Shown piece by piece: positions 1-64,000 of a stretch of DNA of 64,000 bases. The stretch is from Candidatus Latescibacterota bacterium (GTDB taxonomy: Bacteria > Latescibacterota > CBDEFO01): assembly GCA_965248755.1 (NCBI GenBank), contig OZ252149.1, positions 64,001 to 128,000 on the forward strand. Reading direction: 5' to 3'. A model generated the notes under the pieces. That model did no database searches, had not been told where the DNA came from, and saw only the letters and a program-made list of their open reading frames with translations. The position numbers were made by a program, and so were the translations under genes. Position 1 is the first letter of the stretch; each line of letters begins with the position of its first letter.

Positions 1-2
1 AT

Positions 3-1004
3 GGTGATGGAGATAATGATCTGGCTGTGGCTAATTTGGACAGATTCAACGTAGGAACTACTGTATCAGTGTTGTTGAATAATGGGAATGGGACATTTGC
101 ACCCGGGGTGGACTACGCCGTCGGGGATGGTCCCAGTTCGGTGTTCATTTCAGATTTAGATAGGGATGGAGATAATGACTTAGCTGTGGCTAATCAGAAC
201 AGCGGTACTGTATCAGTATTGTTAAATAATGGCGATGGTACATTTGTATCCGGAGGGGACTATGGTGTTGGGAGTGGTCCCGAATCAGTCTTCAGTGCTG
301 ATTTAGATGGGGATGGAGATAATGACCTGGCTGTGGCTAATCTGAGCAGCGGTACTGTATCAGTGTTATTAAATAATGGGAATGGGATATTTGCACCCAA
401 GATGGACTATGACCCAGGCAATAGTCCCAATTCAGTATTCATTGCAGATTTAGATGGAGATGGAGATAATGACATAGTTACGTCTGCAACTCCCAATGTA
501 TCAGTGTTGATGAACAATGGAGATGGAACATTTGCACCCAGGGTAGACCATAGGACTGGGGGTCGTCTCCTTTCAGTCTTCAGTGCTGATTTAGATGGAG
601 ATGGAGATAATGACCTGGCTGTGGGTGGTGGGAGCGGTGGTGTATACGTGTTGTTGAATCTCTCTCCTCTACGAGATGGCGACAGTGCTGTAATCGAGTA
701 TGAAGAACGATCATCAGAAATTCCTGAGACTTACGCCCTCTCGCAGAATTATCCGAATCCATTCAACCCCCAGACAGTGATTCATTACAACCTTCCTGTT
801 GGGGGCCACGTTGAGCTATCTGTCTTCAATTTACTGGGACAGAAGGTTGCAACATTGGTGGATGGCCACAGAACAGCAGGCAGTTACTCTGTAGTCTGGG
901 ATGGCAAAGATGATAATCAAAAGAGCCTGGCAAGCGGAGTGTACCTCTATCGGATGGAGACGGATGGATTTGTGCAGACCAGGAAGCTCTTATTACTGAG
1001 GTGA
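3..1004 (+). CDS. FG-GAP/VCBS-repeat secreted protein with C-terminal FlgD-Ig/T9SS-like sorting domain (5' truncated by window)
   Basis: Frame is open from position 3. Repeated DLDGDGDNDLAVAN...VSVLLNNGDGTF units; C-terminal YALSQNYPNPFNP...VFNLLGQKV...WDGKD...ASGVYLYR...KLLLLR. Confidence 0.9.
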   Translation, partial: GDGDNDLAVANLDRFNVGTTVSVLLNNGNGTFAPGVDYAVGDGPSSVFISDLDRDGDNDLAVANQNSGTVSVLLNNGDGTFVSGGDYGVGSGPESVFSADLDGDGDNDLAVANLSSGTVSVLLNNGNGIFAPKMDYDPGNSPNSVFIADLDGDGDNDIVTSATPNVSVLMNNGDGTFAPRVDHRTGGRLLSVFSADLDGDGDNDLAVGGGSGGVYVLLNLSPLRDGDSAVIEYEERSSEIPETYALSQNYPNPFNPQTVIHYNLPVGGHVELSVFNLLGQKVATLVDGHRTAGSYSVVWDGKDDNQKSLASGVYLYRMETDGFVQTRKLLLLR

Positions 1005-1144
1005 GACCTATAACTTAATGTTGTAGAAGTAGATCCCAATGGTCACATCCATCACCGGAGGCGGCCAACTGTGATGGGTATACTAGTTCTGCCGTTCTAG
1101 TAGGGGCACATAGAGAAGGTGTTCGTGCTCTCTGTATTTTGAAT

Positions 1145-1981
1145 CTATCGGAGGCTACTGTCTACTTCTGGAAAGCCGTAAGGCCCCTCCAGGAAATTTC
1201 CGGGAGTGGGCCAACCCTGTCCGCCCATGAAGCGGAACTGGTCGTGCTTTCCACACAACCAGAAGAACATTTCTGCACTATCGGTGCAATCCCGGAATTG
1301 CTGCCGGAAAGTGGGGCTGTCAAGGGTATAGTCTGCGGTGGCGAAATCGAAATTCGGCTCAATCATCCAATCCCGTTGCGGAGGCACAGTTCTCCAATAG
1401 TTATACTTCAACATGTTTCGGAGGCCATGGGCAGTAGAGACAGAGCGACGGTGCCAGATCGAATAGACAGTAATGAAGATTGAACCGGCAGGTGCAGCAG
1501 CACCGAACGTGCCCAAAATGTTCCTGTAGTGTCCCATCAAAGTAGCCTGGGTGAAGAGAAAATGAGAGCCGGGCAGCAGCTCGGTTGGTCCCATCTCTTT
1601 CGGACAGTCCTGTGGATAATAGAAGACCTGTAAGTAATTCAGCGCCGGACCGTACTTCGAGCCACCGTCCCGGTGCCACTCCTGCGTCGGAAGAGGGGTC
1701 CTGACTCGATGATTGCTCATCAAGATCGGCAGGCCAAAATCGTCACCCAACAACGACCGAACCGCACCAGCTGCCTCTCGATTGAGAATTACATTGTCCA
1801 CAAACCAATCCTCCCTGAGGATTTCGGTCGGTTCTTTTGACGTATGTGTTTCGAGAAAATCAAATGTTCTTTGATTAATATCGTCCGGGACAACACCCTC
1901 CAGCATAAGGAAGCCCCTCTTGCAGAACTCCAGCACCTGTGTGTCAGTTAGCGTGGGCTGACAGTCATGTGTTCTCACCAC
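1145..1981 (-). CDS. Phytanoyl-CoA dioxygenase (PhyH) family Fe(II)/2-oxoglutarate dioxygenase
   Basis: GFLMLEGVVP N-terminus, WHRD (HxD), GPTELLPGSH, distal WHR. Confidence 0.85.
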   Translation of the reverse strand: MVRTHDCQPTLTDTQVLEFCKRGFLMLEGVVPDDINQRTFDFLETHTSKEPTEILREDWFVDNVILNREAAGAVRSLLGDDFGLPILMSNHRVRTPLPTQEWHRDGGSKYGPALNYLQVFYYPQDCPKEMGPTELLPGSHFLFTQATLMGHYRNILGTFGAAAPAGSIFITVYSIWHRRSVSTAHGLRNMLKYNYWRTVPPQRDWMIEPNFDFATADYTLDSPTFRQQFRDCTDSAEMFFWLCGKHDQFRFMGGQGWPTPGNFLEGPYGFPEVDSSLR

Positions 1982-2360
1982 TTTCTACCTCCCATTTCTC
2001 CAGAATGAACTCACATCCGAGACCGTAGGTGCGTCCCTCGTCCATCATCAAAGCCAGATTGGGGAATTGGATCACCCTCCAGCCATCTCGGATCGCATCG
2101 AGTACAGTTTGGTAAGGCCAGTCTTTCGGATCCGACGTTCCTTCGGACATCTCACCGTTTTGCACCATCAACATGCCGTAAACAGTGGAGTTCAAGGAAG
2201 TACTTGAGGTCTGAAGGTAGAGCAAATCCTGCCGTATTGAGCTTGTCTGGTCGAGGATTTCGAGGATGCGGCAGAGACTCGCCTCGGTAAGTTTGCCCCT
2301 TTGGAACTCCTCGACGCATCGCTCCACCTGATCTTTAACTATCGCTCTCATCGTAGTCAC
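1965..2360 (-). CDS. Hypothetical protein overlapping the PhyH start
   Basis: 131-aa ORF (WPYQTVLDAIRDGWRVIQFP) overlapping the next gene and co-oriented within the operon. Confidence 0.7.
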   Translation of the reverse strand: MTTMRAIVKDQVERCVEEFQRGKLTEASLCRILEILDQTSSIRQDLLYLQTSSTSLNSTVYGMLMVQNGEMSEGTSDPKDWPYQTVLDAIRDGWRVIQFPNLALMMDEGRTYGLGCEFILEKWEVESGENT

Positions 2361-2445
2361 TCCCGGGAATGAGGAACATCCATTTGATTAGTAGAGAACA
2401 TATAGGGAGGAGAGGAAGTGTGCTGTCCACTATCAACTTTACGTT

Positions 2446-3594
2446 CTACCAGTTGGTGTAAGATCCATCCCGCCGATGCAGATGGGGCCCCTCCCAGAAC
2501 TTGAACGTCTCCTCAGCCATATCCTCGTTGAATTCGACGCCAAGACCCGGTCCCTTTGGCACAGGAAAATGGTTACCGTCTAATTCAGCCTGAAGGGGGA
2601 AAAGATCCGCATCAATGGAATAATCACGGGCGAGCACTTCCAGCCATGCAAAGTTGGGAACGGCGGCGGAAAAGTGGATGTGAGCGGCGGTGCTTATAGG
2701 ACTGAGAGGATTGTGAGGCATAAGGTCAATGTAGTGGGCCTCACACCAACCGGCCACTTTCATAGCCTCGGTGAAGCCTCCCACATTACAGATGTCTATG
2801 CGCGCAAAATTGGTCAAGTTGCGCTCGATGAACGGCAGAGACACCCATTTGCTTGAGAACTCTTCCCCGATAGCAAAGGGCACCGAGGTCATCTGACGGA
2901 GCATCGCATACGCATCGGGACTTTCATCACGGATCGGTTCCTCCAAAAAGTCCAGAGTCCCGGCAGGGAGCATCTGGCAAAAGGAAGCCGCCTCCGCAAG
3001 GCTGAGGCGATGGTGGTAGTCGATACCCAACACTGGAGCATTGCCCAAGGCCTCCCGAACCTTGATCAACCATTCCGCAGTGAGTGCGATCGACTCTCGC
3101 GGTTCATAAAGAAGATCATCACCACCTGTATCCGGGTGACCGGGGACAAACCTGATGACGTTCCATCCCTCCTTGACCAGGAGCTTGGCGTCCTTTACAA
3201 CCTCTGGCCCCATCATAGAGGCGCTCGATGTAACAAAACAAGGTACAAAGTCCCGCTGCGCCCCTCCTAAAAGCTGATAGACAGGTACCCCTAACTTCCT
3301 GGCGACTAAGTCGTGGAGAGCGATGTCAACGGCGGATATGGCCGCCGTAAGGACGCGTCCACCTTCAAAGTACTGCCCGCGGTACATCTCCTGCCAGAGC
3401 GCCCCGATGCGCATCGGATCCTTGCCGATCAAGAACTCGCGAAAGTGTGCTATGGCACCCTTTACGGCCAACTCGCGCGCGGAGATCCCCGATTCTCCCC
3501 AGCCGTAATATCCCTCGTCAGTCTCAATCTTTAAGACGAACGAATTCCTGGGACCGGACCACACGGGATATGATTTCACATCAGTAATTTTCAT
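2446..3594 (-). CDS. Mandelate racemase/muconate lactonizing enzyme family protein (acid-sugar dehydratase-like)
   Basis: MKITDVK, ETDEGYYGWGE, SAVDIALHD, metal ligands in DYHH / LEEP / GEE, PHN, GPGLGVE; RBS AGGAG. Confidence 0.9.
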   Translation of the reverse strand: MKITDVKSYPVWSGPRNSFVLKIETDEGYYGWGESGISARELAVKGAIAHFREFLIGKDPMRIGALWQEMYRGQYFEGGRVLTAAISAVDIALHDLVARKLGVPVYQLLGGAQRDFVPCFVTSSASMMGPEVVKDAKLLVKEGWNVIRFVPGHPDTGGDDLLYEPRESIALTAEWLIKVREALGNAPVLGIDYHHRLSLAEAASFCQMLPAGTLDFLEEPIRDESPDAYAMLRQMTSVPFAIGEEFSSKWVSLPFIERNLTNFARIDICNVGGFTEAMKVAGWCEAHYIDLMPHNPLSPISTAAHIHFSAAVPNFAWLEVLARDYSIDADLFPLQAELDGNHFPVPKGPGLGVEFNEDMAEETFKFWEGPHLHRRDGSYTNW

Positions 3595-3613
3595 CCGTTT
3601 CTCCTAAAGCCTG

Positions 3614-3673
3614 TCCCGACTGAACCCCTGATCCCCGATTGAGTCTACCGGGGATTCAATTGGGGGTCGGGGA
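3614..3673. repeat. Triply nested copies of the 23-bp palindrome TCCCCGATTGAATCTATCGGGGA
   Basis: Outer tcccgactgaa...tcgggga, middle cccctga...ttcaattggggg, inner tccccgattgagtctaccgggga (3632-3654). Confidence 0.75.
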
Positions 3674-3717
3674 CTCGTCTACTGGCCGAACACATGCGTT
3701 AACCCTCAAATAGATAT

Positions 3718-3742
3718 GTAGGGGCATAACCCGTGTATGCCC
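3718..3742. repeat. GTAG-type REP-like palindrome
   Basis: gtaggggcataacccgtgtatgccc: GTAG followed by a gggcata/tatgccc stem. Confidence 0.6.
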
Positions 3743-3759
3743 ATCAATCATGTTGACCC

Positions 3760-4650
3760 TCATCCTCTGCCCGGGAAGGTAAGTTCGGCGATCCCTGACT
3801 TGTCCAGTTCGCCCTTTCCGATCTGGATCATCCGCTCGTACTGCCGCTTCGTCGCATCAGCTAAAGGCAGATTCAGACCTGCGGCCCTGGCAAGTTCAAG
3901 TGCGATTCCGGAATCCTTTGCAGCGTGGGCCGCCGAGAAATAGCACTCGTGATCCCGGTTTTGCATATCCTCTCCATCTGTCTCCAGGACCCGCGAATTA
4001 GCCCCGGTCTGCGAAAATACCTCCTGCAGCATCGTCAGGTCAATCCCCAATGCGGCTCCTAATCCCAGCCCTTCAGACAGCCCCGCTGTGTTGATGTTCA
4101 TCACCATATTCACCAGTGCTTTGACCTCGGCCGCCTTGCCAGACCTCCCGATATATCTCAATTCGGTGCTCATTGCCTCCAAAATCGGCTCGGCCTTCTC
4201 GAACACGTCCCTCTTTCCTCCACACATCAGGTAGAGCGTTCCCTCCAGTGCCTGCGTGATGCTGCTGGCCATACAGCTTTCGATGCTCTGCGCCCCGACA
4301 CCCTCTGCGAGCGCCTCGACCTCGATATGCACCTGTGGAGTAATTGTGGCACAGTTGATAAACAGCTTGCCCTCGGCGCCTTGAAGTAGGCTGTCACCCT
4401 GTTGTGTAAAGATAGTCCGCATGGAGTCGTCGTCGTTGACCACAGTGATAATATAATCCGCTAAACTTGTGACTCCACTGAGCGTATCGGACACCTCTGT
4501 CCCAAGTTCCTTGGCTAATGCTTTTGCAACATCCGAACGGATATCGTAGACTACTGTTACCGAAAAACCCCTATTCTTGAGGTGACGTGCGATATTGGCT
4601 CCCATCCGACCCACGCCGACAACGCCGATTTTATAATCTGAATTTGGCAT
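3760..4650 (-). CDS. NAD(P)-dependent oxidoreductase, 3-hydroxyisobutyrate dehydrogenase/6PGDH-like family
   Basis: IGVVGVGRMG Rossmann motif, GTLYLMCGG, catalytic K in VKALVN, AAKD. Confidence 0.88.
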   Translation of the reverse strand: MPNSDYKIGVVGVGRMGANIARHLKNRGFSVTVVYDIRSDVAKALAKELGTEVSDTLSGVTSLADYIITVVNDDDSMRTIFTQQGDSLLQGAEGKLFINCATITPQVHIEVEALAEGVGAQSIESCMASSITQALEGTLYLMCGGKRDVFEKAEPILEAMSTELRYIGRSGKAAEVKALVNMVMNINTAGLSEGLGLGAALGIDLTMLQEVFSQTGANSRVLETDGEDMQNRDHECYFSAAHAAKDSGIALELARAAGLNLPLADATKRQYERMIQIGKGELDKSGIAELTFPGRG

Positions 4651-4894
4651 GACCTCCCCCTCTGAAATGGTAAGCGGCAGCTTCCTTTCGGCCTTCAGAC
4701 TCCTGACCGCTTGCGGAACAATTTAGGATAATACGCCTATAATAAGAAACGTTTATGCCCACCTGATGCAGAGGTATCTGGCTGTCCAGCCCAAATGTTG
4801 AAGACCGGTAGTAGAGGCGAGATTACCTCACCCCAGAGGTTGGGTAACGCAGCGCATACATTTATCTGTTATTACAATAATTTTGTGAAGACGT

Positions 4895-5133
4895 TCACAA
4901 CTCTCGAATACAGCTGTTGCGAAACAGACAGAACCATGATCGCACTGCAGCATCACGGGCCCCTTAGGAGGATTGTCGTCGCCCATTTGGCCCCCGGTTG
5001 AACCCTTGTTCCTCACGTTATCGTGAAGCTACTTCCCGTTCAACGTGACCCTCAGAGTCATCGCATAAAGCACAATATCCATTGTCTGCCACTCCCCCTC
5101 GGGCTTGCTCGCTTGCACATCGGGCGAATTTTG
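4895..5133 (-). pseudogene. Degraded 3' fragment of a DUF1080 (3-keto-disaccharide hydrolase) gene
   Basis: Manual translation gives PDVQASKPEGEWQTMDIV...VTLNGK*LHDNV...TGGQM...KGPVMLQCDHGSVCF, then after a frameshift NSCIREL*. In-frame TAG at 5029-5031. Confidence 0.7.
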
Positions 5134-5587
5134 CTAATGAAGGACACTAATTTCACAGGGGTATGCGATTCTTCGCCCGGTTAGTTAATCCTTTACAATT
5201 TCCTGGACGCGGAGTCAAGGGCTCGTAGATAGTCTATACGAGACTGGCATCTAATATAAAAGCAATACATTAGATACATTTGTCTCTGCATTTGAGCCCA
5301 ACGACAGCCTTTGCGTTGAAAACCAGATAGCTGTCACAGTGGTACGGTGCCGACGAAACCGTAGCCCAGAGTTAGACGGCGCTGCTCCGGGACCATATCC
5401 CAATCACGTGAGTTGTTATATATTTCCAGTAAAGGCGTTAAGCAGGAACTGGAAAGCAGAATGGGTAAGCTACCCGGCGGCTCGCGTGCTGAGACAGCAG
5501 CCGCTCAAGCCCTATCATAACTTAGCACGAAGAGACCTCCAACTGATGTCTTCATTACCGCTACTCTTAATCTTGGTTTCTCCCCGA

Positions 5588-5622
5588 ATAAAATAAGGAG
5601 GCGATCTTTTCTGATCGCCCCC
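5588..5622 (-). terminator. Rho-independent terminator of the PpiC gene
   Basis: Minus strand reads GGGGGCGATC-AGAAAA-GATCGCCTCC followed by TTATTTTAT, just after the stop at 5649. Confidence 0.65.
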
Positions 5623-5648
5623 ACCGGATTCAACGACGGCGCTTCCAT

Positions 5649-7349
5649 TTACTTTGTCCCAAGGGCAATTTTGAGGTTATCCTTCCGGATGCTGACCTGT
5701 GATTCGTATTTCTCTCTCAGTTCTTCCAAAAACTGCTCGAATATTTCCGACTCCCTCTCCTTCTTTATATTTACCCTAACACGCCTTTGGGCATCTGAAA
5801 AGGGCTCCCTCGGACGTCCTCTGGAAAGCACCTTGAATATGGAATAGCCACCCTTTAAGTTAACAGGACCCTTAAGTTCCCCTATCTGGGCATCCTCCGC
5901 AGCTTCCACTATGCCTCCGTAAAGTGACCTTTCGTAGGGATGAAAATGGAATCTGCCTTCTTCGTCCCGCTGCTCTGCAGGCCGTATAGAATGAGAGCTT
6001 GCAAGCTTGCCTAATGAAATACCTTTTTGGATCTGTTCCATAAGGCGGAGCGCCTCTTCCTCTGTCTCTACAAGTATCTCCTGTATGTCTATTTGCTCAG
6101 GGAGCAGATATTTATCAGGATTGCTGTCGTACTCCTGCCGTATCTCGTCATCGGTTATGTTTATCTTCCCTTCCAGCGCTTTTTTTCTAAGTTGCGACAT
6201 TAATAACTTCCTTCTCTTTTTCTCAAGCCATTTTACTGTATCTTCTTCCTTATCTATTCCAGCGCTAATAGCAGCTTCCATAATCATTATGTCGGGAATA
6301 ATTGCACGCTCTGCAAAGGAGACCAGCACTTCGCTATCTGTAAGATTAGGAAGCGCTTCTTTAGCAATAGCGATGATCACGTACATAAAGTCCCCTGAGG
6401 TTATCTTTCCCTTGTCATATCTGTAGACAACAATGTTCCGCTCATCCTCTGTTGCAAAAGATGCACCGGTGCGTAATCTTTCAACAAAAGCATTTAAGCC
6501 TTCCCGATCCAGTTCAAGGCGATATTTATTCTTGAGCTTTTCTACTAAAGCGGCTCTCTGCAGACTAAAACTCTGCCTATAGAGTTGGTCAGCAATCTCT
6601 GTTGCTATCTTTGGGTTAAGCTGGATGGTACTATCAGCGGTGACTTTGAAGATCGTATATCTACCTGCAACCTTTATGGGCTCTGATACTTCTCCCACCT
6701 CAAGAACAAATAATTTATTCCGAAGGAGCGGGATCATCATTTCACTGATTATGTAACGGCCTATATCCCCATCTCTACCAGCAGTAACTTCATTTATAGA
6801 CAACTTCCTGACGACCTCCTCAAAGCTTTTCCCCCTTTTGAGCTCTTCAAGAGCAGCCCTTGCCTTATCTTCACTGTCGACCGTTATATCGCTAAACCTG
6901 ATTGCCCTGGAAAAATGTGAGTTCTCAAAGAACTCCTGTACTTCCTCTTCTTTTATATCTATCTTTATCTCACTTTTTTGGAATGTACCCACAAGCCTTT
7001 TCTTCTTGGTCTGATGCAACTTACTCAAAGAGCCGAGGCTCTTATCAATTCCCTTGTTTCCCACCTCTATCATCATAAGCTTCATATCGATCATCGTCTG
7101 AAGATGTTCCTTTGCTTTTTCTATTGCTTCTTTCTTGTTCTGGAGATGTTCGGGGAGTTCGCCGCTAAATTCCTGCAACTTCCTTCCAGTTATCGTCTCA
7201 TCTGCCACCTGAGCGACTACCAGTTCCCCTTTCTCCTTACCGCAACTCATAAAGACACTCACAAGCCCGATCGAGAGCATACCAATCCCTGTAGCTTTTT
7301 TTACAACAGAGGCAATATTCAGTGTTACTGCAATTTTGCAACTGTTCAT
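5649..7349 (-). CDS. PpiC/parvulin-type peptidyl-prolyl isomerase (PrsA/SurA-like, two rotamase domains), probable lipoprotein
   Basis: Two parvulin domains (GKSFEEVVRKLS...GDIG...GEVSEPI; EILVETEEEA...GELKGPV...GYSIFKV); lipobox-like FMSC. Start set at ATG 7349 after an AAGGAG RBS (ORF track extends to 7646). Confidence 0.85.
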   Translation of the reverse strand: MNSCKIAVTLNIASVVKKATGIGMLSIGLVSVFMSCGKEKGELVVAQVADETITGRKLQEFSGELPEHLQNKKEAIEKAKEHLQTMIDMKLMMIEVGNKGIDKSLGSLSKLHQTKKKRLVGTFQKSEIKIDIKEEEVQEFFENSHFSRAIRFSDITVDSEDKARAALEELKRGKSFEEVVRKLSINEVTAGRDGDIGRYIISEMMIPLLRNKLFVLEVGEVSEPIKVAGRYTIFKVTADSTIQLNPKIATEIADQLYRQSFSLQRAALVEKLKNKYRLELDREGLNAFVERLRTGASFATEDERNIVVYRYDKGKITSGDFMYVIIAIAKEALPNLTDSEVLVSFAERAIIPDIMIMEAAISAGIDKEEDTVKWLEKKRRKLLMSQLRKKALEGKINITDDEIRQEYDSNPDKYLLPEQIDIQEILVETEEEALRLMEQIQKGISLGKLASSHSIRPAEQRDEEGRFHFHPYERSLYGGIVEAAEDAQIGELKGPVNLKGGYSIFKVLSRGRPREPFSDAQRRVRVNIKKERESEIFEQFLEELREKYESQVSIRKDNLKIALGTK

Positions 7350-7440
7350 CTTTGAAAAATCTCCTTTTTTACGGTAAATTACCGGAAGCGCAAGCGAATC
7401 TGTCTCTAAAGTTTTCCCATCGACCGAGAGATTCCCAGCT

Positions 7441-7494
7441 TTTGACAAGGCCTTCTCCTTGTGAAAGTTTGACAGGGCCATCTCCTTGTGAAAG
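7441..7494. repeat. 27-bp tandem duplication upstream of the PpiC gene
   Basis: tttgacaaggccttctccttgtgaaag / tttgacagggccatctccttgtgaaag. Confidence 0.8.
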
Positions 7495-7683
7495 ATCGTT
7501 AGCTTGGATAATATAATAGGGATACTTTCTCCTGTCAAGGGGAAATAGAGACGTAGCGTCAAATTTAACTTGACTTTCCACCTACAGAAGGTTATGTTTT
7601 CTTCCCAAAAGATAACGGAAAGTGGAGTACAGCCGATAGTTTGCAAGGGATAACCTGCAGGATCACAAAATAGGAAGATAGAG

Positions 7684-8250
7684 ATGAACGTCCACGATGC
7701 TATTAAGACTCGCCGGACAATTTACAACTTTAAGCCCGACCCGGTACTGCTCAAGGATATAGAGCGCATCTTAAGCGGGTCTGTCTGGGCTCCCAACCAC
7801 AAATTGACCGAACCTTGGCGCTTTGCAGTTGTGACAGGTAAGACTAAAGAGAGGTTAGCCGAGATCAACCGCAGTCTCCAGATGGATTCGTTCAGCGATG
7901 TTGATCCGGAGGACAGGGCAAAACTCGCAGATAAAGCCTTCAAGAAAGTCATGTCCAAGCCGACGATCATCGTCGTCTCCTGCTGTCAGGAGGGCGACGA
8001 ACAGCGGAAAAGAGAGGATTACGCTGCCACCTGCTGTGCGATACAAAACATAATGCTTGGCGCCTGGGAGATGGAGATTGGAATGCAGTGGAGCACTGGC
8101 AAACTGACCCGAAGTGAGGAGACTTACAAGCTCTTGAGCACAGACTCAGCAAAAGAGTACATCGTCGGCTTCCTGTACACAGGCTATCCATCTGAAATTC
8201 ACAAACAAAAGCGTAAGCCTCTGTCTGATGTCACGTCCTGGTGGGACTGA
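7684..8250 (+). CDS. Nitroreductase family protein (YdjA-like)
   Basis: AIKTRRTI, WAPNHKLTEPWRF, AIQNIMLGAW...GMQWST, RKPL. Confidence 0.9.
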   Translation: MNVHDAIKTRRTIYNFKPDPVLLKDIERILSGSVWAPNHKLTEPWRFAVVTGKTKERLAEINRSLQMDSFSDVDPEDRAKLADKAFKKVMSKPTIIVVSCCQEGDEQRKREDYAATCCAIQNIMLGAWEMEIGMQWSTGKLTRSEETYKLLSTDSAKEYIVGFLYTGYPSEIHKQKRKPLSDVTSWWD

Positions 8251-8338
8251 AGCTTCACATATCTTGAACAACAGCGTGTATATAAGTGCATAAGAAAAGG
8301 ATGGAAAACGGGCTGAGCTTGCTCTCTCTCGACACAGA

Positions 8339-8821
8339 TCACACAAATGTCTTCAAAATTTCCTGTTGGATGCCTTGTAGTTCCGAGTAGGCATCATCGA
8401 TCTCGCTGATCTTCTCTTGAAGCTGCTTTATCAACCTCTGCTTTTCGAGTCCATTTCGGATGATGATCCAAAGGTCTTCGTTCTCCCAGGGTTTCTCGAT
8501 GTACTGAAAGAGTCCAACCTCGTTAATCGCCTTAATGGCGTTCTCTTTATCTGCGTACCCGGTAAGAATAATTCGAGGTACCTCGGGTTTGATTTCTCTT
8601 ACGCGGGCCAGAAAGGTGATCCCGTCCATTTCGGGCATTAGATAGTCCGAAATGACAAGGCCGACTTCGTTGTTCTTAAAGTACTCCAAGGCCTCTTTTG
8701 GCAAAGTGAAAGTGACGACATTATAGTTCGTCTCCAGATCCAAAAAAGAGCTGATACTTGTCAACACCATTTCTTCATCATCGACAATTATAACGGTTTC
8801 TTTTTCTTTTAAGTTTGTCAT
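8339..8821 (-). CDS. Response regulator (receiver domain plus C-terminal coiled coil, no DNA-binding domain)
   Basis: IVDDE, ISDYLMPEMDG (phospho-Asp), LTG, EKPW. Confidence 0.92.
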   Translation of the reverse strand: MTNLKEKETVIIVDDEEMVLTSISSFLDLETNYNVVTFTLPKEALEYFKNNEVGLVISDYLMPEMDGITFLARVREIKPEVPRIILTGYADKENAIKAINEVGLFQYIEKPWENEDLWIIIRNGLEKQRLIKQLQEKISEIDDAYSELQGIQQEILKTFV

Positions 8822-8893
8822 AGGTCTCTCCTATTTATGAATCATCATGTCATCAGATTGTTGTGGACTCCTTGCTATGTGATAAAACATCTC

Positions 8894-11734
8894 TCATCGA
8901 ACCGGCAGAAGTATTCGGAATACTGTGCCTACCCCGACTTGGCTTTCTACCTCTATCTCCCCCCTGTGGTCCTCAATGATCTGATACACAATCGAGAGAC
9001 CCAGCCCAGTCCCAATGCCGAACCCTTTCGTCGTGAATCCGGGATCGAAGATCCGTTCTAGATCCTCTTTGGGGATACCTATTCCGCTGTCCCGAATCTC
9101 TATCACAACGGCACCATCACGAAGGTGGGTCTTGATGAAAATCTCCCCTACCCCTTCGATGGCATGGCTTGCATTCACCAGGAGGTTCATAAAGACCTGG
9201 TTGAGCTGATTGGGGTAACATTTGATAGGCGGGATATCTTCGTAGTCTCTGTGGACTTCGATGCGATTTTTGATTTCGTGGTGAACGAGCGTCAGGGTAT
9301 TTTCAAGTCCCTCGTGGATGTCCACCTCATCCAATTCAGCCTCGTCGAGGCGGGCGAATTTCCGCAGGCTGATAACGATCGCCACGATGCGCTCGGCCGC
9401 TGTTCTGTTGACAGCATTAAGCTTCTCAATGCTTTCGAAGAGTCTGGTCAACTCCGGGTGCTCACGAACTTCTGCCGGAATTTTCGGATCGGACAAAATG
9501 CCCTTCACCTTTGCAAAAGAGCGGATAAAGATGTCGTTGTTGCTCTTAAGTGCCCCAAGGGGTGTGTTGATTTCGTGAGCTACTCCCGCCACCAGATTTC
9601 CCAATGTCGCCATCTTTTCAGTCTGAACCAATTGGGCCTGTTTTTCCCGCAGCTCCCGGGTGCGCTCTTGGACTTTTTGTTCCAATTCTTCGTATGCCCT
9701 CTGAAGCTCTTCCTCTGCCCGCTTGCGCTCCAGCGCATTCACGAATATTGCTCCCACTATCTTAAGTAGTGTGATAATGTCCTCTTCCCACTCTTTTTCT
9801 GCACGTAGCGAACAGAACCCCAGCATTCCAACAAGAGACTTACCATAGACCATAGGAACGGTGACGACCGACTTAACATCTTGCGACTGTAAACGTTCTT
9901 TTTCAGCGCTCGCCTCGTCAGGAAGATCTGCAACTCGAGGGATATAAATGTTCTCGAACCGGTCGAGTTTCTCCATAAGCCACGGGAAGTCACAACAGCG
10001 CATTCCCTTTTGGTTTTCTATTTCCGACTCGATTCCCTCGGTACACCACTCGTGTATATTGTCCAACCTAGTTTGGTCGTGGGACAACAGAGAGATATAA
10101 CTAAGATCGACACCCGCAAACTCTCCAATTTCTTGCATCGCCTGCTTTATCCCACTGTCGATCTCGTCTGATGCGAGGTTGATAAATCTTGTCGATATGG
10201 TGGTGATGAGATCTTCGAATTCAATTCGATGCTGTAGTGTTTCCTCTGCCTGCTTGCGCTCGGTAACATCACGAAAGCTCAACACCCTTCCAACACTTTT
10301 TCCTCCTATCTGCTGAGGCAGGGAATAGCGCTCGAAGATTCTCCCATCTTTAAATTCCAGCACATCGTAGCTCTCTGCATCCGGATGGGCGTACAATTCC
10401 ATTACTTTTTTGAGAAAGCCTTCAGGGTCTTTTAATTGATCGAGGACAAACTCCAGCGCTTGGTCGTCATCCTGCGACTCTACGATTGACTCGGGGATGT
10501 GCCATATCTCTACAAACTTCTGATTAAAGCTCGTCATCTTCCCCTCAGTATCCACTACGAGAATACCGTCGGCAGTTGCGTCGAACGTCGCACGGAGCAG
10601 CGAAAGAGATCTCTCAAGTTCCTCCTCGACCCGTTTGCGCTCGGTGATGTCGCGTCCATATGCATTGATGTAGTCAGTGTCTATCACTGGTGTGAGCAGA
10701 ACCGATAATATCTGGTCTCCGAGCTTGATCTCAATCTCTTTACTCAGTTTGGAGTCGTAAATATCCATAATTAGTTGCTTCCAGTCATCGGGCACAGACT
10801 GACCGGTTTCACAACCCCATTCATTCAATAAAGGCTGGCTGGCGGCGTTGGCATATAGAATGGTGCCATCTTTTGCGGTACGTAGCACGGGATTAGAGTT
10901 TTCAGAGGGGAATTTTGCCAAATCTTCAAGACTTCGGCTGTGTTCCTCTAACATCTTCTTCACCCGCTTGCGCTCTGTGATATCACGCACTGCTGCTGTA
11001 AAAAGAAGACGTTCACCGATCTTTGTTTCTGCAATGCGAATTTCTAAAGGAAACGTTGTCCCATCCTTTTTGAGCCCTTCAAGTTCCAAGCGTTGCCCCA
11101 ATACTTTTTGAACTCCAGTCTTCAAATATCGTTTCATACCAGCAGAATGGAGCCCCCGATATTTCTCTGGCATCAGGTTGTGCATTTTATTGCCGATAAG
11201 TTCTTCCTGCTGGTAGCCCCAGATGTTCTGAACCTCTTGGTTGACCATAACAATAGTGCTGTTTGAATCAATACTGATGATTCCCTCACCAACTGTATCC
11301 AGTACGGCACGAAACTGTGTTTGCGAATTAATTTGCTCCTCCGTCCGTTTGCGGTCGGTCACATCGCGGCAGATCCGTTGGATAACCCTCTTATCGCCAT
11401 AGGTGATCACACTGGCGCTCACATCGATAACTATCAGGGCTCCATCTTTCTTTTGGAAATGGAGGTCATTGTAGATGACACTTCCGGTATTTGCGACCTG
11501 TTTAAAGAGCCACTTTACCGTCTCCTTTTCCTCCGATGGATGGAGATCCCACACCTTCATCCCGACCAGTTCCTTTTGGACATAGCCTGTCATCTGTTCG
11601 GATTTCGGATTGGCCTCAAGGATTTCGCCATTTTCCGTGTCGATGGCAAATATTGCGTCGTTGGCCCGCTCGTACATCTTGCGATATTTCTCCTCGGACT
11701 CCAGCAGGCGCTTTATCTCTTCGTTGTCAGTCAT
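8894..11734 (-). CDS. Cytoplasmic multi-PAS + GAF sensor histidine kinase (NtrB-like)
   Basis: Four PAS/PAC segments ending in RDVT/RDIT, a GAF domain, H-box [12 protein letters not shown] box [12 protein letters not shown] boxes DSGIGI / GTGLGL. Start ATG 11734 after AAGGAG. Confidence 0.92.
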
Positions 11735-11768
11735 AGGCACTCTCTCCTTTGAAGCGGCAAGCCATATC

Positions 11769-12218
11769 TTATGTCTCACCACCATCGGTCGGTTCCACAC
11801 CAACCCGCCCAATTAAGCTGCGCAACCGCTTCGCAAGAGCCTTAAGGACTTCCTGTGTGATTTGCACGTGATCAGAGAGAAGATCGATAAAATCCTCCCG
11901 ATCGATTCGGAGAAGCTTCGTGTCTTCCAAAGTGGTCGCTGCAGCAACTCGGGGTTCGTCATCGAACAGAGACCAGGTTCCGAAGGCCTCCTTTGGCCCT
12001 GCAACGGTGATCTCCGCGCCGTCGCGATGGAGACGCACGCGCCCCTCTAAGACCAGATATAACGCATCCGACGGGTCCTGCTCTTTGTATATGGTCTCCC
12101 CTCTCGGGAGCGAAACCTCCTCCACAATAGCCGCAAGGTAGGCCAATTGTTCCGTGGAGACATCAGAAAAGACATCCACATTCTGTAGAAATATGAACTT
12201 TTCTATGACCGGAAGCAT
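11769..12218 (-). CDS. Stand-alone cyclic-nucleotide-binding (cNMP) domain protein
   Basis: IEKFIFLQNVDVFS, GETIYKEQD, LYLVLEGRV, FGTWSLFDDEPRVAAA; no HTH. Confidence 0.9.
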   Translation of the reverse strand: MLPVIEKFIFLQNVDVFSDVSTEQLAYLAAIVEEVSLPRGETIYKEQDPSDALYLVLEGRVRLHRDGAEITVAGPKEAFGTWSLFDDEPRVAAATTLEDTKLLRIDREDFIDLLSDHVQITQEVLKALAKRLRSLIGRVGVEPTDGGET

Positions 12219-12299
12219 AGCAGAAATTCCCTTACAATATCTAATCCATTCTGTTGCTCATTTACTTCGGGTCTACTGAAAGTACCACGAAAATTAATT

Positions 12300-14519
12300 T
12301 TAGATCTCTTCATCCAAATCCATCGGCAACATTACAGTAAATGTTGAACCCTCACCTACCCTGCTTTCTACTTTGATTTCCCCTTTGTGATCCTGAATAA
12401 TTTGGTAACAAATCGACAAACCTAAACCTGTCCCAACTCTCACACCCTTTGTCGTAAATCCAGGATCAAACACTTTTTCAAGATTTTCCTCAGGGATGCC
12501 AACTCCGTTATCTTGAATGGCCACGTGCACTTTGTGATCTTTTTGAAATGTGGTGATGGTGATCTCTCCCGTATCCTCTATGGCCTGCTTAGCATTGACC
12601 AAAATATTAAGAACAACCTGATTCAATCTGCGCGGATAGCAGACAACCGGAGGAATCTCGCCAAAAGTTTTTATCACTTTGATGCGGTTCTTTAAATCAT
12701 GATAGATTAAAGTCAAAGTGTCCTCTATCCCCTCGTGGATGTCCACTTCCTTCAACTCAGCTTCGTCCAATCTGGCAAAGCTCCGCAGGCTCTTGACAAT
12801 GTTCGTCACGCGATCAGAACCGGTTGTGATCACCTGGTTGGCGTCTGCAATGACCTTCAGCGCCGCGTTAAATTCACGGTTATCTTGACACTCTTTCGGG
12901 AATTGCGTTTCAAGGGTGGTCTTCAGTTTTTCCAAAGCGCGCATTGAGGTATCGTGCATGCTCTTTATGGCTCCGACGGGCGTATTGATCTCGTGGGCAA
13001 CGCCTGCTACCAGATCGCCCAATGCCGCCATCTTTTCAGACTGCACCAACTGGGATTGAGTTTCACGCAAATCTAGATTGGCATCTTCTAACTCACTTAA
13101 AACTTTTTGCAACTTGCGGGCCTCTTCAAGCTCTTGGGTTTTGCGGGCATTATCAGCCTCTACAATCTTTCGCGCCATTTCCTCTTCTTTGGCCAGGCGT
13201 TCCTGCTCTATCGTCTTGGCGGACAGCTCCTTAACCTGCATGAGCTGTGCCTCGAGGTCTTTGTTCGTTCGGGCAAAGCTGCGAGCTAAATACACGGACA
13301 TCGAAATAAGAAAGCAGAGAGTCCCATAAACATAGATTTCGTCAGATATAGCCTTTAAGACCTCGAGTTCTATCAGAATCTGGTAGGTGCAAGCAAAGAT
13401 AAAAGCCACGCCTCCAATGCCAATAATCCACGCACCGTCTTTTTTCTTTAGGACGGCCACGAAGATCACTCGGAGCATTTCCACAAAAGTTACCAGAGCA
13501 AACAGGTATATATAGAGAATAGGGGCATACCAGGACCAGCCCCCCAGAACTATTCCGCCTGCGAGCAAAACCCAGAACGGCCTGGGCAACTTGGGGTAAA
13601 AAAGTTTGTATAAAAATCGGACCCCAGAAACGCATGTAAGTAATACTGCCACCTTGAACAGCCAAAAATTAAATAAAAGCTGTCCTGAGTCTCTTAAAAA
13701 TATACCTTCGTAGCCTGTGAACGTCAAGGCCGTAATACTGGCCGTAAAGGCAGCGTAGTAGAGATTTTCTCTTGATCGAGGGTAGAACAGAAAGAGCAGA
13801 AGATGCAGCAATGTAAAGGCGAGGGGAACGCCCGAAAAAAACATCTGATAGGCTGCTAATCTCCTGACCCATAATCCACTGAGTTCTAAACTGTTCTCCA
13901 ATTCTCCTAAACCAATGGAAAAGCCCGCAGGATCGTAGACCGTCTTGTTGAAAGTTTCGGCACGGAAGTTTGAGTAGCGCACAGCTATAACGTGTTCGGC
14001 GCTCCGCGGGCGCTCTGACGGGGAGGTGGAAGGCCGCGACAGTGGTCTGCCGTCAAACGAAATGAGTTTCGGGGGGTCTAGCACCCCAAGAGAGTGATGG
14101 CCTTCTTCTTCCGCTTTTGAAGTTCCGACCTTACCGAAGGTATATATCAGCTTGCCGTCCAAGTAGATTTCAGCCGCACCTGTCTGATGATAAATCAGGG
14201 CTAATGGTCTATTCCACAGTGTAGAGTCAACTGCAACGTGCAGTCTGAACCAGCCAATTCCTTTCCAGCCGCCTTTCGGAAGTTTGTCCGACTTAAGCCG
14301 TGTGTCTACAGTTTCCCATAAACTGTCATCAAACTCCGGGTCGGCCCAGGCAGAATTATCGCCTGCGTGATATTTCCAGTTTCTAAAGAACTCGATTACG
14401 CGGTCCTCGTCCTTCAGGCTGTCCGCCGAAAGAACGATTCTCCCATCAACCTGAGCAGATGCCGGTGAAGTAGGCAGAAAGTACAAGCCCACAAGAACAA
14501 ACAACAGAATCTTTCTCAT
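12300..14519 (-). CDS. Membrane sensor histidine kinase with periplasmic galactose-binding-like domain and 7TM-DISM-like region
   Basis: Signal peptide; WKYHAGDNSAWADPEFDDSLW...GIGWFRL; about 7 TM helices; H-box [11 protein letters not shown]; HATPase G boxes. Confidence 0.9.
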   Translation of the reverse strand: MRKILLFVLVGLYFLPTSPASAQVDGRIVLSADSLKDEDRVIEFFRNWKYHAGDNSAWADPEFDDSLWETVDTRLKSDKLPKGGWKGIGWFRLHVAVDSTLWNRPLALIYHQTGAAEIYLDGKLIYTFGKVGTSKAEEEGHHSLGVLDPPKLISFDGRPLSRPSTSPSERPRSAEHVIAVRYSNFRAETFNKTVYDPAGFSIGLGELENSLELSGLWVRRLAAYQMFFSGVPLAFTLLHLLLFLFYPRSRENLYYAAFTASITALTFTGYEGIFLRDSGQLLFNFWLFKVAVLLTCVSGVRFLYKLFYPKLPRPFWVLLAGGIVLGGWSWYAPILYIYLFALVTFVEMLRVIFVAVLKKKDGAWIIGIGGVAFIFACTYQILIELEVLKAISDEIYVYGTLCFLISMSVYLARSFARTNKDLEAQLMQVKELSAKTIEQERLAKEEEMARKIVEADNARKTQELEEARKLQKVLSELEDANLDLRETQSQLVQSEKMAALGDLVAGVAHEINTPVGAIKSMHDTSMRALEKLKTTLETQFPKECQDNREFNAALKVIADANQVITTGSDRVTNIVKSLRSFARLDEAELKEVDIHEGIEDTLTLIYHDLKNRIKVIKTFGEIPPVVCYPRRLNQVVLNILVNAKQAIEDTGEITITTFQKDHKVHVAIQDNGVGIPEENLEKVFDPGFTTKGVRVGTGLGLSICYQIIQDHKGEIKVESRVGEGSTFTVMLPMDLDEEI

Positions 14520-14567
14520 AGTAGTTCTTCTATAAGTTTAAAATTCATCAATTCTTATACCTTGATG

Positions 14568-17348
14568 CTATCCATTGTTCAGCACCATATTTGCAGTTTC
14601 ACGAACCACAGGGTCCAGGTCGTTTTGAGCTTCCTCGGCCAATCTCATCAGTGTTGGGGAATCTGTCCCCACAACGTTATAAATCGCACAGGCCCTCAAC
14701 CAGGCATCGCGGCCACGAATCAGATGTACCAAGGCCTCTTCTTTGCTTTTTATCCGCTCTCTAAACAGCTCCTGTCCCTTTTGAATGGTGATTTCAAGAG
14801 AGACTTGGTCCAGGAAGGGAAAGAGATATTTCTTTATATCCTTGTTCAGCACAGTATCCAAGAACTCGATTGCGCTGGCATGCACCGCCTGTTTGCTGCT
14901 TACGATCCCCTGATAGGCGCTGTACATGTCTTTTGGCGGATAGCGCAGTCCTAATAGTCGGAAGATTCGCTCTAAACTCTGCTCCTGCTTTTCGATGAGA
15001 ACCTGCTTCAGGAGTTTGGAAGCGGTGCCATCTTGAGTCTCTCCCCGATTGCTTCCATCGGGGATCACATCCTGGATCTGTAGGATCTCGTAATAGGATT
15101 TTGTCTCTTGGATCAACGTGGCATCGACCTTACTTTGATCGAACCTCAACTGTTGGTATCTGGCGCGCAGTTTATTCAACGCCTTGATCAGGTGATATTT
15201 GAGAGTGGGATCTGCACTTTTCATGCCTTCTATAAGGATATCGACAGACTTTTGGGCTGGTATTTCGCTCAACACACGGGCGATGTTGCCCCGGAGTGAT
15301 ACCGATACATCCACGGTCTCGTCCCTGAGATAATCGTTCAAGGTGTCCAGAATTCGAGATCCAAATGCAGCCAAAGCCATGCGAGCATCGGCGCGGTATC
15401 GCTTATCGGAAAGTTTTTCTATCAACAACGCTACGAACTCCTGATCTCTTGTGCGGCCTGAACTTTCGATGGCCTGTCTGACAACTCTCGGAGATGGATC
15501 TTCCATCAGCTTGAAAAGATACCTTCGGAAGCTGGGATTGTCCAGACGCCCCAATGCTTTTGCCATCTGCTCCCGCCCCAATTCTCCCTCTTTTCCCTTA
15601 CGGTCCAGAAACGATTGGATTACCTTCTCATCGATCAGATGTCTTTCCTCGGATAAACCGTACTCTGCGATGCAGCCGATCGCCGCCGCTTGTATCTTGA
15701 GATCCGGGTCTTCCAGATAGCCCTTGATCCGGTCTATGTGGTTTCCTTTGGGATGCCGGCATAGGAAGAGCATAGTCTCAAGACGCACCTGTTGATCATC
15801 ATCTTTCAGAAGCTCCTCAATTTTGGACTCAAGGACCCCGTCTCCCTGGGTCCCGAGCACTCGAACAGCCTGCCTACGCACTTCGGAAGATCTATGTTTC
15901 AAAAGACGTTGTACCGGCTCTAATAGTCCCGCATCTTTCACGGATGTTAGGAGATCAAGTGCATAGACCACCTGCCGTTCATTGGTACTTGCAAGGGCAG
16001 CTATAAGGGCGTTGACCGTGGACGCCTCCGAGATGTCCATTCTGAGTTCATCCAGATCGATTTCGCGTCCCTCCAGAGCCTTCCGGAAGGCGTTCACATA
16101 TTCCTTGCGGACGAGTATACAAAAGAGAATCCACACAATCAAAAGGGCTATAACAAGGATACTGATTTGCCTTATGGAGAATCCAAAAACAACGGTAAAA
16201 AGCAGCAAAAGTGCGCCGGCAATACCACGTGACCACCGTTCCACAAACACATCAATGAAGATTTTGGTACGCTTCTTAATCTCCATAGGTACCGGGAGGG
16301 ACAACAGTTCAAAGCCTGTTTTGTTAATAGAATATCCTAAGCTTCGGTCAACCCCACGCAGAAAGATGCCCGCCCACAAGCCCGGCGCTATGAGCATCCC
16401 TACGGAACCGAATAACAGGCCGATGGGAAGAAACATAATGGTGCCCCCCACACCCAGAACTCTCAGGAACCGGTAGGTAAAGAGCGATTGAAACAGCAAA
16501 GCGACCAGACTCAGGCGGCCGTAAAATTTCCCCAAGAACGACGTAAGATCTTCTTTTGCGGGAAACTCCTCGGCAGAGATCGTTTTGAATTGGAAATCGA
16601 CAAAGGAAGCGGTCATCACCATCAAAGAGATGATTCCCACGAGAAGCATCAACTGCCGGGAGCGACGAATTGTCCTGAACATTTGGCCGAGCGTCTCCTT
16701 GCCTTGCTCTCTGATTTTGACAGGGTCGGGCTGTTCCTGGCTCTCCTTCTGTCCGATCGTCCAAATGATGTTTAAGAGAAAGATGCAGATTGTCAAGAAT
16801 CCTATGCATAAAAAGAGTAAATTCTCCGTTGACATTCCGAAGACGCGCACAACCAGGCTGGTTACCTCTCCTCCTGTGAAGGCCCCGAAGATCCCCCCCA
16901 GATTCAAAAGTACAAAGAGTCGTTTGGCCTGAGCCGGGTTAAACACTGTGTTGGCAAGGAGCCAGAACTGGGAGGTGATCGTTATGCCGTAAATGGCCAC
17001 CCAAATATAGAAGACGTAGTATACCCAGGAGTAGTCCAGTTGAATCAACCATCGCAGGATCAAGAGGCTGGCGATGAGAACAGCAGTAGTGGCATTCATC
17101 AGTTGTGTAAGCTTCAAAAAACGGGTCAATCTGACGTAGACCGTGATCATCGGAAGAGCGACCAAGGCAATGAGAATAAAGACGATAGGAAGCTGTTCCG
17201 GACCGATCCGCACCAAGAATAGACCGTCTCTTGCCGGTTTAAGCAAATAGTAGGCCACCAGCACCAAGTAGTAGTAGATAAACATCAAAAAGGTAAGTGT
17301 AAACTCTCCTTTTCGTATGTCCACTATTGAACCTAAAATGCGCTTCAT
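14568..17348 (-). CDS. NTT/TLC (Npt1/Npt2) nucleotide transporter fused to HEAT repeats
   Basis: About 12 TM N-terminal domain with YLLKPARD, SQFWLLAN, AKRLF, KIFIDVFVERW; helical repeats (SEVRRQA, QVRLET, RVVRQAI, VVRETA). Start set at ATG 17348 because the longer ORF runs through a REP. Confidence 0.88.
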   Translation of the reverse strand: MKRILGSIVDIRKGEFTLTFLMFIYYYLVLVAYYLLKPARDGLFLVRIGPEQLPIVFILIALVALPMITVYVRLTRFLKLTQLMNATTAVLIASLLILRWLIQLDYSWVYYVFYIWVAIYGITITSQFWLLANTVFNPAQAKRLFVLLNLGGIFGAFTGGEVTSLVVRVFGMSTENLLFLCIGFLTICIFLLNIIWTIGQKESQEQPDPVKIREQGKETLGQMFRTIRRSRQLMLLVGIISLMVMTASFVDFQFKTISAEEFPAKEDLTSFLGKFYGRLSLVALLFQSLFTYRFLRVLGVGGTIMFLPIGLLFGSVGMLIAPGLWAGIFLRGVDRSLGYSINKTGFELLSLPVPMEIKKRTKIFIDVFVERWSRGIAGALLLLFTVVFGFSIRQISILVIALLIVWILFCILVRKEYVNAFRKALEGREIDLDELRMDISEASTVNALIAALASTNERQVVYALDLLTSVKDAGLLEPVQRLLKHRSSEVRRQAVRVLGTQGDGVLESKIEELLKDDDQQVRLETMLFLCRHPKGNHIDRIKGYLEDPDLKIQAAAIGCIAEYGLSEERHLIDEKVIQSFLDRKGKEGELGREQMAKALGRLDNPSFRRYLFKLMEDPSPRVVRQAIESSGRTRDQEFVALLIEKLSDKRYRADARMALAAFGSRILDTLNDYLRDETVDVSVSLRGNIARVLSEIPAQKSVDILIEGMKSADPTLKYHLIKALNKLRARYQQLRFDQSKVDATLIQETKSYYEILQIQDVIPDGSNRGETQDGTASKLLKQVLIEKQEQSLERIFRLLGLRYPPKDMYSAYQGIVSSKQAVHASAIEFLDTVLNKDIKKYLFPFLDQVSLEITIQKGQELFRERIKSKEEALVHLIRGRDAWLRACAIYNVVGTDSPTLMRLAEEAQNDLDPVVRETANMVLNNG
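15042..15064. repeat. 23-bp palindrome copy inside the NTT-HEAT CDS
   Basis: tccccgattgcttccatcgggga; read as IPDGSNRGE on the minus strand. Confidence 0.7.
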
Positions 17349-17374
17349 CTTGTGCCCTTTGGCCGTAGACAGCA

Positions 17375-17443
17375 GTAGGGGCGAACCCACGTGTTCGCCC
17401 GATTTATCCGTATTTTCAGGGCAGAACATAGGTCTGCCCCTGC
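17375..17443. repeat. GTAG-type REP doublet (REPIN-like)
   Basis: gtaggggcgaacccacgtgttcgccc...gggcagaacataggtctgcccctgc; close copy at 36980-37062. Confidence 0.8.
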
Positions 17444-17467
17444 AGTGTTCGCCCTCGGATAAAACCT

Positions 17468-18808
17468 TTATGCAGATGGAGATGGAACAGGGGACGCTTC
17501 GGTCATCTTCTGGAACGATCGTCCGGCAACCCGCGCAGCCAGTATCCAGACAACGACAATAGCAGCGGTGGCAAGCGACAGCCACCGGATAGTGCTGAAC
17601 TCAGAGAATACCAGTGTGATCACCAAGAGGAGACCCACAGACAGTGCCTTTGCAAAACGCTGGACGAACATATCGATAAACGCCTTGGCCCCATATTTCT
17701 CCTCTCTCGTGGTCGGCACGTAGAGGACCTCCTTGGCCAACTGGTTCATCGAATAGCTGAAGCCACTGTCACAGGTATTCAAAGCGCTGCCAAGGAGCAG
17801 CACCGGTGCGATCATAAAACCGGTCGAACCGAGCAAGACGGTCACCGGCAGGAACAGTAGGGCCGTACCCACACCAAAACGGGTCATGACTAAGCTGGTG
17901 AGGAGAAGCTGCACAAACAGGGCCACACCGTTGGAAACGACGTATACTGTGGCAAGATGGACGGTATAAGCCTCCTTAACCAGGTAATGTGTGACAGTCT
18001 CCTTGAACTGGAAATCCATAATGGTCGAGACCATCTCGTAGAGACCAACAATCGCCATGATGGATAGTAGGTAACGGGATCGGAACACTAAGCGTGCGCC
18101 CTCCAAAGCCGGATTGCCTGCCGCTTGAGTCTCCTTCTTCTGTGATACCTCAGGTGGCGGGCGGCGAGATACTATCCTGCCGACGATCATTGCGATAAGG
18201 ATGATGATCATGGCGATCCCCAGGCAGATCCAGAGCCACTCAGAGGAACTCAGATCTTTCACTTTTGCCCTGAGCACTAAAGACCCAAAGGCGCCCCCCG
18301 TCACACCTCCCAGGCCGATCAGGCCGTAGAGCCGTTTCGCCGTATCGGGATCTACACTGTCGTTGAGAAAGGCAAAAAAGGTAACCACCATCAGCGTGCT
18401 GAATAGGTCTCCAAATAGGTAGAAGGACCAGACTGTTACGTCGCCCGGGGTATCCAGCACGGTACTGTAGAGGACATAGCAGGCGATGAAGAAGCCGGAG
18501 AAGATGTAGGTGAGTTGTTGGCGCCGAAAGTATCGGGCCAGAAGAGTGAAGACCGTTACAGCCACAAATGCCACGACCATGTTCAGCACCTTGGCAATCA
18601 GTTCCGCCTGGGCCGGACGCAGGTGCCAGTAGAATATATCGAAACCGATTTCATCATAATACCAGAGGAAAAGCCCACTTTTGATCGGCTTGAGGATCCA
18701 GAAGCTGGCGATGACCAGGAAGAAGTAGAGGAACATCAACAGTGCCAGCGGAACTTCCTCACGCCGGATGTTCATAATCTGTCTGAAAGGATTCGCCTGA
18801 GATGCCAT
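17468..18808 (-). CDS. NTT/TLC (ATP/ADP translocase family) nucleotide transporter, stand-alone
   Basis: IRREEVPLALLMFLYFFLVI, WILKPIKS, FFAFLND, AKRLYG, KEVLYVP...KYGAKAFIDMFVQRFAK; about 12 TM. Confidence 0.88.
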   Translation of the reverse strand: MASQANPFRQIMNIRREEVPLALLMFLYFFLVIASFWILKPIKSGLFLWYYDEIGFDIFYWHLRPAQAELIAKVLNMVVAFVAVTVFTLLARYFRRQQLTYIFSGFFIACYVLYSTVLDTPGDVTVWSFYLFGDLFSTLMVVTFFAFLNDSVDPDTAKRLYGLIGLGGVTGGAFGSLVLRAKVKDLSSSEWLWICLGIAMIIILIAMIVGRIVSRRPPPEVSQKKETQAAGNPALEGARLVFRSRYLLSIMAIVGLYEMVSTIMDFQFKETVTHYLVKEAYTVHLATVYVVSNGVALFVQLLLTSLVMTRFGVGTALLFLPVTVLLGSTGFMIAPVLLLGSALNTCDSGFSYSMNQLAKEVLYVPTTREEKYGAKAFIDMFVQRFAKALSVGLLLVITLVFSEFSTIRWLSLATAAIVVVWILAARVAGRSFQKMTEASPVPSPSA

Positions 18809-18832
18809 ATACGCTCCGATCTTATAGGGGAG

Positions 18833-20560
18833 TTATTCCTCGCGCTCGATCCGCACAATCTGATAGTGTCCCGATTCCCACACGTAAAAATAGACCCTTG
18901 TATATTTGGATGTCTGACCGTCACGTAGGGTCCGGATCTCGTACCCGTAAAACTGCCTCGCAGTCAGATTTTCCTCCAGAGGGATAAGAGTCTCCCCGCG
19001 CAGTATCTTTTCTGGGCCGATCGCCTTCCCCCGGTCGTTCAACAGCCTATACCGATAGGTCGTCTCCGATAAAGAGGCGAGTTTCCCACGCACGGCTAAG
19101 TCTTCAAACTTCATCCCTTTGCTGTCTATGGAAAACCGATCGAGGGGATTGATCTTGCCAAACCAGTAGCGTCCTATTATGTCCCGGCGTTCGATCAAAA
19201 GGCGGGTCAGTTCCACCTCCGCTTTCGGGTTGGATAAGCGTCCGGTCTTTACCATCGCCGCGATCTCCTCATCCGAGAACGACATAACGATTTTGGCACC
19301 CCAGTAGCCGTCCCGGTTGGTGCGCCGCTGAAACGCCGGGTTAGGATAGGTGGGCGACCACCTCCCCGGATGGAAGACCTCACTTTCGAAATACCCGATG
19401 GAGGGATATTTCATCGGCAGGGGATCCTCCCACGCCTTCTTGTAGAAGCCCAGTGCAAAGAGCGACAGCCCGATATTCCGAGGGTCGAAGACATATTCGT
19501 TCCCGTACATTGGAGGATGGGGCATCCAGTAGTTGCTGCCAATTGTAGACCCCATGTCGATGAGGTAGTGCTTGATGTAGCGTCGTCCCTTTTCGTCGGT
19601 CACGTACATATCCAGCGTGTTGGCGGCGCGCCGGTCGCTGTCGTTTATCCAGGAGCCGATGACCCGCAGGCCGCGCAGTTCCCGCCGATGCTGATGTTTC
19701 ACCCGGTCGTTCGGGTCGTCCCTGCGCCGGCCGTGAAAATTGAAGACGCCGACAGGAACAATTCCTTCTAAAAACTCGCTTGCCAGGCACCGCAAGCGGC
19801 CGTCGGGTTGAACGGGGATGTGATTGAGAATGCCGCGAAGATCGGCTTCGGTCATCGGACGTTTAGTGCCTCCAGGTGCCGGTACCTTCGCCTTCGGGCC
19901 GATCTTCAGAATGGACGGATCAAAAAAGACGACGGAGTTTTTGGGGACGCTGTACCCAGAAGCGTACAGAATCTTGGTCGAAATCGTCTCCGCTGCGGAG
20001 GCCATCTCCTCGTTCCTCTCGGCGTCGAACTTGAGAACGAATATAGTTCCGGATACATCCTTGATCCTAAAGCCAGCTGATCCCCCTTCGAACTTACCCT
20101 TGATGATCTCCCAGGGACCGCTGGTATCGGGCTGGGCAACGCCCGGACCCCGCATCAGCTCTTCAATCGTCATCGGGCGGTGGAAATGCCGGTTGGTGTA
20201 CCAGGAGGAGTCTGACGCCTCATCCAGGGCGTTGACGTTATCGGCCTGCTTGACGGGGACTATGTTAAGCAGATTTCCGACCCGCCGTGCAGTCCAACCG
20301 AGGTCGAGGAGCTTGCCGACTTGATAGAAAAGTGTCATATCTATGATGTCCCAGATCTGGTTTTCCTTGACCTCCTTCGGCTTTGGTATGGTCTTGTTGT
20401 CCGCGTCGAACCACTTGATAGGCTTCGTCTTTAGGTTTAGCCCGGAGCCGCAACCCGTCATTATTAGAAGACAGTAGACAGTGGTCAGTAGACGGAGGCA
20501 CCATCTCCCCTCCCTGTCTACTGTTTGCTGTTTGCTGTTTACTCGCTTTTCTGTATCCAT
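18833..20560 (-). CDS. Hypothetical lipoprotein with atypical kinase-like (PI3/PI4K/HipA/CotH-type) motifs
   Basis: Lipobox MTGC; Gly loop GKFEGGSAGF; FVLKFD Lys; alphaC Glu (AAETIS); GYSVP; catalytic loop NDSDRRAAN; IDMG. Confidence 0.75.
   Translation of the reverse strand: MDTEKRVNSKQQTVDREGRWCLRLLTTVYCLLIMTGCGSGLNLKTKPIKWFDADNKTIPKPKEVKENQIWDIIDMTLFYQVGKLLDLGWTARRVGNLLNIVPVKQADNVNALDEASDSSWYTNRHFHRPMTIEELMRGPGVAQPDTSGPWEIIKGKFEGGSAGFRIKDVSGTIFVLKFDAERNEEMASAAETISTKILYASGYSVPKNSVVFFDPSILKIGPKAKVPAPGGTKRPMTEADLRGILNHIPVQPDGRLRCLASEFLEGIVPVGVFNFHGRRRDDPNDRVKHQHRRELRGLRVIGSWINDSDRRAANTLDMYVTDEKGRRYIKHYLIDMGSTIGSNYWMPHPPMYGNEYVFDPRNIGLSLFALGFYKKAWEDPLPMKYPSIGYFESEVFHPGRWSPTYPNPAFQRRTNRDGYWGAKIVMSFSDEEIAAMVKTGRLSNPKAEVELTRLLIERRDIIGRYWFGKINPLDRFSIDSKGMKFEDLAVRGKLASLSETTYRYRLLNDRGKAIGPEKILRGETLIPLEENLTARQFYGYEIRTLRDGQTSKYTRVYFYVWESGHYQIVRIEREE
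20469..20543. repeat. Inverted arrays of ACAGTAG/ACAGCAA-type heptamers inside the 5' end of the kinase-like gene
   Basis: agacagt agacagt ggtcagt agac ... ctgtcta ctgtttg ctgtttg ctgttta; the same heptamers occur near 23589, 32637, 58270 and 61177. Confidence 0.65.
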
Positions 20561-21555
20561 TTGCCAGGTCCCACAGGTTTGAGCGAAAAGTCCAGGCTAT
20601 CCCTTTCTATGGTCACAAGCACGTAGTGGTCGCCTCGGTAGGCTACAGCCCGATACTTAGGCGTCTCCTTTGAAGGTGTATGCGTAGGAGCGCCGCCGCC
20701 GCCGGTGACCACAAAATCGACCCCACGATAGATATAGTGTTCGTAGAAGTGGCTGTGTCCCGTAAAGACTACAGTCCGGGCGTAGGGGTCCTTCTCCTTT
20801 CGCCGCGCAAGGTGATCAGCTAAAACCTTTCGCAGACGCTGCTCCTGGGGTCTGGGTACATGTCCTTTGTTCCATCTGAACAGAAACCGCCGGGCCAGCC
20901 CCCCCGAGCCGCTGGAAAATACCGTGTGATGGAGCACTACAAACAGGAAGCGACTTTCGGATGCCTCGTCCAGGCGCTCTCGGAACCACCGGGCATGGAC
21001 ATTTGTCGAATCTTCCGCTCCGATCCAGGGTGGCATTGTCGAATCGATAAAGATGAAGTAGGTGTCTTTCATATGGAAGGCGTAGCTTGAAGCCTGTCCG
21101 ATCGTCTCACCAAAGATATTGACGTAGTCGTCGCTGTCCCCTCCTTTGTGGTCATGGTTGCCCCGGACCGGATAGAAAAACCGTGGCTTCAAGAGAGGTG
21201 TCGTATCCTCTTTGAAGTACGTCCAGAGCAATTTGTCCACGCCGCGCTTCACCAGATCTCCTGTGTGGATCACGAAATCGGGGGACTCTTTTGCGATGGT
21301 CTCTACCACCGCCCGGCGTCTGCGGCGGCGGGCGGAATCATAGCGTAAATCCTTTGGATTTTTGCTGATTCGATTGTCTCCATACACTACAAAGACAACA
21401 GTATCCCTCCGAGCAATAGCCAGGCTGATCGGAGGCGGCACGGACGCCCGTAAACCTTTTTGCGTTAGTCTCGGTGCGGCGCATCCGCCCGCGATCAGGA
21501 GCAGAACAAGCATCCCAAGCCAGATCGACACGGAGTGGGCGTACCACCTCGCCAT
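20539..21555 (-). CDS. Calcineurin-like metallophosphoesterase, predicted lipoprotein
   Basis: Lipobox IAGGC; motifs YGDNR, HTGDLV, RGNHD, LHH, GHSHFYEH, VTGGGG. Start set at ATG 21555. Confidence 0.88.
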   Translation of the reverse strand: MARWYAHSVSIWLGMLVLLLIAGGCAAPRLTQKGLRASVPPPISLAIARRDTVVFVVYGDNRISKNPKDLRYDSARRRRRRAVVETIAKESPDFVIHTGDLVKRGVDKLLWTYFKEDTTPLLKPRFFYPVRGNHDHKGGDSDDYVNIFGETIGQASSYAFHMKDTYFIFIDSTMPPWIGAEDSTNVHARWFRERLDEASESRFLFVVLHHTVFSSGSGGLARRFLFRWNKGHVPRPQEQRLRKVLADHLARRKEKDPYARTVVFTGHSHFYEHYIYRGVDFVVTGGGGAPTHTPSKETPKYRAVAYRGDHYVLVTIERDSLDFSLKPVGPGKWIQKSE

Positions 21556-21644
21556 CCGGCCTTTCCCCCGAAAAGTCCTTCGTCCACTTCGTGGCTTGCT
21601 GCCTCCCCAGCAAAGCGGCCATACTGCCTTTCGGGGGACTCTGA

Positions 21645-23093
21645 TCAAAATTTCTGCTCCAGTGTAAACCCCACAAGCGCCTCCTCGGCAGCGCTGTGGC
21701 CAACCCGCAGCTTGCCCAGGAAACCGGTTTCGGACCCGAAAATGATCCCGCCTCCATAGGAAGTCCGGAATCGATCGAAATAAATCTGATCGTAGTCGTC
21801 GAAGACCTGTCCCTCATCCCAAAATAGGAAGGCGTTCCATCTCCCTCTCAAGGAGTCCCAGATCGGATACCGGTATTCAGCGCTCAAAAGCAGTGATCCT
21901 TCACCCCTTAAAAAGCCGCGGTGATAGCCCCTCAAGTGATAGCTTCCAAAGATCGCCAGATCCGGGTACGGGATAATACCGTCTCCGATCCGATGAGCCT
22001 TCTCCAGACGTGCCCGCAACGCCAGGATCCGGTTGCGGAAGAAGAGAGTAAAAAACCGCTGGACTTCAGCTGTCACCTGCACAAAGCGCACATCATCAGA
22101 TCCGATCACATAGTCCGCCTCGGCCTGCAATAGTCCCCCACGTTCGGGGTAGAAGATGTCCCGAAAGTTATGATAGAAGCCGTCGGTATAGATGATGACT
22201 CGGCCTGGGAAACGGTAGATTAAGGGATGGGAGATCTCCCGCTTAGGCCCTTGGTAGTCCCTGTCGTCGTATGAGATTTGTACCCCGAACGAGTAGAGTG
22301 CGATAACATCCGCCAGCCCGATCAGCAACCGGGCCTGAGACGTGGATCCTGGGTCGGTCAGTGTCCCTTCTGGTTCGAACTGCTGTCGGAAATCTCGCCG
22401 TCCGTATCCGAACCTGACCTCTATATAGACATTTTTCTGATAGGGCTCCAATTCCCTTGCATGGGGACGCCACCCGAGCGTCGTCAACGCGTCGAGCCTC
22501 TCGATCTGAAACCGGCGCGTCGAGTGGTCCCGCACAGCGCCGTTGATAGAGGCACTTCTGTGGCGGGTACGGAGAAAGGTCGCCTCGCTCCTCGAGTAGA
22601 GGCGACTTCCCGCCAGGTTCGGATCGAAGTAGAGGACATCACCTCTCTGCCCGCGTCCCCCAGAATAGACGAAGAGGCCCTCAAACCGTTTTCCCCTCCC
22701 GGCAATGTTCGAGTGGAAGACTCTGACGCCGCCCCCGGTCCCAGTCTCTCCTCCTAACTGAACATGGGGAAAGATGCCGAACGTCCGGTCTGCGTTCATA
22801 AACAGGTTCATAGTCCGAGTCGGCAGATGAGTATGCTCCGCCCAGATCGTGAACTTCTTCAGGGGATGTAAGATCAGATTCATCAATGACTTGGGAATGG
22901 TTTGTGGAACGGAGAGGAAGTGCCCTGCAACGCTTCCCTTCGACTCGTAGACATCGTTTGTATCGATCTCCGCGGTCTGCTGTGGGTGGGCGGGCGATGC
23001 CCCGACCAAAGTCAGACCAATACAAAGTGGTAAGACGTGCACTCCGTATGCGACCACTGCGTGTAGAAGTGCTGAAAATAAGCTTCGTTCCAT
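21645..23093 (-). CDS. Omp85/BamA-TamA family outer-membrane beta-barrel without recognisable POTRA domains
   Basis: Signal peptide; amphipathic strands; loop-6 motif LRGYHRGFLRGEG; SAEYRYPIW, FWDEGQV, SYGGGI; C-terminal Phe (FTLEQKF). Confidence 0.85.
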   Translation of the reverse strand: MERSLFSALLHAVVAYGVHVLPLCIGLTLVGASPAHPQQTAEIDTNDVYESKGSVAGHFLSVPQTIPKSLMNLILHPLKKFTIWAEHTHLPTRTMNLFMNADRTFGIFPHVQLGGETGTGGGVRVFHSNIAGRGKRFEGLFVYSGGRGQRGDVLYFDPNLAGSRLYSRSEATFLRTRHRSASINGAVRDHSTRRFQIERLDALTTLGWRPHARELEPYQKNVYIEVRFGYGRRDFRQQFEPEGTLTDPGSTSQARLLIGLADVIALYSFGVQISYDDRDYQGPKREISHPLIYRFPGRVIIYTDGFYHNFRDIFYPERGGLLQAEADYVIGSDDVRFVQVTAEVQRFFTLFFRNRILALRARLEKAHRIGDGIIPYPDLAIFGSYHLRGYHRGFLRGEGSLLLSAEYRYPIWDSLRGRWNAFLFWDEGQVFDDYDQIYFDRFRTSYGGGIIFGSETGFLGKLRVGHSAAEEALVGFTLEQKF

Positions 23094-23322
23094 AACGGGC
23101 AGGCCTTTCCAGGCGATAGGCTAACTTTCAACTATCCTTGATTACGACCACCTCAAGAGTATCTGGCATTGTTCCCTTTCCAATATTATTTGACAAAGGA
23201 GATCGAAACATTCGATCAATATTTTCGTAATATAGGTTCCCATCTTGGTCAACGCAAGCGGAAAATGCACTCATACTAAGCGCCCCTAAATAGACAAAAC
23301 AGAAAAGCAAGGGTTTTTCTAA

Positions 23323-23471
23323 CCCGAATAATTCGTGAAATCTGAGAAGTCTGCATAAATACTGGACTTTCCAGTTATCGCACGAAAACAAAGTTTCTTA
23401 GCCTAAATTGTATAATCGATTGTCGTACATAGAATTATAGAAATTTTCAGCAAGTTTATGAATTAATCAGG
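23323..23471. mobile_element. MITE (149 bp) with CC-starting terminal inverted repeats and CTAA target duplication (IS1380-like ends)
   Basis: CTAA|CCCGAATAATTC ... GAATTAATCAGG|CTAA; same ends as 39936-40185 in the opposite orientation. Confidence 0.7.
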
Positions 23472-24027
23472 CTAAATGTATTGTAGAAGATTTTCAGGGA
23501 TCAGATGATCATGGCCTGATTTGAAGATGCACACTGTAAAAAGGGAGTAAATTGTTCTTGACTACTCTAATATTTCAATATATACTAAACAGGCAGACAG
23601 TAGACGGACAGTCCTCTCTCGCATCCCCGATGCTGTCTGCTCATACGGAAGATAAGGAAGGTTCAAGTGGACACTGTAGATCGCGAAGGTGCATGAGGAG
23701 TCTAAAGCGGTTCTATATCGGGCTCGCGAGAACCTGAAGACGGCAGTAGCCTAAGCAAGTAGATGATCGTCCCCCAAAGGACGGCGTGGGCACTGCGGAC
23801 ATTGCTGCCGCCGCTTCTTGCGGGGCCACGAAATGCCAGCAAACCACAAATTGGTGACATGTGTGGCGTGCCACTTTGCTTGAGAAATATCAAGCCAGGA
23901 AGTAGTCGGAGAAATCTTTAAGGGAAAGTGCTTCTCTGTCGTTTTTATGGCCAGACTGTTTCCGCGCAAACATAAGCCAAGAAAAGGGCCTAAAACTTTA
24001 GAGAGACAGTAGGAGGAAGCTAAGATC

Positions 24028-24915
24028 ATGAACGTAAAAGTTGGTAATGCACCGGATTCCTGGGGCGTCTGGTTTCCCGACGATCCCAAGCAAATCCCAT
24101 GGCAGCGATTTCTGGATGAAGTTGCTGAAGCTGACTACGAATGGATCGAACTGGGTCCCTACGGCTACCTTCCCACGGATCTATCCGTACTGCGAGCCGA
24201 ACTGGACAAGCGCGGCTTGAAAGCGACCGCGGGGTTTGCTATGCGCGATCTTGAGGATATGGCAGTGTGGCCTGCGCTGAAAGAGGAGGTGCTTAAGATA
24301 TGCGAATTGGTGGCAGCCTTGGGGGGTAAATTTCTGGTGTTGATTGATGACACCTATTCCAACCTCTCTACGGGTGAGCCGAAGGTGCCGACCCGCCTGG
24401 ACGACAGCGCATGGAAACGGTTGATCGACACCACGCACAAAGCGGCCGACATTGCGCGTGATAAGTTTGACCTCACCCTCGTCTTCCATCCCCATGCCGA
24501 GACGCACGTCGAGTACGAAGACCAGACCGAGGCATTCATAGAACAGACCGACCCTGACCGCGTTTCGCTGTGCCTGGATACCGGACACTATGCCTATCGC
24601 GGTGGCGACCCTGTGAGCTTCATGCGCCGGCACCACGACCGGGTTCCCTACCTGCATCTTAAGAGCGTCGATCGGGAAATACAGAAGAAAGTCGAAGCCG
24701 AACACATTCCCTTTGCTGTAGCTGTGGGGATGGATATGTTCTGCGAGCCATCCGAGGGGGCAGTCGATTTCCTCGCCTTCCGCGATGTCCTGTTCGACGT
24801 TGACTACAACGGCATTGCTATTGTCGAACAGGATATGTACCCTGCCCCGTTCGATAAACCTTTGCCTATTGCCAAGCGTACCCGCAGTTACCTGCGCCAG
24901 ATCGGGATCGGATGA
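24028..24915 (+). CDS. iolE: 2-keto-myo-inositol dehydratase-like TIM-barrel protein
   Basis: NAPDSWGVWF, ELGPYGYLP, FHPH, LDTGH, HLKS, VEQD; in a cluster with iolD. Confidence 0.75.
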   Translation: MNVKVGNAPDSWGVWFPDDPKQIPWQRFLDEVAEADYEWIELGPYGYLPTDLSVLRAELDKRGLKATAGFAMRDLEDMAVWPALKEEVLKICELVAALGGKFLVLIDDTYSNLSTGEPKVPTRLDDSAWKRLIDTTHKAADIARDKFDLTLVFHPHAETHVEYEDQTEAFIEQTDPDRVSLCLDTGHYAYRGGDPVSFMRRHHDRVPYLHLKSVDREIQKKVEAEHIPFAVAVGMDMFCEPSEGAVDFLAFRDVLFDVDYNGIAIVEQDMYPAPFDKPLPIAKRTRSYLRQIGIG

Positions 24916-25090
24916 ACTCCGGGTGACCTTCGACTTGACACAGCAACTCCGAGCAGCTTTGGCATCGGTTTGATTGACGAGCTATAGAATAGAGTAAACC
25001 TTGCACATCGTGCCCAGCCATCCGGGCAGAATGTGGCCATGGATGTAAGACGATGCGCCGTCTACCGTTTATCCGTTGAAGGAGTTGATG

Positions 25091-26122
25091 ATGATTGAAC
25101 AGCGAGTAAGGTGGGGCTTGTTGAGTACAGCGCGCATCAATGAGCGATTGATCCCAGCGATCCGCCAGTCGGATCGTTCCGAACTGATAGCAGTCGCCAG
25201 TCGGAGTCAGGAGAAGGCAAAGGACTACGCCAGAAAGTGGAACATTCCACGCGCCTACGGCAGATACGAGGACTTTCTGGCGGACGCAGACATCGATGCG
25301 GTCTATATGTCGTTGCCCAATGCACACCATGCGGAGTGGAGCATCAAGTGTGCCGACGCAGGCAAGCACATCCTGTGCGAAAAGCCGATCGCCCTCACTC
25401 CTGAGGATGTGGATCGCATGGCAGATGCCGCTCAAAAAAACGAGGTGACCCTACAGGAAGCGGCCATGTATCGTTTCCATCCGCAGACACGTAAACTCAT
25501 AGAAATGGTGGCCCAAGGTGCCATTGGAGACCTGCGTGTAATACAAGGTAACTTCGGCTTTACCCTCGCCAACAGGCCTGACATACGTCTTAATCCGAGC
25601 CTTGGGGGTGGGTCTCTGTGGGATATCGGCAGCTATCCGGTCAGCTTTGCACGCGCCATAATGAGAGCAGAGCCAGTTGAGGTGATAGGCTGGCAGGTTC
25701 TGGGTGACGATGAGGTGGATCTGACCTTCTGCGGGCAGATGCGTTTTTCTGCCGGCACGCTGGCTCAGTTCAGTTCCAGCTTCCAGACGATGCCACATTC
25801 AGAGGCGGAACTGATCGGCAGCCAGGGAACGATCCACCTGGATCTACCGTGGCTGAATCTCCTCGGTGAAACAGCGCATGTGCGTATTCTTCGCGGGGGT
25901 AGCACCGAGACAGACACTTTCGGGGACAGTAGAGACGATCTTGCCGCAGAGACTTTCACCTACGAGAATTGTCAAGCCTATTTCAATGAAGTGGAAGCTA
26001 TGGTAGCCACTATTCTGGATGACGCACCGCCTACCATTTCGCTAGAGGACAGTCGGGGCAACATCGCTACGCTGGTTGCGTTGTACAGGTCTGCCAGAGA
26101 AAACAAAATGGTAAAACTTTAA
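25091..26122 (+). CDS. Gfo/Idh/MocA family oxidoreductase
   Basis: [29 protein letters not shown]. Confidence 0.9.
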
Positions 26123-26150
26123 TGTCAGCATTGTGAAAGGAGCAGTTCAA

Positions 26151-27338
26151 TTGACAGAGGAACTTCGATCCATAGGAATCGGCGTGATCGGCATGGGGTG
26201 GATGGGCACAGTCCACAGTCGCTCCTATCGACAGATAGCGGATCGCTTTGCTGAGAGCAGCATCCGACCAAGACTGGTCATATGCGCTGACGACGTGGAG
26301 GCCCGGGGGCGCGAGGCGCAAGAGCGATTCGGTTTTGTACGGTACACGACGGATTGGAAGCAGGTAATAGCGGATCCGGACGTTGAGGTGGTAAATATTA
26401 CTGCACCCAACAACATGCATCTGGAAATGGCCAGGGCAGCCGCAGCCGCCGGAAAACACATCTTCTGCGAGAAACCTATCGGTCGGAGCCCTGAGGAAAC
26501 TGCGGAGATCGAGCACGCCGCACGTCAGGCTAACGTCCTGACGTTTGTGGGTTACAACTATCGCTGGGCACCGGTCGTGCAGTATGCCCGACAACTTATT
26601 AAAGAGGGGAAACTGGGCAGGCTGACGCACTACCGAGGCCGCTTCTTGGTCGGATACGCCAGCAATCCGCACGCCGTCCTGTCCTGGCGTTTCCAGCGAG
26701 AATCTGCCGGAATGGGCGCCCTGGCCGACGTGATGTCACATGTTGTCGATATGGCTCATCTAATCGCAGGCCCAATCAGACGTGTAGTAGGCAATCACGA
26801 GACGTTCATCACACAGCGTCCACTAGCGACACCGGGTTCCGGAACCCATTTCTCGGTCAGCACCGGTGGCCCGATGGGCGAGGTCACCAACGAAGACTAC
26901 GTCGGAGCGCTGGCGCAGTTTGAGAACGGCGTTCAGGGCACGCTCGAGGTGTGTCGAATCATCCGAGGCTCTCAGTGCCAGTTGGCCTTTGAGGTACACG
27001 GGACGGACGGCGCCATCAGTTGGGATTTCCAGAACATGAACCAGATCAAGTTGTACCTGGCCAATGAAGATCCTGCACGAGAAGGCTACACGCACATCCT
27101 GAGTGGACCAGCACACCCGTTTCACGCGCACTTCAACCCAGGTCCGGCAATGGGTTTAGGCTACGACGATCTGAAGGTCATCGAAGCCCACCAGTTCTTA
27201 GAGTCAATTTCAAATGGCAGACAGGGGGAGCCCGGTTTTGGCGAGGCACTGGCGGTAGCTTCTGTGCTGGCAGCGATAGAACGATCGTGGGAGACACAGA
27301 AGTGGGAACCAGTACAATCCCTCAAGAAAGGAGAATAG
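26151..27338 (+). CDS. Gfo/Idh/MocA family oxidoreductase (inositol dehydrogenase-like)
   Basis: [29 protein letters not shown]...H; TTG start after AAGGAG. Confidence 0.88.
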
Positions 27339-27343
27339 CCTAT

Positions 27344-28381
27344 ATGGTTGTGAAGACAGCAGAAGAACTTTTGAAGTTCACCACAGACGTTCTGATAGCT
27401 GCCGGAGCCGACGACCGCAATGCCACCCGCGTCGCAGAGGCCTTGATCTCATCTAACCTCTGCGGTGTAGATACGCATGGGGTCATTCACCTCAAGACAT
27501 ACGTAGACAGTATTCGAGCGGGCGAGATTGTACCCACCGCTTGGCCCGAAATCCTGACAGAGGACACCACCAGTGCCCGAATTGGAGGCAACTGGACGTT
27601 TGGCCACGTGACAGCAAAGTATGCTGTGAAAGTAGGGATAGAGAAAGCTAAAAAAGATAACGTGGCGGTCGTAGGAATTGTCCAGGTGAACCACATAGGT
27701 CGTCTCGGTGAGTACGCGGAAATTGCGGCGTCTGAAGGAATGATTTCGATGATCTGGTCTGGGGGCTTTGGCGAAGGAAAGCCGGTGGCTGTACCATATG
27801 GTGGACGCGAACGTATTCTCTCTACAAACCCGATCGCGATGGGTTTCCCCATAGGCGATGGCCCACCGATGCTTATCGACTACGCCACAACCGCTATTGC
27901 CGGGAGCAAGATCCACGTCGCCCAAACTAAAGACGAAATGATTCCACCCGACTCACTTATCGACAAAGAAGGGAATCCCACCACTGATCCGTCTGCCTAC
28001 TTTGACGATGGCGCTCTTCTGCCGTTTGGCAAACACAAGGGTTACGCTTTGATGTTGGCAGTGGAGTTTCTCGGAAGGATTTTTGCCGGAGCTGATACAT
28101 TTGCCGCAGAAACTCGAGGGGGGAAAATTTACAGACATAGCGGCACGACCATGATTGTCTTGAAAGCGGATCTCTTCGAGCCCCTGACGGACTACTCGAG
28201 CCGAGCCGATGAATTAGGACATCGTCTCAGAGCGGTGCCGCCGGCACCCGGGTTTGACGAGGTTCTGATACCGGGAGATCTGGAGGCGCGCTCGCGAGCC
28301 ACCCGCCAGCGGGACGGAATCCCGATCCCCGTAAAGCTCTGGCAAAGACTGACCGACCTGGCCACGTCGCTCAAACTTTGA
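27344..28381 (+). CDS. Ldh_2 family (type 2 malate/L-lactate/sulfolactate dehydrogenase-like) oxidoreductase
   Basis: GVDTHGV, NHIGRLG, STNPIA, DYATT, LLPFGKHKGYAL, VLIPG. Confidence 0.88.
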   Translation: MVVKTAEELLKFTTDVLIAAGADDRNATRVAEALISSNLCGVDTHGVIHLKTYVDSIRAGEIVPTAWPEILTEDTTSARIGGNWTFGHVTAKYAVKVGIEKAKKDNVAVVGIVQVNHIGRLGEYAEIAASEGMISMIWSGGFGEGKPVAVPYGGRERILSTNPIAMGFPIGDGPPMLIDYATTAIAGSKIHVAQTKDEMIPPDSLIDKEGNPTTDPSAYFDDGALLPFGKHKGYALMLAVEFLGRIFAGADTFAAETRGGKIYRHSGTTMIVLKADLFEPLTDYSSRADELGHRLRAVPPAPGFDEVLIPGDLEARSRATRQRDGIPIPVKLWQRLTDLATSLKL

Positions 28382-28442
28382 CGTATAAGTCAGGCAGACT
28401 CAAGATAGTAGCGGGTTGCACCCAACAGAAAGGGAGATACAG

Positions 28443-30338
28443 ATGTCAAGCTCAAACAACCAAGAAACTATCCGCCTGACCATGGCGCAGGCGCTGGTGA
28501 AATATCTGCAAGTCCAATATACCGAACGTGATGGCAAGAGGCGTCGCCTGATCCCCGCCGTCTTCGGGATATTTGGCCACGGCAATGTGGCTGGGCTGGG
28601 TCAGGCGCTGGAGGAATATGGTCAGGACTTACCCTATTATCAACCCTTCAACGAGCAGGCCATGGTTCACACCGCTTCCGGGTTTGCCAAAGCAAACCTC
28701 CGCATGGCGACCCTGGCCTGTACCTCCTCGATTGGACCCGGTTCTACCAATATGATCAGTGGAGCTGCAGCAGCCACCATCAACCGTCTGCCGGTGCTGC
28801 TTCTGCCATCTGACTACTACGCCACACGCCACCAGGGGCCGGTGTTGCAGCAACTTGAGCATCCAATCTCAGCTGATGTGAGCGTCAACGACTGCTTCCG
28901 TCCAGTCAGCCGCTTCTTCGATCGAATCTCGAGGCCAGAGCAACTGCTTCATGCTCTGCCTGAAGCGATGCGTGTACTGACCGATCCCGCCGACACCGGT
29001 GTGGTGACCCTGGCGCTACCGCAAGATGTCCAAGCACACGCCTACAACTACCCAGCGCACCTCTTCGATGAACAGGTGTGGCGCATAGAACGACGGCCGC
29101 CCGATCCAGAGCGCATCGCCGAGGCCGTGACGATGCTCAAGGCGGCAAAGCGGCCTATGATTATTGCTGGCGGCGGAGTACATTACTCTGAGGCATGGGC
29201 TGAACTCCATACATTTTCCGAAAAGTTCGGTATTCCGGTCGGCGAGACCATGGGGGGCAAGGGTGCGCTTAGGGCCGATTCCGCACTCTCATTAGGCGGT
29301 TGTGGAGTCACCGGTACACCTTCGGCCGGGATGGTTATGAGTCAGGCAGACCTGGTAATCTGTGTGGGCACACGTTTGGGGGATTTCAGCACAGGTTCGC
29401 GGTCTGCCTTCAACCATCCAGCAGTGAAGTTCATGAGCATCAATGTGTGTGGTCACGATGCCTACAAGCATAGGGCCCTGTCCATTATGGCAGATGCCCG
29501 CCAAGCGTTGCGCGCACTAGTAGAAGCGGCCACAGCGGCGGAACTTTCGCCTGATTCTGCCTACCTGGAGACGGTTGCGGCAGCCAACAAACAGTGGGAA
29601 AAACAGTTGCAGGAAGAGGTTTACCAACAGGTTCCCGGCGAGGCCATGAGCCAGGGACAATTGATCGGTGTCCTCAATAAAGTGGCGCAAGCCGGGGATA
29701 CCGTCGTTGCTGCCGCCGGCGCCCCGCCTGGGGATTTGCTCAGACTGTGGGATGTCAGCGGCAACCGACACTGTCATCTCGAATTCGGTTATTCCTGCAT
29801 GAGTTATGAAATACCGGCCAGTCTGGGTGTGCGCATGACCCAGCCGGAGGGTGAGGTCTATGTGTTTCTTGGGGACGGTGGTTACTTGATGAACCCAACA
29901 GAACTGGTCACGGCTATGCAGGAGAATTTGAAGATCACCGTTGTCATTGCCGATAACCACGGTTATCAGATCATTCGGCAACTCCAGATGGCCAGCGCCG
30001 GTCGCAGTTTTGGCAACGAGTTCCGGGCGCGTGACGGCAGAACAAATCGTCTGGAAGGGGAATATCTCAAGATTGACTTTGCCAAGAACGCTGAGAGCAT
30101 GGGAGCCCGGGCCTGGCACGTGACCACGCCCGAAGAACTGCACAACGCCTTGTGCGAGGCGCGCGAAGAGACACGCTCCTGCGTTATCGTGGCGGAAATT
30201 GAGAAACACCGCTACGTACCAGGCCCAGAGGTCTGGTGGGACGTCGCCCCTGCAGAGGTCAGCAATGACCCGGTCACTCAGGCACTGCGAGCCGAGTACG
30301 AAGCCAAGCGTGACAAACTACAGCGCTTCTATTACTGA
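28443..30338 (+). CDS. iolD: 3D-(3,5/4)-trihydroxycyclohexane-1,2-dione acylhydrolase (ThDP-dependent)
   Basis: RLTMAQALV, GIFGHGNVAG, TSSIGPG, VSVNDCFRPVSR, EFGYSCMSYEI, GDGGYLM...N. Confidence 0.95.
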   Translation: MSSSNNQETIRLTMAQALVKYLQVQYTERDGKRRRLIPAVFGIFGHGNVAGLGQALEEYGQDLPYYQPFNEQAMVHTASGFAKANLRMATLACTSSIGPGSTNMISGAAAATINRLPVLLLPSDYYATRHQGPVLQQLEHPISADVSVNDCFRPVSRFFDRISRPEQLLHALPEAMRVLTDPADTGVVTLALPQDVQAHAYNYPAHLFDEQVWRIERRPPDPERIAEAVTMLKAAKRPMIIAGGGVHYSEAWAELHTFSEKFGIPVGETMGGKGALRADSALSLGGCGVTGTPSAGMVMSQADLVICVGTRLGDFSTGSRSAFNHPAVKFMSINVCGHDAYKHRALSIMADARQALRALVEAATAAELSPDSAYLETVAAANKQWEKQLQEEVYQQVPGEAMSQGQLIGVLNKVAQAGDTVVAAAGAPPGDLLRLWDVSGNRHCHLEFGYSCMSYEIPASLGVRMTQPEGEVYVFLGDGGYLMNPTELVTAMQENLKITVVIADNHGYQIIRQLQMASAGRSFGNEFRARDGRTNRLEGEYLKIDFAKNAESMGARAWHVTTPEELHNALCEAREETRSCVIVAEIEKHRYVPGPEVWWDVAPAEVSNDPVTQALRAEYEAKRDKLQRFYY

Positions 30339-30383
30339 GCAGCTTGACAAAACTTGTCGGATATACTGAGTCAGTAGACACGT

Positions 30384-30460
30384 GAGATTGCTTCACTTTG
30401 CTTTAAATGATATTGCATGGGCATGTGGCACTGCGGGTGGCCTTCGCCCGAAGCAATCTC
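30384..30460. repeat. Degenerate GAGATTGCTTC / GAAGCAATCTC REP-like pair
   Basis: Same family as 39963-40103, 46946-47110 and 61287-61322. Confidence 0.6.
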
Positions 30461-30589
30461 CTTTAGATCGCTTCTTCCTCTAAAGTATCTACTATTTTGG
30501 AACCTATAGTCTTGTCCAGACTATTCTAATCTGATACTTGACCTCGTATCCGGTTCATCGTACTTAAGACAAAGGTGGAGAATGCTATT

Positions 30590-30919
30590 ATGGAGAAATC
30601 GAGACTTGAGATACTTCAGGAGTTTGTGGAGAACGATCCGCACGATTCGTTTTCGCGCTACGCCCTTGGTCAGGAATATATGAATCTGGACAGGATAGAT
30701 AAAGCCATTGAGACCTTTGAGAGATTAGCCGAGACCGATCCGGATTACGTGGCGGTGTACTATCATCTGGGAGCGGTACTTGAGCATGCGGGCAGAAAAG
30801 ACGAGGCTAAAGAGATATACCAAAAAGGGATAGTGGTATCTGATAAGGGAGGGGATATGCATGCCAAAGGGGAACTGATGGAAGTCCTGAACATGCTCGA
30901 GGGGGACTTTTCCTCCTGA
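30590..30919 (+). CDS. Tetratricopeptide-repeat protein
   Basis: SRLEILQEF...DPHDSFSRYALGQEY, PDYVAVYYHLG, GDMHAKGEL. Confidence 0.88.
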   Translation: MEKSRLEILQEFVENDPHDSFSRYALGQEYMNLDRIDKAIETFERLAETDPDYVAVYYHLGAVLEHAGRKDEAKEIYQKGIVVSDKGGDMHAKGELMEVLNMLEGDFSS

Positions 30920-30923
30920 TCGC

Positions 30924-31694
30924 TCACATTCCCATTATGTGATAGCCGCAATCTACATAGATAACCTCTCCAGTTATTCCCCTGGAAAGGTGACTGCCGA
31001 GGAAAAGAGCCGTATCGGCCACCTCCGCGTGTTCGGTGTAGCGGCCGAGGGGAGCACGTTCTTTGAACTTGGACCGCATATCGCTAAATCCCGCTATGCC
31101 CCTTGCAGCAAGGGTGCTCAAAGGTCCGGCGGAGATGCCGTTGACTCTTATATTCTTGCCTCCAAGGTCGTAGGCAAGATAGCGAATGCTGCTTTCCAAA
31201 GCGGCTTTAGCGACGCCCATTACGTTGTAGTGCGGAACTACTTTCTCTCCGCCCAGATAGGTAAGAGCCATGATGCTTCCCCCCCTCTCTTCCATAAGGG
31301 GAGCGGCGCGCTGGGCCAGGGCGACAAGAGAGTAAGAGCTTATCTCCTGCGCGATTAAGTAGCCATCTCTGGATGTGTCCAGATAGGCTCCGTCAAGTTC
31401 CTCTCTCTTTGCGAAGGCTATACAGTGAGCGAGGAAATCTATGGTCCCGAAACGATCCAAAAGGATGCTGAATACCTGGTCAATCTGGCCTTCATCCGTA
31501 ACGTCGCAGGGCCCCACAACTGTGCTCCTTTCGAGGGTTCCAGCAAGTTCCCTTACGTTCTTTTCCAACCGCTCGTTCTGATATGCCAGGGCGACATGTG
31601 CACCTTCTCTGTGGAGCGCCTGAGCGATCGCCCAGGCTATACTGTGTCTGTTCGCCACGTTGAGTATAATTCCACTTTTCCCTTCCATTAACAT
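30924..31694 (-). CDS. fabI: Enoyl-ACP reductase
   Basis: VANRHSIAW, ISSYS, LTYLG, YNVMGVAKAALE, ISAGP, ITGEVIYVDCG. Confidence 0.96.
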   Translation of the reverse strand: MLMEGKSGIILNVANRHSIAWAIAQALHREGAHVALAYQNERLEKNVRELAGTLERSTVVGPCDVTDEGQIDQVFSILLDRFGTIDFLAHCIAFAKREELDGAYLDTSRDGYLIAQEISSYSLVALAQRAAPLMEERGGSIMALTYLGGEKVVPHYNVMGVAKAALESSIRYLAYDLGGKNIRVNGISAGPLSTLAARGIAGFSDMRSKFKERAPLGRYTEHAEVADTALFLGSHLSRGITGEVIYVDCGYHIMGM

Positions 31695-31907
31695 CTATTC
31701 TCTCCTCTTTAAGTGGTCACAGACCAGGTGGTCATACACCAAGTGCACGCTGCACCACTTTTTCTGGTACATCTGATATTTTCAAATACCGATCTCCTGA
31801 GATGGGCACTAGATGTTCCGGCCTTCTCACTGCTAAAATACAAACAATGCCCAAAAATGTAAAGCTAAATCTCAAAACAGGGGGAAAAGTTGAAAGAAGC
31901 TATAACG

Positions 31908-32624
31908 ATGTGGCGTTATACCAGAATGGTAGTGCTGGTGGGACTTACTGCGGCGATATACGCCGCTCTTTTAATCCCGTTCAAGCCGATACCTATCATA
32001 CCAGGGTTTACAGAGATAAGACCGGCAACTGTGTTTCCCGTAGTATGTTCCTTGATGTTCGGGCCTGCGGCCGCCTGGGGAGCAGCCTTCGGAAATCTTA
32101 TTGGCGATTTCTTCGGGACTCTGGGCCCGGGCAGCATCTTCGGATTTGTAGGAAATTTCCTCTACGGATATATTCCGTACCGAGTATGGAGGGCGATTTC
32201 CAACGATGGGCCATCCATCAGATCTTTCGGGTCTACGATAAAGTATCTAGCTGCGGCCTTAATAGCAAGTACGGCGTGCGGCGTTAGCATTGCATGGGGC
32301 GCACACATATTGGGACTGGTTCCGTTTGCTGTGTTGTGCAATATAATTCTTATAAATAATCTCCTCGTATCTGCACTTTTAGGCCCCGTGCTTTTGAGGG
32401 TATTGTACAGTAGAGTAAAAAAGTTGGGTCTGATATACACAGAAATAATGTCTGAAGATGATCTGCACAAAGGTAGGTCTGAGCATATAGGACAAGCGCT
32501 GCTCTGGATAGGCTCGCTTGGAGGGCTGATCCTGGGCAACATCACAGCGGGGAATCCGGAGGCGGTCAGCACAGGCGTGGGAGCATCTGTGGTTATCCTA
32601 ATAGTCGGAACCCTTTTGATCTGA
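31908..32624 (+). CDS. ECF transporter S component (QueT-like family)
   Basis: AAIYAALL, IPGFTEIRP, FGPAAAWG...GNLIGD; adjacent to ECF A and T genes. Confidence 0.8.
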   Translation: MWRYTRMVVLVGLTAAIYAALLIPFKPIPIIPGFTEIRPATVFPVVCSLMFGPAAAWGAAFGNLIGDFFGTLGPGSIFGFVGNFLYGYIPYRVWRAISNDGPSIRSFGSTIKYLAAALIASTACGVSIAWGAHILGLVPFAVLCNIILINNLLVSALLGPVLLRVLYSRVKKLGLIYTEIMSEDDLHKGRSEHIGQALLWIGSLGGLILGNITAGNPEAVSTGVGASVVILIVGTLLI

Positions 32625-32680
32625 CAGGGAAAAACAAGTAGACAGTAAACAGGGGCTCCTCCTCCCGTCCCTTGAGATTG

Positions 32681-32714
32681 TCCCCGATTGAACCCCCGAT
32701 AGATTTAATCGGGG
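32681..32714. repeat. Nested 23-bp palindrome copies
   Basis: tccccgattgaa followed by cccccgatagatttaatcgggg. Confidence 0.7.
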
Positions 32715-32749
32715 CTCGCGAAGCAATTCCCGTCTTCGGTGCAGAAACT

Positions 32750-34474
32750 ATGGGAAACAGTGTCGCCGAAACTAAGATCGCCATTGAAACCAGGGGCCTC
32801 AAGTTTACGTATCTGGGGCAGGAGGACAGAGCACTCAAGGGCGTAGATTTTCAACAAACCCAAGGCGAGTTTGTGGCGATCATGGGCTCAACAGGAGCGG
32901 GAAAATCCACGTTCTGTCGTTGTTTAAATGGACTCATACCACAGCTTGTGAAAGGAATTTTTGAAGGGGATGTGATGGTGCAAAATGAGAACATAAGGGG
33001 CAAGAGGACTTTCGATCTGGCTCCGTTGATCGGTATTGTGTTTCAGGACTTCGAGGCTCAGCTCTTCTGCACGAATGTAGAGCTGGAGGCGGCCTTTGGC
33101 CTGGAAAACAAGAATATCACAAGAGATAAGATGATAGAGAAGGTTAGGACAGTCCTCCATCTTGTTGGTCTTCAAGGCCTTGAGGGAAAAGATCCTTCAA
33201 CTCTTTCGGGAGGACAAAAGCAGAGATTGGCTATCGCTTCTGTACTGGCGATGGAGCCGGAAATTGTTGTCATGGACGAACCGACGACCGATCTTGATCC
33301 TGTGGGCAAAAAAGAGATATTGGGACTATGGGAAGAATTGAAAGGCAAGACAGGGGCAATGTTAGTGGTGGAGCACGAAACGGAGAAACTCTTAGGTGCT
33401 GATAGAGTGGTCATTATGAAAGGAGGACGAATCGTCGCCCAAGGAAAAACGTCTACTATGTTGGAAAACAATGACTTATTGGAGGAGTGCGGCATCCGCC
33501 CTCTTCAGACAGCGGTCATTGGAAGAGATTTGAAGATAGACGATATTCCATTAGAGGCTGAGAGCGCAGGAGAGTTTATAAGATCAAAAGGATGGTCCTT
33601 AGACCTTGAGAAGGAGAAACTTATACAGGACTCGGATAAGAAGAAACGGGATAGGTACGGAGAGATTGTGATTGAAGTAGACAGGTTAAGCCATGTTTAT
33701 GAGAAGGATATTAGGTCATTAGATGGCGCTTCTTTAACTATAAGGCGAGGAGAGATGGTAGCTTTAGTCGGACCCAACGGATGCGGGAAGACGACTCTTG
33801 CCAAGCATCTTAACGGACTGTTGAAAGGGACGGAGGGATCTGTAAAGATATTCGGAGTAGATGTTAAAAAGTGCAAGGTATCCCATCTGGCAAGGAATGT
33901 CGGATACGTGTTCCAAAACCCTGATCACCAGATATTTGCAAGCACGGTGAGTGAAGAGGTGTCCTTCGGACCCAGAAACTTCGGATTGCCAGTGGAGGAG
34001 ATCTCACTTAGAGTAAATGAGGCATTAGAGGCCACAGGGCTGTCAGGCTACCAGGACAAGGATCCCTTCTCACTGACAAAGGGCGAAAGACAGAGGGTAG
34101 CTATAGCCTCTGTCCTGTCTTCTGGACCGGAGATTATAGTTATGGATGAACCGACTACTGGATTGGACTATTGGGGTCAACGATCTGTGCTGGAACTTGT
34201 AAAGAACTTAAACGAACAGGGACATACCATAATTATTATCACTCATACTATGTGGATAGTGGCAGAATATGCCAGAAGATGCGTGGTTATGAAGGATGGG
34301 AGAATCATATTGGACGGCAGTACAAGAGACGTGCTCGGGAATGAGGAAGTGATGGCCTCTGCGCAACTTGAGCCGCCGGAGGTTGTGAGACTGAGTAAGA
34401 GTTTAGGTGGTGCTACCACTTCTGGTAGAGTAGTTCTTTCATTGAATGAACTGATGTTCTGTCTCAGGAGGTAA
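32750..34474 (+). CDS. ECF transporter fused double ATPase (EcfA-A')
   Basis: Two ABC domains: GSTGAGKST / LSGGQKQR / MDEPT and GPNGCGKTT / FQNPDHQ / LTKGERQR / MDEPT. Confidence 0.92.
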   Translation: MGNSVAETKIAIETRGLKFTYLGQEDRALKGVDFQQTQGEFVAIMGSTGAGKSTFCRCLNGLIPQLVKGIFEGDVMVQNENIRGKRTFDLAPLIGIVFQDFEAQLFCTNVELEAAFGLENKNITRDKMIEKVRTVLHLVGLQGLEGKDPSTLSGGQKQRLAIASVLAMEPEIVVMDEPTTDLDPVGKKEILGLWEELKGKTGAMLVVEHETEKLLGADRVVIMKGGRIVAQGKTSTMLENNDLLEECGIRPLQTAVIGRDLKIDDIPLEAESAGEFIRSKGWSLDLEKEKLIQDSDKKKRDRYGEIVIEVDRLSHVYEKDIRSLDGASLTIRRGEMVALVGPNGCGKTTLAKHLNGLLKGTEGSVKIFGVDVKKCKVSHLARNVGYVFQNPDHQIFASTVSEEVSFGPRNFGLPVEEISLRVNEALEATGLSGYQDKDPFSLTKGERQRVAIASVLSSGPEIIVMDEPTTGLDYWGQRSVLELVKNLNEQGHTIIIITHTMWIVAEYARRCVVMKDGRIILDGSTRDVLGNEEVMASAQLEPPEVVRLSKSLGGATTSGRVVLSLNELMFCLRR

Positions 34475-34477
34475 CCT

Positions 34478-35239
34478 TTGTATCTTTATGTGAGAGAACA
34501 TACTATTCTGCATAACCTAAACCCGATTACCAAGATAATCGGACTCATATTGCTATTTGCCATTCCGCTATATTTTACCCACCCGCTGCAGCTTGCGGCC
34601 GCGTTGTGCCTAGTGCTTGTTCTGGCACTCTGGGCCAGAGCGATCCCGAATCTGCGCAGGATGTGGCTCTTTTTTGTAATGTTAGGACTATTCAGCGCTC
34701 TCTTGTGGTCCGTCTTTCACAAGGAGGGAGAAGCTATCTTGTCTTGGGGCCCACTGTCGGTTTCGAGGGAGTCGATTCTGTACGGCCTGGGCATGGCTGT
34801 GAGACTGAATACGACCCTGATTTCAGGTTTAATCTTTCTCTCCTGCACGAGGATCGAGGAGTTTACGATGGGTTTAAACAAAATGGGACTCCCCTTTTCG
34901 ATGAGTTTCGCCCTGTCTTTGTCCTTCAGACTCGTTCCTCTTTTCTTCAGCACAGCCTCGACTATCGCTCAGGCTCAAAAGGCGAGAGGATTGGATATGG
35001 AAAGCGGAGGCATCATACGGAGAATAAGGAATTACATCCCTCTCCTCATCCCTGTATTCATATATGGGATAAGGAACGTGGACCTCTTGGCTATGGCTTT
35101 GGAATCGAAAGGATTTGGGGCAACGAGGGAAAGATCCTATTATCTGGAGTTCAGGATGCAGTTTAAGGATTACGCTGCATTGGGAGTGCTGGTACTGATG
35201 AATCTTCTGTCCATCTACATAGTTCTTAGCTGTCAATAG
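34478..35239 (+). CDS. ecfT: ECF transporter transmembrane T component
   Basis: LHNLNPITK, FRLVP, AQKARG, AMALESKGF. Confidence 0.9.
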   Translation: MYLYVREHTILHNLNPITKIIGLILLFAIPLYFTHPLQLAAALCLVLVLALWARAIPNLRRMWLFFVMLGLFSALLWSVFHKEGEAILSWGPLSVSRESILYGLGMAVRLNTTLISGLIFLSCTRIEEFTMGLNKMGLPFSMSFALSLSFRLVPLFFSTASTIAQAQKARGLDMESGGIIRRIRNYIPLLIPVFIYGIRNVDLLAMALESKGFGATRERSYYLEFRMQFKDYAALGVLVLMNLLSIYIVLSCQ

Positions 35240-35482
35240 TAACACGCAACTCTTTGTTAGACAATAATCACCAGCTATCTATTTTCCCTCTGATAGATGT
35301 TCTCTCTACAGTGATCCAACTCCCATTTGATCTGCCCATCCTGATGATTTGTGACATTGGTACTTTTTCTGCATCTCTCAAATCAAAAAATGTTGTAATA
35401 CCGAGCATCGAGTGTTATATTAAGGGTCGATTTCATATGGTATGTACTACCGTCATTTATTTCATCACAGGACATAAATGCC

Positions 35483-36997
35483 ATGCCTTACAAGACTGCG
35501 CCAGAATGCCTGTTAGCGCTGGTCTGCATCAGTTTCCTTTTCGTGCAGGTCAGCCCGGCTCAGGATCTGACTGAGTTCCAGAAAAAGGTTACTGAATTTA
35601 CTCTCGACAACGGTCTTAAGTTTATCGTTGTGGAGCGTCATGAAGCGCCGGTAGCTTCATTTCGCACTTACGCCGATGTAGGGTCTGTGGACGAGGTAAC
35701 GGGCATCACCGGATTGGCACACGTCTTTGAGCACATGGCGTTTAAGGGCACTACTACGGTCGGAACCAAGGATCTTGAGAAAGAGTTAGAAGCTATCCAA
35801 AGAGTAGATGAGGCCTTCAGTCGGCTTCGCAGCGAGCGTAATAAGGGCGTACTTGCCGATACTATGCTGATCGAACAGTTAGAAGAGGAATTTGACGCTG
35901 CCAGTGAGGCCGCGCAGGAGTGGGCGGAAAGCAGCGAGATGGACCGAGCTAACGAGTATGCCGGCGGTGTCGGCATCAATGCCAGCACCGGTTCGGATGC
36001 AACGTACTACTATTCCAGTTTACCTTCCAACAAGATAGAACTGTGGTTTTCGCTCGAATCTGACCGCTTCCTGAATCCCGTACTGCGTGAATTCTACATT
36101 GAAAAAGACGTGGTGATGGAGGAGAGACGGCTGCGCATTGAAAGTAGTCCCTCCGGCCGTCTGTTTGAGGAGTTTCGCGCCGCCGCCTTCAAGGCCCATC
36201 CATACGGAGAACCTGGGATCGGTCACATGTCCGACCTGAAGACTATGACCCGTGATGAGGCACGAAGCTTCTTCAAGAAATATTACGGCGCAAATAATCT
36301 CACCATCGCCATTGTCGGCGACGTTGATCCCCGGACGGTGAAACGACTGGCAGACATATACTTCGGACGCTTGCCTTCCGCTTCCAAACCCGATCCGGTG
36401 GAGACCGTAGAGCCGGAGCAATTGGGCGAACGCCGTATTTTCCTCGAAGACAAAGCCCAACCGATTCTCCTTCTCGGCTATCACAAGGGCAGCATTCACC
36501 ATCCGGATGACGCGGTCTTTGCGGTTATTCTGGATATTATTGGCCGCGGCCGAACCAGCAGACTCTACAAGAATCTGGTCAAGGAGAAACAGATCGCCGT
36601 CAGCGCTTCGGGCTTTTCCGATTATCCGGGCGCGAAATATCCGAACCTGATAGTCTTTTACGCCGTTCCGAGCCAGACGCACACCGCAGAAGAATGCGAG
36701 GCAGTGATCTACGACGAGATTGAGCGATTAAAAGACGAGCCGGTTTCCGCCGAAGAATTGGAGAAAGCTAAAATACGCGCCCGCGCCGACCTCATTCGCC
36801 AGCTCAATTCAAATTCCGGAATTGCCGGCCAACTGGCGTTCTATCAAGCACTTACCGGAAACTGGCGCAATCTCTTCCACAGATTGGATCGAATCAACGC
36901 TGTAACAGCACAGGATATCCAGCGCGTGGCCAAGCAATATCTGATCTCCAGGCACCGCACCGTTGCGGTGATCAAAACAGTAGACAGCAGCAATTAG
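35483..36997 (+). CDS. M16 (pitrilysin) family Zn peptidase, catalytic subunit, exported
   Basis: Signal peptide; TGLAHVFEHMAFKGT (HxxEH); INAST; EKDVVMEERR. Confidence 0.92.
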   Translation: MPYKTAPECLLALVCISFLFVQVSPAQDLTEFQKKVTEFTLDNGLKFIVVERHEAPVASFRTYADVGSVDEVTGITGLAHVFEHMAFKGTTTVGTKDLEKELEAIQRVDEAFSRLRSERNKGVLADTMLIEQLEEEFDAASEAAQEWAESSEMDRANEYAGGVGINASTGSDATYYYSSLPSNKIELWFSLESDRFLNPVLREFYIEKDVVMEERRLRIESSPSGRLFEEFRAAAFKAHPYGEPGIGHMSDLKTMTRDEARSFFKKYYGANNLTIAIVGDVDPRTVKRLADIYFGRLPSASKPDPVETVEPEQLGERRIFLEDKAQPILLLGYHKGSIHHPDDAVFAVILDIIGRGRTSRLYKNLVKEKQIAVSASGFSDYPGAKYPNLIVFYAVPSQTHTAEECEAVIYDEIERLKDEPVSAEELEKAKIRARADLIRQLNSNSGIAGQLAFYQALTGNWRNLFHRLDRINAVTAQDIQRVAKQYLISRHRTVAVIKTVDSSN

Positions 36998-37062
36998 GGG
37001 CGAACCCATGTGCTCGCCCGATCTACCGGCATTTTCAGGGAAGGCACCAGGTGTGCCTCTAT
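36980..37062. repeat. GTAG-type REP doublet overlapping the M16 stop codon
   Basis: gtagacagcag...taggggcgaacccatgtgctcgcccgat...attttcaggg; similar to 17365-17443. Confidence 0.75.
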
Positions 37063-37123
37063 ATATAAATGAGAGGATAAATCTATCCGATTTCATGTAC
37101 GCTACATAGGTCTAACGCTGCTT

Positions 37124-38530
37124 GTGGTGCTCACCATTTTTGTGAGTCATAGTGCCTTAGCCCAGAAGCACTATACAGAGCTTACATATCCTCCGCTTAA
37201 CAAAATTAAGGTCCCCCCTATCGAGCGGATTCAGCTTGAAAACGGCATGATCATATATCTGGTGGAAGATCACGAACTTCCGCTCATCAATCTTTCAGCT
37301 CGCATCGGCGTCGGCTCAATTGATGAACCTGCCGATAAGATTGGACTTGCAGACATCACCGGCGCTGTTATGCGCACGGGCGGCACCAAGACAAAGAGCG
37401 GCGACCAGATAGACGAAGAGTTGGAGAGCATCGCCGCTTCGGTAGAAACCGGCATCGGCTTAACTTCCGGTTCTGCCTCCATATCGGTGCTCAAAGAGAA
37501 CCTGGACACTGGCCTCTTAATTCTTTCCGACATATTAATGAATCCGGCTTTCCCAGAGGAGAAGATCGATCTCCAGAAAGTGCAGGCGCGATCCAGAATC
37601 GCGCGGCGCAACGATTACGTGCGCGGCATTGCCTTTCGCGAGTTCAGAAAGCTCATCTACAGCTCAGAGAGCGTCTACGCACGACATACGGAATACACTA
37701 CTGTTGACGCCATCACCCGCGACGATTTAGTCGCTTTTCACAAAAAGTATTTTCATCCGAACAACGTGATGCTCGGTGTCTGGGGCGATTTTAAGAAGAA
37801 GGAGATGATCAAGAGAATAAAAGACGTTTTTAAAGACTGGAAAAAGGGGGAATTCGAGCGCCCACAGACGCCGCCGGTGACGTACAATTTTGATTACTCG
37901 GTTAGCTTCATCCGCAAGGAGGATGTAAACCAGAGCACTATTCTGCTGGGCCACATCGGCGGGCTGATGAACAATCCCGACTACTTTGCCCTGCAGGTAA
38001 TGAACGATATCTTGAGCGGTGGCGCCTCCAGCCGACTCTTCCGACACGTGCGTTCGGACCAGGGACTGGCCTACGCCGTCTTCGGCCGGTACGGTGCTAA
38101 CTTCAACTACCCCGGTCAGTTCTATGCAGGCTGTATGACCAAATCCGAGACCACAGTCAAAGCAGTTCACGCACTACTTCACGAAATCGAGACAATCAAA
38201 AAGGAAGAAGTTACCGGTGAGGAATTGGAGCTGGCCAAGGAGGGATACCTGAATTCGTTTGTGTTCAACTTCGATACCCGCTCTGAAGTGGTCGGCCGCC
38301 TGATGACTTACGAATATTACGGCTATCCGAAGGACTTTCTCGAAAAGACCAAAGAGAATATCGAGAAGGTGACTAAAGCCGATGTGCTGCGCGTCGCGGG
38401 GAAATATCTGCAGCCGGACCAGGTGCGTATTTTAGTGATCGGCAACGAGACAGATTTTCGACAGCCGCTCTCTTCCCTCGGGCACGTGGACGAGATCGAC
38501 ATCAGGATTCCTGGGAGTAAGGATCCATAA
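37124..38530 (+). CDS. M16 family peptidase partner subunit (no HxxEH); true start possibly ATC at 37085
   Basis: LENGMIIYLVEDHELP, GGTKTKSG, YFHPNN, SRLFRHVRSDQGLAY. Confidence 0.9.
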   Translation: MVLTIFVSHSALAQKHYTELTYPPLNKIKVPPIERIQLENGMIIYLVEDHELPLINLSARIGVGSIDEPADKIGLADITGAVMRTGGTKTKSGDQIDEELESIAASVETGIGLTSGSASISVLKENLDTGLLILSDILMNPAFPEEKIDLQKVQARSRIARRNDYVRGIAFREFRKLIYSSESVYARHTEYTTVDAITRDDLVAFHKKYFHPNNVMLGVWGDFKKKEMIKRIKDVFKDWKKGEFERPQTPPVTYNFDYSVSFIRKEDVNQSTILLGHIGGLMNNPDYFALQVMNDILSGGASSRLFRHVRSDQGLAYAVFGRYGANFNYPGQFYAGCMTKSETTVKAVHALLHEIETIKKEEVTGEELELAKEGYLNSFVFNFDTRSEVVGRLMTYEYYGYPKDFLEKTKENIEKVTKADVLRVAGKYLQPDQVRILVIGNETDFRQPLSSLGHVDEIDIRIPGSKDP

Positions 38531-38754
38531 GCCCTTTGAAGCACTTTTCAAAGTTTCCAACGTTTTGATCCCGTAGCAGGGGGACTTCATGCAGATATCT
38601 ATTTCTCCATCGTCAAGCAATCGACGTTCCAGTGCGTGCGTGCCGGCGGAGACTTTGACGAAGTCGGCACAACAGTAGAAAAAAGCAACAAGAATACGGA
38701 TATGGGAGGCGATGTCCCCCTCTACTTTCTACTTGAAAACGAGGAGAGCTTGTA

Positions 38755-39858
38755 GTGAAAACCTATCGTGCAGTCGTCATCGGCTGCGGTCGAATGGGCG
38801 GATTCATCGACAACGAGCGGATCCGTGCGCCGGCAGATGTACCGCCCTTCTCTCACGGGGCGAGTTTTTACGCCTGCTGCCGGACAGATTTGGTGGCATG
38901 CTCGGACTTACGCGTTGAGGTAATGGAAAAGTTCGGAGAACGCTACAATGTACCGAAAGAACGGCAATACACCGACTACCGCCAGTTGATAGAGGTGGAA
39001 GAGCCTGACATCGTCAGCATTGCCACTCAGCCGGAGCAGCGAGCGGAGATCGTCATTTACGCCGCCGAGCACCGTGCAAAGGCCATCTACGCCGAGAAGG
39101 CGATGGCTGCCTCGCTGCAGGAGGCCGACGCCATAGTGGAGGCTGTCGAACGAAACGGGGTTGTCTTTAACCTGGGCACGAATCGCCGCTGGAATACGGG
39201 CTTCGATAAGATGAAAGAGGTCATTGACAGCGGCGAACTGGGAGCTCTCAAGACGCTCATCATATACGACAATTGTTTACTCTTCAACATGTCCACCCAC
39301 CACTTCGACCTCATCCTGCGTCTGAACGACGACATTCCCGTTACTTGGGTGCAGGCGCACTTGCCGGGTGCCGAAGAATCATCCACGATTGAATCTATCG
39401 GGGACGGTGATTCCCTGCGCGAAGACCCGAGAGGGCATGGCATCATCCAGTTTGAGAACGGTGTCACGGCGTATGCCCTTCTAACTCCGCGCGGAAACGA
39501 GTATGAAGCGATCTGTGAACGGGGCGTAATGACTGCCTTCAACAACGGACTCGAATGGCAACTGCGCCGCCGCGTCCAGATAGATCCGCAAGGCAGGACG
39601 GCATTTGTGATCGACGACTTCCCTGACTTTGATCGCGCCAGTTCAACACTTCGACTTATTGAAGACCTCGTCCACGCACTGGATACAGGCGAACCGGCGC
39701 GGGGAGGCGTACTCTCTGCCCGTGCCAGCACGGAACTTATCTTCGCCTTTATAGAGTCACACCGGCGCGGCGGAGCGCGAGTGGCGTTACCGCTGAAGGA
39801 CTGCAAACTGAAGCTTAAGCGCGACCGCTCTCCGCGCCAGCCGAAGTTTACGCCGTGA
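38755..39858 (+). CDS. Gfo/Idh/MocA family oxidoreductase
   Basis: VVIGCGRMG, PDIVSIAT, YAEKAMA, GELGAL. Confidence 0.88.
   Translation: MKTYRAVVIGCGRMGGFIDNERIRAPADVPPFSHGASFYACCRTDLVACSDLRVEVMEKFGERYNVPKERQYTDYRQLIEVEEPDIVSIATQPEQRAEIVIYAAEHRAKAIYAEKAMAASLQEADAIVEAVERNGVVFNLGTNRRWNTGFDKMKEVIDSGELGALKTLIIYDNCLLFNMSTHHFDLILRLNDDIPVTWVQAHLPGAEESSTIESIGDGDSLREDPRGHGIIQFENGVTAYALLTPRGNEYEAICERGVMTAFNNGLEWQLRRRVQIDPQGRTAFVIDDFPDFDRASSTLRLIEDLVHALDTGEPARGGVLSARASTELIFAFIESHRRGGARVALPLKDCKLKLKRDRSPRQPKFTP
39382..39404. repeat. 23-bp palindrome copy inside the Gfo/Idh/MocA CDS
   Basis: tccacgattgaatctatcgggga; encodes STIESIGD. Confidence 0.75.
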
Positions 39859-39887
39859 GAAACAACGTTTACGCCGTGAGAAACAAC
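39846..39887. repeat. Perfect 21-bp tandem duplication spanning the stop codon
   Basis: gtttacgccgtgagaaacaac x2. Confidence 0.9.
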
Positions 39888-39935
39888 AATAACAGCAGAA
39901 AGCAAGAGAAGGAGATGCTGCTTCTACTTGTCTAA

Positions 39936-40185
39936 CCCGATTAATTCATAAACTTGATGGAAGTCATTGCGAGGAGCAAAGCGGTCCCCGATTGAGTCTA
40001 TCGGGGAAGCAATCTCAAGGTTTTATAGTGGTCTCCTATCAGAGCCGGAGAGTATTACATCTACCACAGAATCGAGATTGCTTCGCCTCCGGCTCGCATT
40101 GACACCGAAGGTGGTTAAACGTTATAACTATAATATAATACAATGCCTTAATTAATACACGGCCTTTTTTTGTGAATTATTCGGG
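39936..40185. mobile_element. MITE (250 bp) with CTAA target duplication, containing a nested REP pair and a 23-bp palindrome
   Basis: CTAA|CCCGATTAATTC ... GAATTATTCGGG|CTAA; contains 39963-40103 (gtcattgcgag...gcattgac), which contains 39985-40007. Confidence 0.72.
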
Positions 40186-40228
40186 CTAAAAGGAGCAACC
40201 GACAATTCTAAAAGGAGCAACCGACAAT
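40186..40228 (+). repeat. 21-bp tandem duplication of the RBS region
   Basis: ctaaaaggagcaaccgacaat x2 (period 22); the second copy runs into ATG 40227. Confidence 0.85.
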
Positions 40229-41453
40229 GAAAGTCAATCCACAACAACTGCTGGATGACGGATTCGTCATTCTGCCAGAGATCATCCCGTCGCAGCAGTT
40301 GGAGGAGTTACGCGCCAGTTTTGAAGTCCTTGTCGAGCGGCAGAAGTCTATCTGGTCAAGCCAGCGCAAGCCCGATGACCCGCCCGGCGGTGTCTGGGAG
40401 ACCTCAGCTCAGCCGCGGCTGGTGTTTAATACGGTAGTGGACGAGGCGACCGCCAACACCGTGGAGTTCTGCCTGCACGAAAATACACTGGGTGTAAGTC
40501 GCCAACTTATGCGCGCTCAAGAAGCGGCGATTACAGCGATGTTCTTCATGTGCAGTCCAATTCGCGACCACGGTCCAGCCCGCTGGCACCGCGATATCCA
40601 TCCCAATGATGAGGCGCCGCTGGGAGGTCTGCAGAGTGACCTTCTGGAAAATGCGCCAGGGTACGTGCAGTGGAACATTCCCCTCTACGATGATAACGTG
40701 CTCTGGGTGGTGCCCGGAAGCCATCGTCGCTTTAACACCGACGAAGAGAATCGCAAGTTGGAACAAAATCCGCTCGCGCCGCTGCCTGCGAGTACCCCGG
40801 TAGAGCTCAAAGCGGGAGATGGGGTTGCCTATACTAACACCATTCTGCACTGGGGCAGCGACTATACCACCAAGTTGCGGCGAACGATCCATTTGGGCTA
40901 TCGTTCCTTCGGGGGCGCTATATTTCCCTATGTATCTCACTTCTACTGGGACCTGGGCTTCACCCGTCATCTTTCTCTCCCTGCGCGCAAGAGATTTGAG
41001 CGCTTTGCACAACTGCACGCCCACGAGCGAGATTGCATCGAGTCCCTATTCCGCGCGATGCTCAACAGAGATGTGACCGCCTTTCGTGAAGGCCTTGCTG
41101 AACTCCATCCCGGTGAGTGTGGGCGGATCGTCTGTGTGGTTCTGCTGTCCAAGTTGGCGTATAAGATCCGAAAAATCAAACGCCCCGACATCGTTAGTCT
41201 GCCGCACTCCGAACGCCTACGCGCCCTAAGGGAACATCCGACCAGTCTTTACCTCTTGGAAGATATTGCCGTCCGCTTCACATCAGAAGAGGCTGAGACG
41301 CTCTGGCGTAGATTTGCGACTCTGGATGCTAAACTTCAATCGGAGGCAGAGCAATATGTCCCCGGTTTTCAGTCTGGGCCCATGCGATACTTTTTCAACG
41401 AGATGCCCGCCGATTTCGAGGTCGAAGACTTCATAGCCAGTTGGGATGCCTAA
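40227..41453 (+). CDS. PhyH family dioxygenase with C-terminal extension (paralog 1)
   Basis: DGFVIL, WHRD, QWNIPL, VVPGSH, LKAGDGV, ILHWG. Confidence 0.87.
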   Translation: MKVNPQQLLDDGFVILPEIIPSQQLEELRASFEVLVERQKSIWSSQRKPDDPPGGVWETSAQPRLVFNTVVDEATANTVEFCLHENTLGVSRQLMRAQEAAITAMFFMCSPIRDHGPARWHRDIHPNDEAPLGGLQSDLLENAPGYVQWNIPLYDDNVLWVVPGSHRRFNTDEENRKLEQNPLAPLPASTPVELKAGDGVAYTNTILHWGSDYTTKLRRTIHLGYRSFGGAIFPYVSHFYWDLGFTRHLSLPARKRFERFAQLHAHERDCIESLFRAMLNRDVTAFREGLAELHPGECGRIVCVVLLSKLAYKIRKIKRPDIVSLPHSERLRALREHPTSLYLLEDIAVRFTSEEAETLWRRFATLDAKLQSEAEQYVPGFQSGPMRYFFNEMPADFEVEDFIASWDA

Positions 41454-41672
41454 ACAGGTGAAGAAACTGTATTTTAAATATCCCCATTAAGAGAGGGAGT
41501 TGGAACGCTATTTTTACAATATATTGTTAATTTTGCTCTAAAGGTATCCCCACTATGTAGCTCCTCCAGCTAATTCTTCGGATTATCTATTTCGAATCAG
41601 AAAAGGAGGCATGCACCATATTTGTTTGACCTGTGGAAATACATAGCATAACGACAAAAGGAGAAACCAACG

Positions 41673-42899
41673 ATGAAAGTCGATCCACAACAACTGCTGG
41701 ACGACGGATTCATCATTTTACGAGAAGTCATCCCGCCCGATCAGTTGGAGGAGTTGCGCGCCAGTTTTGAAGTCCTTGTAGAGCGGCAGAAGTCTATCTG
41801 GGCCCGTGAGCGCAAACCTGAAGACCCGCCCGGCGGTGAATGGGAGAACTCAGCTCAGCCGCGGCTGGTATTTAATACGTTAGTGGACGAGGCGACCGTC
41901 AACACCGTGGAGTTCTGCCTGCACGAAAACACACTGGGTGTAAGTCGCCAACTTATGCGCGCTCGAGAGGCGGCGATTACAGCGATGTTCTTCATGTGCA
42001 GTCCAATTCGCGACCACGGTCCTGCTGACTGGCACCGCGACACCGATCCAATTACACAAGCGCCTCTAAGCGGTTTGCAGATGGACATGATCCGAAACGC
42101 GCCCAGCTACTTACAGTGGAACATTCCTCTCTACGATGACAGCGTGCTCTGGGTGGTGCCATCCAGTCACCAACGCCCTAACACCGAAGAAGAACAGCGC
42201 CATTTACTCGCAAGCCCGCGCAAGCCGATGCCGGGTGGCGTGCCGGTAGAACTCAAAGCAGGTGACGGCGTCGTCTATAGCAACCTAATCCTGCACTGGG
42301 GCAGCAACTACAGCACCACGTTGAGACGAACAATTCATTTAGGTTACCGCTCCTTCGGTGGTGCCATCTTTCCCTATGTACACCACTTCTACTGGAACCT
42401 CGATTTCACTAAGCGCTTGCCGCCAATTATACGGAGTTATTTTGAGCACTCTTTCCAACTACACATAGAACAGTGCGATCTAATTGAATCCACCTTCCGT
42501 GCAATCCTCAACAAGGACGCAGCTGTCTTCCGCGATGGACTCGCCGCGCTCCACCCCGGCGATTATACACCGATGGTGTGCGTAGTTCTCCTGTCGAAGT
42601 GGGCAGACAAGACCCACAAACTGAAACGTCCCGATGTCGTCAGTCTACCCTTGCCAGAGCGTGCCGGAGCTATTTCAGAGAGTCCACTTAATCTCTACCT
42701 CTACGAGGATTTTGCCCGACGTTTCTCGCAGTCGGAAGCTGACGTCCTGTGGCAGCGGTTTGCGACGCTTTTTGCTAAACTCCAATCGGACGCGGAGCGG
42801 TGTGTGTCCGACTTCGGATCTCGACCGATGCGATATTTGTTCACCGAGATGCCCACCGCTTTCGAGGTCGAAGACTTCATAGCCAGCTGGGACACCTGA
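41673..42899 (+). CDS. PhyH family dioxygenase with C-terminal extension (paralog 2)
   Basis: Same length (408 aa) and motifs as paralog 1. Confidence 0.87.
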   Translation: MKVDPQQLLDDGFIILREVIPPDQLEELRASFEVLVERQKSIWARERKPEDPPGGEWENSAQPRLVFNTLVDEATVNTVEFCLHENTLGVSRQLMRAREAAITAMFFMCSPIRDHGPADWHRDTDPITQAPLSGLQMDMIRNAPSYLQWNIPLYDDSVLWVVPSSHQRPNTEEEQRHLLASPRKPMPGGVPVELKAGDGVVYSNLILHWGSNYSTTLRRTIHLGYRSFGGAIFPYVHHFYWNLDFTKRLPPIIRSYFEHSFQLHIEQCDLIESTFRAILNKDAAVFRDGLAALHPGDYTPMVCVVLLSKWADKTHKLKRPDVVSLPLPERAGAISESPLNLYLYEDFARRFSQSEADVLWQRFATLFAKLQSDAERCVSDFGSRPMRYLFTEMPTAFEVEDFIASWDT

Positions 42900-42965
42900 A
42901 AAGATAGCAGATACCAGACAGGGTACCTCTTCTCCCTCTGTCCACTAATTTTGTGGGAATACCCT

Positions 42966-43880
42966 ATGGAAAGATCTATTCGTGTGATAGAACGGCTCAA
43001 AGGCCCAATTGTTCCGGTGAACGTCTGCTTTGCCGATGAAGATTACCTGGACGTTGCGGCGACGCGCGGGTACGTCAACTGGCTGTGCGAGCAGAACGTA
43101 CCCGTAATACTGCTCACTTATGGCAGCAGCGAATTCTCCAGCCTGACTGAGGATGAGATTTGGAGGCTGACCGGCGAAGTGGCAGAGGAGGTCGCTGGGC
43201 GCTCGCTGTTCATCGCTTCGACCGGTTGGTGGTGGCCGGGGAAATGCCGGGAGTTTTTGAAACACGCCGAGAGTGCAGGAGCAGATGCAGTCAAGGTTCA
43301 GATTCACCCTTGGCTGGGTGTCCAGCGTGATGTGCTTCTCAGCTACTTTGACCGCATTCAAGACGCCGCTCCGATTCCCCTGCTGGTCTGGAGTATCGGG
43401 ACAGCTCCTTTTACCGTGGATGTAGTGGCGGAGTTAGCACAACGTCCTGAAGTGGTCGGCATCAAGAATGACGGTGACGCCTTCTATGACTATTATGACT
43501 TTATCCGCGCTACCGATGCTGAGAACTTCGCCGTGATCAGCGGTGGACAGATGCGCAACTTTATGCTCGGCTATCCTATCGGTTCTCCGGCGTATCTCTG
43601 CCCCATTGCGCCTTTCCGTCCGGACATAGCGATCAGCTTCTACAATCTTCTGACCGCCGGGCGAAGCGATGAGGCGTGGGCAATCGTGTTCCGCTATGAG
43701 GAACCCTGGCTCAAGACCGCTGCAGCGCTGGAATGGGGACCCAGCATCAAATCCGCGCTCTACATTTACGGGCTATATCCCAATCATCGGCTCCGCGCAC
43801 CAGCCGTTTCGCACACCGCCGAACAGCGCAAGAAATTGCAGGAGACTCTGGAAAAGGTCTTTGGACCTATCAGACAGTAG
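42966..43880 (+). CDS. DapA/DHDPS-like class I aldolase family protein
   Basis: YGSSEFSSLT, GADAV, Schiff-base Lys in VVGIKND. Confidence 0.82.
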   Translation: MERSIRVIERLKGPIVPVNVCFADEDYLDVAATRGYVNWLCEQNVPVILLTYGSSEFSSLTEDEIWRLTGEVAEEVAGRSLFIASTGWWWPGKCREFLKHAESAGADAVKVQIHPWLGVQRDVLLSYFDRIQDAAPIPLLVWSIGTAPFTVDVVAELAQRPEVVGIKNDGDAFYDYYDFIRATDAENFAVISGGQMRNFMLGYPIGSPAYLCPIAPFRPDIAISFYNLLTAGRSDEAWAIVFRYEEPWLKTAAALEWGPSIKSALYIYGLYPNHRLRAPAVSHTAEQRKKLQETLEKVFGPIRQ

Positions 43881-43927
43881 GGGCCTGTCCCCAGACAGTG
43901 ACACATCATAAAGGGAGGTAAGGAAAG

Positions 43928-44872
43928 ATGACACAGCAGCGAAAAGTTTATTTCAACGGCCAGTTCGTGTCAGAAGCCGAGGCGAGGGTCTCCATCTTCG
44001 ACTCAGCGCTGATGTACGGGGATATGGTGTTTGAGATGACGCGCAGTTACAACGGCGAACCGTTCCGTCTTCGCCACCACCTCGAACGGCTTTACGCCGG
44101 ACTCACGATACTGGAGATCGACTGCGGGTTGACGCTTGACGAGATGGAAGCTGCTACACTCCAGACGGTGGAGATGAACCGCCCGTGCTTCTATGAGGGG
44201 TTGGACTTTCAAATTATGCACAACGTCTCACGCGGACCGCTTGCACTCTACAGTTCAGTCTTTCCAGAAGGCCTGCGTCCGACAGTTACTATCAACTGCT
44301 GGCCGTTGACCTGGCATCTTTCCGGCATTGCAGATATGTACGAGGCGGGTGTCCACGCTGTCATCACACCGCAGAGGTCCGTACCTTCGCGTCTGATCGA
44401 CCCGAAGATCAAGAATCGCAGCCGCGTCTACTACCAGGTCGCCAACCAGCAAGCGCAGAAGGTAGATCCAAAGGCATGGGCACTTTTGACTGACGATGAC
44501 GGGTTCATCACCGAAGGGACAGGCTCCAACTTCTTCATCGTGATGCGCGGCGAACTGTTCACTTCAGAGCCGCGCAACATCCTGCGCGGGGTGACGCGGC
44601 AGGCGGCCATAGAGTTAGCAGCAGAATTAGGCGTGCCCTGCCATGAACGCAACCTGGAGCCCTACGACGTGGCGATGGCCGAAGAGGCCTTCTTCACTAC
44701 AACATCGTATGCTGTGATGCCCGCGACGCGGTTCAACGGGCAGCCGATTGGAGGAGGAAAGGTCGGTCCCGTGACGCGCCGCCTGTTGGACGGCTGGTGC
44801 CAGATGGTCGGCGTGGACATGGTGGCGCAGTCGAAGGAATATACAATAGAAGCAGAAAAGGCGGGAAAATGA
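43928..44872 (+). CDS. PLP-dependent aminotransferase class IV
   Basis: ARVSIFDSALMYGDMVFE, FRLRHHLERL, DPKIKNRSR, TEGTGSN, ILRGVTR. Confidence 0.9.
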   Translation: MTQQRKVYFNGQFVSEAEARVSIFDSALMYGDMVFEMTRSYNGEPFRLRHHLERLYAGLTILEIDCGLTLDEMEAATLQTVEMNRPCFYEGLDFQIMHNVSRGPLALYSSVFPEGLRPTVTINCWPLTWHLSGIADMYEAGVHAVITPQRSVPSRLIDPKIKNRSRVYYQVANQQAQKVDPKAWALLTDDDGFITEGTGSNFFIVMRGELFTSEPRNILRGVTRQAAIELAAELGVPCHERNLEPYDVAMAEEAFFTTTSYAVMPATRFNGQPIGGGKVGPVTRRLLDGWCQMVGVDMVAQSKEYTIEAEKAGK

Positions 44873-46020
44873 AGATCACCGCTGTCCGCACCCGCGTTAT
44901 GGGCACACCGGGTCGCAACTGGATATTTGTCTTCGTCGAAACTGATGAGGGCATCACCGGCGTGGGAGAGGCCACCACCGAGTATCAAGAGCAGGCTGTC
45001 GTCTCTTCCATCGAACAGCACTTTGCCCCACTCTTGGTCGGCAGAGATCCCACCAGGATCGAGCGTCTGTGGCAGGTGATGTACCGCCTCTTCTGGTGGC
45101 GGCAGGGTGTAGTGATGACCAGTGCCATCAGCGGTATCGAGCAGGCGTTGTGGGACATTGCGGGCAAGGCCTATGGACAGCCTGTCTACCGCCTGCTCGG
45201 AGGGCCGTGCCGGGACCGCGTGCGGCTCTATGCGCGCGGCGACCTGGGTTTATCATCGGAAGCTGAGGAAGCACAAGCGGCCATCGCCGAGGGTTTCACA
45301 GCCTTCAAATGGGGCTATGGGCCGACGGGTAGGCCGTTCGATGAGGAGGAGAACATCCGCGCCGCGCACGAGGCTGCCAGCGCTATCGTAGAGGCGACAG
45401 GCGACCAGATTGACTCCACACTGCCCCTCGAGTTGATGGTAGATTGCGCCGGGCTCTTTTCGCTGGGAGGCGCAATACGCCTGATTCAAGGGTTGCGGGG
45501 ATATCGAGTGCTGTTCGTGGAAGAACCCGTGTGCGTGGACAACCTCAACGAGATGGAGCGGCTGCATCAGGCGGGGACAGGCATTAAACTGGCGTTGGGT
45601 GAGCGGCTCTCCACGCGCTGGGCGTTCCGCGAATATTTGGAGCAGCGGGCGGTAGACGTGGTACAGCCTGATATCTGTCATGCGGGCGGCATCGGTGAAC
45701 TGCGCAAGATCGCAGCGATGGCAGAGGTCTACGGCGTGAAGGTAGCACCGCACAACCCCTACGGTCCTGTCGCCCTTGCGGCTGCCGTCCATTTCGCCGC
45801 CGCAACCAGTAACTTCCTGATATTGGAATATTGCCGCCGTACGCCCCTCTTCTTTCAAGTGCAGAAGCAGGGAATTGAGATTGCCAACGGTCATGCCGAA
45901 CTGCCGACGGCCGCTGGGCTGGGAGTGGAGTTGGACGAAGAACTCATCGCACAGCATCCATACCAGCCACTTGCGATTCGGGAGTATTACGAGTCGGACG
46001 GCGCAGTACCGATGATTTAA
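44869..46020 (+). CDS. Mandelate racemase/MLE family (galactonate dehydratase-like)
   Basis: MKITAV, ETDEGITGVGEA, SGIEQALWDIAGK, EEP, GER, QPD, APHN; ATGA overlap with the upstream gene. Confidence 0.9.
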   Translation: MKITAVRTRVMGTPGRNWIFVFVETDEGITGVGEATTEYQEQAVVSSIEQHFAPLLVGRDPTRIERLWQVMYRLFWWRQGVVMTSAISGIEQALWDIAGKAYGQPVYRLLGGPCRDRVRLYARGDLGLSSEAEEAQAAIAEGFTAFKWGYGPTGRPFDEEENIRAAHEAASAIVEATGDQIDSTLPLELMVDCAGLFSLGGAIRLIQGLRGYRVLFVEEPVCVDNLNEMERLHQAGTGIKLALGERLSTRWAFREYLEQRAVDVVQPDICHAGGIGELRKIAAMAEVYGVKVAPHNPYGPVALAAAVHFAAATSNFLILEYCRRTPLFFQVQKQGIEIANGHAELPTAAGLGVELDEELIAQHPYQPLAIREYYESDGAVPMI

Positions 46021-46031
46021 ATCATATCGCA

Positions 46032-46074
46032 TCCCCGATCCCCCCCGATAGATTCAATCGGGGGGGATCGGGGA
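46032..46074. repeat. Nested palindrome (23-bp element inside tccccgatc...gatcgggga)
   Basis: tccccgatc-ccccccgatagattcaatcgggggg-gatcgggga. Confidence 0.8.
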
Positions 46075-46112
46075 GCACCGCAAGGCTCTTACGATATTAA
46101 GGAGTTGATAGT

Positions 46113-46829
46113 ATGGAATTGACAGGTCGAGCGGCAGTGGTGACCGGAGCGGCGCGAGGTATTGGCAAGGCGATTGCCAAGGCTCTGGCACAGGAAGGCG
46201 CTGACGTGGCTCTGTTGGACATAGACGAGTCGGAGGTGCGGGCAGCCGCGCGGGAAATCGGAGAGAGCACTGGACGGCGGATCCTTCCGGTACGCGCAGA
46301 CGTGAGCGTAAAGACCCAGGTTGAAGGAGCCGTCGCCTCCGTGCAGAACGCCTTTGAGAAAGTGGACATTCTCGTAAACAATGCAGGCGTGTGGAGTCAT
46401 GGGAACCTGAGCCAGGTGACAGAGGCCGAGTGGGACCGGGTCTTTGATGTTAATCTGAAAGGTGTGCTGTTCGGCACGCAGGCGGTCGCGCCTGTCATGA
46501 AAGAACAAAAAGGAGGGAAAATAGTCAACATAGCGTCGGCCGCGGGATTGGGACCTGTCGCAGAATGGAGCGCCTATTGCATCTCCAAGGCTGCGGTCAT
46601 AATGCTCTCGCAGGTCGCAGCGGAGGAGTTAGCTCCGTTTAATGTGCAGGTGGCTGCCCTCTGCCCGGGCGCGGTGGACACCCACTTGACCGAGCGCATC
46701 ACGCAGCAGACCGGTGCACGGTTTCCCCATGCTATGAAGCCGGAGCAGGTCGCTGAAGCTGTGTTGAATCTAGTTTGCCCTTTCGAGCAGAAGCCAAGCG
46801 GCGCTATCGTACAGAGGCTGCCAGCATAG
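46113..46829 (+). CDS. SDR family oxidoreductase
   Basis: TGAARGIG, NNAG, NIAS, YCISK. Confidence 0.92.
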   Translation: MELTGRAAVVTGAARGIGKAIAKALAQEGADVALLDIDESEVRAAAREIGESTGRRILPVRADVSVKTQVEGAVASVQNAFEKVDILVNNAGVWSHGNLSQVTEAEWDRVFDVNLKGVLFGTQAVAPVMKEQKGGKIVNIASAAGLGPVAEWSAYCISKAAVIMLSQVAAEELAPFNVQVAALCPGAVDTHLTERITQQTGARFPHAMKPEQVAEAVLNLVCPFEQKPSGAIVQRLPA

Positions 46830-46945
46830 CAGACTGCCTGCTGGGACTCCCCCACTTCCCCCTGACTGCTGTCTACGAGTTAGCTTGCCTGACCCTTCCC
46901 GACACTCTCAGCTAGTGCTCCTCCAAGTTAATTATACTGGGGAGT

Positions 46946-47110
46946 GTCATTGTGAGGAGCGCAGCGACGAAGCAATCTCTGAACCTAACCCCATGTAGCA
47001 TGAACAACGAGATTTTGAATATACAGAATGTAGGGGCGAGGTCTACTGGCCCAGTAGTCGGCAGACAGGTAGAGGCGAGATTGCTTCGGGATGAATCCCC
47101 CCGCAATGAC
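46946..47110. repeat. REP-like inverted pair (GTCATTG...GAAGCAATCTC / GAGATTGCTTC...GCAATGAC) with an internal GTAG REP
   Basis: Direct sequence reading; same family at 39963, 30384 and 61287. Confidence 0.75.
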
Positions 47111-47129
47111 TGGGCAGTGCATCCAAGGT

Positions 47130-48074
47130 TCATCTATAGACGCTTTGAATCAGGGCGCGGATATAACCGTTGGCGTATGCGTGACCGATATCATCTCCCG
47201 ACCGATGCTGGATGTGCGGCGTGTGATCCATCATGAATGGACCGTTGAAACCGACGTCGCGGTAGGTCTCCATAGCCTTGAGCATATCTACTTCACCTTC
47301 ATCTATGAATACCTCCTGAAAGTCGTAGGGAGTGCCGCGAATATTTCGGAAGTGGACGTAGAATATCTTGTCCCGCTCCCCCATGTAGCGGATGGTGTCC
47401 AGGACATTGACTCCCATCTCGGCGACGCAGCCCTGGCAGAAGAGCATTCCGATGTTGTCGCTGGGGACGATATCGAACATCCTCTGATAGTTCTCCACGC
47501 TCACAACGATTCGGTCAGCGCCTCCCAGTGCCTCAGGGATCGGAGGATCGTCCGGATGCACGGCGATCCTTACTCTGGCCTCCTCCGCCACAGGGATGAC
47601 CCACTCCAGGAAATAGGTCAGATTCTCCCATAGCCTATCGGCCGTGATCTCCTTGCCCGGATGCCGAGGTGGGTCCTTCATAAACTCCTCGTAGTTGAAG
47701 GCGCTGTAGGTTGAACCACCGCGACCGGGGATCGAATCCGTCCGAAAATGGCTGATAGCGAAGAACGTAATGGCGGTTTTAGGTACGCCCACCGCGCCGA
47801 TCGCTCGGAGCATCTCGCACCAGTTGTCGATCTCCCCACTTCGTCCGGGAAGACTATGGATGACCCTCGCTCCAACGCCTGAACGGAGGACGTGAAGTTC
47901 CAGACCGTGGGCTTCCACAAACGACTTCAGACGCCTAAAGTCCTCGGTGTGATCCTGACCGTTGGCCATCTCAGGACTCAAGAAAATTTGGAGGCAATCG
48001 ACGCCCATCGCCTTGAAGAAGTTCAACCTCTCATCGGTAACTTCGTTCCAACCAAGCGAATCCATTATTTTCAT
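47130..48074 (-). CDS. uxuA: Mannonate dehydratase family protein
   Basis: LWENLTYFL...IPVAEE, HPDDPP, FCQGC, HFRN, EVFIDEG, DHTP. Confidence 0.85.
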   Translation of the reverse strand: MKIMDSLGWNEVTDERLNFFKAMGVDCLQIFLSPEMANGQDHTEDFRRLKSFVEAHGLELHVLRSGVGARVIHSLPGRSGEIDNWCEMLRAIGAVGVPKTAITFFAISHFRTDSIPGRGGSTYSAFNYEEFMKDPPRHPGKEITADRLWENLTYFLEWVIPVAEEARVRIAVHPDDPPIPEALGGADRIVVSVENYQRMFDIVPSDNIGMLFCQGCVAEMGVNVLDTIRYMGERDKIFYVHFRNIRGTPYDFQEVFIDEGEVDMLKAMETYRDVGFNGPFMMDHTPHIQHRSGDDIGHAYANGYIRALIQSVYR

Positions 48075-48138
48075 GTTTCATGCGCCAGTTTTGAAGCTGT
48101 CTATGTAGTGGTGGATGTGAATTCTTCTTACCAGAAGC

Positions 48139-48216
48139 TTATCGAGGCACGTGCCTTTCTGAACACCTTAAGAGCCTGGCTGCCTCTTTGATCGTAAGCA
48201 TGTCTTCGATATCCAT
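48139..48216 (-). pseudogene. Truncated excisionase-like (HTH_17/Xis) gene
   Basis: AAGGAGG RBS, then MDIEDMLTIKEAARLLRCSERHVPR*. Confidence 0.65.
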
Positions 48217-48259
48217 CTTTCCCTCCTTTTTAGACTGTCACATTCCCGTTGCTTTTTCA

Positions 48260-48361
48260 TATAGGGTGTAGGGTGTGTAGGCAGGTGTACTATGTTTGTA
48301 TATAAAAAAGTTTTTTGTACAGCAAACATATAGTACGACCCTACACACCCTACACCCTATA
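48260..48361. repeat. 102-bp inverted repeat (perfect 22-bp outer arms, AT-rich core); ori-like cruciform
   Basis: tatagggtgtagggtgtgtagg (48260-48281) is the exact reverse complement of cctacacaccctacaccctata (48340-48361); inner arms are imperfect. Confidence 0.85.
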
Positions 48362-48467
48362 CACAGGCTACCCCGGCATTTAAAATCACAAGTCCCTTTG
48401 TGTTAAGAACCTTACGTTTCTTTTAGCTCTACCATATCTACCACATGCCAGTACTCATATTCCCCTA

Positions 48468-48551
48468 ATCTCTAACTCTTTGGAGGTCTTGATCTCTAAC
48501 GTGTTGGGGAGCTACACAACTGATCTCTAACCCTTTAGAGGTCTTGATCTC
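48468..48551. repeat. Two 29-bp direct repeats, period 55
   Basis: atctctaactctttggaggtcttgatctc / atctctaaccctttagaggtcttgatctc. Confidence 0.8.
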
Positions 48552-48729
48552 CGATGTCTTGTAAATCTTACTCTTAATCCCCAGCTTCTTGCAGGTCAGT
48601 TGCGACATCTAAAGACTTTATAACCACAGTTCGACCCTGACCTGGATACTTTACGGATATATACACAGTATCCACGAGCAAGTTGACGGTTCGTTTTGAG
48701 ATTGACAGGCGGTCTACCTTTCGCAGCGA

Positions 48730-49530
48730 TCATCTACTTCCCACCCAATGCCGATAGAGCGGCTTTACGTTGTCAGGCAGAGCATCGTAAACATGCGGCG
48801 GGACTGCAGGAACTATGTTTTCTTTACTACCCGTCTCGTCCACCATACGGGCGCGCTCATCGGAATCGGGCATCAGCACATCCAAATTGAGCCACCACGG
48901 AGCGTAGCGCACCGCCAGTGCGCAGCGGGGTCGGTCGGAGCAATTGGGCGCGGAAGCGTGCCAGAGGCGACTGTCCATAACCAGCACACTGCCCGCCGCG
49001 CCTTCCACCCGCATCTCAGTGGGGTAAGGTTCAAGAGCGTCAATGCCGTTCTCACCACTCGGATTGTTGTCTGTCCGGTGGCTGCCGGGCACGATAAAGG
49101 TGCCGCCGTTTTCGGAGTCAAAGGGTGAAAGCATCCACAGCGTAGTGAGATGCATGACTGCATCTGGATAAGGTGCCGGAATATGCCCTGCGTTCTTCTG
49201 ATTGAACGGCCAATCCGCGTGCCAACCGCCGCGCTTATTCCCCGGGTAGTTGATGATACCGGAAGTGAAAGAAATCCGTACGTGCTGGCCCAACAGAGCC
49301 TCGGCACTGTTCATCAGGCGTGGGTCGCCTAAGTAGGGAGCGAACGATTGATCGAGCCCGATAAGCCCAGGAACGAATCCGATGCCCTCAGGTGCATTGG
49401 AGCTTCTGTGCGCGGCGACTGTTGCCTCCACACTTTTGCGCACGGCTTCAACATTGCTGTCAGGGATAACGCCCTCGAGGACACACCAGCCGTCAATCCT
49501 CAGATGAAGCAGCATCTGATCCATATTCAT
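48730..49530 (-). CDS. PhyH family dioxygenase
   Basis: DGWCVLEGVIP, WHAD, NGGTFIVPGSH, DSRLWH, NCSDRPR. Confidence 0.9.
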   Translation of the reverse strand: MNMDQMLLHLRIDGWCVLEGVIPDSNVEAVRKSVEATVAAHRSSNAPEGIGFVPGLIGLDQSFAPYLGDPRLMNSAEALLGQHVRISFTSGIINYPGNKRGGWHADWPFNQKNAGHIPAPYPDAVMHLTTLWMLSPFDSENGGTFIVPGSHRTDNNPSGENGIDALEPYPTEMRVEGAAGSVLVMDSRLWHASAPNCSDRPRCALAVRYAPWWLNLDVLMPDSDERARMVDETGSKENIVPAVPPHVYDALPDNVKPLYRHWVGSR

Positions 49531-49786
49531 TGTCCTCTTCCTAGGTTTGATCTCCAATTATATCGTGTTACTGGTCCCTTCTACAATCCGAACGGCCACA
49601 GACGCGGGACTCACCTTAGATAAATCGGGACCACATTTTCTGTTTGGCTGCGTCCACCTCATCCTCGCAAACAAAGCGCCCACAACGCCCACTTCGCGGC
49701 CTTCTGCCACGTTCCCTAGACCATTGAAGATCGTGTCCAACGGTACGAATTCATCACCTTCAGATCAGCTAGCCATTCCGTATCTC

Positions 49787-50980
49787 TCAGGCCCACGCTG
49801 CCCTTGACTGACCTATCCACTCAAGTTGATAGCGAGGCGTCATACCATAGTAGTGAAAAGAATGATGCCGTATGCCCGCCCTTCGGACCATCATCACTTC
49901 ATCACGCAGCTCCTCCATCGAATTGAAGGCTCGCTGATTGTGCATCATTTCGGGCTCTGCCCACTCGGGGACTTTACTGATCTGCTCAACTAATGAATTC
50001 TCCCTCTCCTGGATAGTCTCTCCACTGCCGCCGAGACTGACACGCTTAAGGTGTGGATACAACTTTGAAGAGTCCAGACACTGCATAACACTCCGCTCGT
50101 TGCGTGTCCCGAAGGGCATAAAAGCGCCGTCATACCTGGTGACGATCTCCTGGACGTCAGAAAAGAGGCTGGTTACAGTGTTACAACGCACCTCCAGATA
50201 GCTCCAAAGCCCGCCAGCAAAGACATTCCTTGCCCACTCCTCGTCTGCAGGACCCATGTCCCACTCCGCGGGAGGTTTAGAAAGCGATTCATATAGGTGC
50301 CGTCTGATCTCTCTTTTTAGGGGAAGTGGATCGAATCCCTCGTCCCTGGCCCTCTGGAGACAACTACCGCAGAAGCATAGATTTAGTAGATATTGATCCC
50401 GTGGAGAAGGCGGTACCTCCACCTTATCTACCAGAAATCCATCGTTCCATAGGCCAAAACCGAGCGATTCATGTCTAATCCCATCGCCTCCGTAGGTCCC
50501 CATAAGCTCCTCGACAATAGCGAGGTCATAGGCGCGGACTGATGGATTAGACGGACATAGATAAGCACGATGGCGCTCCCCCATCGCATCCACGCAGCAG
50601 GCATCCGGGTAGGCCTGCGCTGTGCTATGGCTGAAATGAAAAACGACGAAAAAGAGTACCCCCCAGTCGCGTCCTCTGGCATTATCCATAACGTTGTGGA
50701 GATAACCAGAGGTATCCACACAATCCCCTAATATCGGTCTGATACGTGTATCTCTCCAGCGGGGATGCTCCGGCGCAAAGAAGACCGAGCCATCATCCCA
50801 GCGCACAATCCTCTTGGGATTGTGCGAAAGCAAAAAGGTGTTAGCGTGATAGACAGCAGCCACAAAAAGCTCGTTGAGACCGCAGACCTCATCCAGATAA
50901 TCGAAGCAGTTATCGATTCCCTCTTCGGTGATGTCCCAGGGATGGATGTATATCCCACCTGATCTTCCTTTTTTCAGCAT
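49787..50980 (-). CDS. Hypothetical protein, probable glycoside-hydrolase-like TIM barrel
   Basis: YIHPWD, AAVYH, LCPSNPSVRAY, DGIRHES, CFCGSC; start ATG 50980 after AAGGAG. Confidence 0.65.
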   Translation of the reverse strand: MLKKGRSGGIYIHPWDITEEGIDNCFDYLDEVCGLNELFVAAVYHANTFLLSHNPKRIVRWDDGSVFFAPEHPRWRDTRIRPILGDCVDTSGYLHNVMDNARGRDWGVLFFVVFHFSHSTAQAYPDACCVDAMGERHRAYLCPSNPSVRAYDLAIVEELMGTYGGDGIRHESLGFGLWNDGFLVDKVEVPPSPRDQYLLNLCFCGSCLQRARDEGFDPLPLKREIRRHLYESLSKPPAEWDMGPADEEWARNVFAGGLWSYLEVRCNTVTSLFSDVQEIVTRYDGAFMPFGTRNERSVMQCLDSSKLYPHLKRVSLGGSGETIQERENSLVEQISKVPEWAEPEMMHNQRAFNSMEELRDEVMMVRRAGIRHHSFHYYGMTPRYQLEWIGQSRAAWA

Positions 50981-51410
50981 CTTTCTCTCCTTTTTCTCAC
51001 AAGAAAGTTCTGGAATACTTTTTGTGGACCCAGATCTAAGTGCAAGCGCTTGAGTCTCTACACATTTTCTTGGACCATCCCACAGATGGGAAAGGGCGTG
51101 ACGTAGCCTCTGCGACAATTTACGATCTTCTGTTTGATGGCATGATGTTTGATTACGGCTTGTCAACTATCTCTATGGCATAATCTCATGTAATGTACGG
51201 TTACTGATCTTAGCAATGCAAAAGACATTCTCTACATAACTTCTGTGTTTGCTGTCTATAAATCTATGACCGCGTGTACATTATATTCGAAAAGGGATGA
51301 TACAAAGGTGCAGATCACTTAGGAAAGAAAATAAACGGAGATTCTTGGATGTCAATAGGGTTTGTGCACTGGCAGAGCTGTTCAGTTTTCCATGAGGTAA
51401 CCCGCCGTAT

Positions 51411-52334
51411 TCAATCTACTCGTGTGTGAATCCCCTCGCGTTCCAGGATGCGCACAATTTGGTCCATCAGAAAGTCGATGTATGTGCTATTTTCCTGGCT
51501 GGGCGTATAGGTCAGCGAACGACAGGTAGCATGTGCGAACAGACCGCGGCGCACCAGCAACCTCTTTTCTACCTGCAGGTACACTTCGATGTCCTGCAAG
51601 GAAAAATTGATGAAGGGCAAAAGTGTTGCAAGCAGATCGTAGGCACGCTCGTCGTCCCGGGCCTGACGCGCCTGGTAGACCCGGTCCAGCAGTTCGCAGA
51701 TGGGCACGCCCGGCATGATGCCGCAGATCCCTGCCGGTATCGCCTCCAGCATGTAGTACCCGCCCCAGCCTTCGAGGATGCCCACGCTATCGCCGACCTC
51801 TTGCCGGATGCGCACCAATTTCTCCACTATCAGGGGTTCCTCCAGCTTGACGTACCGGAAATTGGGGTGCTGTCTATGGAGTTCCTGTATGAAGTCAGCC
51901 CCGATGGTCGGCCCTCCCGGATTGAAGTCCTGGATCAGGATGGGGCACGATACAGCGTCCGCGATATGACCGCAGAAACGAAGCAGGTCCGCATCTGTAG
52001 TTCTGAACTGCCGGGGCAGGGCAAAGCTGATCACGTCCGCCCCCATGGCTTCGTAGTGCCGGGCCAGTTTTGCAGCTATCCTGGAGGAGCCGTGATTGGC
52101 CTGCGCGATCATCGGGATACGCTTGGCGTTTACCTCGATGGCAATGCCGATCACCTGCTCGCGTTCGGCCTCGGAAAGTTTATAGAACTCACTGCCGTAG
52201 GCCGGCAAGCACATCGCCGCCATCTTCTGCCCGGCTGTGAACTCAACCGTTTTTCGAAGAGATACCTCGTCAATTGTCTCATCTGGCTGGAAGGGTATCG
52301 GGACAACAGGAACGACACCGTTAATCTCAACCAT
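51411..52334 (-). CDS. DapA/DHDPS-like family protein
   Basis: GVVPVVPIPF, AYGSEFYKLSEAER, GADVI, IQD, YVKLE. Confidence 0.85.
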   Translation of the reverse strand: MVEINGVVPVVPIPFQPDETIDEVSLRKTVEFTAGQKMAAMCLPAYGSEFYKLSEAEREQVIGIAIEVNAKRIPMIAQANHGSSRIAAKLARHYEAMGADVISFALPRQFRTTDADLLRFCGHIADAVSCPILIQDFNPGGPTIGADFIQELHRQHPNFRYVKLEEPLIVEKLVRIRQEVGDSVGILEGWGGYYMLEAIPAGICGIMPGVPICELLDRVYQARQARDDERAYDLLATLLPFINFSLQDIEVYLQVEKRLLVRRGLFAHATCRSLTYTPSQENSTYIDFLMDQIVRILEREGIHTRVD

Positions 52335-52522
52335 ATTCTGACCTCACTTTTTAAAAGGGACATTTGTAAAGAAACGTGGTGATGACAAGTTAGCGGAAAA
52401 AGTGTAGCCCAGATGGCAGCATTGGGCAGCATTGGCTTGTAGAAATTCGGCGGTCAAGCAAGCTTGTTATAGGCGAAGCCCTAAGTGAAACCCTGAGCTA
52501 ACCCCTAATCATAGCCTAAATT

Positions 52523-52865
52523 TTAAGGCGGGGCATACTCGACGTAGCGCAGGACAGAATGGTCGGTCACACTCTCCTTCCAGATCGTGCGATACTTCGA
52601 TCCTTCTCCACTTAGGAGCCACTGTCGAAAATCTTCGGCCCCTATTTCGCTCTCCCAAAATGCTTCGTTGATGTACTTAGGACGCTTCTTCTCCTTCTTA
52701 CTTTTTCCGTAAGGGTCCTCCAAATCAATCCAGAAATACCCAGCTTTTTCGCTCAATACAGCCAAATTCTTTCGCCTTCTGAAAGAGCGTTGCGTCCAGC
52801 CAGCTTAAGAAAGTCTCTTAATTTTCGCCAGATTTCAGATCGAAGATATGAACAAGACGTAACAT
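52523..52865 (-). pseudogene. Disrupted hypothetical gene (in-frame stop plus frameshift)
   Basis: MLRLVHIFDLKSGEN*ETFLSWLDATLFQKAKEFGCIERKSWVFLD, then a frame change to DLEDPYG...YINEAFW...YVEYAPP. Confidence 0.55.
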
Positions 52866-52937
52866 GATGCGCCCTTCTACAGATAAGAGCCAAGTAGACG
52901 TGATATAGGGCATGAAATGATCTGTCTACCGACGTTA

Positions 52938-53285
52938 CTACATCCTCCAGAGCGTATAGCCTGCCACAAGTGTTACAAAGATCGCACCCCCATAAGAAAG
53001 AATCGCGATGAGTTTATTCAAATGCTTAAGTTGCAAGGCATCGTAGAGTGTGAACTTGAAACGATGTGCCCAGTGAAAAAGAGAAGTGGATATGAGAACA
53101 AAGAGAAAAATGCGGCTCAGAGGGTGCTTCACAAGAGTCAACAACTCTTCATAAGATGGCGCCTGGATCCATTCCAAAGGGATAGCCAGACCATTCAGGA
53201 AAAGTAGAACCGGTATGAAGATAGCGGAAATCATGCCGCCTGCGCCAAAGAGCGCCCACCAGAAAGGTTCAAAAGGTTTCTTCAT
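52938..53285 (-). CDS. frdD: Fumarate reductase anchor subunit D
   Basis: EPFWWALFGAGGMISA, LFHWAHRFKFTLYD; 115 aa, 3 TM. Confidence 0.9.
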   Translation of the reverse strand: MKKPFEPFWWALFGAGGMISAIFIPVLLFLNGLAIPLEWIQAPSYEELLTLVKHPLSRIFLFVLISTSLFHWAHRFKFTLYDALQLKHLNKLIAILSYGGAIFVTLVAGYTLWRM

Positions 53286-53406
53286 GAGAATGTTCCCGTG
53301 TTTACCTATTTCCCCGGAAGTTCTTCAGCCACTTGGTGGATCGTCGTCCGTTCGTGCCTCCTGAGAAATGCACTGAAGTGCGCACGCGGCCCTCTGCACG
53401 ATCCTT

Positions 53407-53829
53407 TTAAGTAGTCAACATTAGCCACACGATCACTGTAGAAAAAACTCCCCATACGATATAGTTCAACACTACAATAACAGTGCCCGGAACGCGTTTT
53501 CTGCCGAGATGGAGCACGAGAGCTTTCGGCGCAAGATTAAACCAGGTGACACTGTGGAAGACCACAAACAGAAAGGCAACTATGTGCAGCGCGATGGAGA
53601 CCGGCGTCTTGAGCCAAGCTGTGAAGATTTCGTAGGCCTCTGGCCCCTGGGTCAATGCCCTAATTTGAAAGAGACAGACGAGCGCATAAAATCCAACAAA
53701 TACGCTGGTTAGTTCCCTCAGTATGAATCTTAAATACGCCCAGTTGCGGACCCACCAAAGGATCGGTATGCGGGCGCGATACCACTTGGGATGATACTTG
53801 ATATATTGCGGATTCTGAGGCATCGCCAT
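53407..53829 (-). CDS. frdC: Fumarate reductase anchor subunit C
   Basis: WW...YLRFILRELTSV, HSVTWFNLAPKA. Confidence 0.9.
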   Translation of the reverse strand: MAMPQNPQYIKYHPKWYRARIPILWWVRNWAYLRFILRELTSVFVGFYALVCLFQIRALTQGPEAYEIFTAWLKTPVSIALHIVAFLFVVFHSVTWFNLAPKALVLHLGRKRVPGTVIVVLNYIVWGVFSTVIVWLMLTT

Positions 53830-54013
53830 CTTTGCTCCAATTCTTCCCCAAAGAGTTCTTCGCCCACTGCTTACTTCGTGCCTGCTACATCGTCAAGAAA
53901 GTGGCCATGCAGGCCTCTAACTGCTCTGCTGATACCTGGTTCGCTCTACAAAAGCGCACTAAAGTGCCCACTCCGCCTTTCCAGCTGGATTATGGCCCTG
54001 ATTCGAGCCGCTA

Positions 54014-54757
54014 TCATCGGTCTGCCCAGGGTAGCAGCATAGATTTGAACCAATCTACCGTACTGGACACTTTGTATCGCTGAATCGCAGCCGCTGGATC
54101 TACATCCTTGGGGCAAACCACAGAGCACTCCCCCACTAAAGTACACTGCCAGATGCCTTCCTCCTGTGAAAGCACTGGGAGCCTCTGCTCTTTCCCCTGA
54201 TCCCGGTTGTCTAAATCGTAGCGCTGCGCCAGCGCTATGGCCGCCGGACCGATGAAACTCGACTCCAGGCCGTAAACCGGACAGGCTGAGTAGCATAGCA
54301 TACAGTTGATGCACATGCTGAATTGCTTGTATTCGGCAAGCTGGTCAGGAGACTGAAGGTATTCTCCTTCTGAAAGCTCTTTGTCTTGTTCTCGAATGAT
54401 CCATGGCTTTACGCGTTTCAATTTCCCCATGAAATCACTCATCTCGATGACAAGGTCTCTGACGACGGGGAAATTGGAGAGCGGCTCCACACGGATAGGA
54501 CCCGGAAGATACTTTTCCATGAAAATTGCACAGGTGAGGACAGGTACCCCGTTGACCATCATTCCGCAACTGCCGCAGACCCCCATTCGGCATGCCCAGC
54601 GGTACGATAAAGTCCCGTCTATATTGTCCTTGATGTAATTCAGCGCATCCAGGATAACCCAATCTTCTCGAAAAGGAACTTCGTAGCTCTGGTAGACAGG
54701 CTCTGATTCCTCTTCAGGGCGATAGCGAAAAATGTCTAATGTAATGTTGGTTGCCAT
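54014..54757 (-). CDS. frdB: Fumarate reductase Fe-S subunit
   Basis: [10 protein letters not shown]...[27 protein letters not shown]. Confidence 0.93.
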
Positions 54758-54829
54758 AAGACCTCGTAAGGTGTTATTGTGCAGCTACTATTAGACTTGA
54801 CACATCAGTCATAAACTTTAGCCGAATGA

Positions 54830-55230
54830 TTAGCGTTTTTCGCCGGGTTTGTAGGGACGCAGCGCGAATGCCGAGCACGTCTTATTTACAGAGACCAAAT
54901 TCACCCACTTCAAATCCTCCTCTTCAATTGTATTCCACCCCTTATCGCGGGTCAAGTCAGTCTGAAGCTTTGAAGCCCCTTTCGGGAATGAAATCCACAG
55001 CAGGCTGTCTGGCTTCAGCGCACGGACAACTTGGGCCTCAGCTTATCCAACTCGGCCTTGTTCTTCACAAAGATCTGCACCCAATCAAATTTGCTCTCCA
55101 ATTTTTCCGCTACTTCGACTCCAGCGGGCAGGGGACCAAGTTCCTTCATGTAACCATCCGGTGCATTGATGATGGCGCCGTGAAGGCCGGGCTTGAGTTT
55201 CATTTTCTTTGTAAGCGAGCTCTCTGCCAT
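54830..55230 (-). pseudogene. Frameshifted DUF3052-like gene between frdA and frdB
   Basis: MAESSLTKKMKLKPG...FVKNKAELDKLRPK continues, after an apparent 1-nt deletion near 55030, as VRALKPDSLLWISFPKGASKLQTDLTRDKGW...VSVNKTCSAFALRPYKPGEKR*. Confidence 0.75.
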
Positions 55231-55357
55231 ATCCTCTCCGCTTCTCTTGTGCTTTGGTCAGGATACTTAACCTTTAAATCAATGATTCAACTTACTCGAA
55301 AGAACGAGCTTACATGTCATTTGTTAATTAAATGGTTTAACCATCATAGCACACTAC

Positions 55358-57100
55358 CTACTTCCCATAAACCCGCTCTCCCGGCGGCCAGCGGGTTATA
55401 GTCACCGGCAAATAATCTATTCGAGGCGGGCCGGTTTCGTCTCTGTACGCCAAACTGTGCACCAGGAACTTCTCATCGTCTCGCTCTGGATGATCCGTGC
55501 GCTGATGTGAACCCCGAGACTCCGTTCTTTGCAACGCGGATTGCACTATAGTCTCGGCAACATCCAGCATATACGAAAGTTCGATGGCAGAGATGAGTTC
55601 AGTGTTGAAGGTGTAGCTTTTATCGGCAAGCGAAATATTGAAAAATCTTTCTTGGAGATCCCTTATGATTTCTTCTGATTTCTTCAAGGAGGCTCGATCG
55701 CGATAGATACCGGCGCCCTCTTCCATCGCACGGTTCATTTCACTTCGAAGCAAAGCGATAGACTCGCCTCCTCCTTCATTTTTGAAAAACTGTCTCTCAA
55801 TCCGTCTTTCCTCATCTGTTGCAAGCGCCTCTACACTCAAGCTGCATTCCTTCTGATCCGATGCAAAGGTGGCGGCCGCCTTGCCTGCCCTGACGCCAAA
55901 GACCAACAACTCCGTAAGAGAATTGGAACCCAGACGATTCGCTCCGTTGATGTTGACGCATGCCACCTCACCTGCCGCATACAAACCTTCAAGCAGGGTC
56001 GCCCCCTGAATGTCCGTATGGATGCCGCCCATCATATAATGCACCACGGGCCGCACCGGAATCATCTCTACCAACGGATCAAGATTGACATATTTAAGAC
56101 AGAGTTCACGGACAAAGGGTAGTTTAGTATTGACTACCTCCTGGCCCAGATGGCGAATATCCAGATGGACATACGGACCGTATACCCCTTCGAGTGTCCG
56201 TCCTTTTTCCTGCTCTTTGACAAAGGCCTGAGACAGCCGGTCGCGAGGCCCCAACTCCATGGAGCGTAGAACCGGTTTGGGTTGCGGTGTCCCAAGATTG
56301 TAATCCTGCAAGTAGCGATAACCATCTTTGTTGAGCAACAATCCACCTTCGGCGCGAGTGGCTTCAGTAATGAGAATGCCCGTAAATGGCAGTCCAGTAG
56401 GATGGTACTGAACGAACTCCATGTCCTTCAGCGGCACGCCGGCGCGAAAGGCAAGCGCCATGCCATCACCAGTCTTTATGCTGGCATTGGTAGTAAATGG
56501 AAAGACCCTTCCGCACCCGCCGGTGCACATGATAACAGCTTTGGCAGCAATAGCCTGGATCTTTCCAGTTGCAAGCTCGATAGCGACGGCACCCTGACAG
56601 CGCCCATCATCTAAAAGCAGTTTGGTTACAAACCATTCATCATATCTTTGAATAGGGTTGTATTTCAGCGACGTTTGAAACAGAGTGTGGAGCATGTGAA
56701 AGCCGGTTTTATCCGCCGCAAACCAGGTGCGTTCGATCTTCATGCCGCCAAAAGGACGCACGGCAATGGTTCCATCTTTCTCCCGGCTCCAGGGACAGCC
56801 CCAATGCTCAAGTTGTAACATTTCCTCCAACGCTTCTTCGACAAAAACCTCTACGGCATCCTGATCACAGAGCCAATCACCTCCTGAGACCGTATCGTAG
56901 GCGTGATCCTCAAAGCTATCGTTGGGCTTAATGACTGCCGCAGATCCCCCCTCCGCGGCTACCGTATGGCTACGCATAGGATAAACCTTCGAGATGACAG
57001 CGATGCTTAATTTTGGATCGGTCTCTGCAACAGCAATTGCAGCGCGCAGACCAGCCCCACCGCCGCCAATGATGAGAACGTCATGGGAGAGAATGTCCAT
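55358..57100 (-). CDS. frdA: Fumarate reductase flavoprotein subunit
   Basis: [10 protein letters not shown], covalent-FAD His in [37 protein letters not shown]. Confidence 0.95.
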
Positions 57101-57617
57101 TGATTTTTCTTGTTTAAGGCCGCAACTTTATAGGCCTTTTCCTAAAAAAGTCTTTTAATACGAACTATCAAGAATCTGCTTTCGCCATATCTCATGTGAA
57201 GTTAATAGTAAGAATTTTCTTTCATGGTGTCAAGTACAATAAATAATTACAAGAAGAGTAAAGGTTTCCTCTGTAGATTTAACGACCTCAAATTTGTGAT
57301 TTGGAAAGGTAAAGTTCAAGTTTCGTTAAGAGATAATAGTGTGGCTCAACCTATGTATCCGTGGGGGCAAGTGCTTTGCTGCCTTCACCTCGTCCTTCCC
57401 GACGAAGCGCCCAAGTCGCCTCACCCCAAGGGAGAGTAACCCCGACCTTACATTTAAGCTGAGTTGCTTATTTTAGGACCCGGCGGGTGCGTACTCATGT
57501 GGCAGTGGACAGGAAGGTCTGGCAACGAGCCACAACATGGGAGGCACGGCTGCTTTTTGGGGAATGTAGGCAGCAAGCCACAAAGTGGTTCGCCCGCATT
57601 TTCAGTACAGAAATACG

Positions 57618-57640
57618 TCCCTGATAGAAGCAATCGGGGA
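57618..57640. repeat. 23-bp palindrome copy (reverse orientation)
   Basis: tccctgatagaagcaatcgggga. Confidence 0.65.
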
Positions 57641-57723
57641 CTGCCCCTACAGAGGCTCGATGTACACCAGATTCTTGAAGAATGCAATCTTCCCGAATGA
57701 GAGGACTTCATAACGAAAATTTG

Positions 57724-57752
57724 TTGACATACAGGTTCTCTGGAACTAAATT
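57724..57752 (+). promoter_or_regulatory. Putative sigma70 promoter upstream of the P-II gene
   Basis: TTGACA-N17-TAAATT, ending about 70 nt before ATG 57821. Confidence 0.5.
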
Positions 57753-57814
57753 AATTCTGGACTACAACTATAATTATCAGAACCATACTAACCCTATATA
57801 CTGGGGAAGGTTGA

Positions 57815-58159
<345 letters not shown>

Positions 58160-58193
58160 CTTTCGCACACAAATTGCCACAAAGATGGTGGCG

Positions 58194-58242
58194 GTAGGTC
58201 AGACATTCCTTTCTGACATGGGCGAGGAAACCTCGCCCCCAC
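58194..58242. repeat. GTAG-type REP doublet
   Basis: gtaggtcagacattcctttctgac and gggcgaggaaacctcgcccccac hairpins. Confidence 0.6.
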
Positions 58243-58309
58243 ATTGTGGTATCTGCTTTTTGCTTTTCCCTGACTATTGTCTACTGTTTTGAGAGGAGTT
58301 GATAGCTGT

Positions 58310-60736
58310 TTGCCGTTTTGGACTCTCATAGCGCTAATAATTCTCCTTTCAAAACCTTTGATGTATGAATCGACCTGCGCTCAAGGATACATGTCCCCGA
58401 TTGAATCTATCGCGGATGATGCAAGAAAGGTCGAAAAAGTGAGTAAGGGGTTATCAACTGATGTCCAATACTCTGCAAGGGACAGCGTCCTCTACGACAT
58501 AGAAAGAGGCGTAATATATCTTATGGGTAATGCCAAGGTAAATTACGGAAAAATGGAGCTTTCTGCCGAGAGGATCACTTATTATGTGAACGATCAGTCC
58601 ATCCAGGCAAAGGGGGTCCAGGATTCGACCGGAAAGATGGTAGGGACCCCAGTCTTCAGGGACGGGAGTGAGACATTCGGCGGTCTGGAGATAACGTACA
58701 ATCTGAAAACGGAAAGGGGCACGATCATTCAGGGTAATACGGAGTTTCAAAAGGGATTCTATCTGGGACAGAAGATAAGGAAGGTAGCGCCCAAGGTGCT
58801 TAATGTGGATAGCGGTAAATTCACCACGTGCGATCTGGTTGTGGGGGATAAAGAGCCCCATTACGACTTCTACAGCAGTAAGATGAAGATAATAGAAGAC
58901 GATAAGGTCATAGTCAAGCCAGTGATATTCAGGATAGACGGCGTACCGATTATGTGGTTTCCCTTTCTCATATTTCCCATAAAGAAGGGTAGGCATTCGG
59001 GAATTACCACCCCCAGTTACGAGAGCAATAGTCTGGATGGCAGGCTTGTAAAGAATTTAGGATATTACTGGGCGGCAAACCAATACTGGGACACTACCTT
59101 CAGGAGCACCTTCAGGGAGAAAACGGGCTTATTTCTTGAGGCGGATCTAAGATACGCCCTTAGATACCACTTCAAAGGATCACTCAACCTCGACTTTGAA
59201 AACAGGACCAGAAGTGGCAAGACCACAACAAGAGAATGGAGGCTGAACTTCCAGCACTCACAGCCTATAGGCAGGACAATGAGCCTGAGGGGGAGCGGAA
59301 GCTTTGTCAGCAACAGGAATTTCAACAGTGAAAACAGTCATAATCTCTTCGACAGATTGCAACGAACGCTGAGATCCCATATTACGTTCAATAAAAGATG
59401 GAGGACCTCCGGAAACAGCGTAGAGATCAGGATGAGGCACGAGAAGAACCTGACAACGTCCGAGACGATCTTTGAGGCTCCGACTGTATCGTTCAGGAAA
59501 AATAGGAAGCCCATATTTGGGAGAGATAATGAGCGTTCAAGGAGTTTTAAGTCGAACGATCAGGACTCAGATCGCCCCAGATGGTACAATTCGATCTTCT
59601 ATTCCTACAGCGGTAACATAAACAATACGAGGAGAAAAAGGCTGAATACGTTTCGGACAGATCACAGACTGAACATCACAAGTCAGCAGAAGCTCCTACG
59701 GTGGCTCAGCGTAACGCCCAATTTCAGTACGAGACAAAGGTGGACAAGAAGCCCGGACGGACTTTATACCAGGAGTGAGTCGTACTCGACTTCCGCATCT
59801 TCTAACACCACATTCTACGGACTCTTCAATATAAGCATAGGGAGGCTCAAGGCAGTAAGGCACGTAGCCAAGCCGAGTCTTTCGTTGAGCTACTCCAGAA
59901 TCGTAACCGATACGACTTTTACAGCAACAGGAGGCAGATTCGGCTTTGGCGGAAAAAGAAACGTGGGCGATCCCAGAAAGACCCTGAGCATGCGGTTAGG
60001 GAATATACTCCAGGCCAAGACCGAAAAGGAGGGAAGGGAGAGAAACTTCGCTCTTATAACCTACGACCTTGCGACCAGCTACGACTTCGTAGAAGAAAGA
60101 CTTAGAGACTTAAGCACATCTCTTTCTATCAAACCTGTCAGGAGATTCGACGTCCGTATGAGGGCTACGTACGATTTCTACCCCGATGACCGACGGGATC
60201 TCTTTTTGCCCGATCTGAAGCGCCTGAGTGTAACTTCGGTTTTGAGGCTGAATGGTGGAGGAAGAAGGAAGACGAAGGAGAGAAAAGACGCCGAGGAATT
60301 TGATTCGAGCATGAGCGATGCTCTGATAGCCCCTCGCTACGGCGTCAACTCCACAGGGGCCACGTTTGAGGATAATTTCGACGAAACCTTTCTGGAAGGA
60401 GGCAGACCCTGGCGCCTCAACTTTTCCCACACGTACTCAATAAACAGGAGATCGTTCTTCACGTCCAAAACATCGTGGTTGAAAGGCTCTACAAGCTTAA
60501 ATCTGACCCGCAACTGGCGCATGGACTACTCGTTTAACATCAATTTAAACCCTGACCCCGGGGAGGACAGGATCACAGGACAGAGCTATTCGTTTTACAG
60601 AGACCTTCACGGTTGGGAGGCGAGGTTCCGCTGGACACCCTCCGGCGTGAGAAACGGGTACTTCTTCAAGATAAATATCAAGGAGCTTCCACAGGTCAAA
60701 TTCGAAAGGAGACAGGGGGTGGGAAGGTTCCAATGA
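58310..60736 (+). CDS. lptD: Putative LPS-assembly outer-membrane protein
   Basis: YSARDSV, GNAKVNYG, FTTCD...PHY, GRHSG...P, GYYWA, barrel strands, YRDLHGWEARF. Start uncertain (58277-58310). Confidence 0.85.
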   Translation: MPFWTLIALIILLSKPLMYESTCAQGYMSPIESIADDARKVEKVSKGLSTDVQYSARDSVLYDIERGVIYLMGNAKVNYGKMELSAERITYYVNDQSIQAKGVQDSTGKMVGTPVFRDGSETFGGLEITYNLKTERGTIIQGNTEFQKGFYLGQKIRKVAPKVLNVDSGKFTTCDLVVGDKEPHYDFYSSKMKIIEDDKVIVKPVIFRIDGVPIMWFPFLIFPIKKGRHSGITTPSYESNSLDGRLVKNLGYYWAANQYWDTTFRSTFREKTGLFLEADLRYALRYHFKGSLNLDFENRTRSGKTTTREWRLNFQHSQPIGRTMSLRGSGSFVSNRNFNSENSHNLFDRLQRTLRSHITFNKRWRTSGNSVEIRMRHEKNLTTSETIFEAPTVSFRKNRKPIFGRDNERSRSFKSNDQDSDRPRWYNSIFYSYSGNINNTRRKRLNTFRTDHRLNITSQQKLLRWLSVTPNFSTRQRWTRSPDGLYTRSESYSTSASSNTTFYGLFNISIGRLKAVRHVAKPSLSLSYSRIVTDTTFTATGGRFGFGGKRNVGDPRKTLSMRLGNILQAKTEKEGRERNFALITYDLATSYDFVEERLRDLSTSLSIKPVRRFDVRMRATYDFYPDDRRDLFLPDLKRLSVTSVLRLNGGGRRKTKERKDAEEFDSSMSDALIAPRYGVNSTGATFEDNFDETFLEGGRPWRLNFSHTYSINRRSFFTSKTSWLKGSTSLNLTRNWRMDYSFNINLNPDPGEDRITGQSYSFYRDLHGWEARFRWTPSGVRNGYFFKINIKELPQVKFERRQGVGRFQ
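58394..58416. repeat. 23-bp palindrome copy inside lptD
   Basis: tccccgattgaatctatcgcgga; encodes SPIESIAD. Confidence 0.75.
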
Positions 60737-61176
60737 AAGTTTTAGTACAGAGGGTCCAAAGGGCAGCCGTCTCGATAGATGGAAACGTGGCATCCAAGAT
60801 CGGTAAGGGACTGGTCCTTTTGGTTGGTGTAGGAATGGAAGATGACATAGAAGATGTCCATTTTGCAGCGGAAAAATGCTCGAACTTAAGGATATTCGAG
60901 GACGATGATGGGAAAATGAACCTCTCTGTTCTGGACATCGGTGGTGAACTCTTGGTTATCTCACAGTTCACACTCTACGCGGACACGAAGAAGGGCAGGA
61001 GACCTAACTTCACGGATGCGGCTCCTTCCCAGAAGGCGTCACAGCTATACAATATATTCGTGGACATTCTTAAGGAGAGGGACCTTAAGGTGAAGACAGG
61101 AGTCTTCGGGGAAAGGATGTTAGTGGAGATACTCAACGACGGGCCTGTGACACTTATGGTGGAAAGCTCCAAGTAA
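60733..61176 (+). CDS. dtd: D-aminoacyl-tRNA deacylase
   Basis: MKVLVQRV, LRIFED, SQFTL, KGRRP, NDGPVT. Confidence 0.96.
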   Translation: MKVLVQRVQRAAVSIDGNVASKIGKGLVLLVGVGMEDDIEDVHFAAEKCSNLRIFEDDDGKMNLSVLDIGGELLVISQFTLYADTKKGRRPNFTDAAPSQKASQLYNIFVDILKERDLKVKTGVFGERMLVEILNDGPVTLMVESSK

Positions 61177-61322
61177 GTAAACAGCAAACAGTAGCCCCCG
61201 ATAGATTCAATCGGGGGCAGACAGGGAAAGACAGACATGAGTAGAAATTCGGAGAGGCGAACCCGTGTGTTCGCACAGCAGATAGAGAGATTGCTTCGGC
61301 GCTTTGAGCCCTTTGCAATGAC
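61177..61322. repeat. Composite repeat cluster (heptamers, 23-bp palindrome at 61195-61217, REP halves)
   Basis: gtaaacagcaaacagtag-cccccgatagattcaatcggggg...gaggcgaacccgtgtgttcgc...gagattgcttcgg...gcaatgac. Confidence 0.75.
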
Positions 61323-61367
61323 TTAAGCTCGAAGCCATCCAATCTTGTGGACCGGGAAAGAGACAAA

Positions 61368-61973
61368 ATGAGTCAAAAGGTGGTGCCACCACTCCGTATA
61401 GATAAGATAGTTCTGGCTTCAGAATCTCCTCGCCGCGCAGAGCTCCTTAAATTGGCAGGTATCCCCTTTAGTGTTCTTCCGAGCGGAATCTCCGAAGATG
61501 AAAAAGTCTTTGATGACCCTGTAGAGCACGTTTTAGAGCTTTCTCGACGGAAGGCGCAGAATGTAGCGCTAAAGGTAGCAGGAGGCCTTATCCTGGGGGC
61601 CGATACTATCGTCGTCCTGGAGGGAAGCACAATCGGAAAACCTCAAAACCGTGGTGAAGCGGCGGATATACTCTCCCGACTCTCGGGAAACGAGCATCGG
61701 GTATTCACAGGAATGACACTTTTAGATACGGACAAGAACAAATGTGTTTCGGACGTTGTCATCACGTCAGTCAGGATGAGAAAGATGTCAACGGATGAGA
61801 TAAGGAAATATATAGATACGAGGGAACCCATGGACAAAGCGGGAGCCTACGGCATTCAGGGAAAAGGCTCCGTGTTCATCGAAAGCGTCTGCGGCTGTTA
61901 TTACAACGTCATGGGTCTGCCTATCTCCAAGTTAGTCCTGATGCTCAGGAAGATGGGCTACGAAATATGGTGA
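61368..61973 (+). CDS. maf: Maf family nucleoside triphosphate pyrophosphatase
   Basis: LASESPRR, GADTIV, GKP, DKAGAYGIQG, NVMGLP. Confidence 0.95.
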   Translation: MSQKVVPPLRIDKIVLASESPRRAELLKLAGIPFSVLPSGISEDEKVFDDPVEHVLELSRRKAQNVALKVAGGLILGADTIVVLEGSTIGKPQNRGEAADILSRLSGNEHRVFTGMTLLDTDKNKCVSDVVITSVRMRKMSTDEIRKYIDTREPMDKAGAYGIQGKGSVFIESVCGCYYNVMGLPISKLVLMLRKMGYEIW

Positions 61974-61987
61974 TTGATCGAAAAGCA

Positions 61988-64000
61988 ATGCACACGGATA
62001 GGAATATATACGCGCAGGTGGTCTTGCCTCTGGCTTTAAAAGAAGAGCTCACCTACCTAGTCCCCGCGTCCTTAGAAGATAGAGCCAAAGTCGGCAGCCG
62101 TGTGGTCGTGCCCCTAGGTGAGCGAATAGTGACGGGGTTTATAGTTGGTATATCGGGCAGGTCCGATATGAGGAATCATGAGTACATACTGGAAGCTCCC
62201 GATAAGATACCCCTCTTTAATGAAGAGATGCTCAAGCTTACAAATTGGATCTCAGATTACTATCTCTGTTCGTGGGGAGACGTCTTGAAATCGGCTCTAC
62301 CCTCCGGGATACACAGCCAGAGTTGGCGAAAGCTCATGCTTTTAAGGGACATGTCGGATGAGGAAATCCAAGAGTGCAGGAAACGGTCTCCCAGGCAGGC
62401 TGATATATTGAAGGCAGCCTCTCAAAAGAACGAGATAAGTTTCCATCAATTGAGGAGGCTCCTTGGCAGTCCTGGTCTATATTCTGCAGCTTACGACCTG
62501 AAACGTAAGGGCTATGTGGAGATAAAACACAAGATTAGAGGACCCAGGGTTAAGATCAAAAGCGAAAAGGTGGTATCTCTGGTCGCAGGGGATGCGGAGA
62601 CGATAGAGGCACAGATTGCAGGTATAGAGCGCAGGGCTCCTAAGGGAGCAGAGTGTCTGCGCATATTATGGGAAAACGACGGGATAATGTCGTGGAGACA
62701 CCTAAGGAAAAAGGAGATAGGTACAGGGACGATAAAGAGTCTGAAAAAGAGTAACTTAGTAAAGATCCATCTTAAAGAGATCGTACGAGATCCGTTCGCC
62801 CATCTAAATGTGGAAGAACCTACAGACCTGAAGCTTACAGAAGCTCAAAGAGGTGCTCTGAGAGCGATCACGGATGCGATAGATAAGGGCGTATTTAAGG
62901 GCATCCTGATGCACGGGATAACGGACAGCGGCAAGACGCTTGTGTATATAGAGGCCATCAGCAGGATCGTCGAAAGGAGAGAAGGCGCCATCGTTTTGGT
63001 GCCGGAGATCTCACTGACCCCTCAGACTGTCAGGAGGTTCAAGTCTAATTTCGGGGATAAGGTAGCTGTCCTGCACAGCCATATGTCTGATGGAGAGAGA
63101 TACGATGCGTGGAGGAAGATAAAGGATGGCGAGCGTCCGATAGCTGTTGGAGCGCGCTCTGCGATATTTGCTCCCGTGAAAAAATTGGGTCTGATAGTGG
63201 TTGATGAGGAGCACGACTCGTCGTACAAGCAGGATACACTTCCGAGGTACAACGCCAGAGACGTGGCGTTGATGCGGGGCAAGATCGAAAACGCCGTGGT
63301 GGTCCTGGGATCGGCGACTCCCAGTTTAGAATCGTATCACAATAGCCAGAACGGGAAGCTCCTCCGTTTGGAACTGCCGGACAGGGTAGATAACAGGATA
63401 CTGCCGAAGGTGACGATTGTAGATATGAAGCAGGAGGCACAAGGTGGGAGCACCCCCATCTTTTCGGGGACTCTGATGGAGAAGATCTCCGGCGTCTTAG
63501 ATAGAGGTGAAAAGATCATACTCCTCCAGAACAGGAGGGGTTATTCCCCCTTCATACAGTGCCGTGAGTGCGGCTTCGTCTTCATGTGTAAAAGGTGCAG
63601 GGTTTCACTTACGTATCATTCCACCTCAAGCATAAAGTGCATACTATGCCACTATTGCGGGTTCACAAGCCGAGTCCCGACCACCTGCCCTGACTGTCTC
63701 GGATACAAGTTGAACTACAGGGGCGTGGGGACTCAGCGAGTGGAGGATGTCCTGAAAGGACACTTTCCGAACGCTCGGGTGCTGAGGATGGACATTGACA
63801 CGACCAGGTTCAAAGGCGCTCACGACACGATATTGGAGAGCTTCAGAAAGGGCGAGGCGGACGTTCTACTGGGAACGCAGATGATCTCTAAGGGGCTCGA
63901 CTTTCCGGCAGTTACGCTAGTGGGTGTCATCTCCGCCGATACGGCGCTGAATCTTCCGGACTTCAGATCCAGCGAAAGGACATTTCAACTTCTGACTCAG
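61988..64000 (+). CDS. priA: Primosomal protein N' (replication-restart helicase), 3' truncated by window
   Basis: Manual translation: YAQVVLP...LTYLVP, Walker A GITDSGKT, LVPEISLTPQ, GARSAIFAP, VDEEHD, GSATPS, NRRGY, CRECG/CHYCG Zn finger, GTQMISKGLDFP. Absent from the ORF track because there is no stop in the window. Confidence 0.96.
   Translation, partial: MHTDRNIYAQVVLPLALKEELTYLVPASLEDRAKVGSRVVVPLGERIVTGFIVGISGRSDMRNHEYILEAPDKIPLFNEEMLKLTNWISDYYLCSWGDVLKSALPSGIHSQSWRKLMLLRDMSDEEIQECRKRSPRQADILKAASQKNEISFHQLRRLLGSPGLYSAAYDLKRKGYVEIKHKIRGPRVKIKSEKVVSLVAGDAETIEAQIAGIERRAPKGAECLRILWENDGIMSWRHLRKKEIGTGTIKSLKKSNLVKIHLKEIVRDPFAHLNVEEPTDLKLTEAQRGALRAITDAIDKGVFKGILMHGITDSGKTLVYIEAISRIVERREGAIVLVPEISLTPQTVRRFKSNFGDKVAVLHSHMSDGERYDAWRKIKDGERPIAVGARSAIFAPVKKLGLIVVDEEHDSSYKQDTLPRYNARDVALMRGKIENAVVVLGSATPSLESYHNSQNGKLLRLELPDRVDNRILPKVTIVDMKQEAQGGSTPIFSGTLMEKISGVLDRGEKIILLQNRRGYSPFIQCRECGFVFMCKRCRVSLTYHSTSSIKCILCHYCGFTSRVPTTCPDCLGYKLNYRGVGTQRVEDVLKGHFPNARVLRMDIDTTRFKGAHDTILESFRKGEADVLLGTQMISKGLDFPAVTLVGVISADTALNLPDFRSSERTFQLLTQ

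Follow-up and report, generated by a model that had tools for sequence, protein, structure and literature searches.

Fam20C, the Golgi casein kinase of the eukaryotic secretory pathway, is a kinase fold with a signal peptide that works outside the cytosol, where a carrier must bring its ATP; the ATP/ADP exchanger of the endoplasmic reticulum is SLC35B1/AXER. HipA, CtkA and type II PI4K, of the PI3/4-kinase-like branch of the protein-kinase-like superfamily, share a D-x-x-x-x-N motif, a D-[FM]-G motif and a β3 lysine. In patatin–Omp85 fusions of the PlpD type, the Omp85 scaffold is described as keeping the enzyme on the periplasmic side of the outer membrane (PMC11116518). NTT carriers with C-terminal HEAT repeats form a clade reported from free-living bacteria, uncharacterised and with an adjacent gene for a small cNMP-binding protein (cNBD gene; Major, Embley & Williams 2017, PMC5381601). 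Omp85 proteins of the noNterm type (Heinz & Lithgow 2014, PMC4104836; Leptospira paralogues, PMC11358297) are described as lacking POTRA domains and as often being flanked by a lipoprotein gene.

The locus described here, in a window of 64,000 nucleotides (the whole stretch analysed), has features in common with all of these. Literature searches found no published description of the module, in agreement with the earlier note, which knew of no system of this composition. In the order of transcription the features are:

23094 to 24027, minus strand: upstream intergenic region, AT-rich, about 930 nt
21645 to 23093, minus strand: POTRA-less ('noNterm'-type) Omp85 barrel, 482 aa (Pfam Omp85 48.8 bits, residues 129-455)
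20539 to 21555, minus strand: lipobox metallophosphoesterase, MPE (Pfam Metallophos 42.6 bits; reading frame open to 21648)
18833 to 20560, minus strand: exported kinase-like protein of an unnamed family, lipobox IMTGC (AF2 model, fold matches); the working name for this 575-aa protein is K575
17468 to 18808, minus strand: stand-alone TLC/NTT-family carrier, 446 aa (Pfam TLC 77.6 bits, GA 21)
14568 to 17348, minus strand: NTT-HEAT fusion, 926 aa, TLC carrier with cytoplasmic HEAT-repeat domain (Pfam TLC 48.1, HEAT_2 99.3 bits)
12300 to 14519, minus strand: 7TMR-DISM histidine kinase (Pfam HATPase_c, 7TMR-DISM_7TM, HisKA)
11769 to 12218, minus strand: small cNMP-binding protein (Pfam cNMP_binding 77 bits)
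8894 to 11812, minus strand: PAS/GAF histidine kinase (Pfam)
8339 to 8821, minus strand: stand-alone receiver, last gene of the row (Pfam Response_reg 93.7 bits)

The five co-oriented genes from barrel to NTT-HEAT fusion are on the minus strand at the coordinates given earlier, and the overlap of MPE and K575 seen earlier amounts to 22 nt (20539-20560). The row extends past 14568 to 8339 with the last four genes listed; the neighbouring gene, 7684-8250, is read from the plus strand. For the MPE the most likely start is ATG 21555 (protein MARWY...LIAGGC), which gives it a lipobox-like IAGGC signal. Comparison with homologues of 894-965 aa places the NTT-HEAT start most likely at ATG 17348, so that the two carrier genes would not overlap; the longer frame of 1005 aa (14568-17585) crosses a REP-like repeat in its upstream part. 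The upstream intergenic region contains a repeated non-coding element of 161 nt (23318-23478), which has no Rfam match, and a promoter-like site, TTCATA-17-TATAAT, at 23462-23434; promoter-like sites in this region show no enrichment over shuffles.

A neighbourhood survey, proposed in the earlier note, found K575 co-localised with Omp85 and NTT or NTT-HEAT genes across phyla. The arrangement recurs in 78 loci, with record titles naming Latescibacterota, Gemmatimonadota, Calditrichota, KSB1, Planctomycetota and Bacteroidota (Rhodothermales, Balneolaceae), and is far beyond chance. The metallophosphoesterase, earlier cast as the phosphatase that opposes the kinase, is present with its lipobox and is no core partner, since an MPE-like frame occurs in 25 of the 78 loci; it is most likely an optional accessory. 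Its NCBIfam matches, to cyclic-nucleotide phosphodiesterases, are weak and far under cut-off. Downstream, many related loci have a cNMP-binding homologue of 143-150 aa immediately after NTT-HEAT, a receiver of 157-168 aa follows the cNBD gene in seven, and histidine kinases or receivers recur in 19. The row thus resembles the NTT-HEAT clade in having a small cNMP-binding gene, but here a histidine-kinase gene separates it from NTT-HEAT, and the linked exported kinase, Omp85 barrel and phosphatase are not mentioned in the available part of the clade's account (PMC5381601).

K575 belongs to a family of 2773 clusters at 50% identity and has no sequence match in Pfam, NCBIfam or PDB. Its AF2 model (pLDDT 94.7, pTM 0.92) comprises an N-terminal docking region (~47-130), a kinase fold (~135-470) and a C-terminal FN3-like sandwich (470-563). 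The top structural matches, by VIA and Foldseek, are kinases only. CtkA is the best VIA match (Z 13.9, rmsd 3.7, 224 aligned); Z is 12.8 for Hydra Fam20, 12.5 for DrFam20C1, 12.4 for CotH, 12.1 for PI4KIIα, 11.1 for actin-fragmin kinase, 10.6 for HipA and 10.0 for MavQ, and Foldseek matches Fam20C at E 4e-6. With a Foldseek TM of 0.19-0.29 on the query and Z of 10-14, the resemblance is moderate. K575 has the β3 lysine and a D-x-x-x-x-N catalytic loop, with D-[FM]-G coming after the loop, and the catalytic quartet (Lys/Asp/Asn/Asp: K177, D309, N314, D335) is jointly retained in 241 of 256 family members. The kinase-like character assigned earlier is therefore borne out by fold and residues alike.

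These motifs are those of HipA, CtkA and type II PI4K. Unlike them, K575 is exported and paired with an Omp85 protein, and it adds a docking region of about 90 residues, an invariant block (DDPND..H..RRELRGLR) and the FN3-like domain. The window's K575 matches none of their Pfam models, nor any other kinase model in Pfam; HipA_C and HipA_2 are weakly matched in 10 and 9 of 73 members, respectively. A hydrophobic signal-type N-terminus in 72 of the 73 supports the extracytoplasmic location that the earlier note had proposed, and the lipobox it reported is visible as IMTGC, with a lipobox in 45 of the 73. As in Fam20C, a kinase fold would thus operate outside the cytosol; K575, however, has no PF06702 match, is a lipoprotein predicted to dock on an outer-membrane barrel, and has an activity that is predicted only. 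K575 is most likely an exported kinase-like enzyme that would carry out NTP-dependent phosphotransfer.

The barrel protein combines a signal peptide and a tail with N-terminal helices (55-98) and a BamA/TamA-like barrel. Pfam matched no POTRA domain in it at E ≤ 0.01, and the AF2 model (pLDDT 83.9) has helices and then strands, with Foldseek matches to BamA/TamA at E about 1e-12, which confirms the POTRA-less barrel seen previously. A conserved motif in the tail, D-[NT]-x-x-[PV]-Y-E-[ST]-[RK], contributes Y49 and S51 here; the tyrosine is found in 43 of 49 cases and S/T in 47 of 49. This is the noNterm pattern with a flanking lipoprotein, but the lipoproteins named in the available parts of that literature are DUF1566 and Big-domain proteins rather than kinase folds, and the word 'kinase' is absent from the Leptospira paper (PMC11358297).

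Partnership of the two proteins is indicated by both gene order and structure prediction. An Omp85 gene lies directly upstream of K575 in 63 of 69 loci by script, and in 65 when one locus with an MPE in between and one cut at a contig end are included. Prediction of barrel with kinase, one of the checks put forward earlier, gave a complex that scored 0.67 (best control 0.00). Of 157 solved complexes, 116 attain this mark, against 2 of 215 mismatched pairs; at least 68% of contacts are common to the runs, and partner pLDDT is at least 84. No K575–Omp85 fusion was found: a search for longer relatives gave four proteins of about 1150 aa, and Pfam on three of these gave no match. The barrel residues in contact with K575 (351-355, 407-415, 421, 423) would, by strand parity, be at periplasmic turns. 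The earlier proposal was that the barrel exports or anchors the enzymes, and because these residues read as periplasmic turns, anchoring is favoured over export.

Export of the two-partner type, in which the barrel would deliver K575, with MPE, to the surface or medium and external targets would be phosphorylated with released ATP, appears quite improbable. It would fit CtkA, the closest fold relative, which is secreted and is titled 'proinflammatory kinase' in its PDB entry. TpsB transporters recruit cargo through POTRA, and the barrel has no such domain; in addition K575 has no TPS domain (Pfam, no match), most of its family are lipoproteins, and the predicted contacts are on the presumed periplasmic turns. 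Omp85/TpsB relatives are described as exporting partner proteins from the same operon (PMC11358297), but the PlpD patatin domain, long assumed to be secreted, proved periplasmic (Hanson et al. 2024, PMC11116518). Patatin–Omp85 and MPE–Omp85 fusions adjoin the Omp85–K575 pair in five loci, which would suit export. PlpD offers a parallel for enzyme anchoring, with the difference that the enzyme here, a kinase-fold lipoprotein, is encoded apart from its barrel, which has no POTRA.

The most invariant K575 residues (D282, D285, H289, R293 and R296, in 255-256 of 256 members) lie outside the canonical kinase quartet, and residues 278-291 fall within the predicted barrel interface; some relatives have lost catalytic residues. 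Such features would suit two separate units that merely travel together: NTT-HEAT, cNBD, receiver and histidine kinases as a regulated transport or signalling unit, and Omp85–K575 as an outer-membrane structural or biogenesis pair whose kinase fold serves binding, much as a BAM-like accessory lipoprotein might. We consider this improbable given the conservation of the quartet and a linkage that survives differing gene orders across phyla, although NTT-HEAT (with or without cNBD) is widespread without K575. The carriers bear on the same question. Of the 59 loci that extend 5 kb or more downstream, 45 include a TLC gene, in several gene orders; the 14 without one nearby would suit two units. All seven genomes tested from loci with no TLC gene encode TLC elsewhere. 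In the single-contig genome of 4.54 Mb from which the window comes, K575 occurs once and the two carrier genes of this row are the only TLC genes.

Among 140 genomes of the phylum, TLC occurs in 31 of 35 K575-positive and 23 of 105 K575-negative genomes, and the four positives without TLC hold K575 fragments only, a coincidence that speaks against two units. So does the distribution of sequences that match the stand-alone NTT at E ≤ 1e-30, NTT-HEAT carrier domains among them: they occur in 21 genomes, all 21 of them K575-positive, and in none of the 105 negatives. In a second lineage (121 genomes) nine of nine genomes with strong TLC have K575, two of the nine being already known as K575-positive. 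The two that have K575 and no TLC carry only paralogues without K177, D309 and N314 and without an Omp85 neighbour, a comparison of two genomes. In all these counts, related genomes are not independent samples. The link between NTT and K575 holds at genome level in two lineages, with exceptions; some TLC gene is present in each genome examined that carries intact K575. NTT-HEAT is not dedicated to K575, and in K575-negative genomes it adjoins exported sulfatase/phosphodiesterase-type genes. Four genomes, 95-99% complete, have full-length K575 with Omp85, and their sole TLC relative is a very distant 427-aa frame (57 model residues matched, 32 bits) that adjoins a 5'-nucleotidase-type gene.

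The best PDB sequence matches of the stand-alone NTT are AtNTT1 9j3j (E 1e-12) and 9j3n (E 1.2e-7), and against the TIGR00769 cut-off of 387 it scores 63 bits and the fusion 37; with such distant TLC similarity, a different nucleotide, or a cofactor, may be what they carry. Porins would let periplasmic ATP leak out. Compared with the supply of Fam20C, the carrier here is of the TLC/MFS type. It is unlikely, in our view, that the carriers serve uptake, importing external nucleotides or another phosphorylated solute after periplasmic binding, trimming or conversion by barrel, K575 and MPE, with K575 a binding or processing protein and no ATP-fuelled kinase. We know of no Omp85 barrel that acts as a solute channel, which counts against uptake. 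A kinase fold with its quartet so conserved is that of a nucleotide-using enzyme, which, were the periplasm free of ATP, would lack a donor; it is the catalytically dead paralogues that are found without TLC, and MPE is optional. The genome also makes its own purines and ATP: PurH and the F-type ATP synthase gamma subunit are encoded, which argues against energy parasitism. For uptake speak the exported phosphoesterase-type genes that accompany TLC (MPE, the 5'-nucleotidase type, and sulfatase/phosphodiesterase beside NTT-HEAT–cNBD) and the import role described for the characterised NTTs of plastids and parasites (Major et al. 2017, PMC5381601).

We propose, tentatively and with a confidence a little short of even, an envelope module in which barrel-docked K575 carries out phosphotransfer with nucleotide supplied by the NTTs and with MPE as an option; the earlier interpretation is to that extent supported in part. 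Its core would be the POTRA-less barrel with the exported kinase-like lipoprotein docked on its periplasmic face. There, on the inner face of the outer membrane, K575 would catalyse phosphotransfer that depends on NTP; candidate acceptors are the conserved PYE[S/T] tail of the barrel, some other envelope protein or a lipid of the outer membrane. Nucleotide would be delivered by the two inner-membrane TLC/NTT carriers, probably ATP out and ADP in, and for the HEAT-fused carrier the HEAT domain, the cNMP-binding protein, the receiver and the histidine kinases may provide control from the cytoplasm. The lipoprotein MPE would reverse the modification or clear nucleotide products. The gene row suggests that a free-living bacterium may ship ATP into its periplasm for phosphorylation there.

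The five genes that the earlier note had described as co-oriented all lie on the minus strand of the window, in the positions it claimed:

21645-23093, minus strand: Omp85 barrel; Pfam Omp85 alone (48.8 bits, residues 129-455), without POTRA
20539-21648 (long ORF), minus strand: metallophosphoesterase (MPE); Pfam Metallophos
18833-20560, minus strand: K575, a 575-aa protein with a lipobox-like motif; no Pfam family
17468-18808, minus strand: stand-alone NTT carrier; Pfam TLC (77.6 bits)
14568-17585 (long ORF), minus strand: NTT-HEAT carrier; Pfam TLC and HEAT repeats

From the translations and the DNA, the most likely start of MPE is ATG 21555, giving MARWY...LIAGGC, and that of NTT-HEAT is ATG 17348 (926 aa). 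The part of the long NTT-HEAT frame that lies 5' of ATG 17348 traverses a short repeat with dozens of matches in G006, a genome of the same genus. The overlap claimed between MPE and the next gene is real, MPE and K575 sharing 22 nt. Past NTT-HEAT, four further genes carry the row on to its end at 8339. They encode, in order, a histidine kinase of the 7TMR-DISM type, a small protein that binds cNMP, a histidine kinase with PAS/GAF domains and a stand-alone receiver; beyond them a nitroreductase gene lies on the plus strand. The genome, a single contig of 4.54 Mb that is 98% complete, encodes one K575 and two TLC genes, every one within this row. MPE is a calcineurin-like metallophosphoesterase (PF00149, 42.6 bits against a cut-off of 21.5); NCBIfam matches, all far below cut-off, gave no closer identity and its sequence found nothing in the PDB at E ≤ 0.1.

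K575 matches no family in Pfam or NCBIfam. Against the PDB its single sequence gave best E values of 0.48 and 0.77, both to unrelated chains, and its profile a best of 1.8, to a methyltransferase. The family is very large: of 8000 candidates scored, 5147 proteins reach E ≤ 0.001, with no Pfam domain in any of the 120 listed, and 2773 representative clusters (50% identity) match K575. The AlphaFold2 model (pLDDT 94.7, pTM 0.92, from a 73-sequence alignment) has as its best Foldseek matches the Golgi casein kinase Fam20C (E 4e-6), Hydra Fam20, Helicobacter pylori CtkA and PI4KIIα; the top 10 are kinases only, with low TM-scores on the query (0.19-0.29). A VIA search, which is independent of Foldseek, placed CtkA first (Z 13.9, rmsd 3.7, 224 aligned), followed by Fam20 (12.8 and 12.5), CotH (12.4), PI4KIIα (12.1), actin-fragmin kinase (11.1), HipA (10.6) and MavQ (10.0). 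These kinase matches span model residues ~117-474, where the model has a bilobal kinase fold. Below them come unrelated FN3 domains, which match residues 467-568 only; the FN3-like part is residues 470-563 (VIA Z ~9). The likeness to Fam20C is in fold only, K575 having no Pfam match to the family model PF06702; an Atlas feature score of 0.79 relates it to a cluster that has PF06702 in 11% of its members. The HipA models PF07804 and PF20613 do not match K575 at E ≤ 1, and weak HipA_C and HipA_2 matches occur in 10 and 9, respectively, of 73 relatives (best 7.4e-5).

Catalytic positions were assigned by the order of secondary structure in the model, not by superposition. K177 sits at the end of beta3, D309 and N314 supply the D and N of a D-x4-N catalytic loop, and D335 starts an IDMG motif that is IDFG in the family consensus. 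Across 256 family members, each of at least 450 aa, K177, D309 and D335 are each retained in 250 and N314 in 249, and all four jointly in 241. Still more invariant (255-256 of 256) is the block DDPND..H..RRELRGLR, which holds D282, D285, H289, R293 and R296. A hydrophobic signal-type N-terminus is present in 72 of 73 members and a lipobox, by simple pattern, in 45 of the 73; in the window, lipobox-like motifs follow a hydrophobic stretch in both MPE (IAGGC) and K575 (IMTGC). The fold, the retained quartet and the signal-type N-termini together argue that K575 is an enzyme that is exported and has a protein-kinase-like fold, its active site being live as judged by sequence.

A search for longer relatives returned just four proteins of ~1150 aa, with no Pfam domain in the three scanned. 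One of these, an acidobacterial protein of 1151 aa (P0276), is a K575 relative that has lost K177, D309, N314 and D335 and has an additional half on its C-terminal side, which Pfam does not match. No fusion of K575 to Omp85, NTT or MPE was seen in this search, which is weak as evidence of absence. In two Latescibacterota genomes (L044, 9917-13255; L047, 9851-13189) K575 is in two pieces, an N-terminal one of ~420 aa and a C-terminal one of ~167 aa, standing ~1.5 kb apart; an insertion into the gene may lie behind the split.

The barrel belongs to the Omp85 superfamily (PF01103, 48.8 bits against a cut-off of 24) and is not a member of the BamA equivalog TIGR03303 (27 bits against 297). Foldseek matches it to BamA (4k3c, E 9e-13) and TamA (4c00, E 7e-12), and its model (pLDDT 83.9; 16-17 strands by DSSP) is a 16-stranded barrel of the BamA/TamA type. 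The absence of POTRA domains, claimed previously, held up: no POTRA family matched at E ≤ 0.01, and the AlphaFold2 N-terminus is helical (H55-60, H62-87, H90-98) and not beta-alpha-alpha-beta-beta. The barrel therefore fits the POTRA-less noNterm class as described by Heinz & Lithgow 2014 (PMC4104836).

By script count over 78 surveyed loci, an Omp85 gene lies directly 5' of K575 in 63 of the 69 with enough upstream DNA. Manual reading adds two pairs (65 of 69): L013, where MPE stands between Omp85 and K575 just as it does here, and L072, truncated by the end of its contig. The upstream Omp85 neighbour is absent from the remaining four of the 69 (L020, L021, L023, L025). Prediction of a barrel-kinase complex, a check suggested by the earlier note, gave a score of 0.67 (runs 0.67, 0.69 and 0.66) against 0.00 for the best control. 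Of 157 solved complexes, 116 attained that score, and of 215 mismatched pairs, 2 did. The runs, for which both alignments were used, have at least 68% of contacts in common and a partner pLDDT of at least 84. This supports binding of K575 to the barrel, as modelled.

Barrel residues 47-52, 288-295, 351-355, 407-415, 421 and 423 make up the predicted interface. If strands are numbered backwards from the C-terminal one, taking 369-398 as loop 6, residues 350-355 and 415-416 would fall at periplasmic turns; which side 277-318 is on is ambiguous. Residues 47-52 are part of an N-terminal tail, disordered in the monomer model, in which the motif D-[NT]-x-x-[PV]-Y-E-[ST]-[RK] is conserved, with Y49 present in 43 of 49 sequences and S/T51 in 47 of 49. 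The stretch at window 22947-22964 encodes residues 44-49, and residues 47-52 of the motif are among the predicted K575 contacts; its role may be that of a docking peptide or of a phospho-acceptor. The arrangement resembles that of PlpD, whose patatin domain stays periplasmic beneath its Omp85 barrel according to Hanson et al. 2024 (PMC11116518), in that an enzyme would sit in the periplasm under an Omp85 barrel. In one Latescibacterota genus (L022, 11607-20273; also L024, L044, L047 and L078), the genes that come after the Omp85-K575 pair encode a patatin-Omp85 fusion (770 aa), an MPE-like Omp85 fusion (905 aa), a DUF4956 protein, a phytase-like protein and, lastly, a sulfatase. In none of these five loci does an NTT lie near Omp85-K575.

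Both carriers match the TLC/NTT family PF03219 (stand-alone NTT 77.6 bits, NTT-HEAT 48.1 bits, cut-off 21), and both fall far below the cut-off of TIGR00769 (63 and 37 bits against 387). The best PDB sequence match of the stand-alone carrier is the plastid ADP,ATP carrier AtNTT1 (9j3j, E 1e-12), then 9j3n. Similarity to characterised ADP,ATP carriers is thus, at the sequence level, distant. In NTT-HEAT, the TLC domain occupies residues 171-453 and HEAT_2 matches four stretches on the C-terminal side. A cNBD gene, encoding a small cNMP-binding protein, stands two genes further on in the window (11769-12218) and directly after NTT-HEAT in related loci, where a cNBD gene of 143-150 aa is its usual follower. 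The C-terminal HEAT fusion and the following cNBD gene place the protein, by its sequence features, within Major et al. 2017's NTT-HEAT clade (PMC5381601), an uncharacterised clade for which those authors describe this pairing. Energy parasitism as the reason for the carriers was ruled out, because the 4.5-Mb genome makes its own purines and ATP, having PurH and an ATP synthase.

The neighbourhood survey that the earlier note had put forward found K575 co-localised with TLC genes. Across the 59 loci whose sequence extends 5 kb or more downstream of K575, a stand-alone NTT is present in 39, NTT-HEAT in 32 and at least one of the two in 45. Gene order varies, with NTT downstream, NTT-HEAT upstream, NTT upstream, or inverted. 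All seven genomes that were checked because their K575 locus has no TLC gene encode one elsewhere. Among 140 genomes of the phylum, K575 was matched in 35 and PF03219 in 54, with both in 31 of the 35; the four K575 genomes that have no TLC (G072, G079, G131, G133) hold K575 fragments only. A TLC match occurs in 23 of the 105 K575-negative genomes. At E ≤ 1e-30 the stand-alone NTT finds matches in 21 genomes of the phylum, 21 of 21 K575-positive; 17 have close orthologues (E ≤ 1e-93) and the remainder match via the carrier domains of NTT-HEAT.

A second lineage, sampled by 121 genomes from the class that surrounds a Balneolales isolate, has strong K575 in 11, TLC in 12 and both in nine, two of the nine being positives known beforehand. 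The TLC matches of the three TLC-only genomes are weak (~1e-4). The K575-only genomes (G173, G259) hold paralogues in which K177, D309 and N314 are gone and which have no Omp85 gene beside them; this fits a need of live K575 kinases for TLC carriers, with two dead-paralogue genomes to go by and relatives as non-independent samples. The dead paralogues (L088, 4802-6496; L089, 4955-6592) retain D282, D285, H289, R293 and R296. The locus of a 'Gemmatimonas' MAG (L001) was not counted as a third lineage; we take it to be the same genome as G026, since the TLC match lies at the same contig coordinates.

Other observations speak against reading the row as a carrier-fed phosphotransfer module, among them the distant TLC similarity given above. 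Four genomes that are 95-99% complete (G063, G064, G065, G071) encode full-length K575 and Omp85, and their sole TLC relative is a 427-aa ORF with 57 model residues matched at 32 bits. Similar weak matches in ORFs of ~423-442 aa suggest that this ORF is present throughout the G064 genus; in G064 (L083, 60-2583), where the short TLC match is its sole Pfam match, it lies directly 3' of a gene with a 5'-nucleotidase C-terminal domain. In K575-negative genomes, NTT-HEAT-cNBD fusions adjoin exported-type sulfatase/phosphodiesterase genes instead. Two such loci of the same phylum (L090, 7873-13534; L091, 4691-9597) encode triple fusions, 1063 and 1120 aa in length. A Sulfatase/Phosphodiest-type gene comes after the fusion in both, and L090 has a SpoIIE/PP2C phosphatase gene there as well. 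MPE-like ORFs are found in just 25 of the 78 loci.

The non-coding surroundings have features of their own. Rfam gave no match at E ≤ 0.1 over window 8000-24500; promoter (15 against 14.5 in shuffles) and terminator (18 against 16.3) scans showed no enrichment, and a repeat search within the region found one weak 26-nt family only. Stretches of 65-85 nt at 17374-17445, ~20466-20550, ~21561-21637 and ~23782-23863 match dozens of sites in G006 at 77-92% identity and resemble repeats of the REP/MITE kind. Hairpin arms are present in the stretch between NTT and NTT-HEAT, and one stretch overlaps codons for the K575 signal peptide, in its N-terminal part. A 161-nt non-coding element 5' of the Omp85 gene (23318-23478) is 97% identical to a G006 site; its coding flanks are just 70-74% identical. 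It has a second copy (99%) in its own genome (G000:C1:217307-217465), its last 30 nt recur at 13 further sites, the best promoter-like site overlaps it, and it has no Rfam match. G006 has neither K575 nor TLC, and synteny with it gave no insertion boundary, the 70-74% identical flanks being on different contigs.

The periplasm is generally held to be ATP-free, and envelope machines are explained by working without ATP. The composition and conservation of the row, its export signals, the fold and catalytic residues of K575 and the predicted complex are what we observe, and the best-supported reading is that the row is an envelope phosphotransfer module. The exported kinase K575 would dock beneath its own Omp85 barrel. 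The TLC carriers would furnish it with nucleotide, most simply with ATP going out and ADP coming in, under the control of a cytoplasmic HEAT/cNBD/receiver circuit, and the optional phosphoesterase MPE, a putative lipoprotein, would undo or tidy the chemistry. Catalysis, the nucleotide, the direction of transport and the acceptor are what we infer. A wider proposal, which we put forward tentatively and consider rather doubtful, is that free-living diderms of many phyla energise the periplasm in this way: regulated NTT-mediated ATP/ADP exchange would feed a barrel-docked kinase for phosphatase-reversed marking of the PYE[S/T] tail or of an outer-membrane lipid or protein. If so, the module would be a bacterial counterpart of ATP import into the ER/Golgi together with Fam20C, with a reversible outer-membrane phospho-switch in addition.

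We found no account of the module in the literature, in keeping with the view of the earlier note that no such system had been described. NTT-HEAT, noNterm Omp85 proteins and PlpD are each treated separately in the accessible portions of the relevant papers (Major et al. 2017, PMC5381601; Heinz & Lithgow, PMC4104836; PMC11358297; PMC11116518). A widespread module of ATP/ADP-carrier homologues and an exported kinase predicted to sit on an Omp85 barrel makes the assumption of an ATP-free periplasm directly testable. If ATP export proves wrong, the predicted K575-Omp85 pair would remain an undescribed outer-membrane complex. If true, the proposal would give a first function to the NTT-HEAT clade, to the noNterm Omp85 class and to the unnamed K575 family of thousands.
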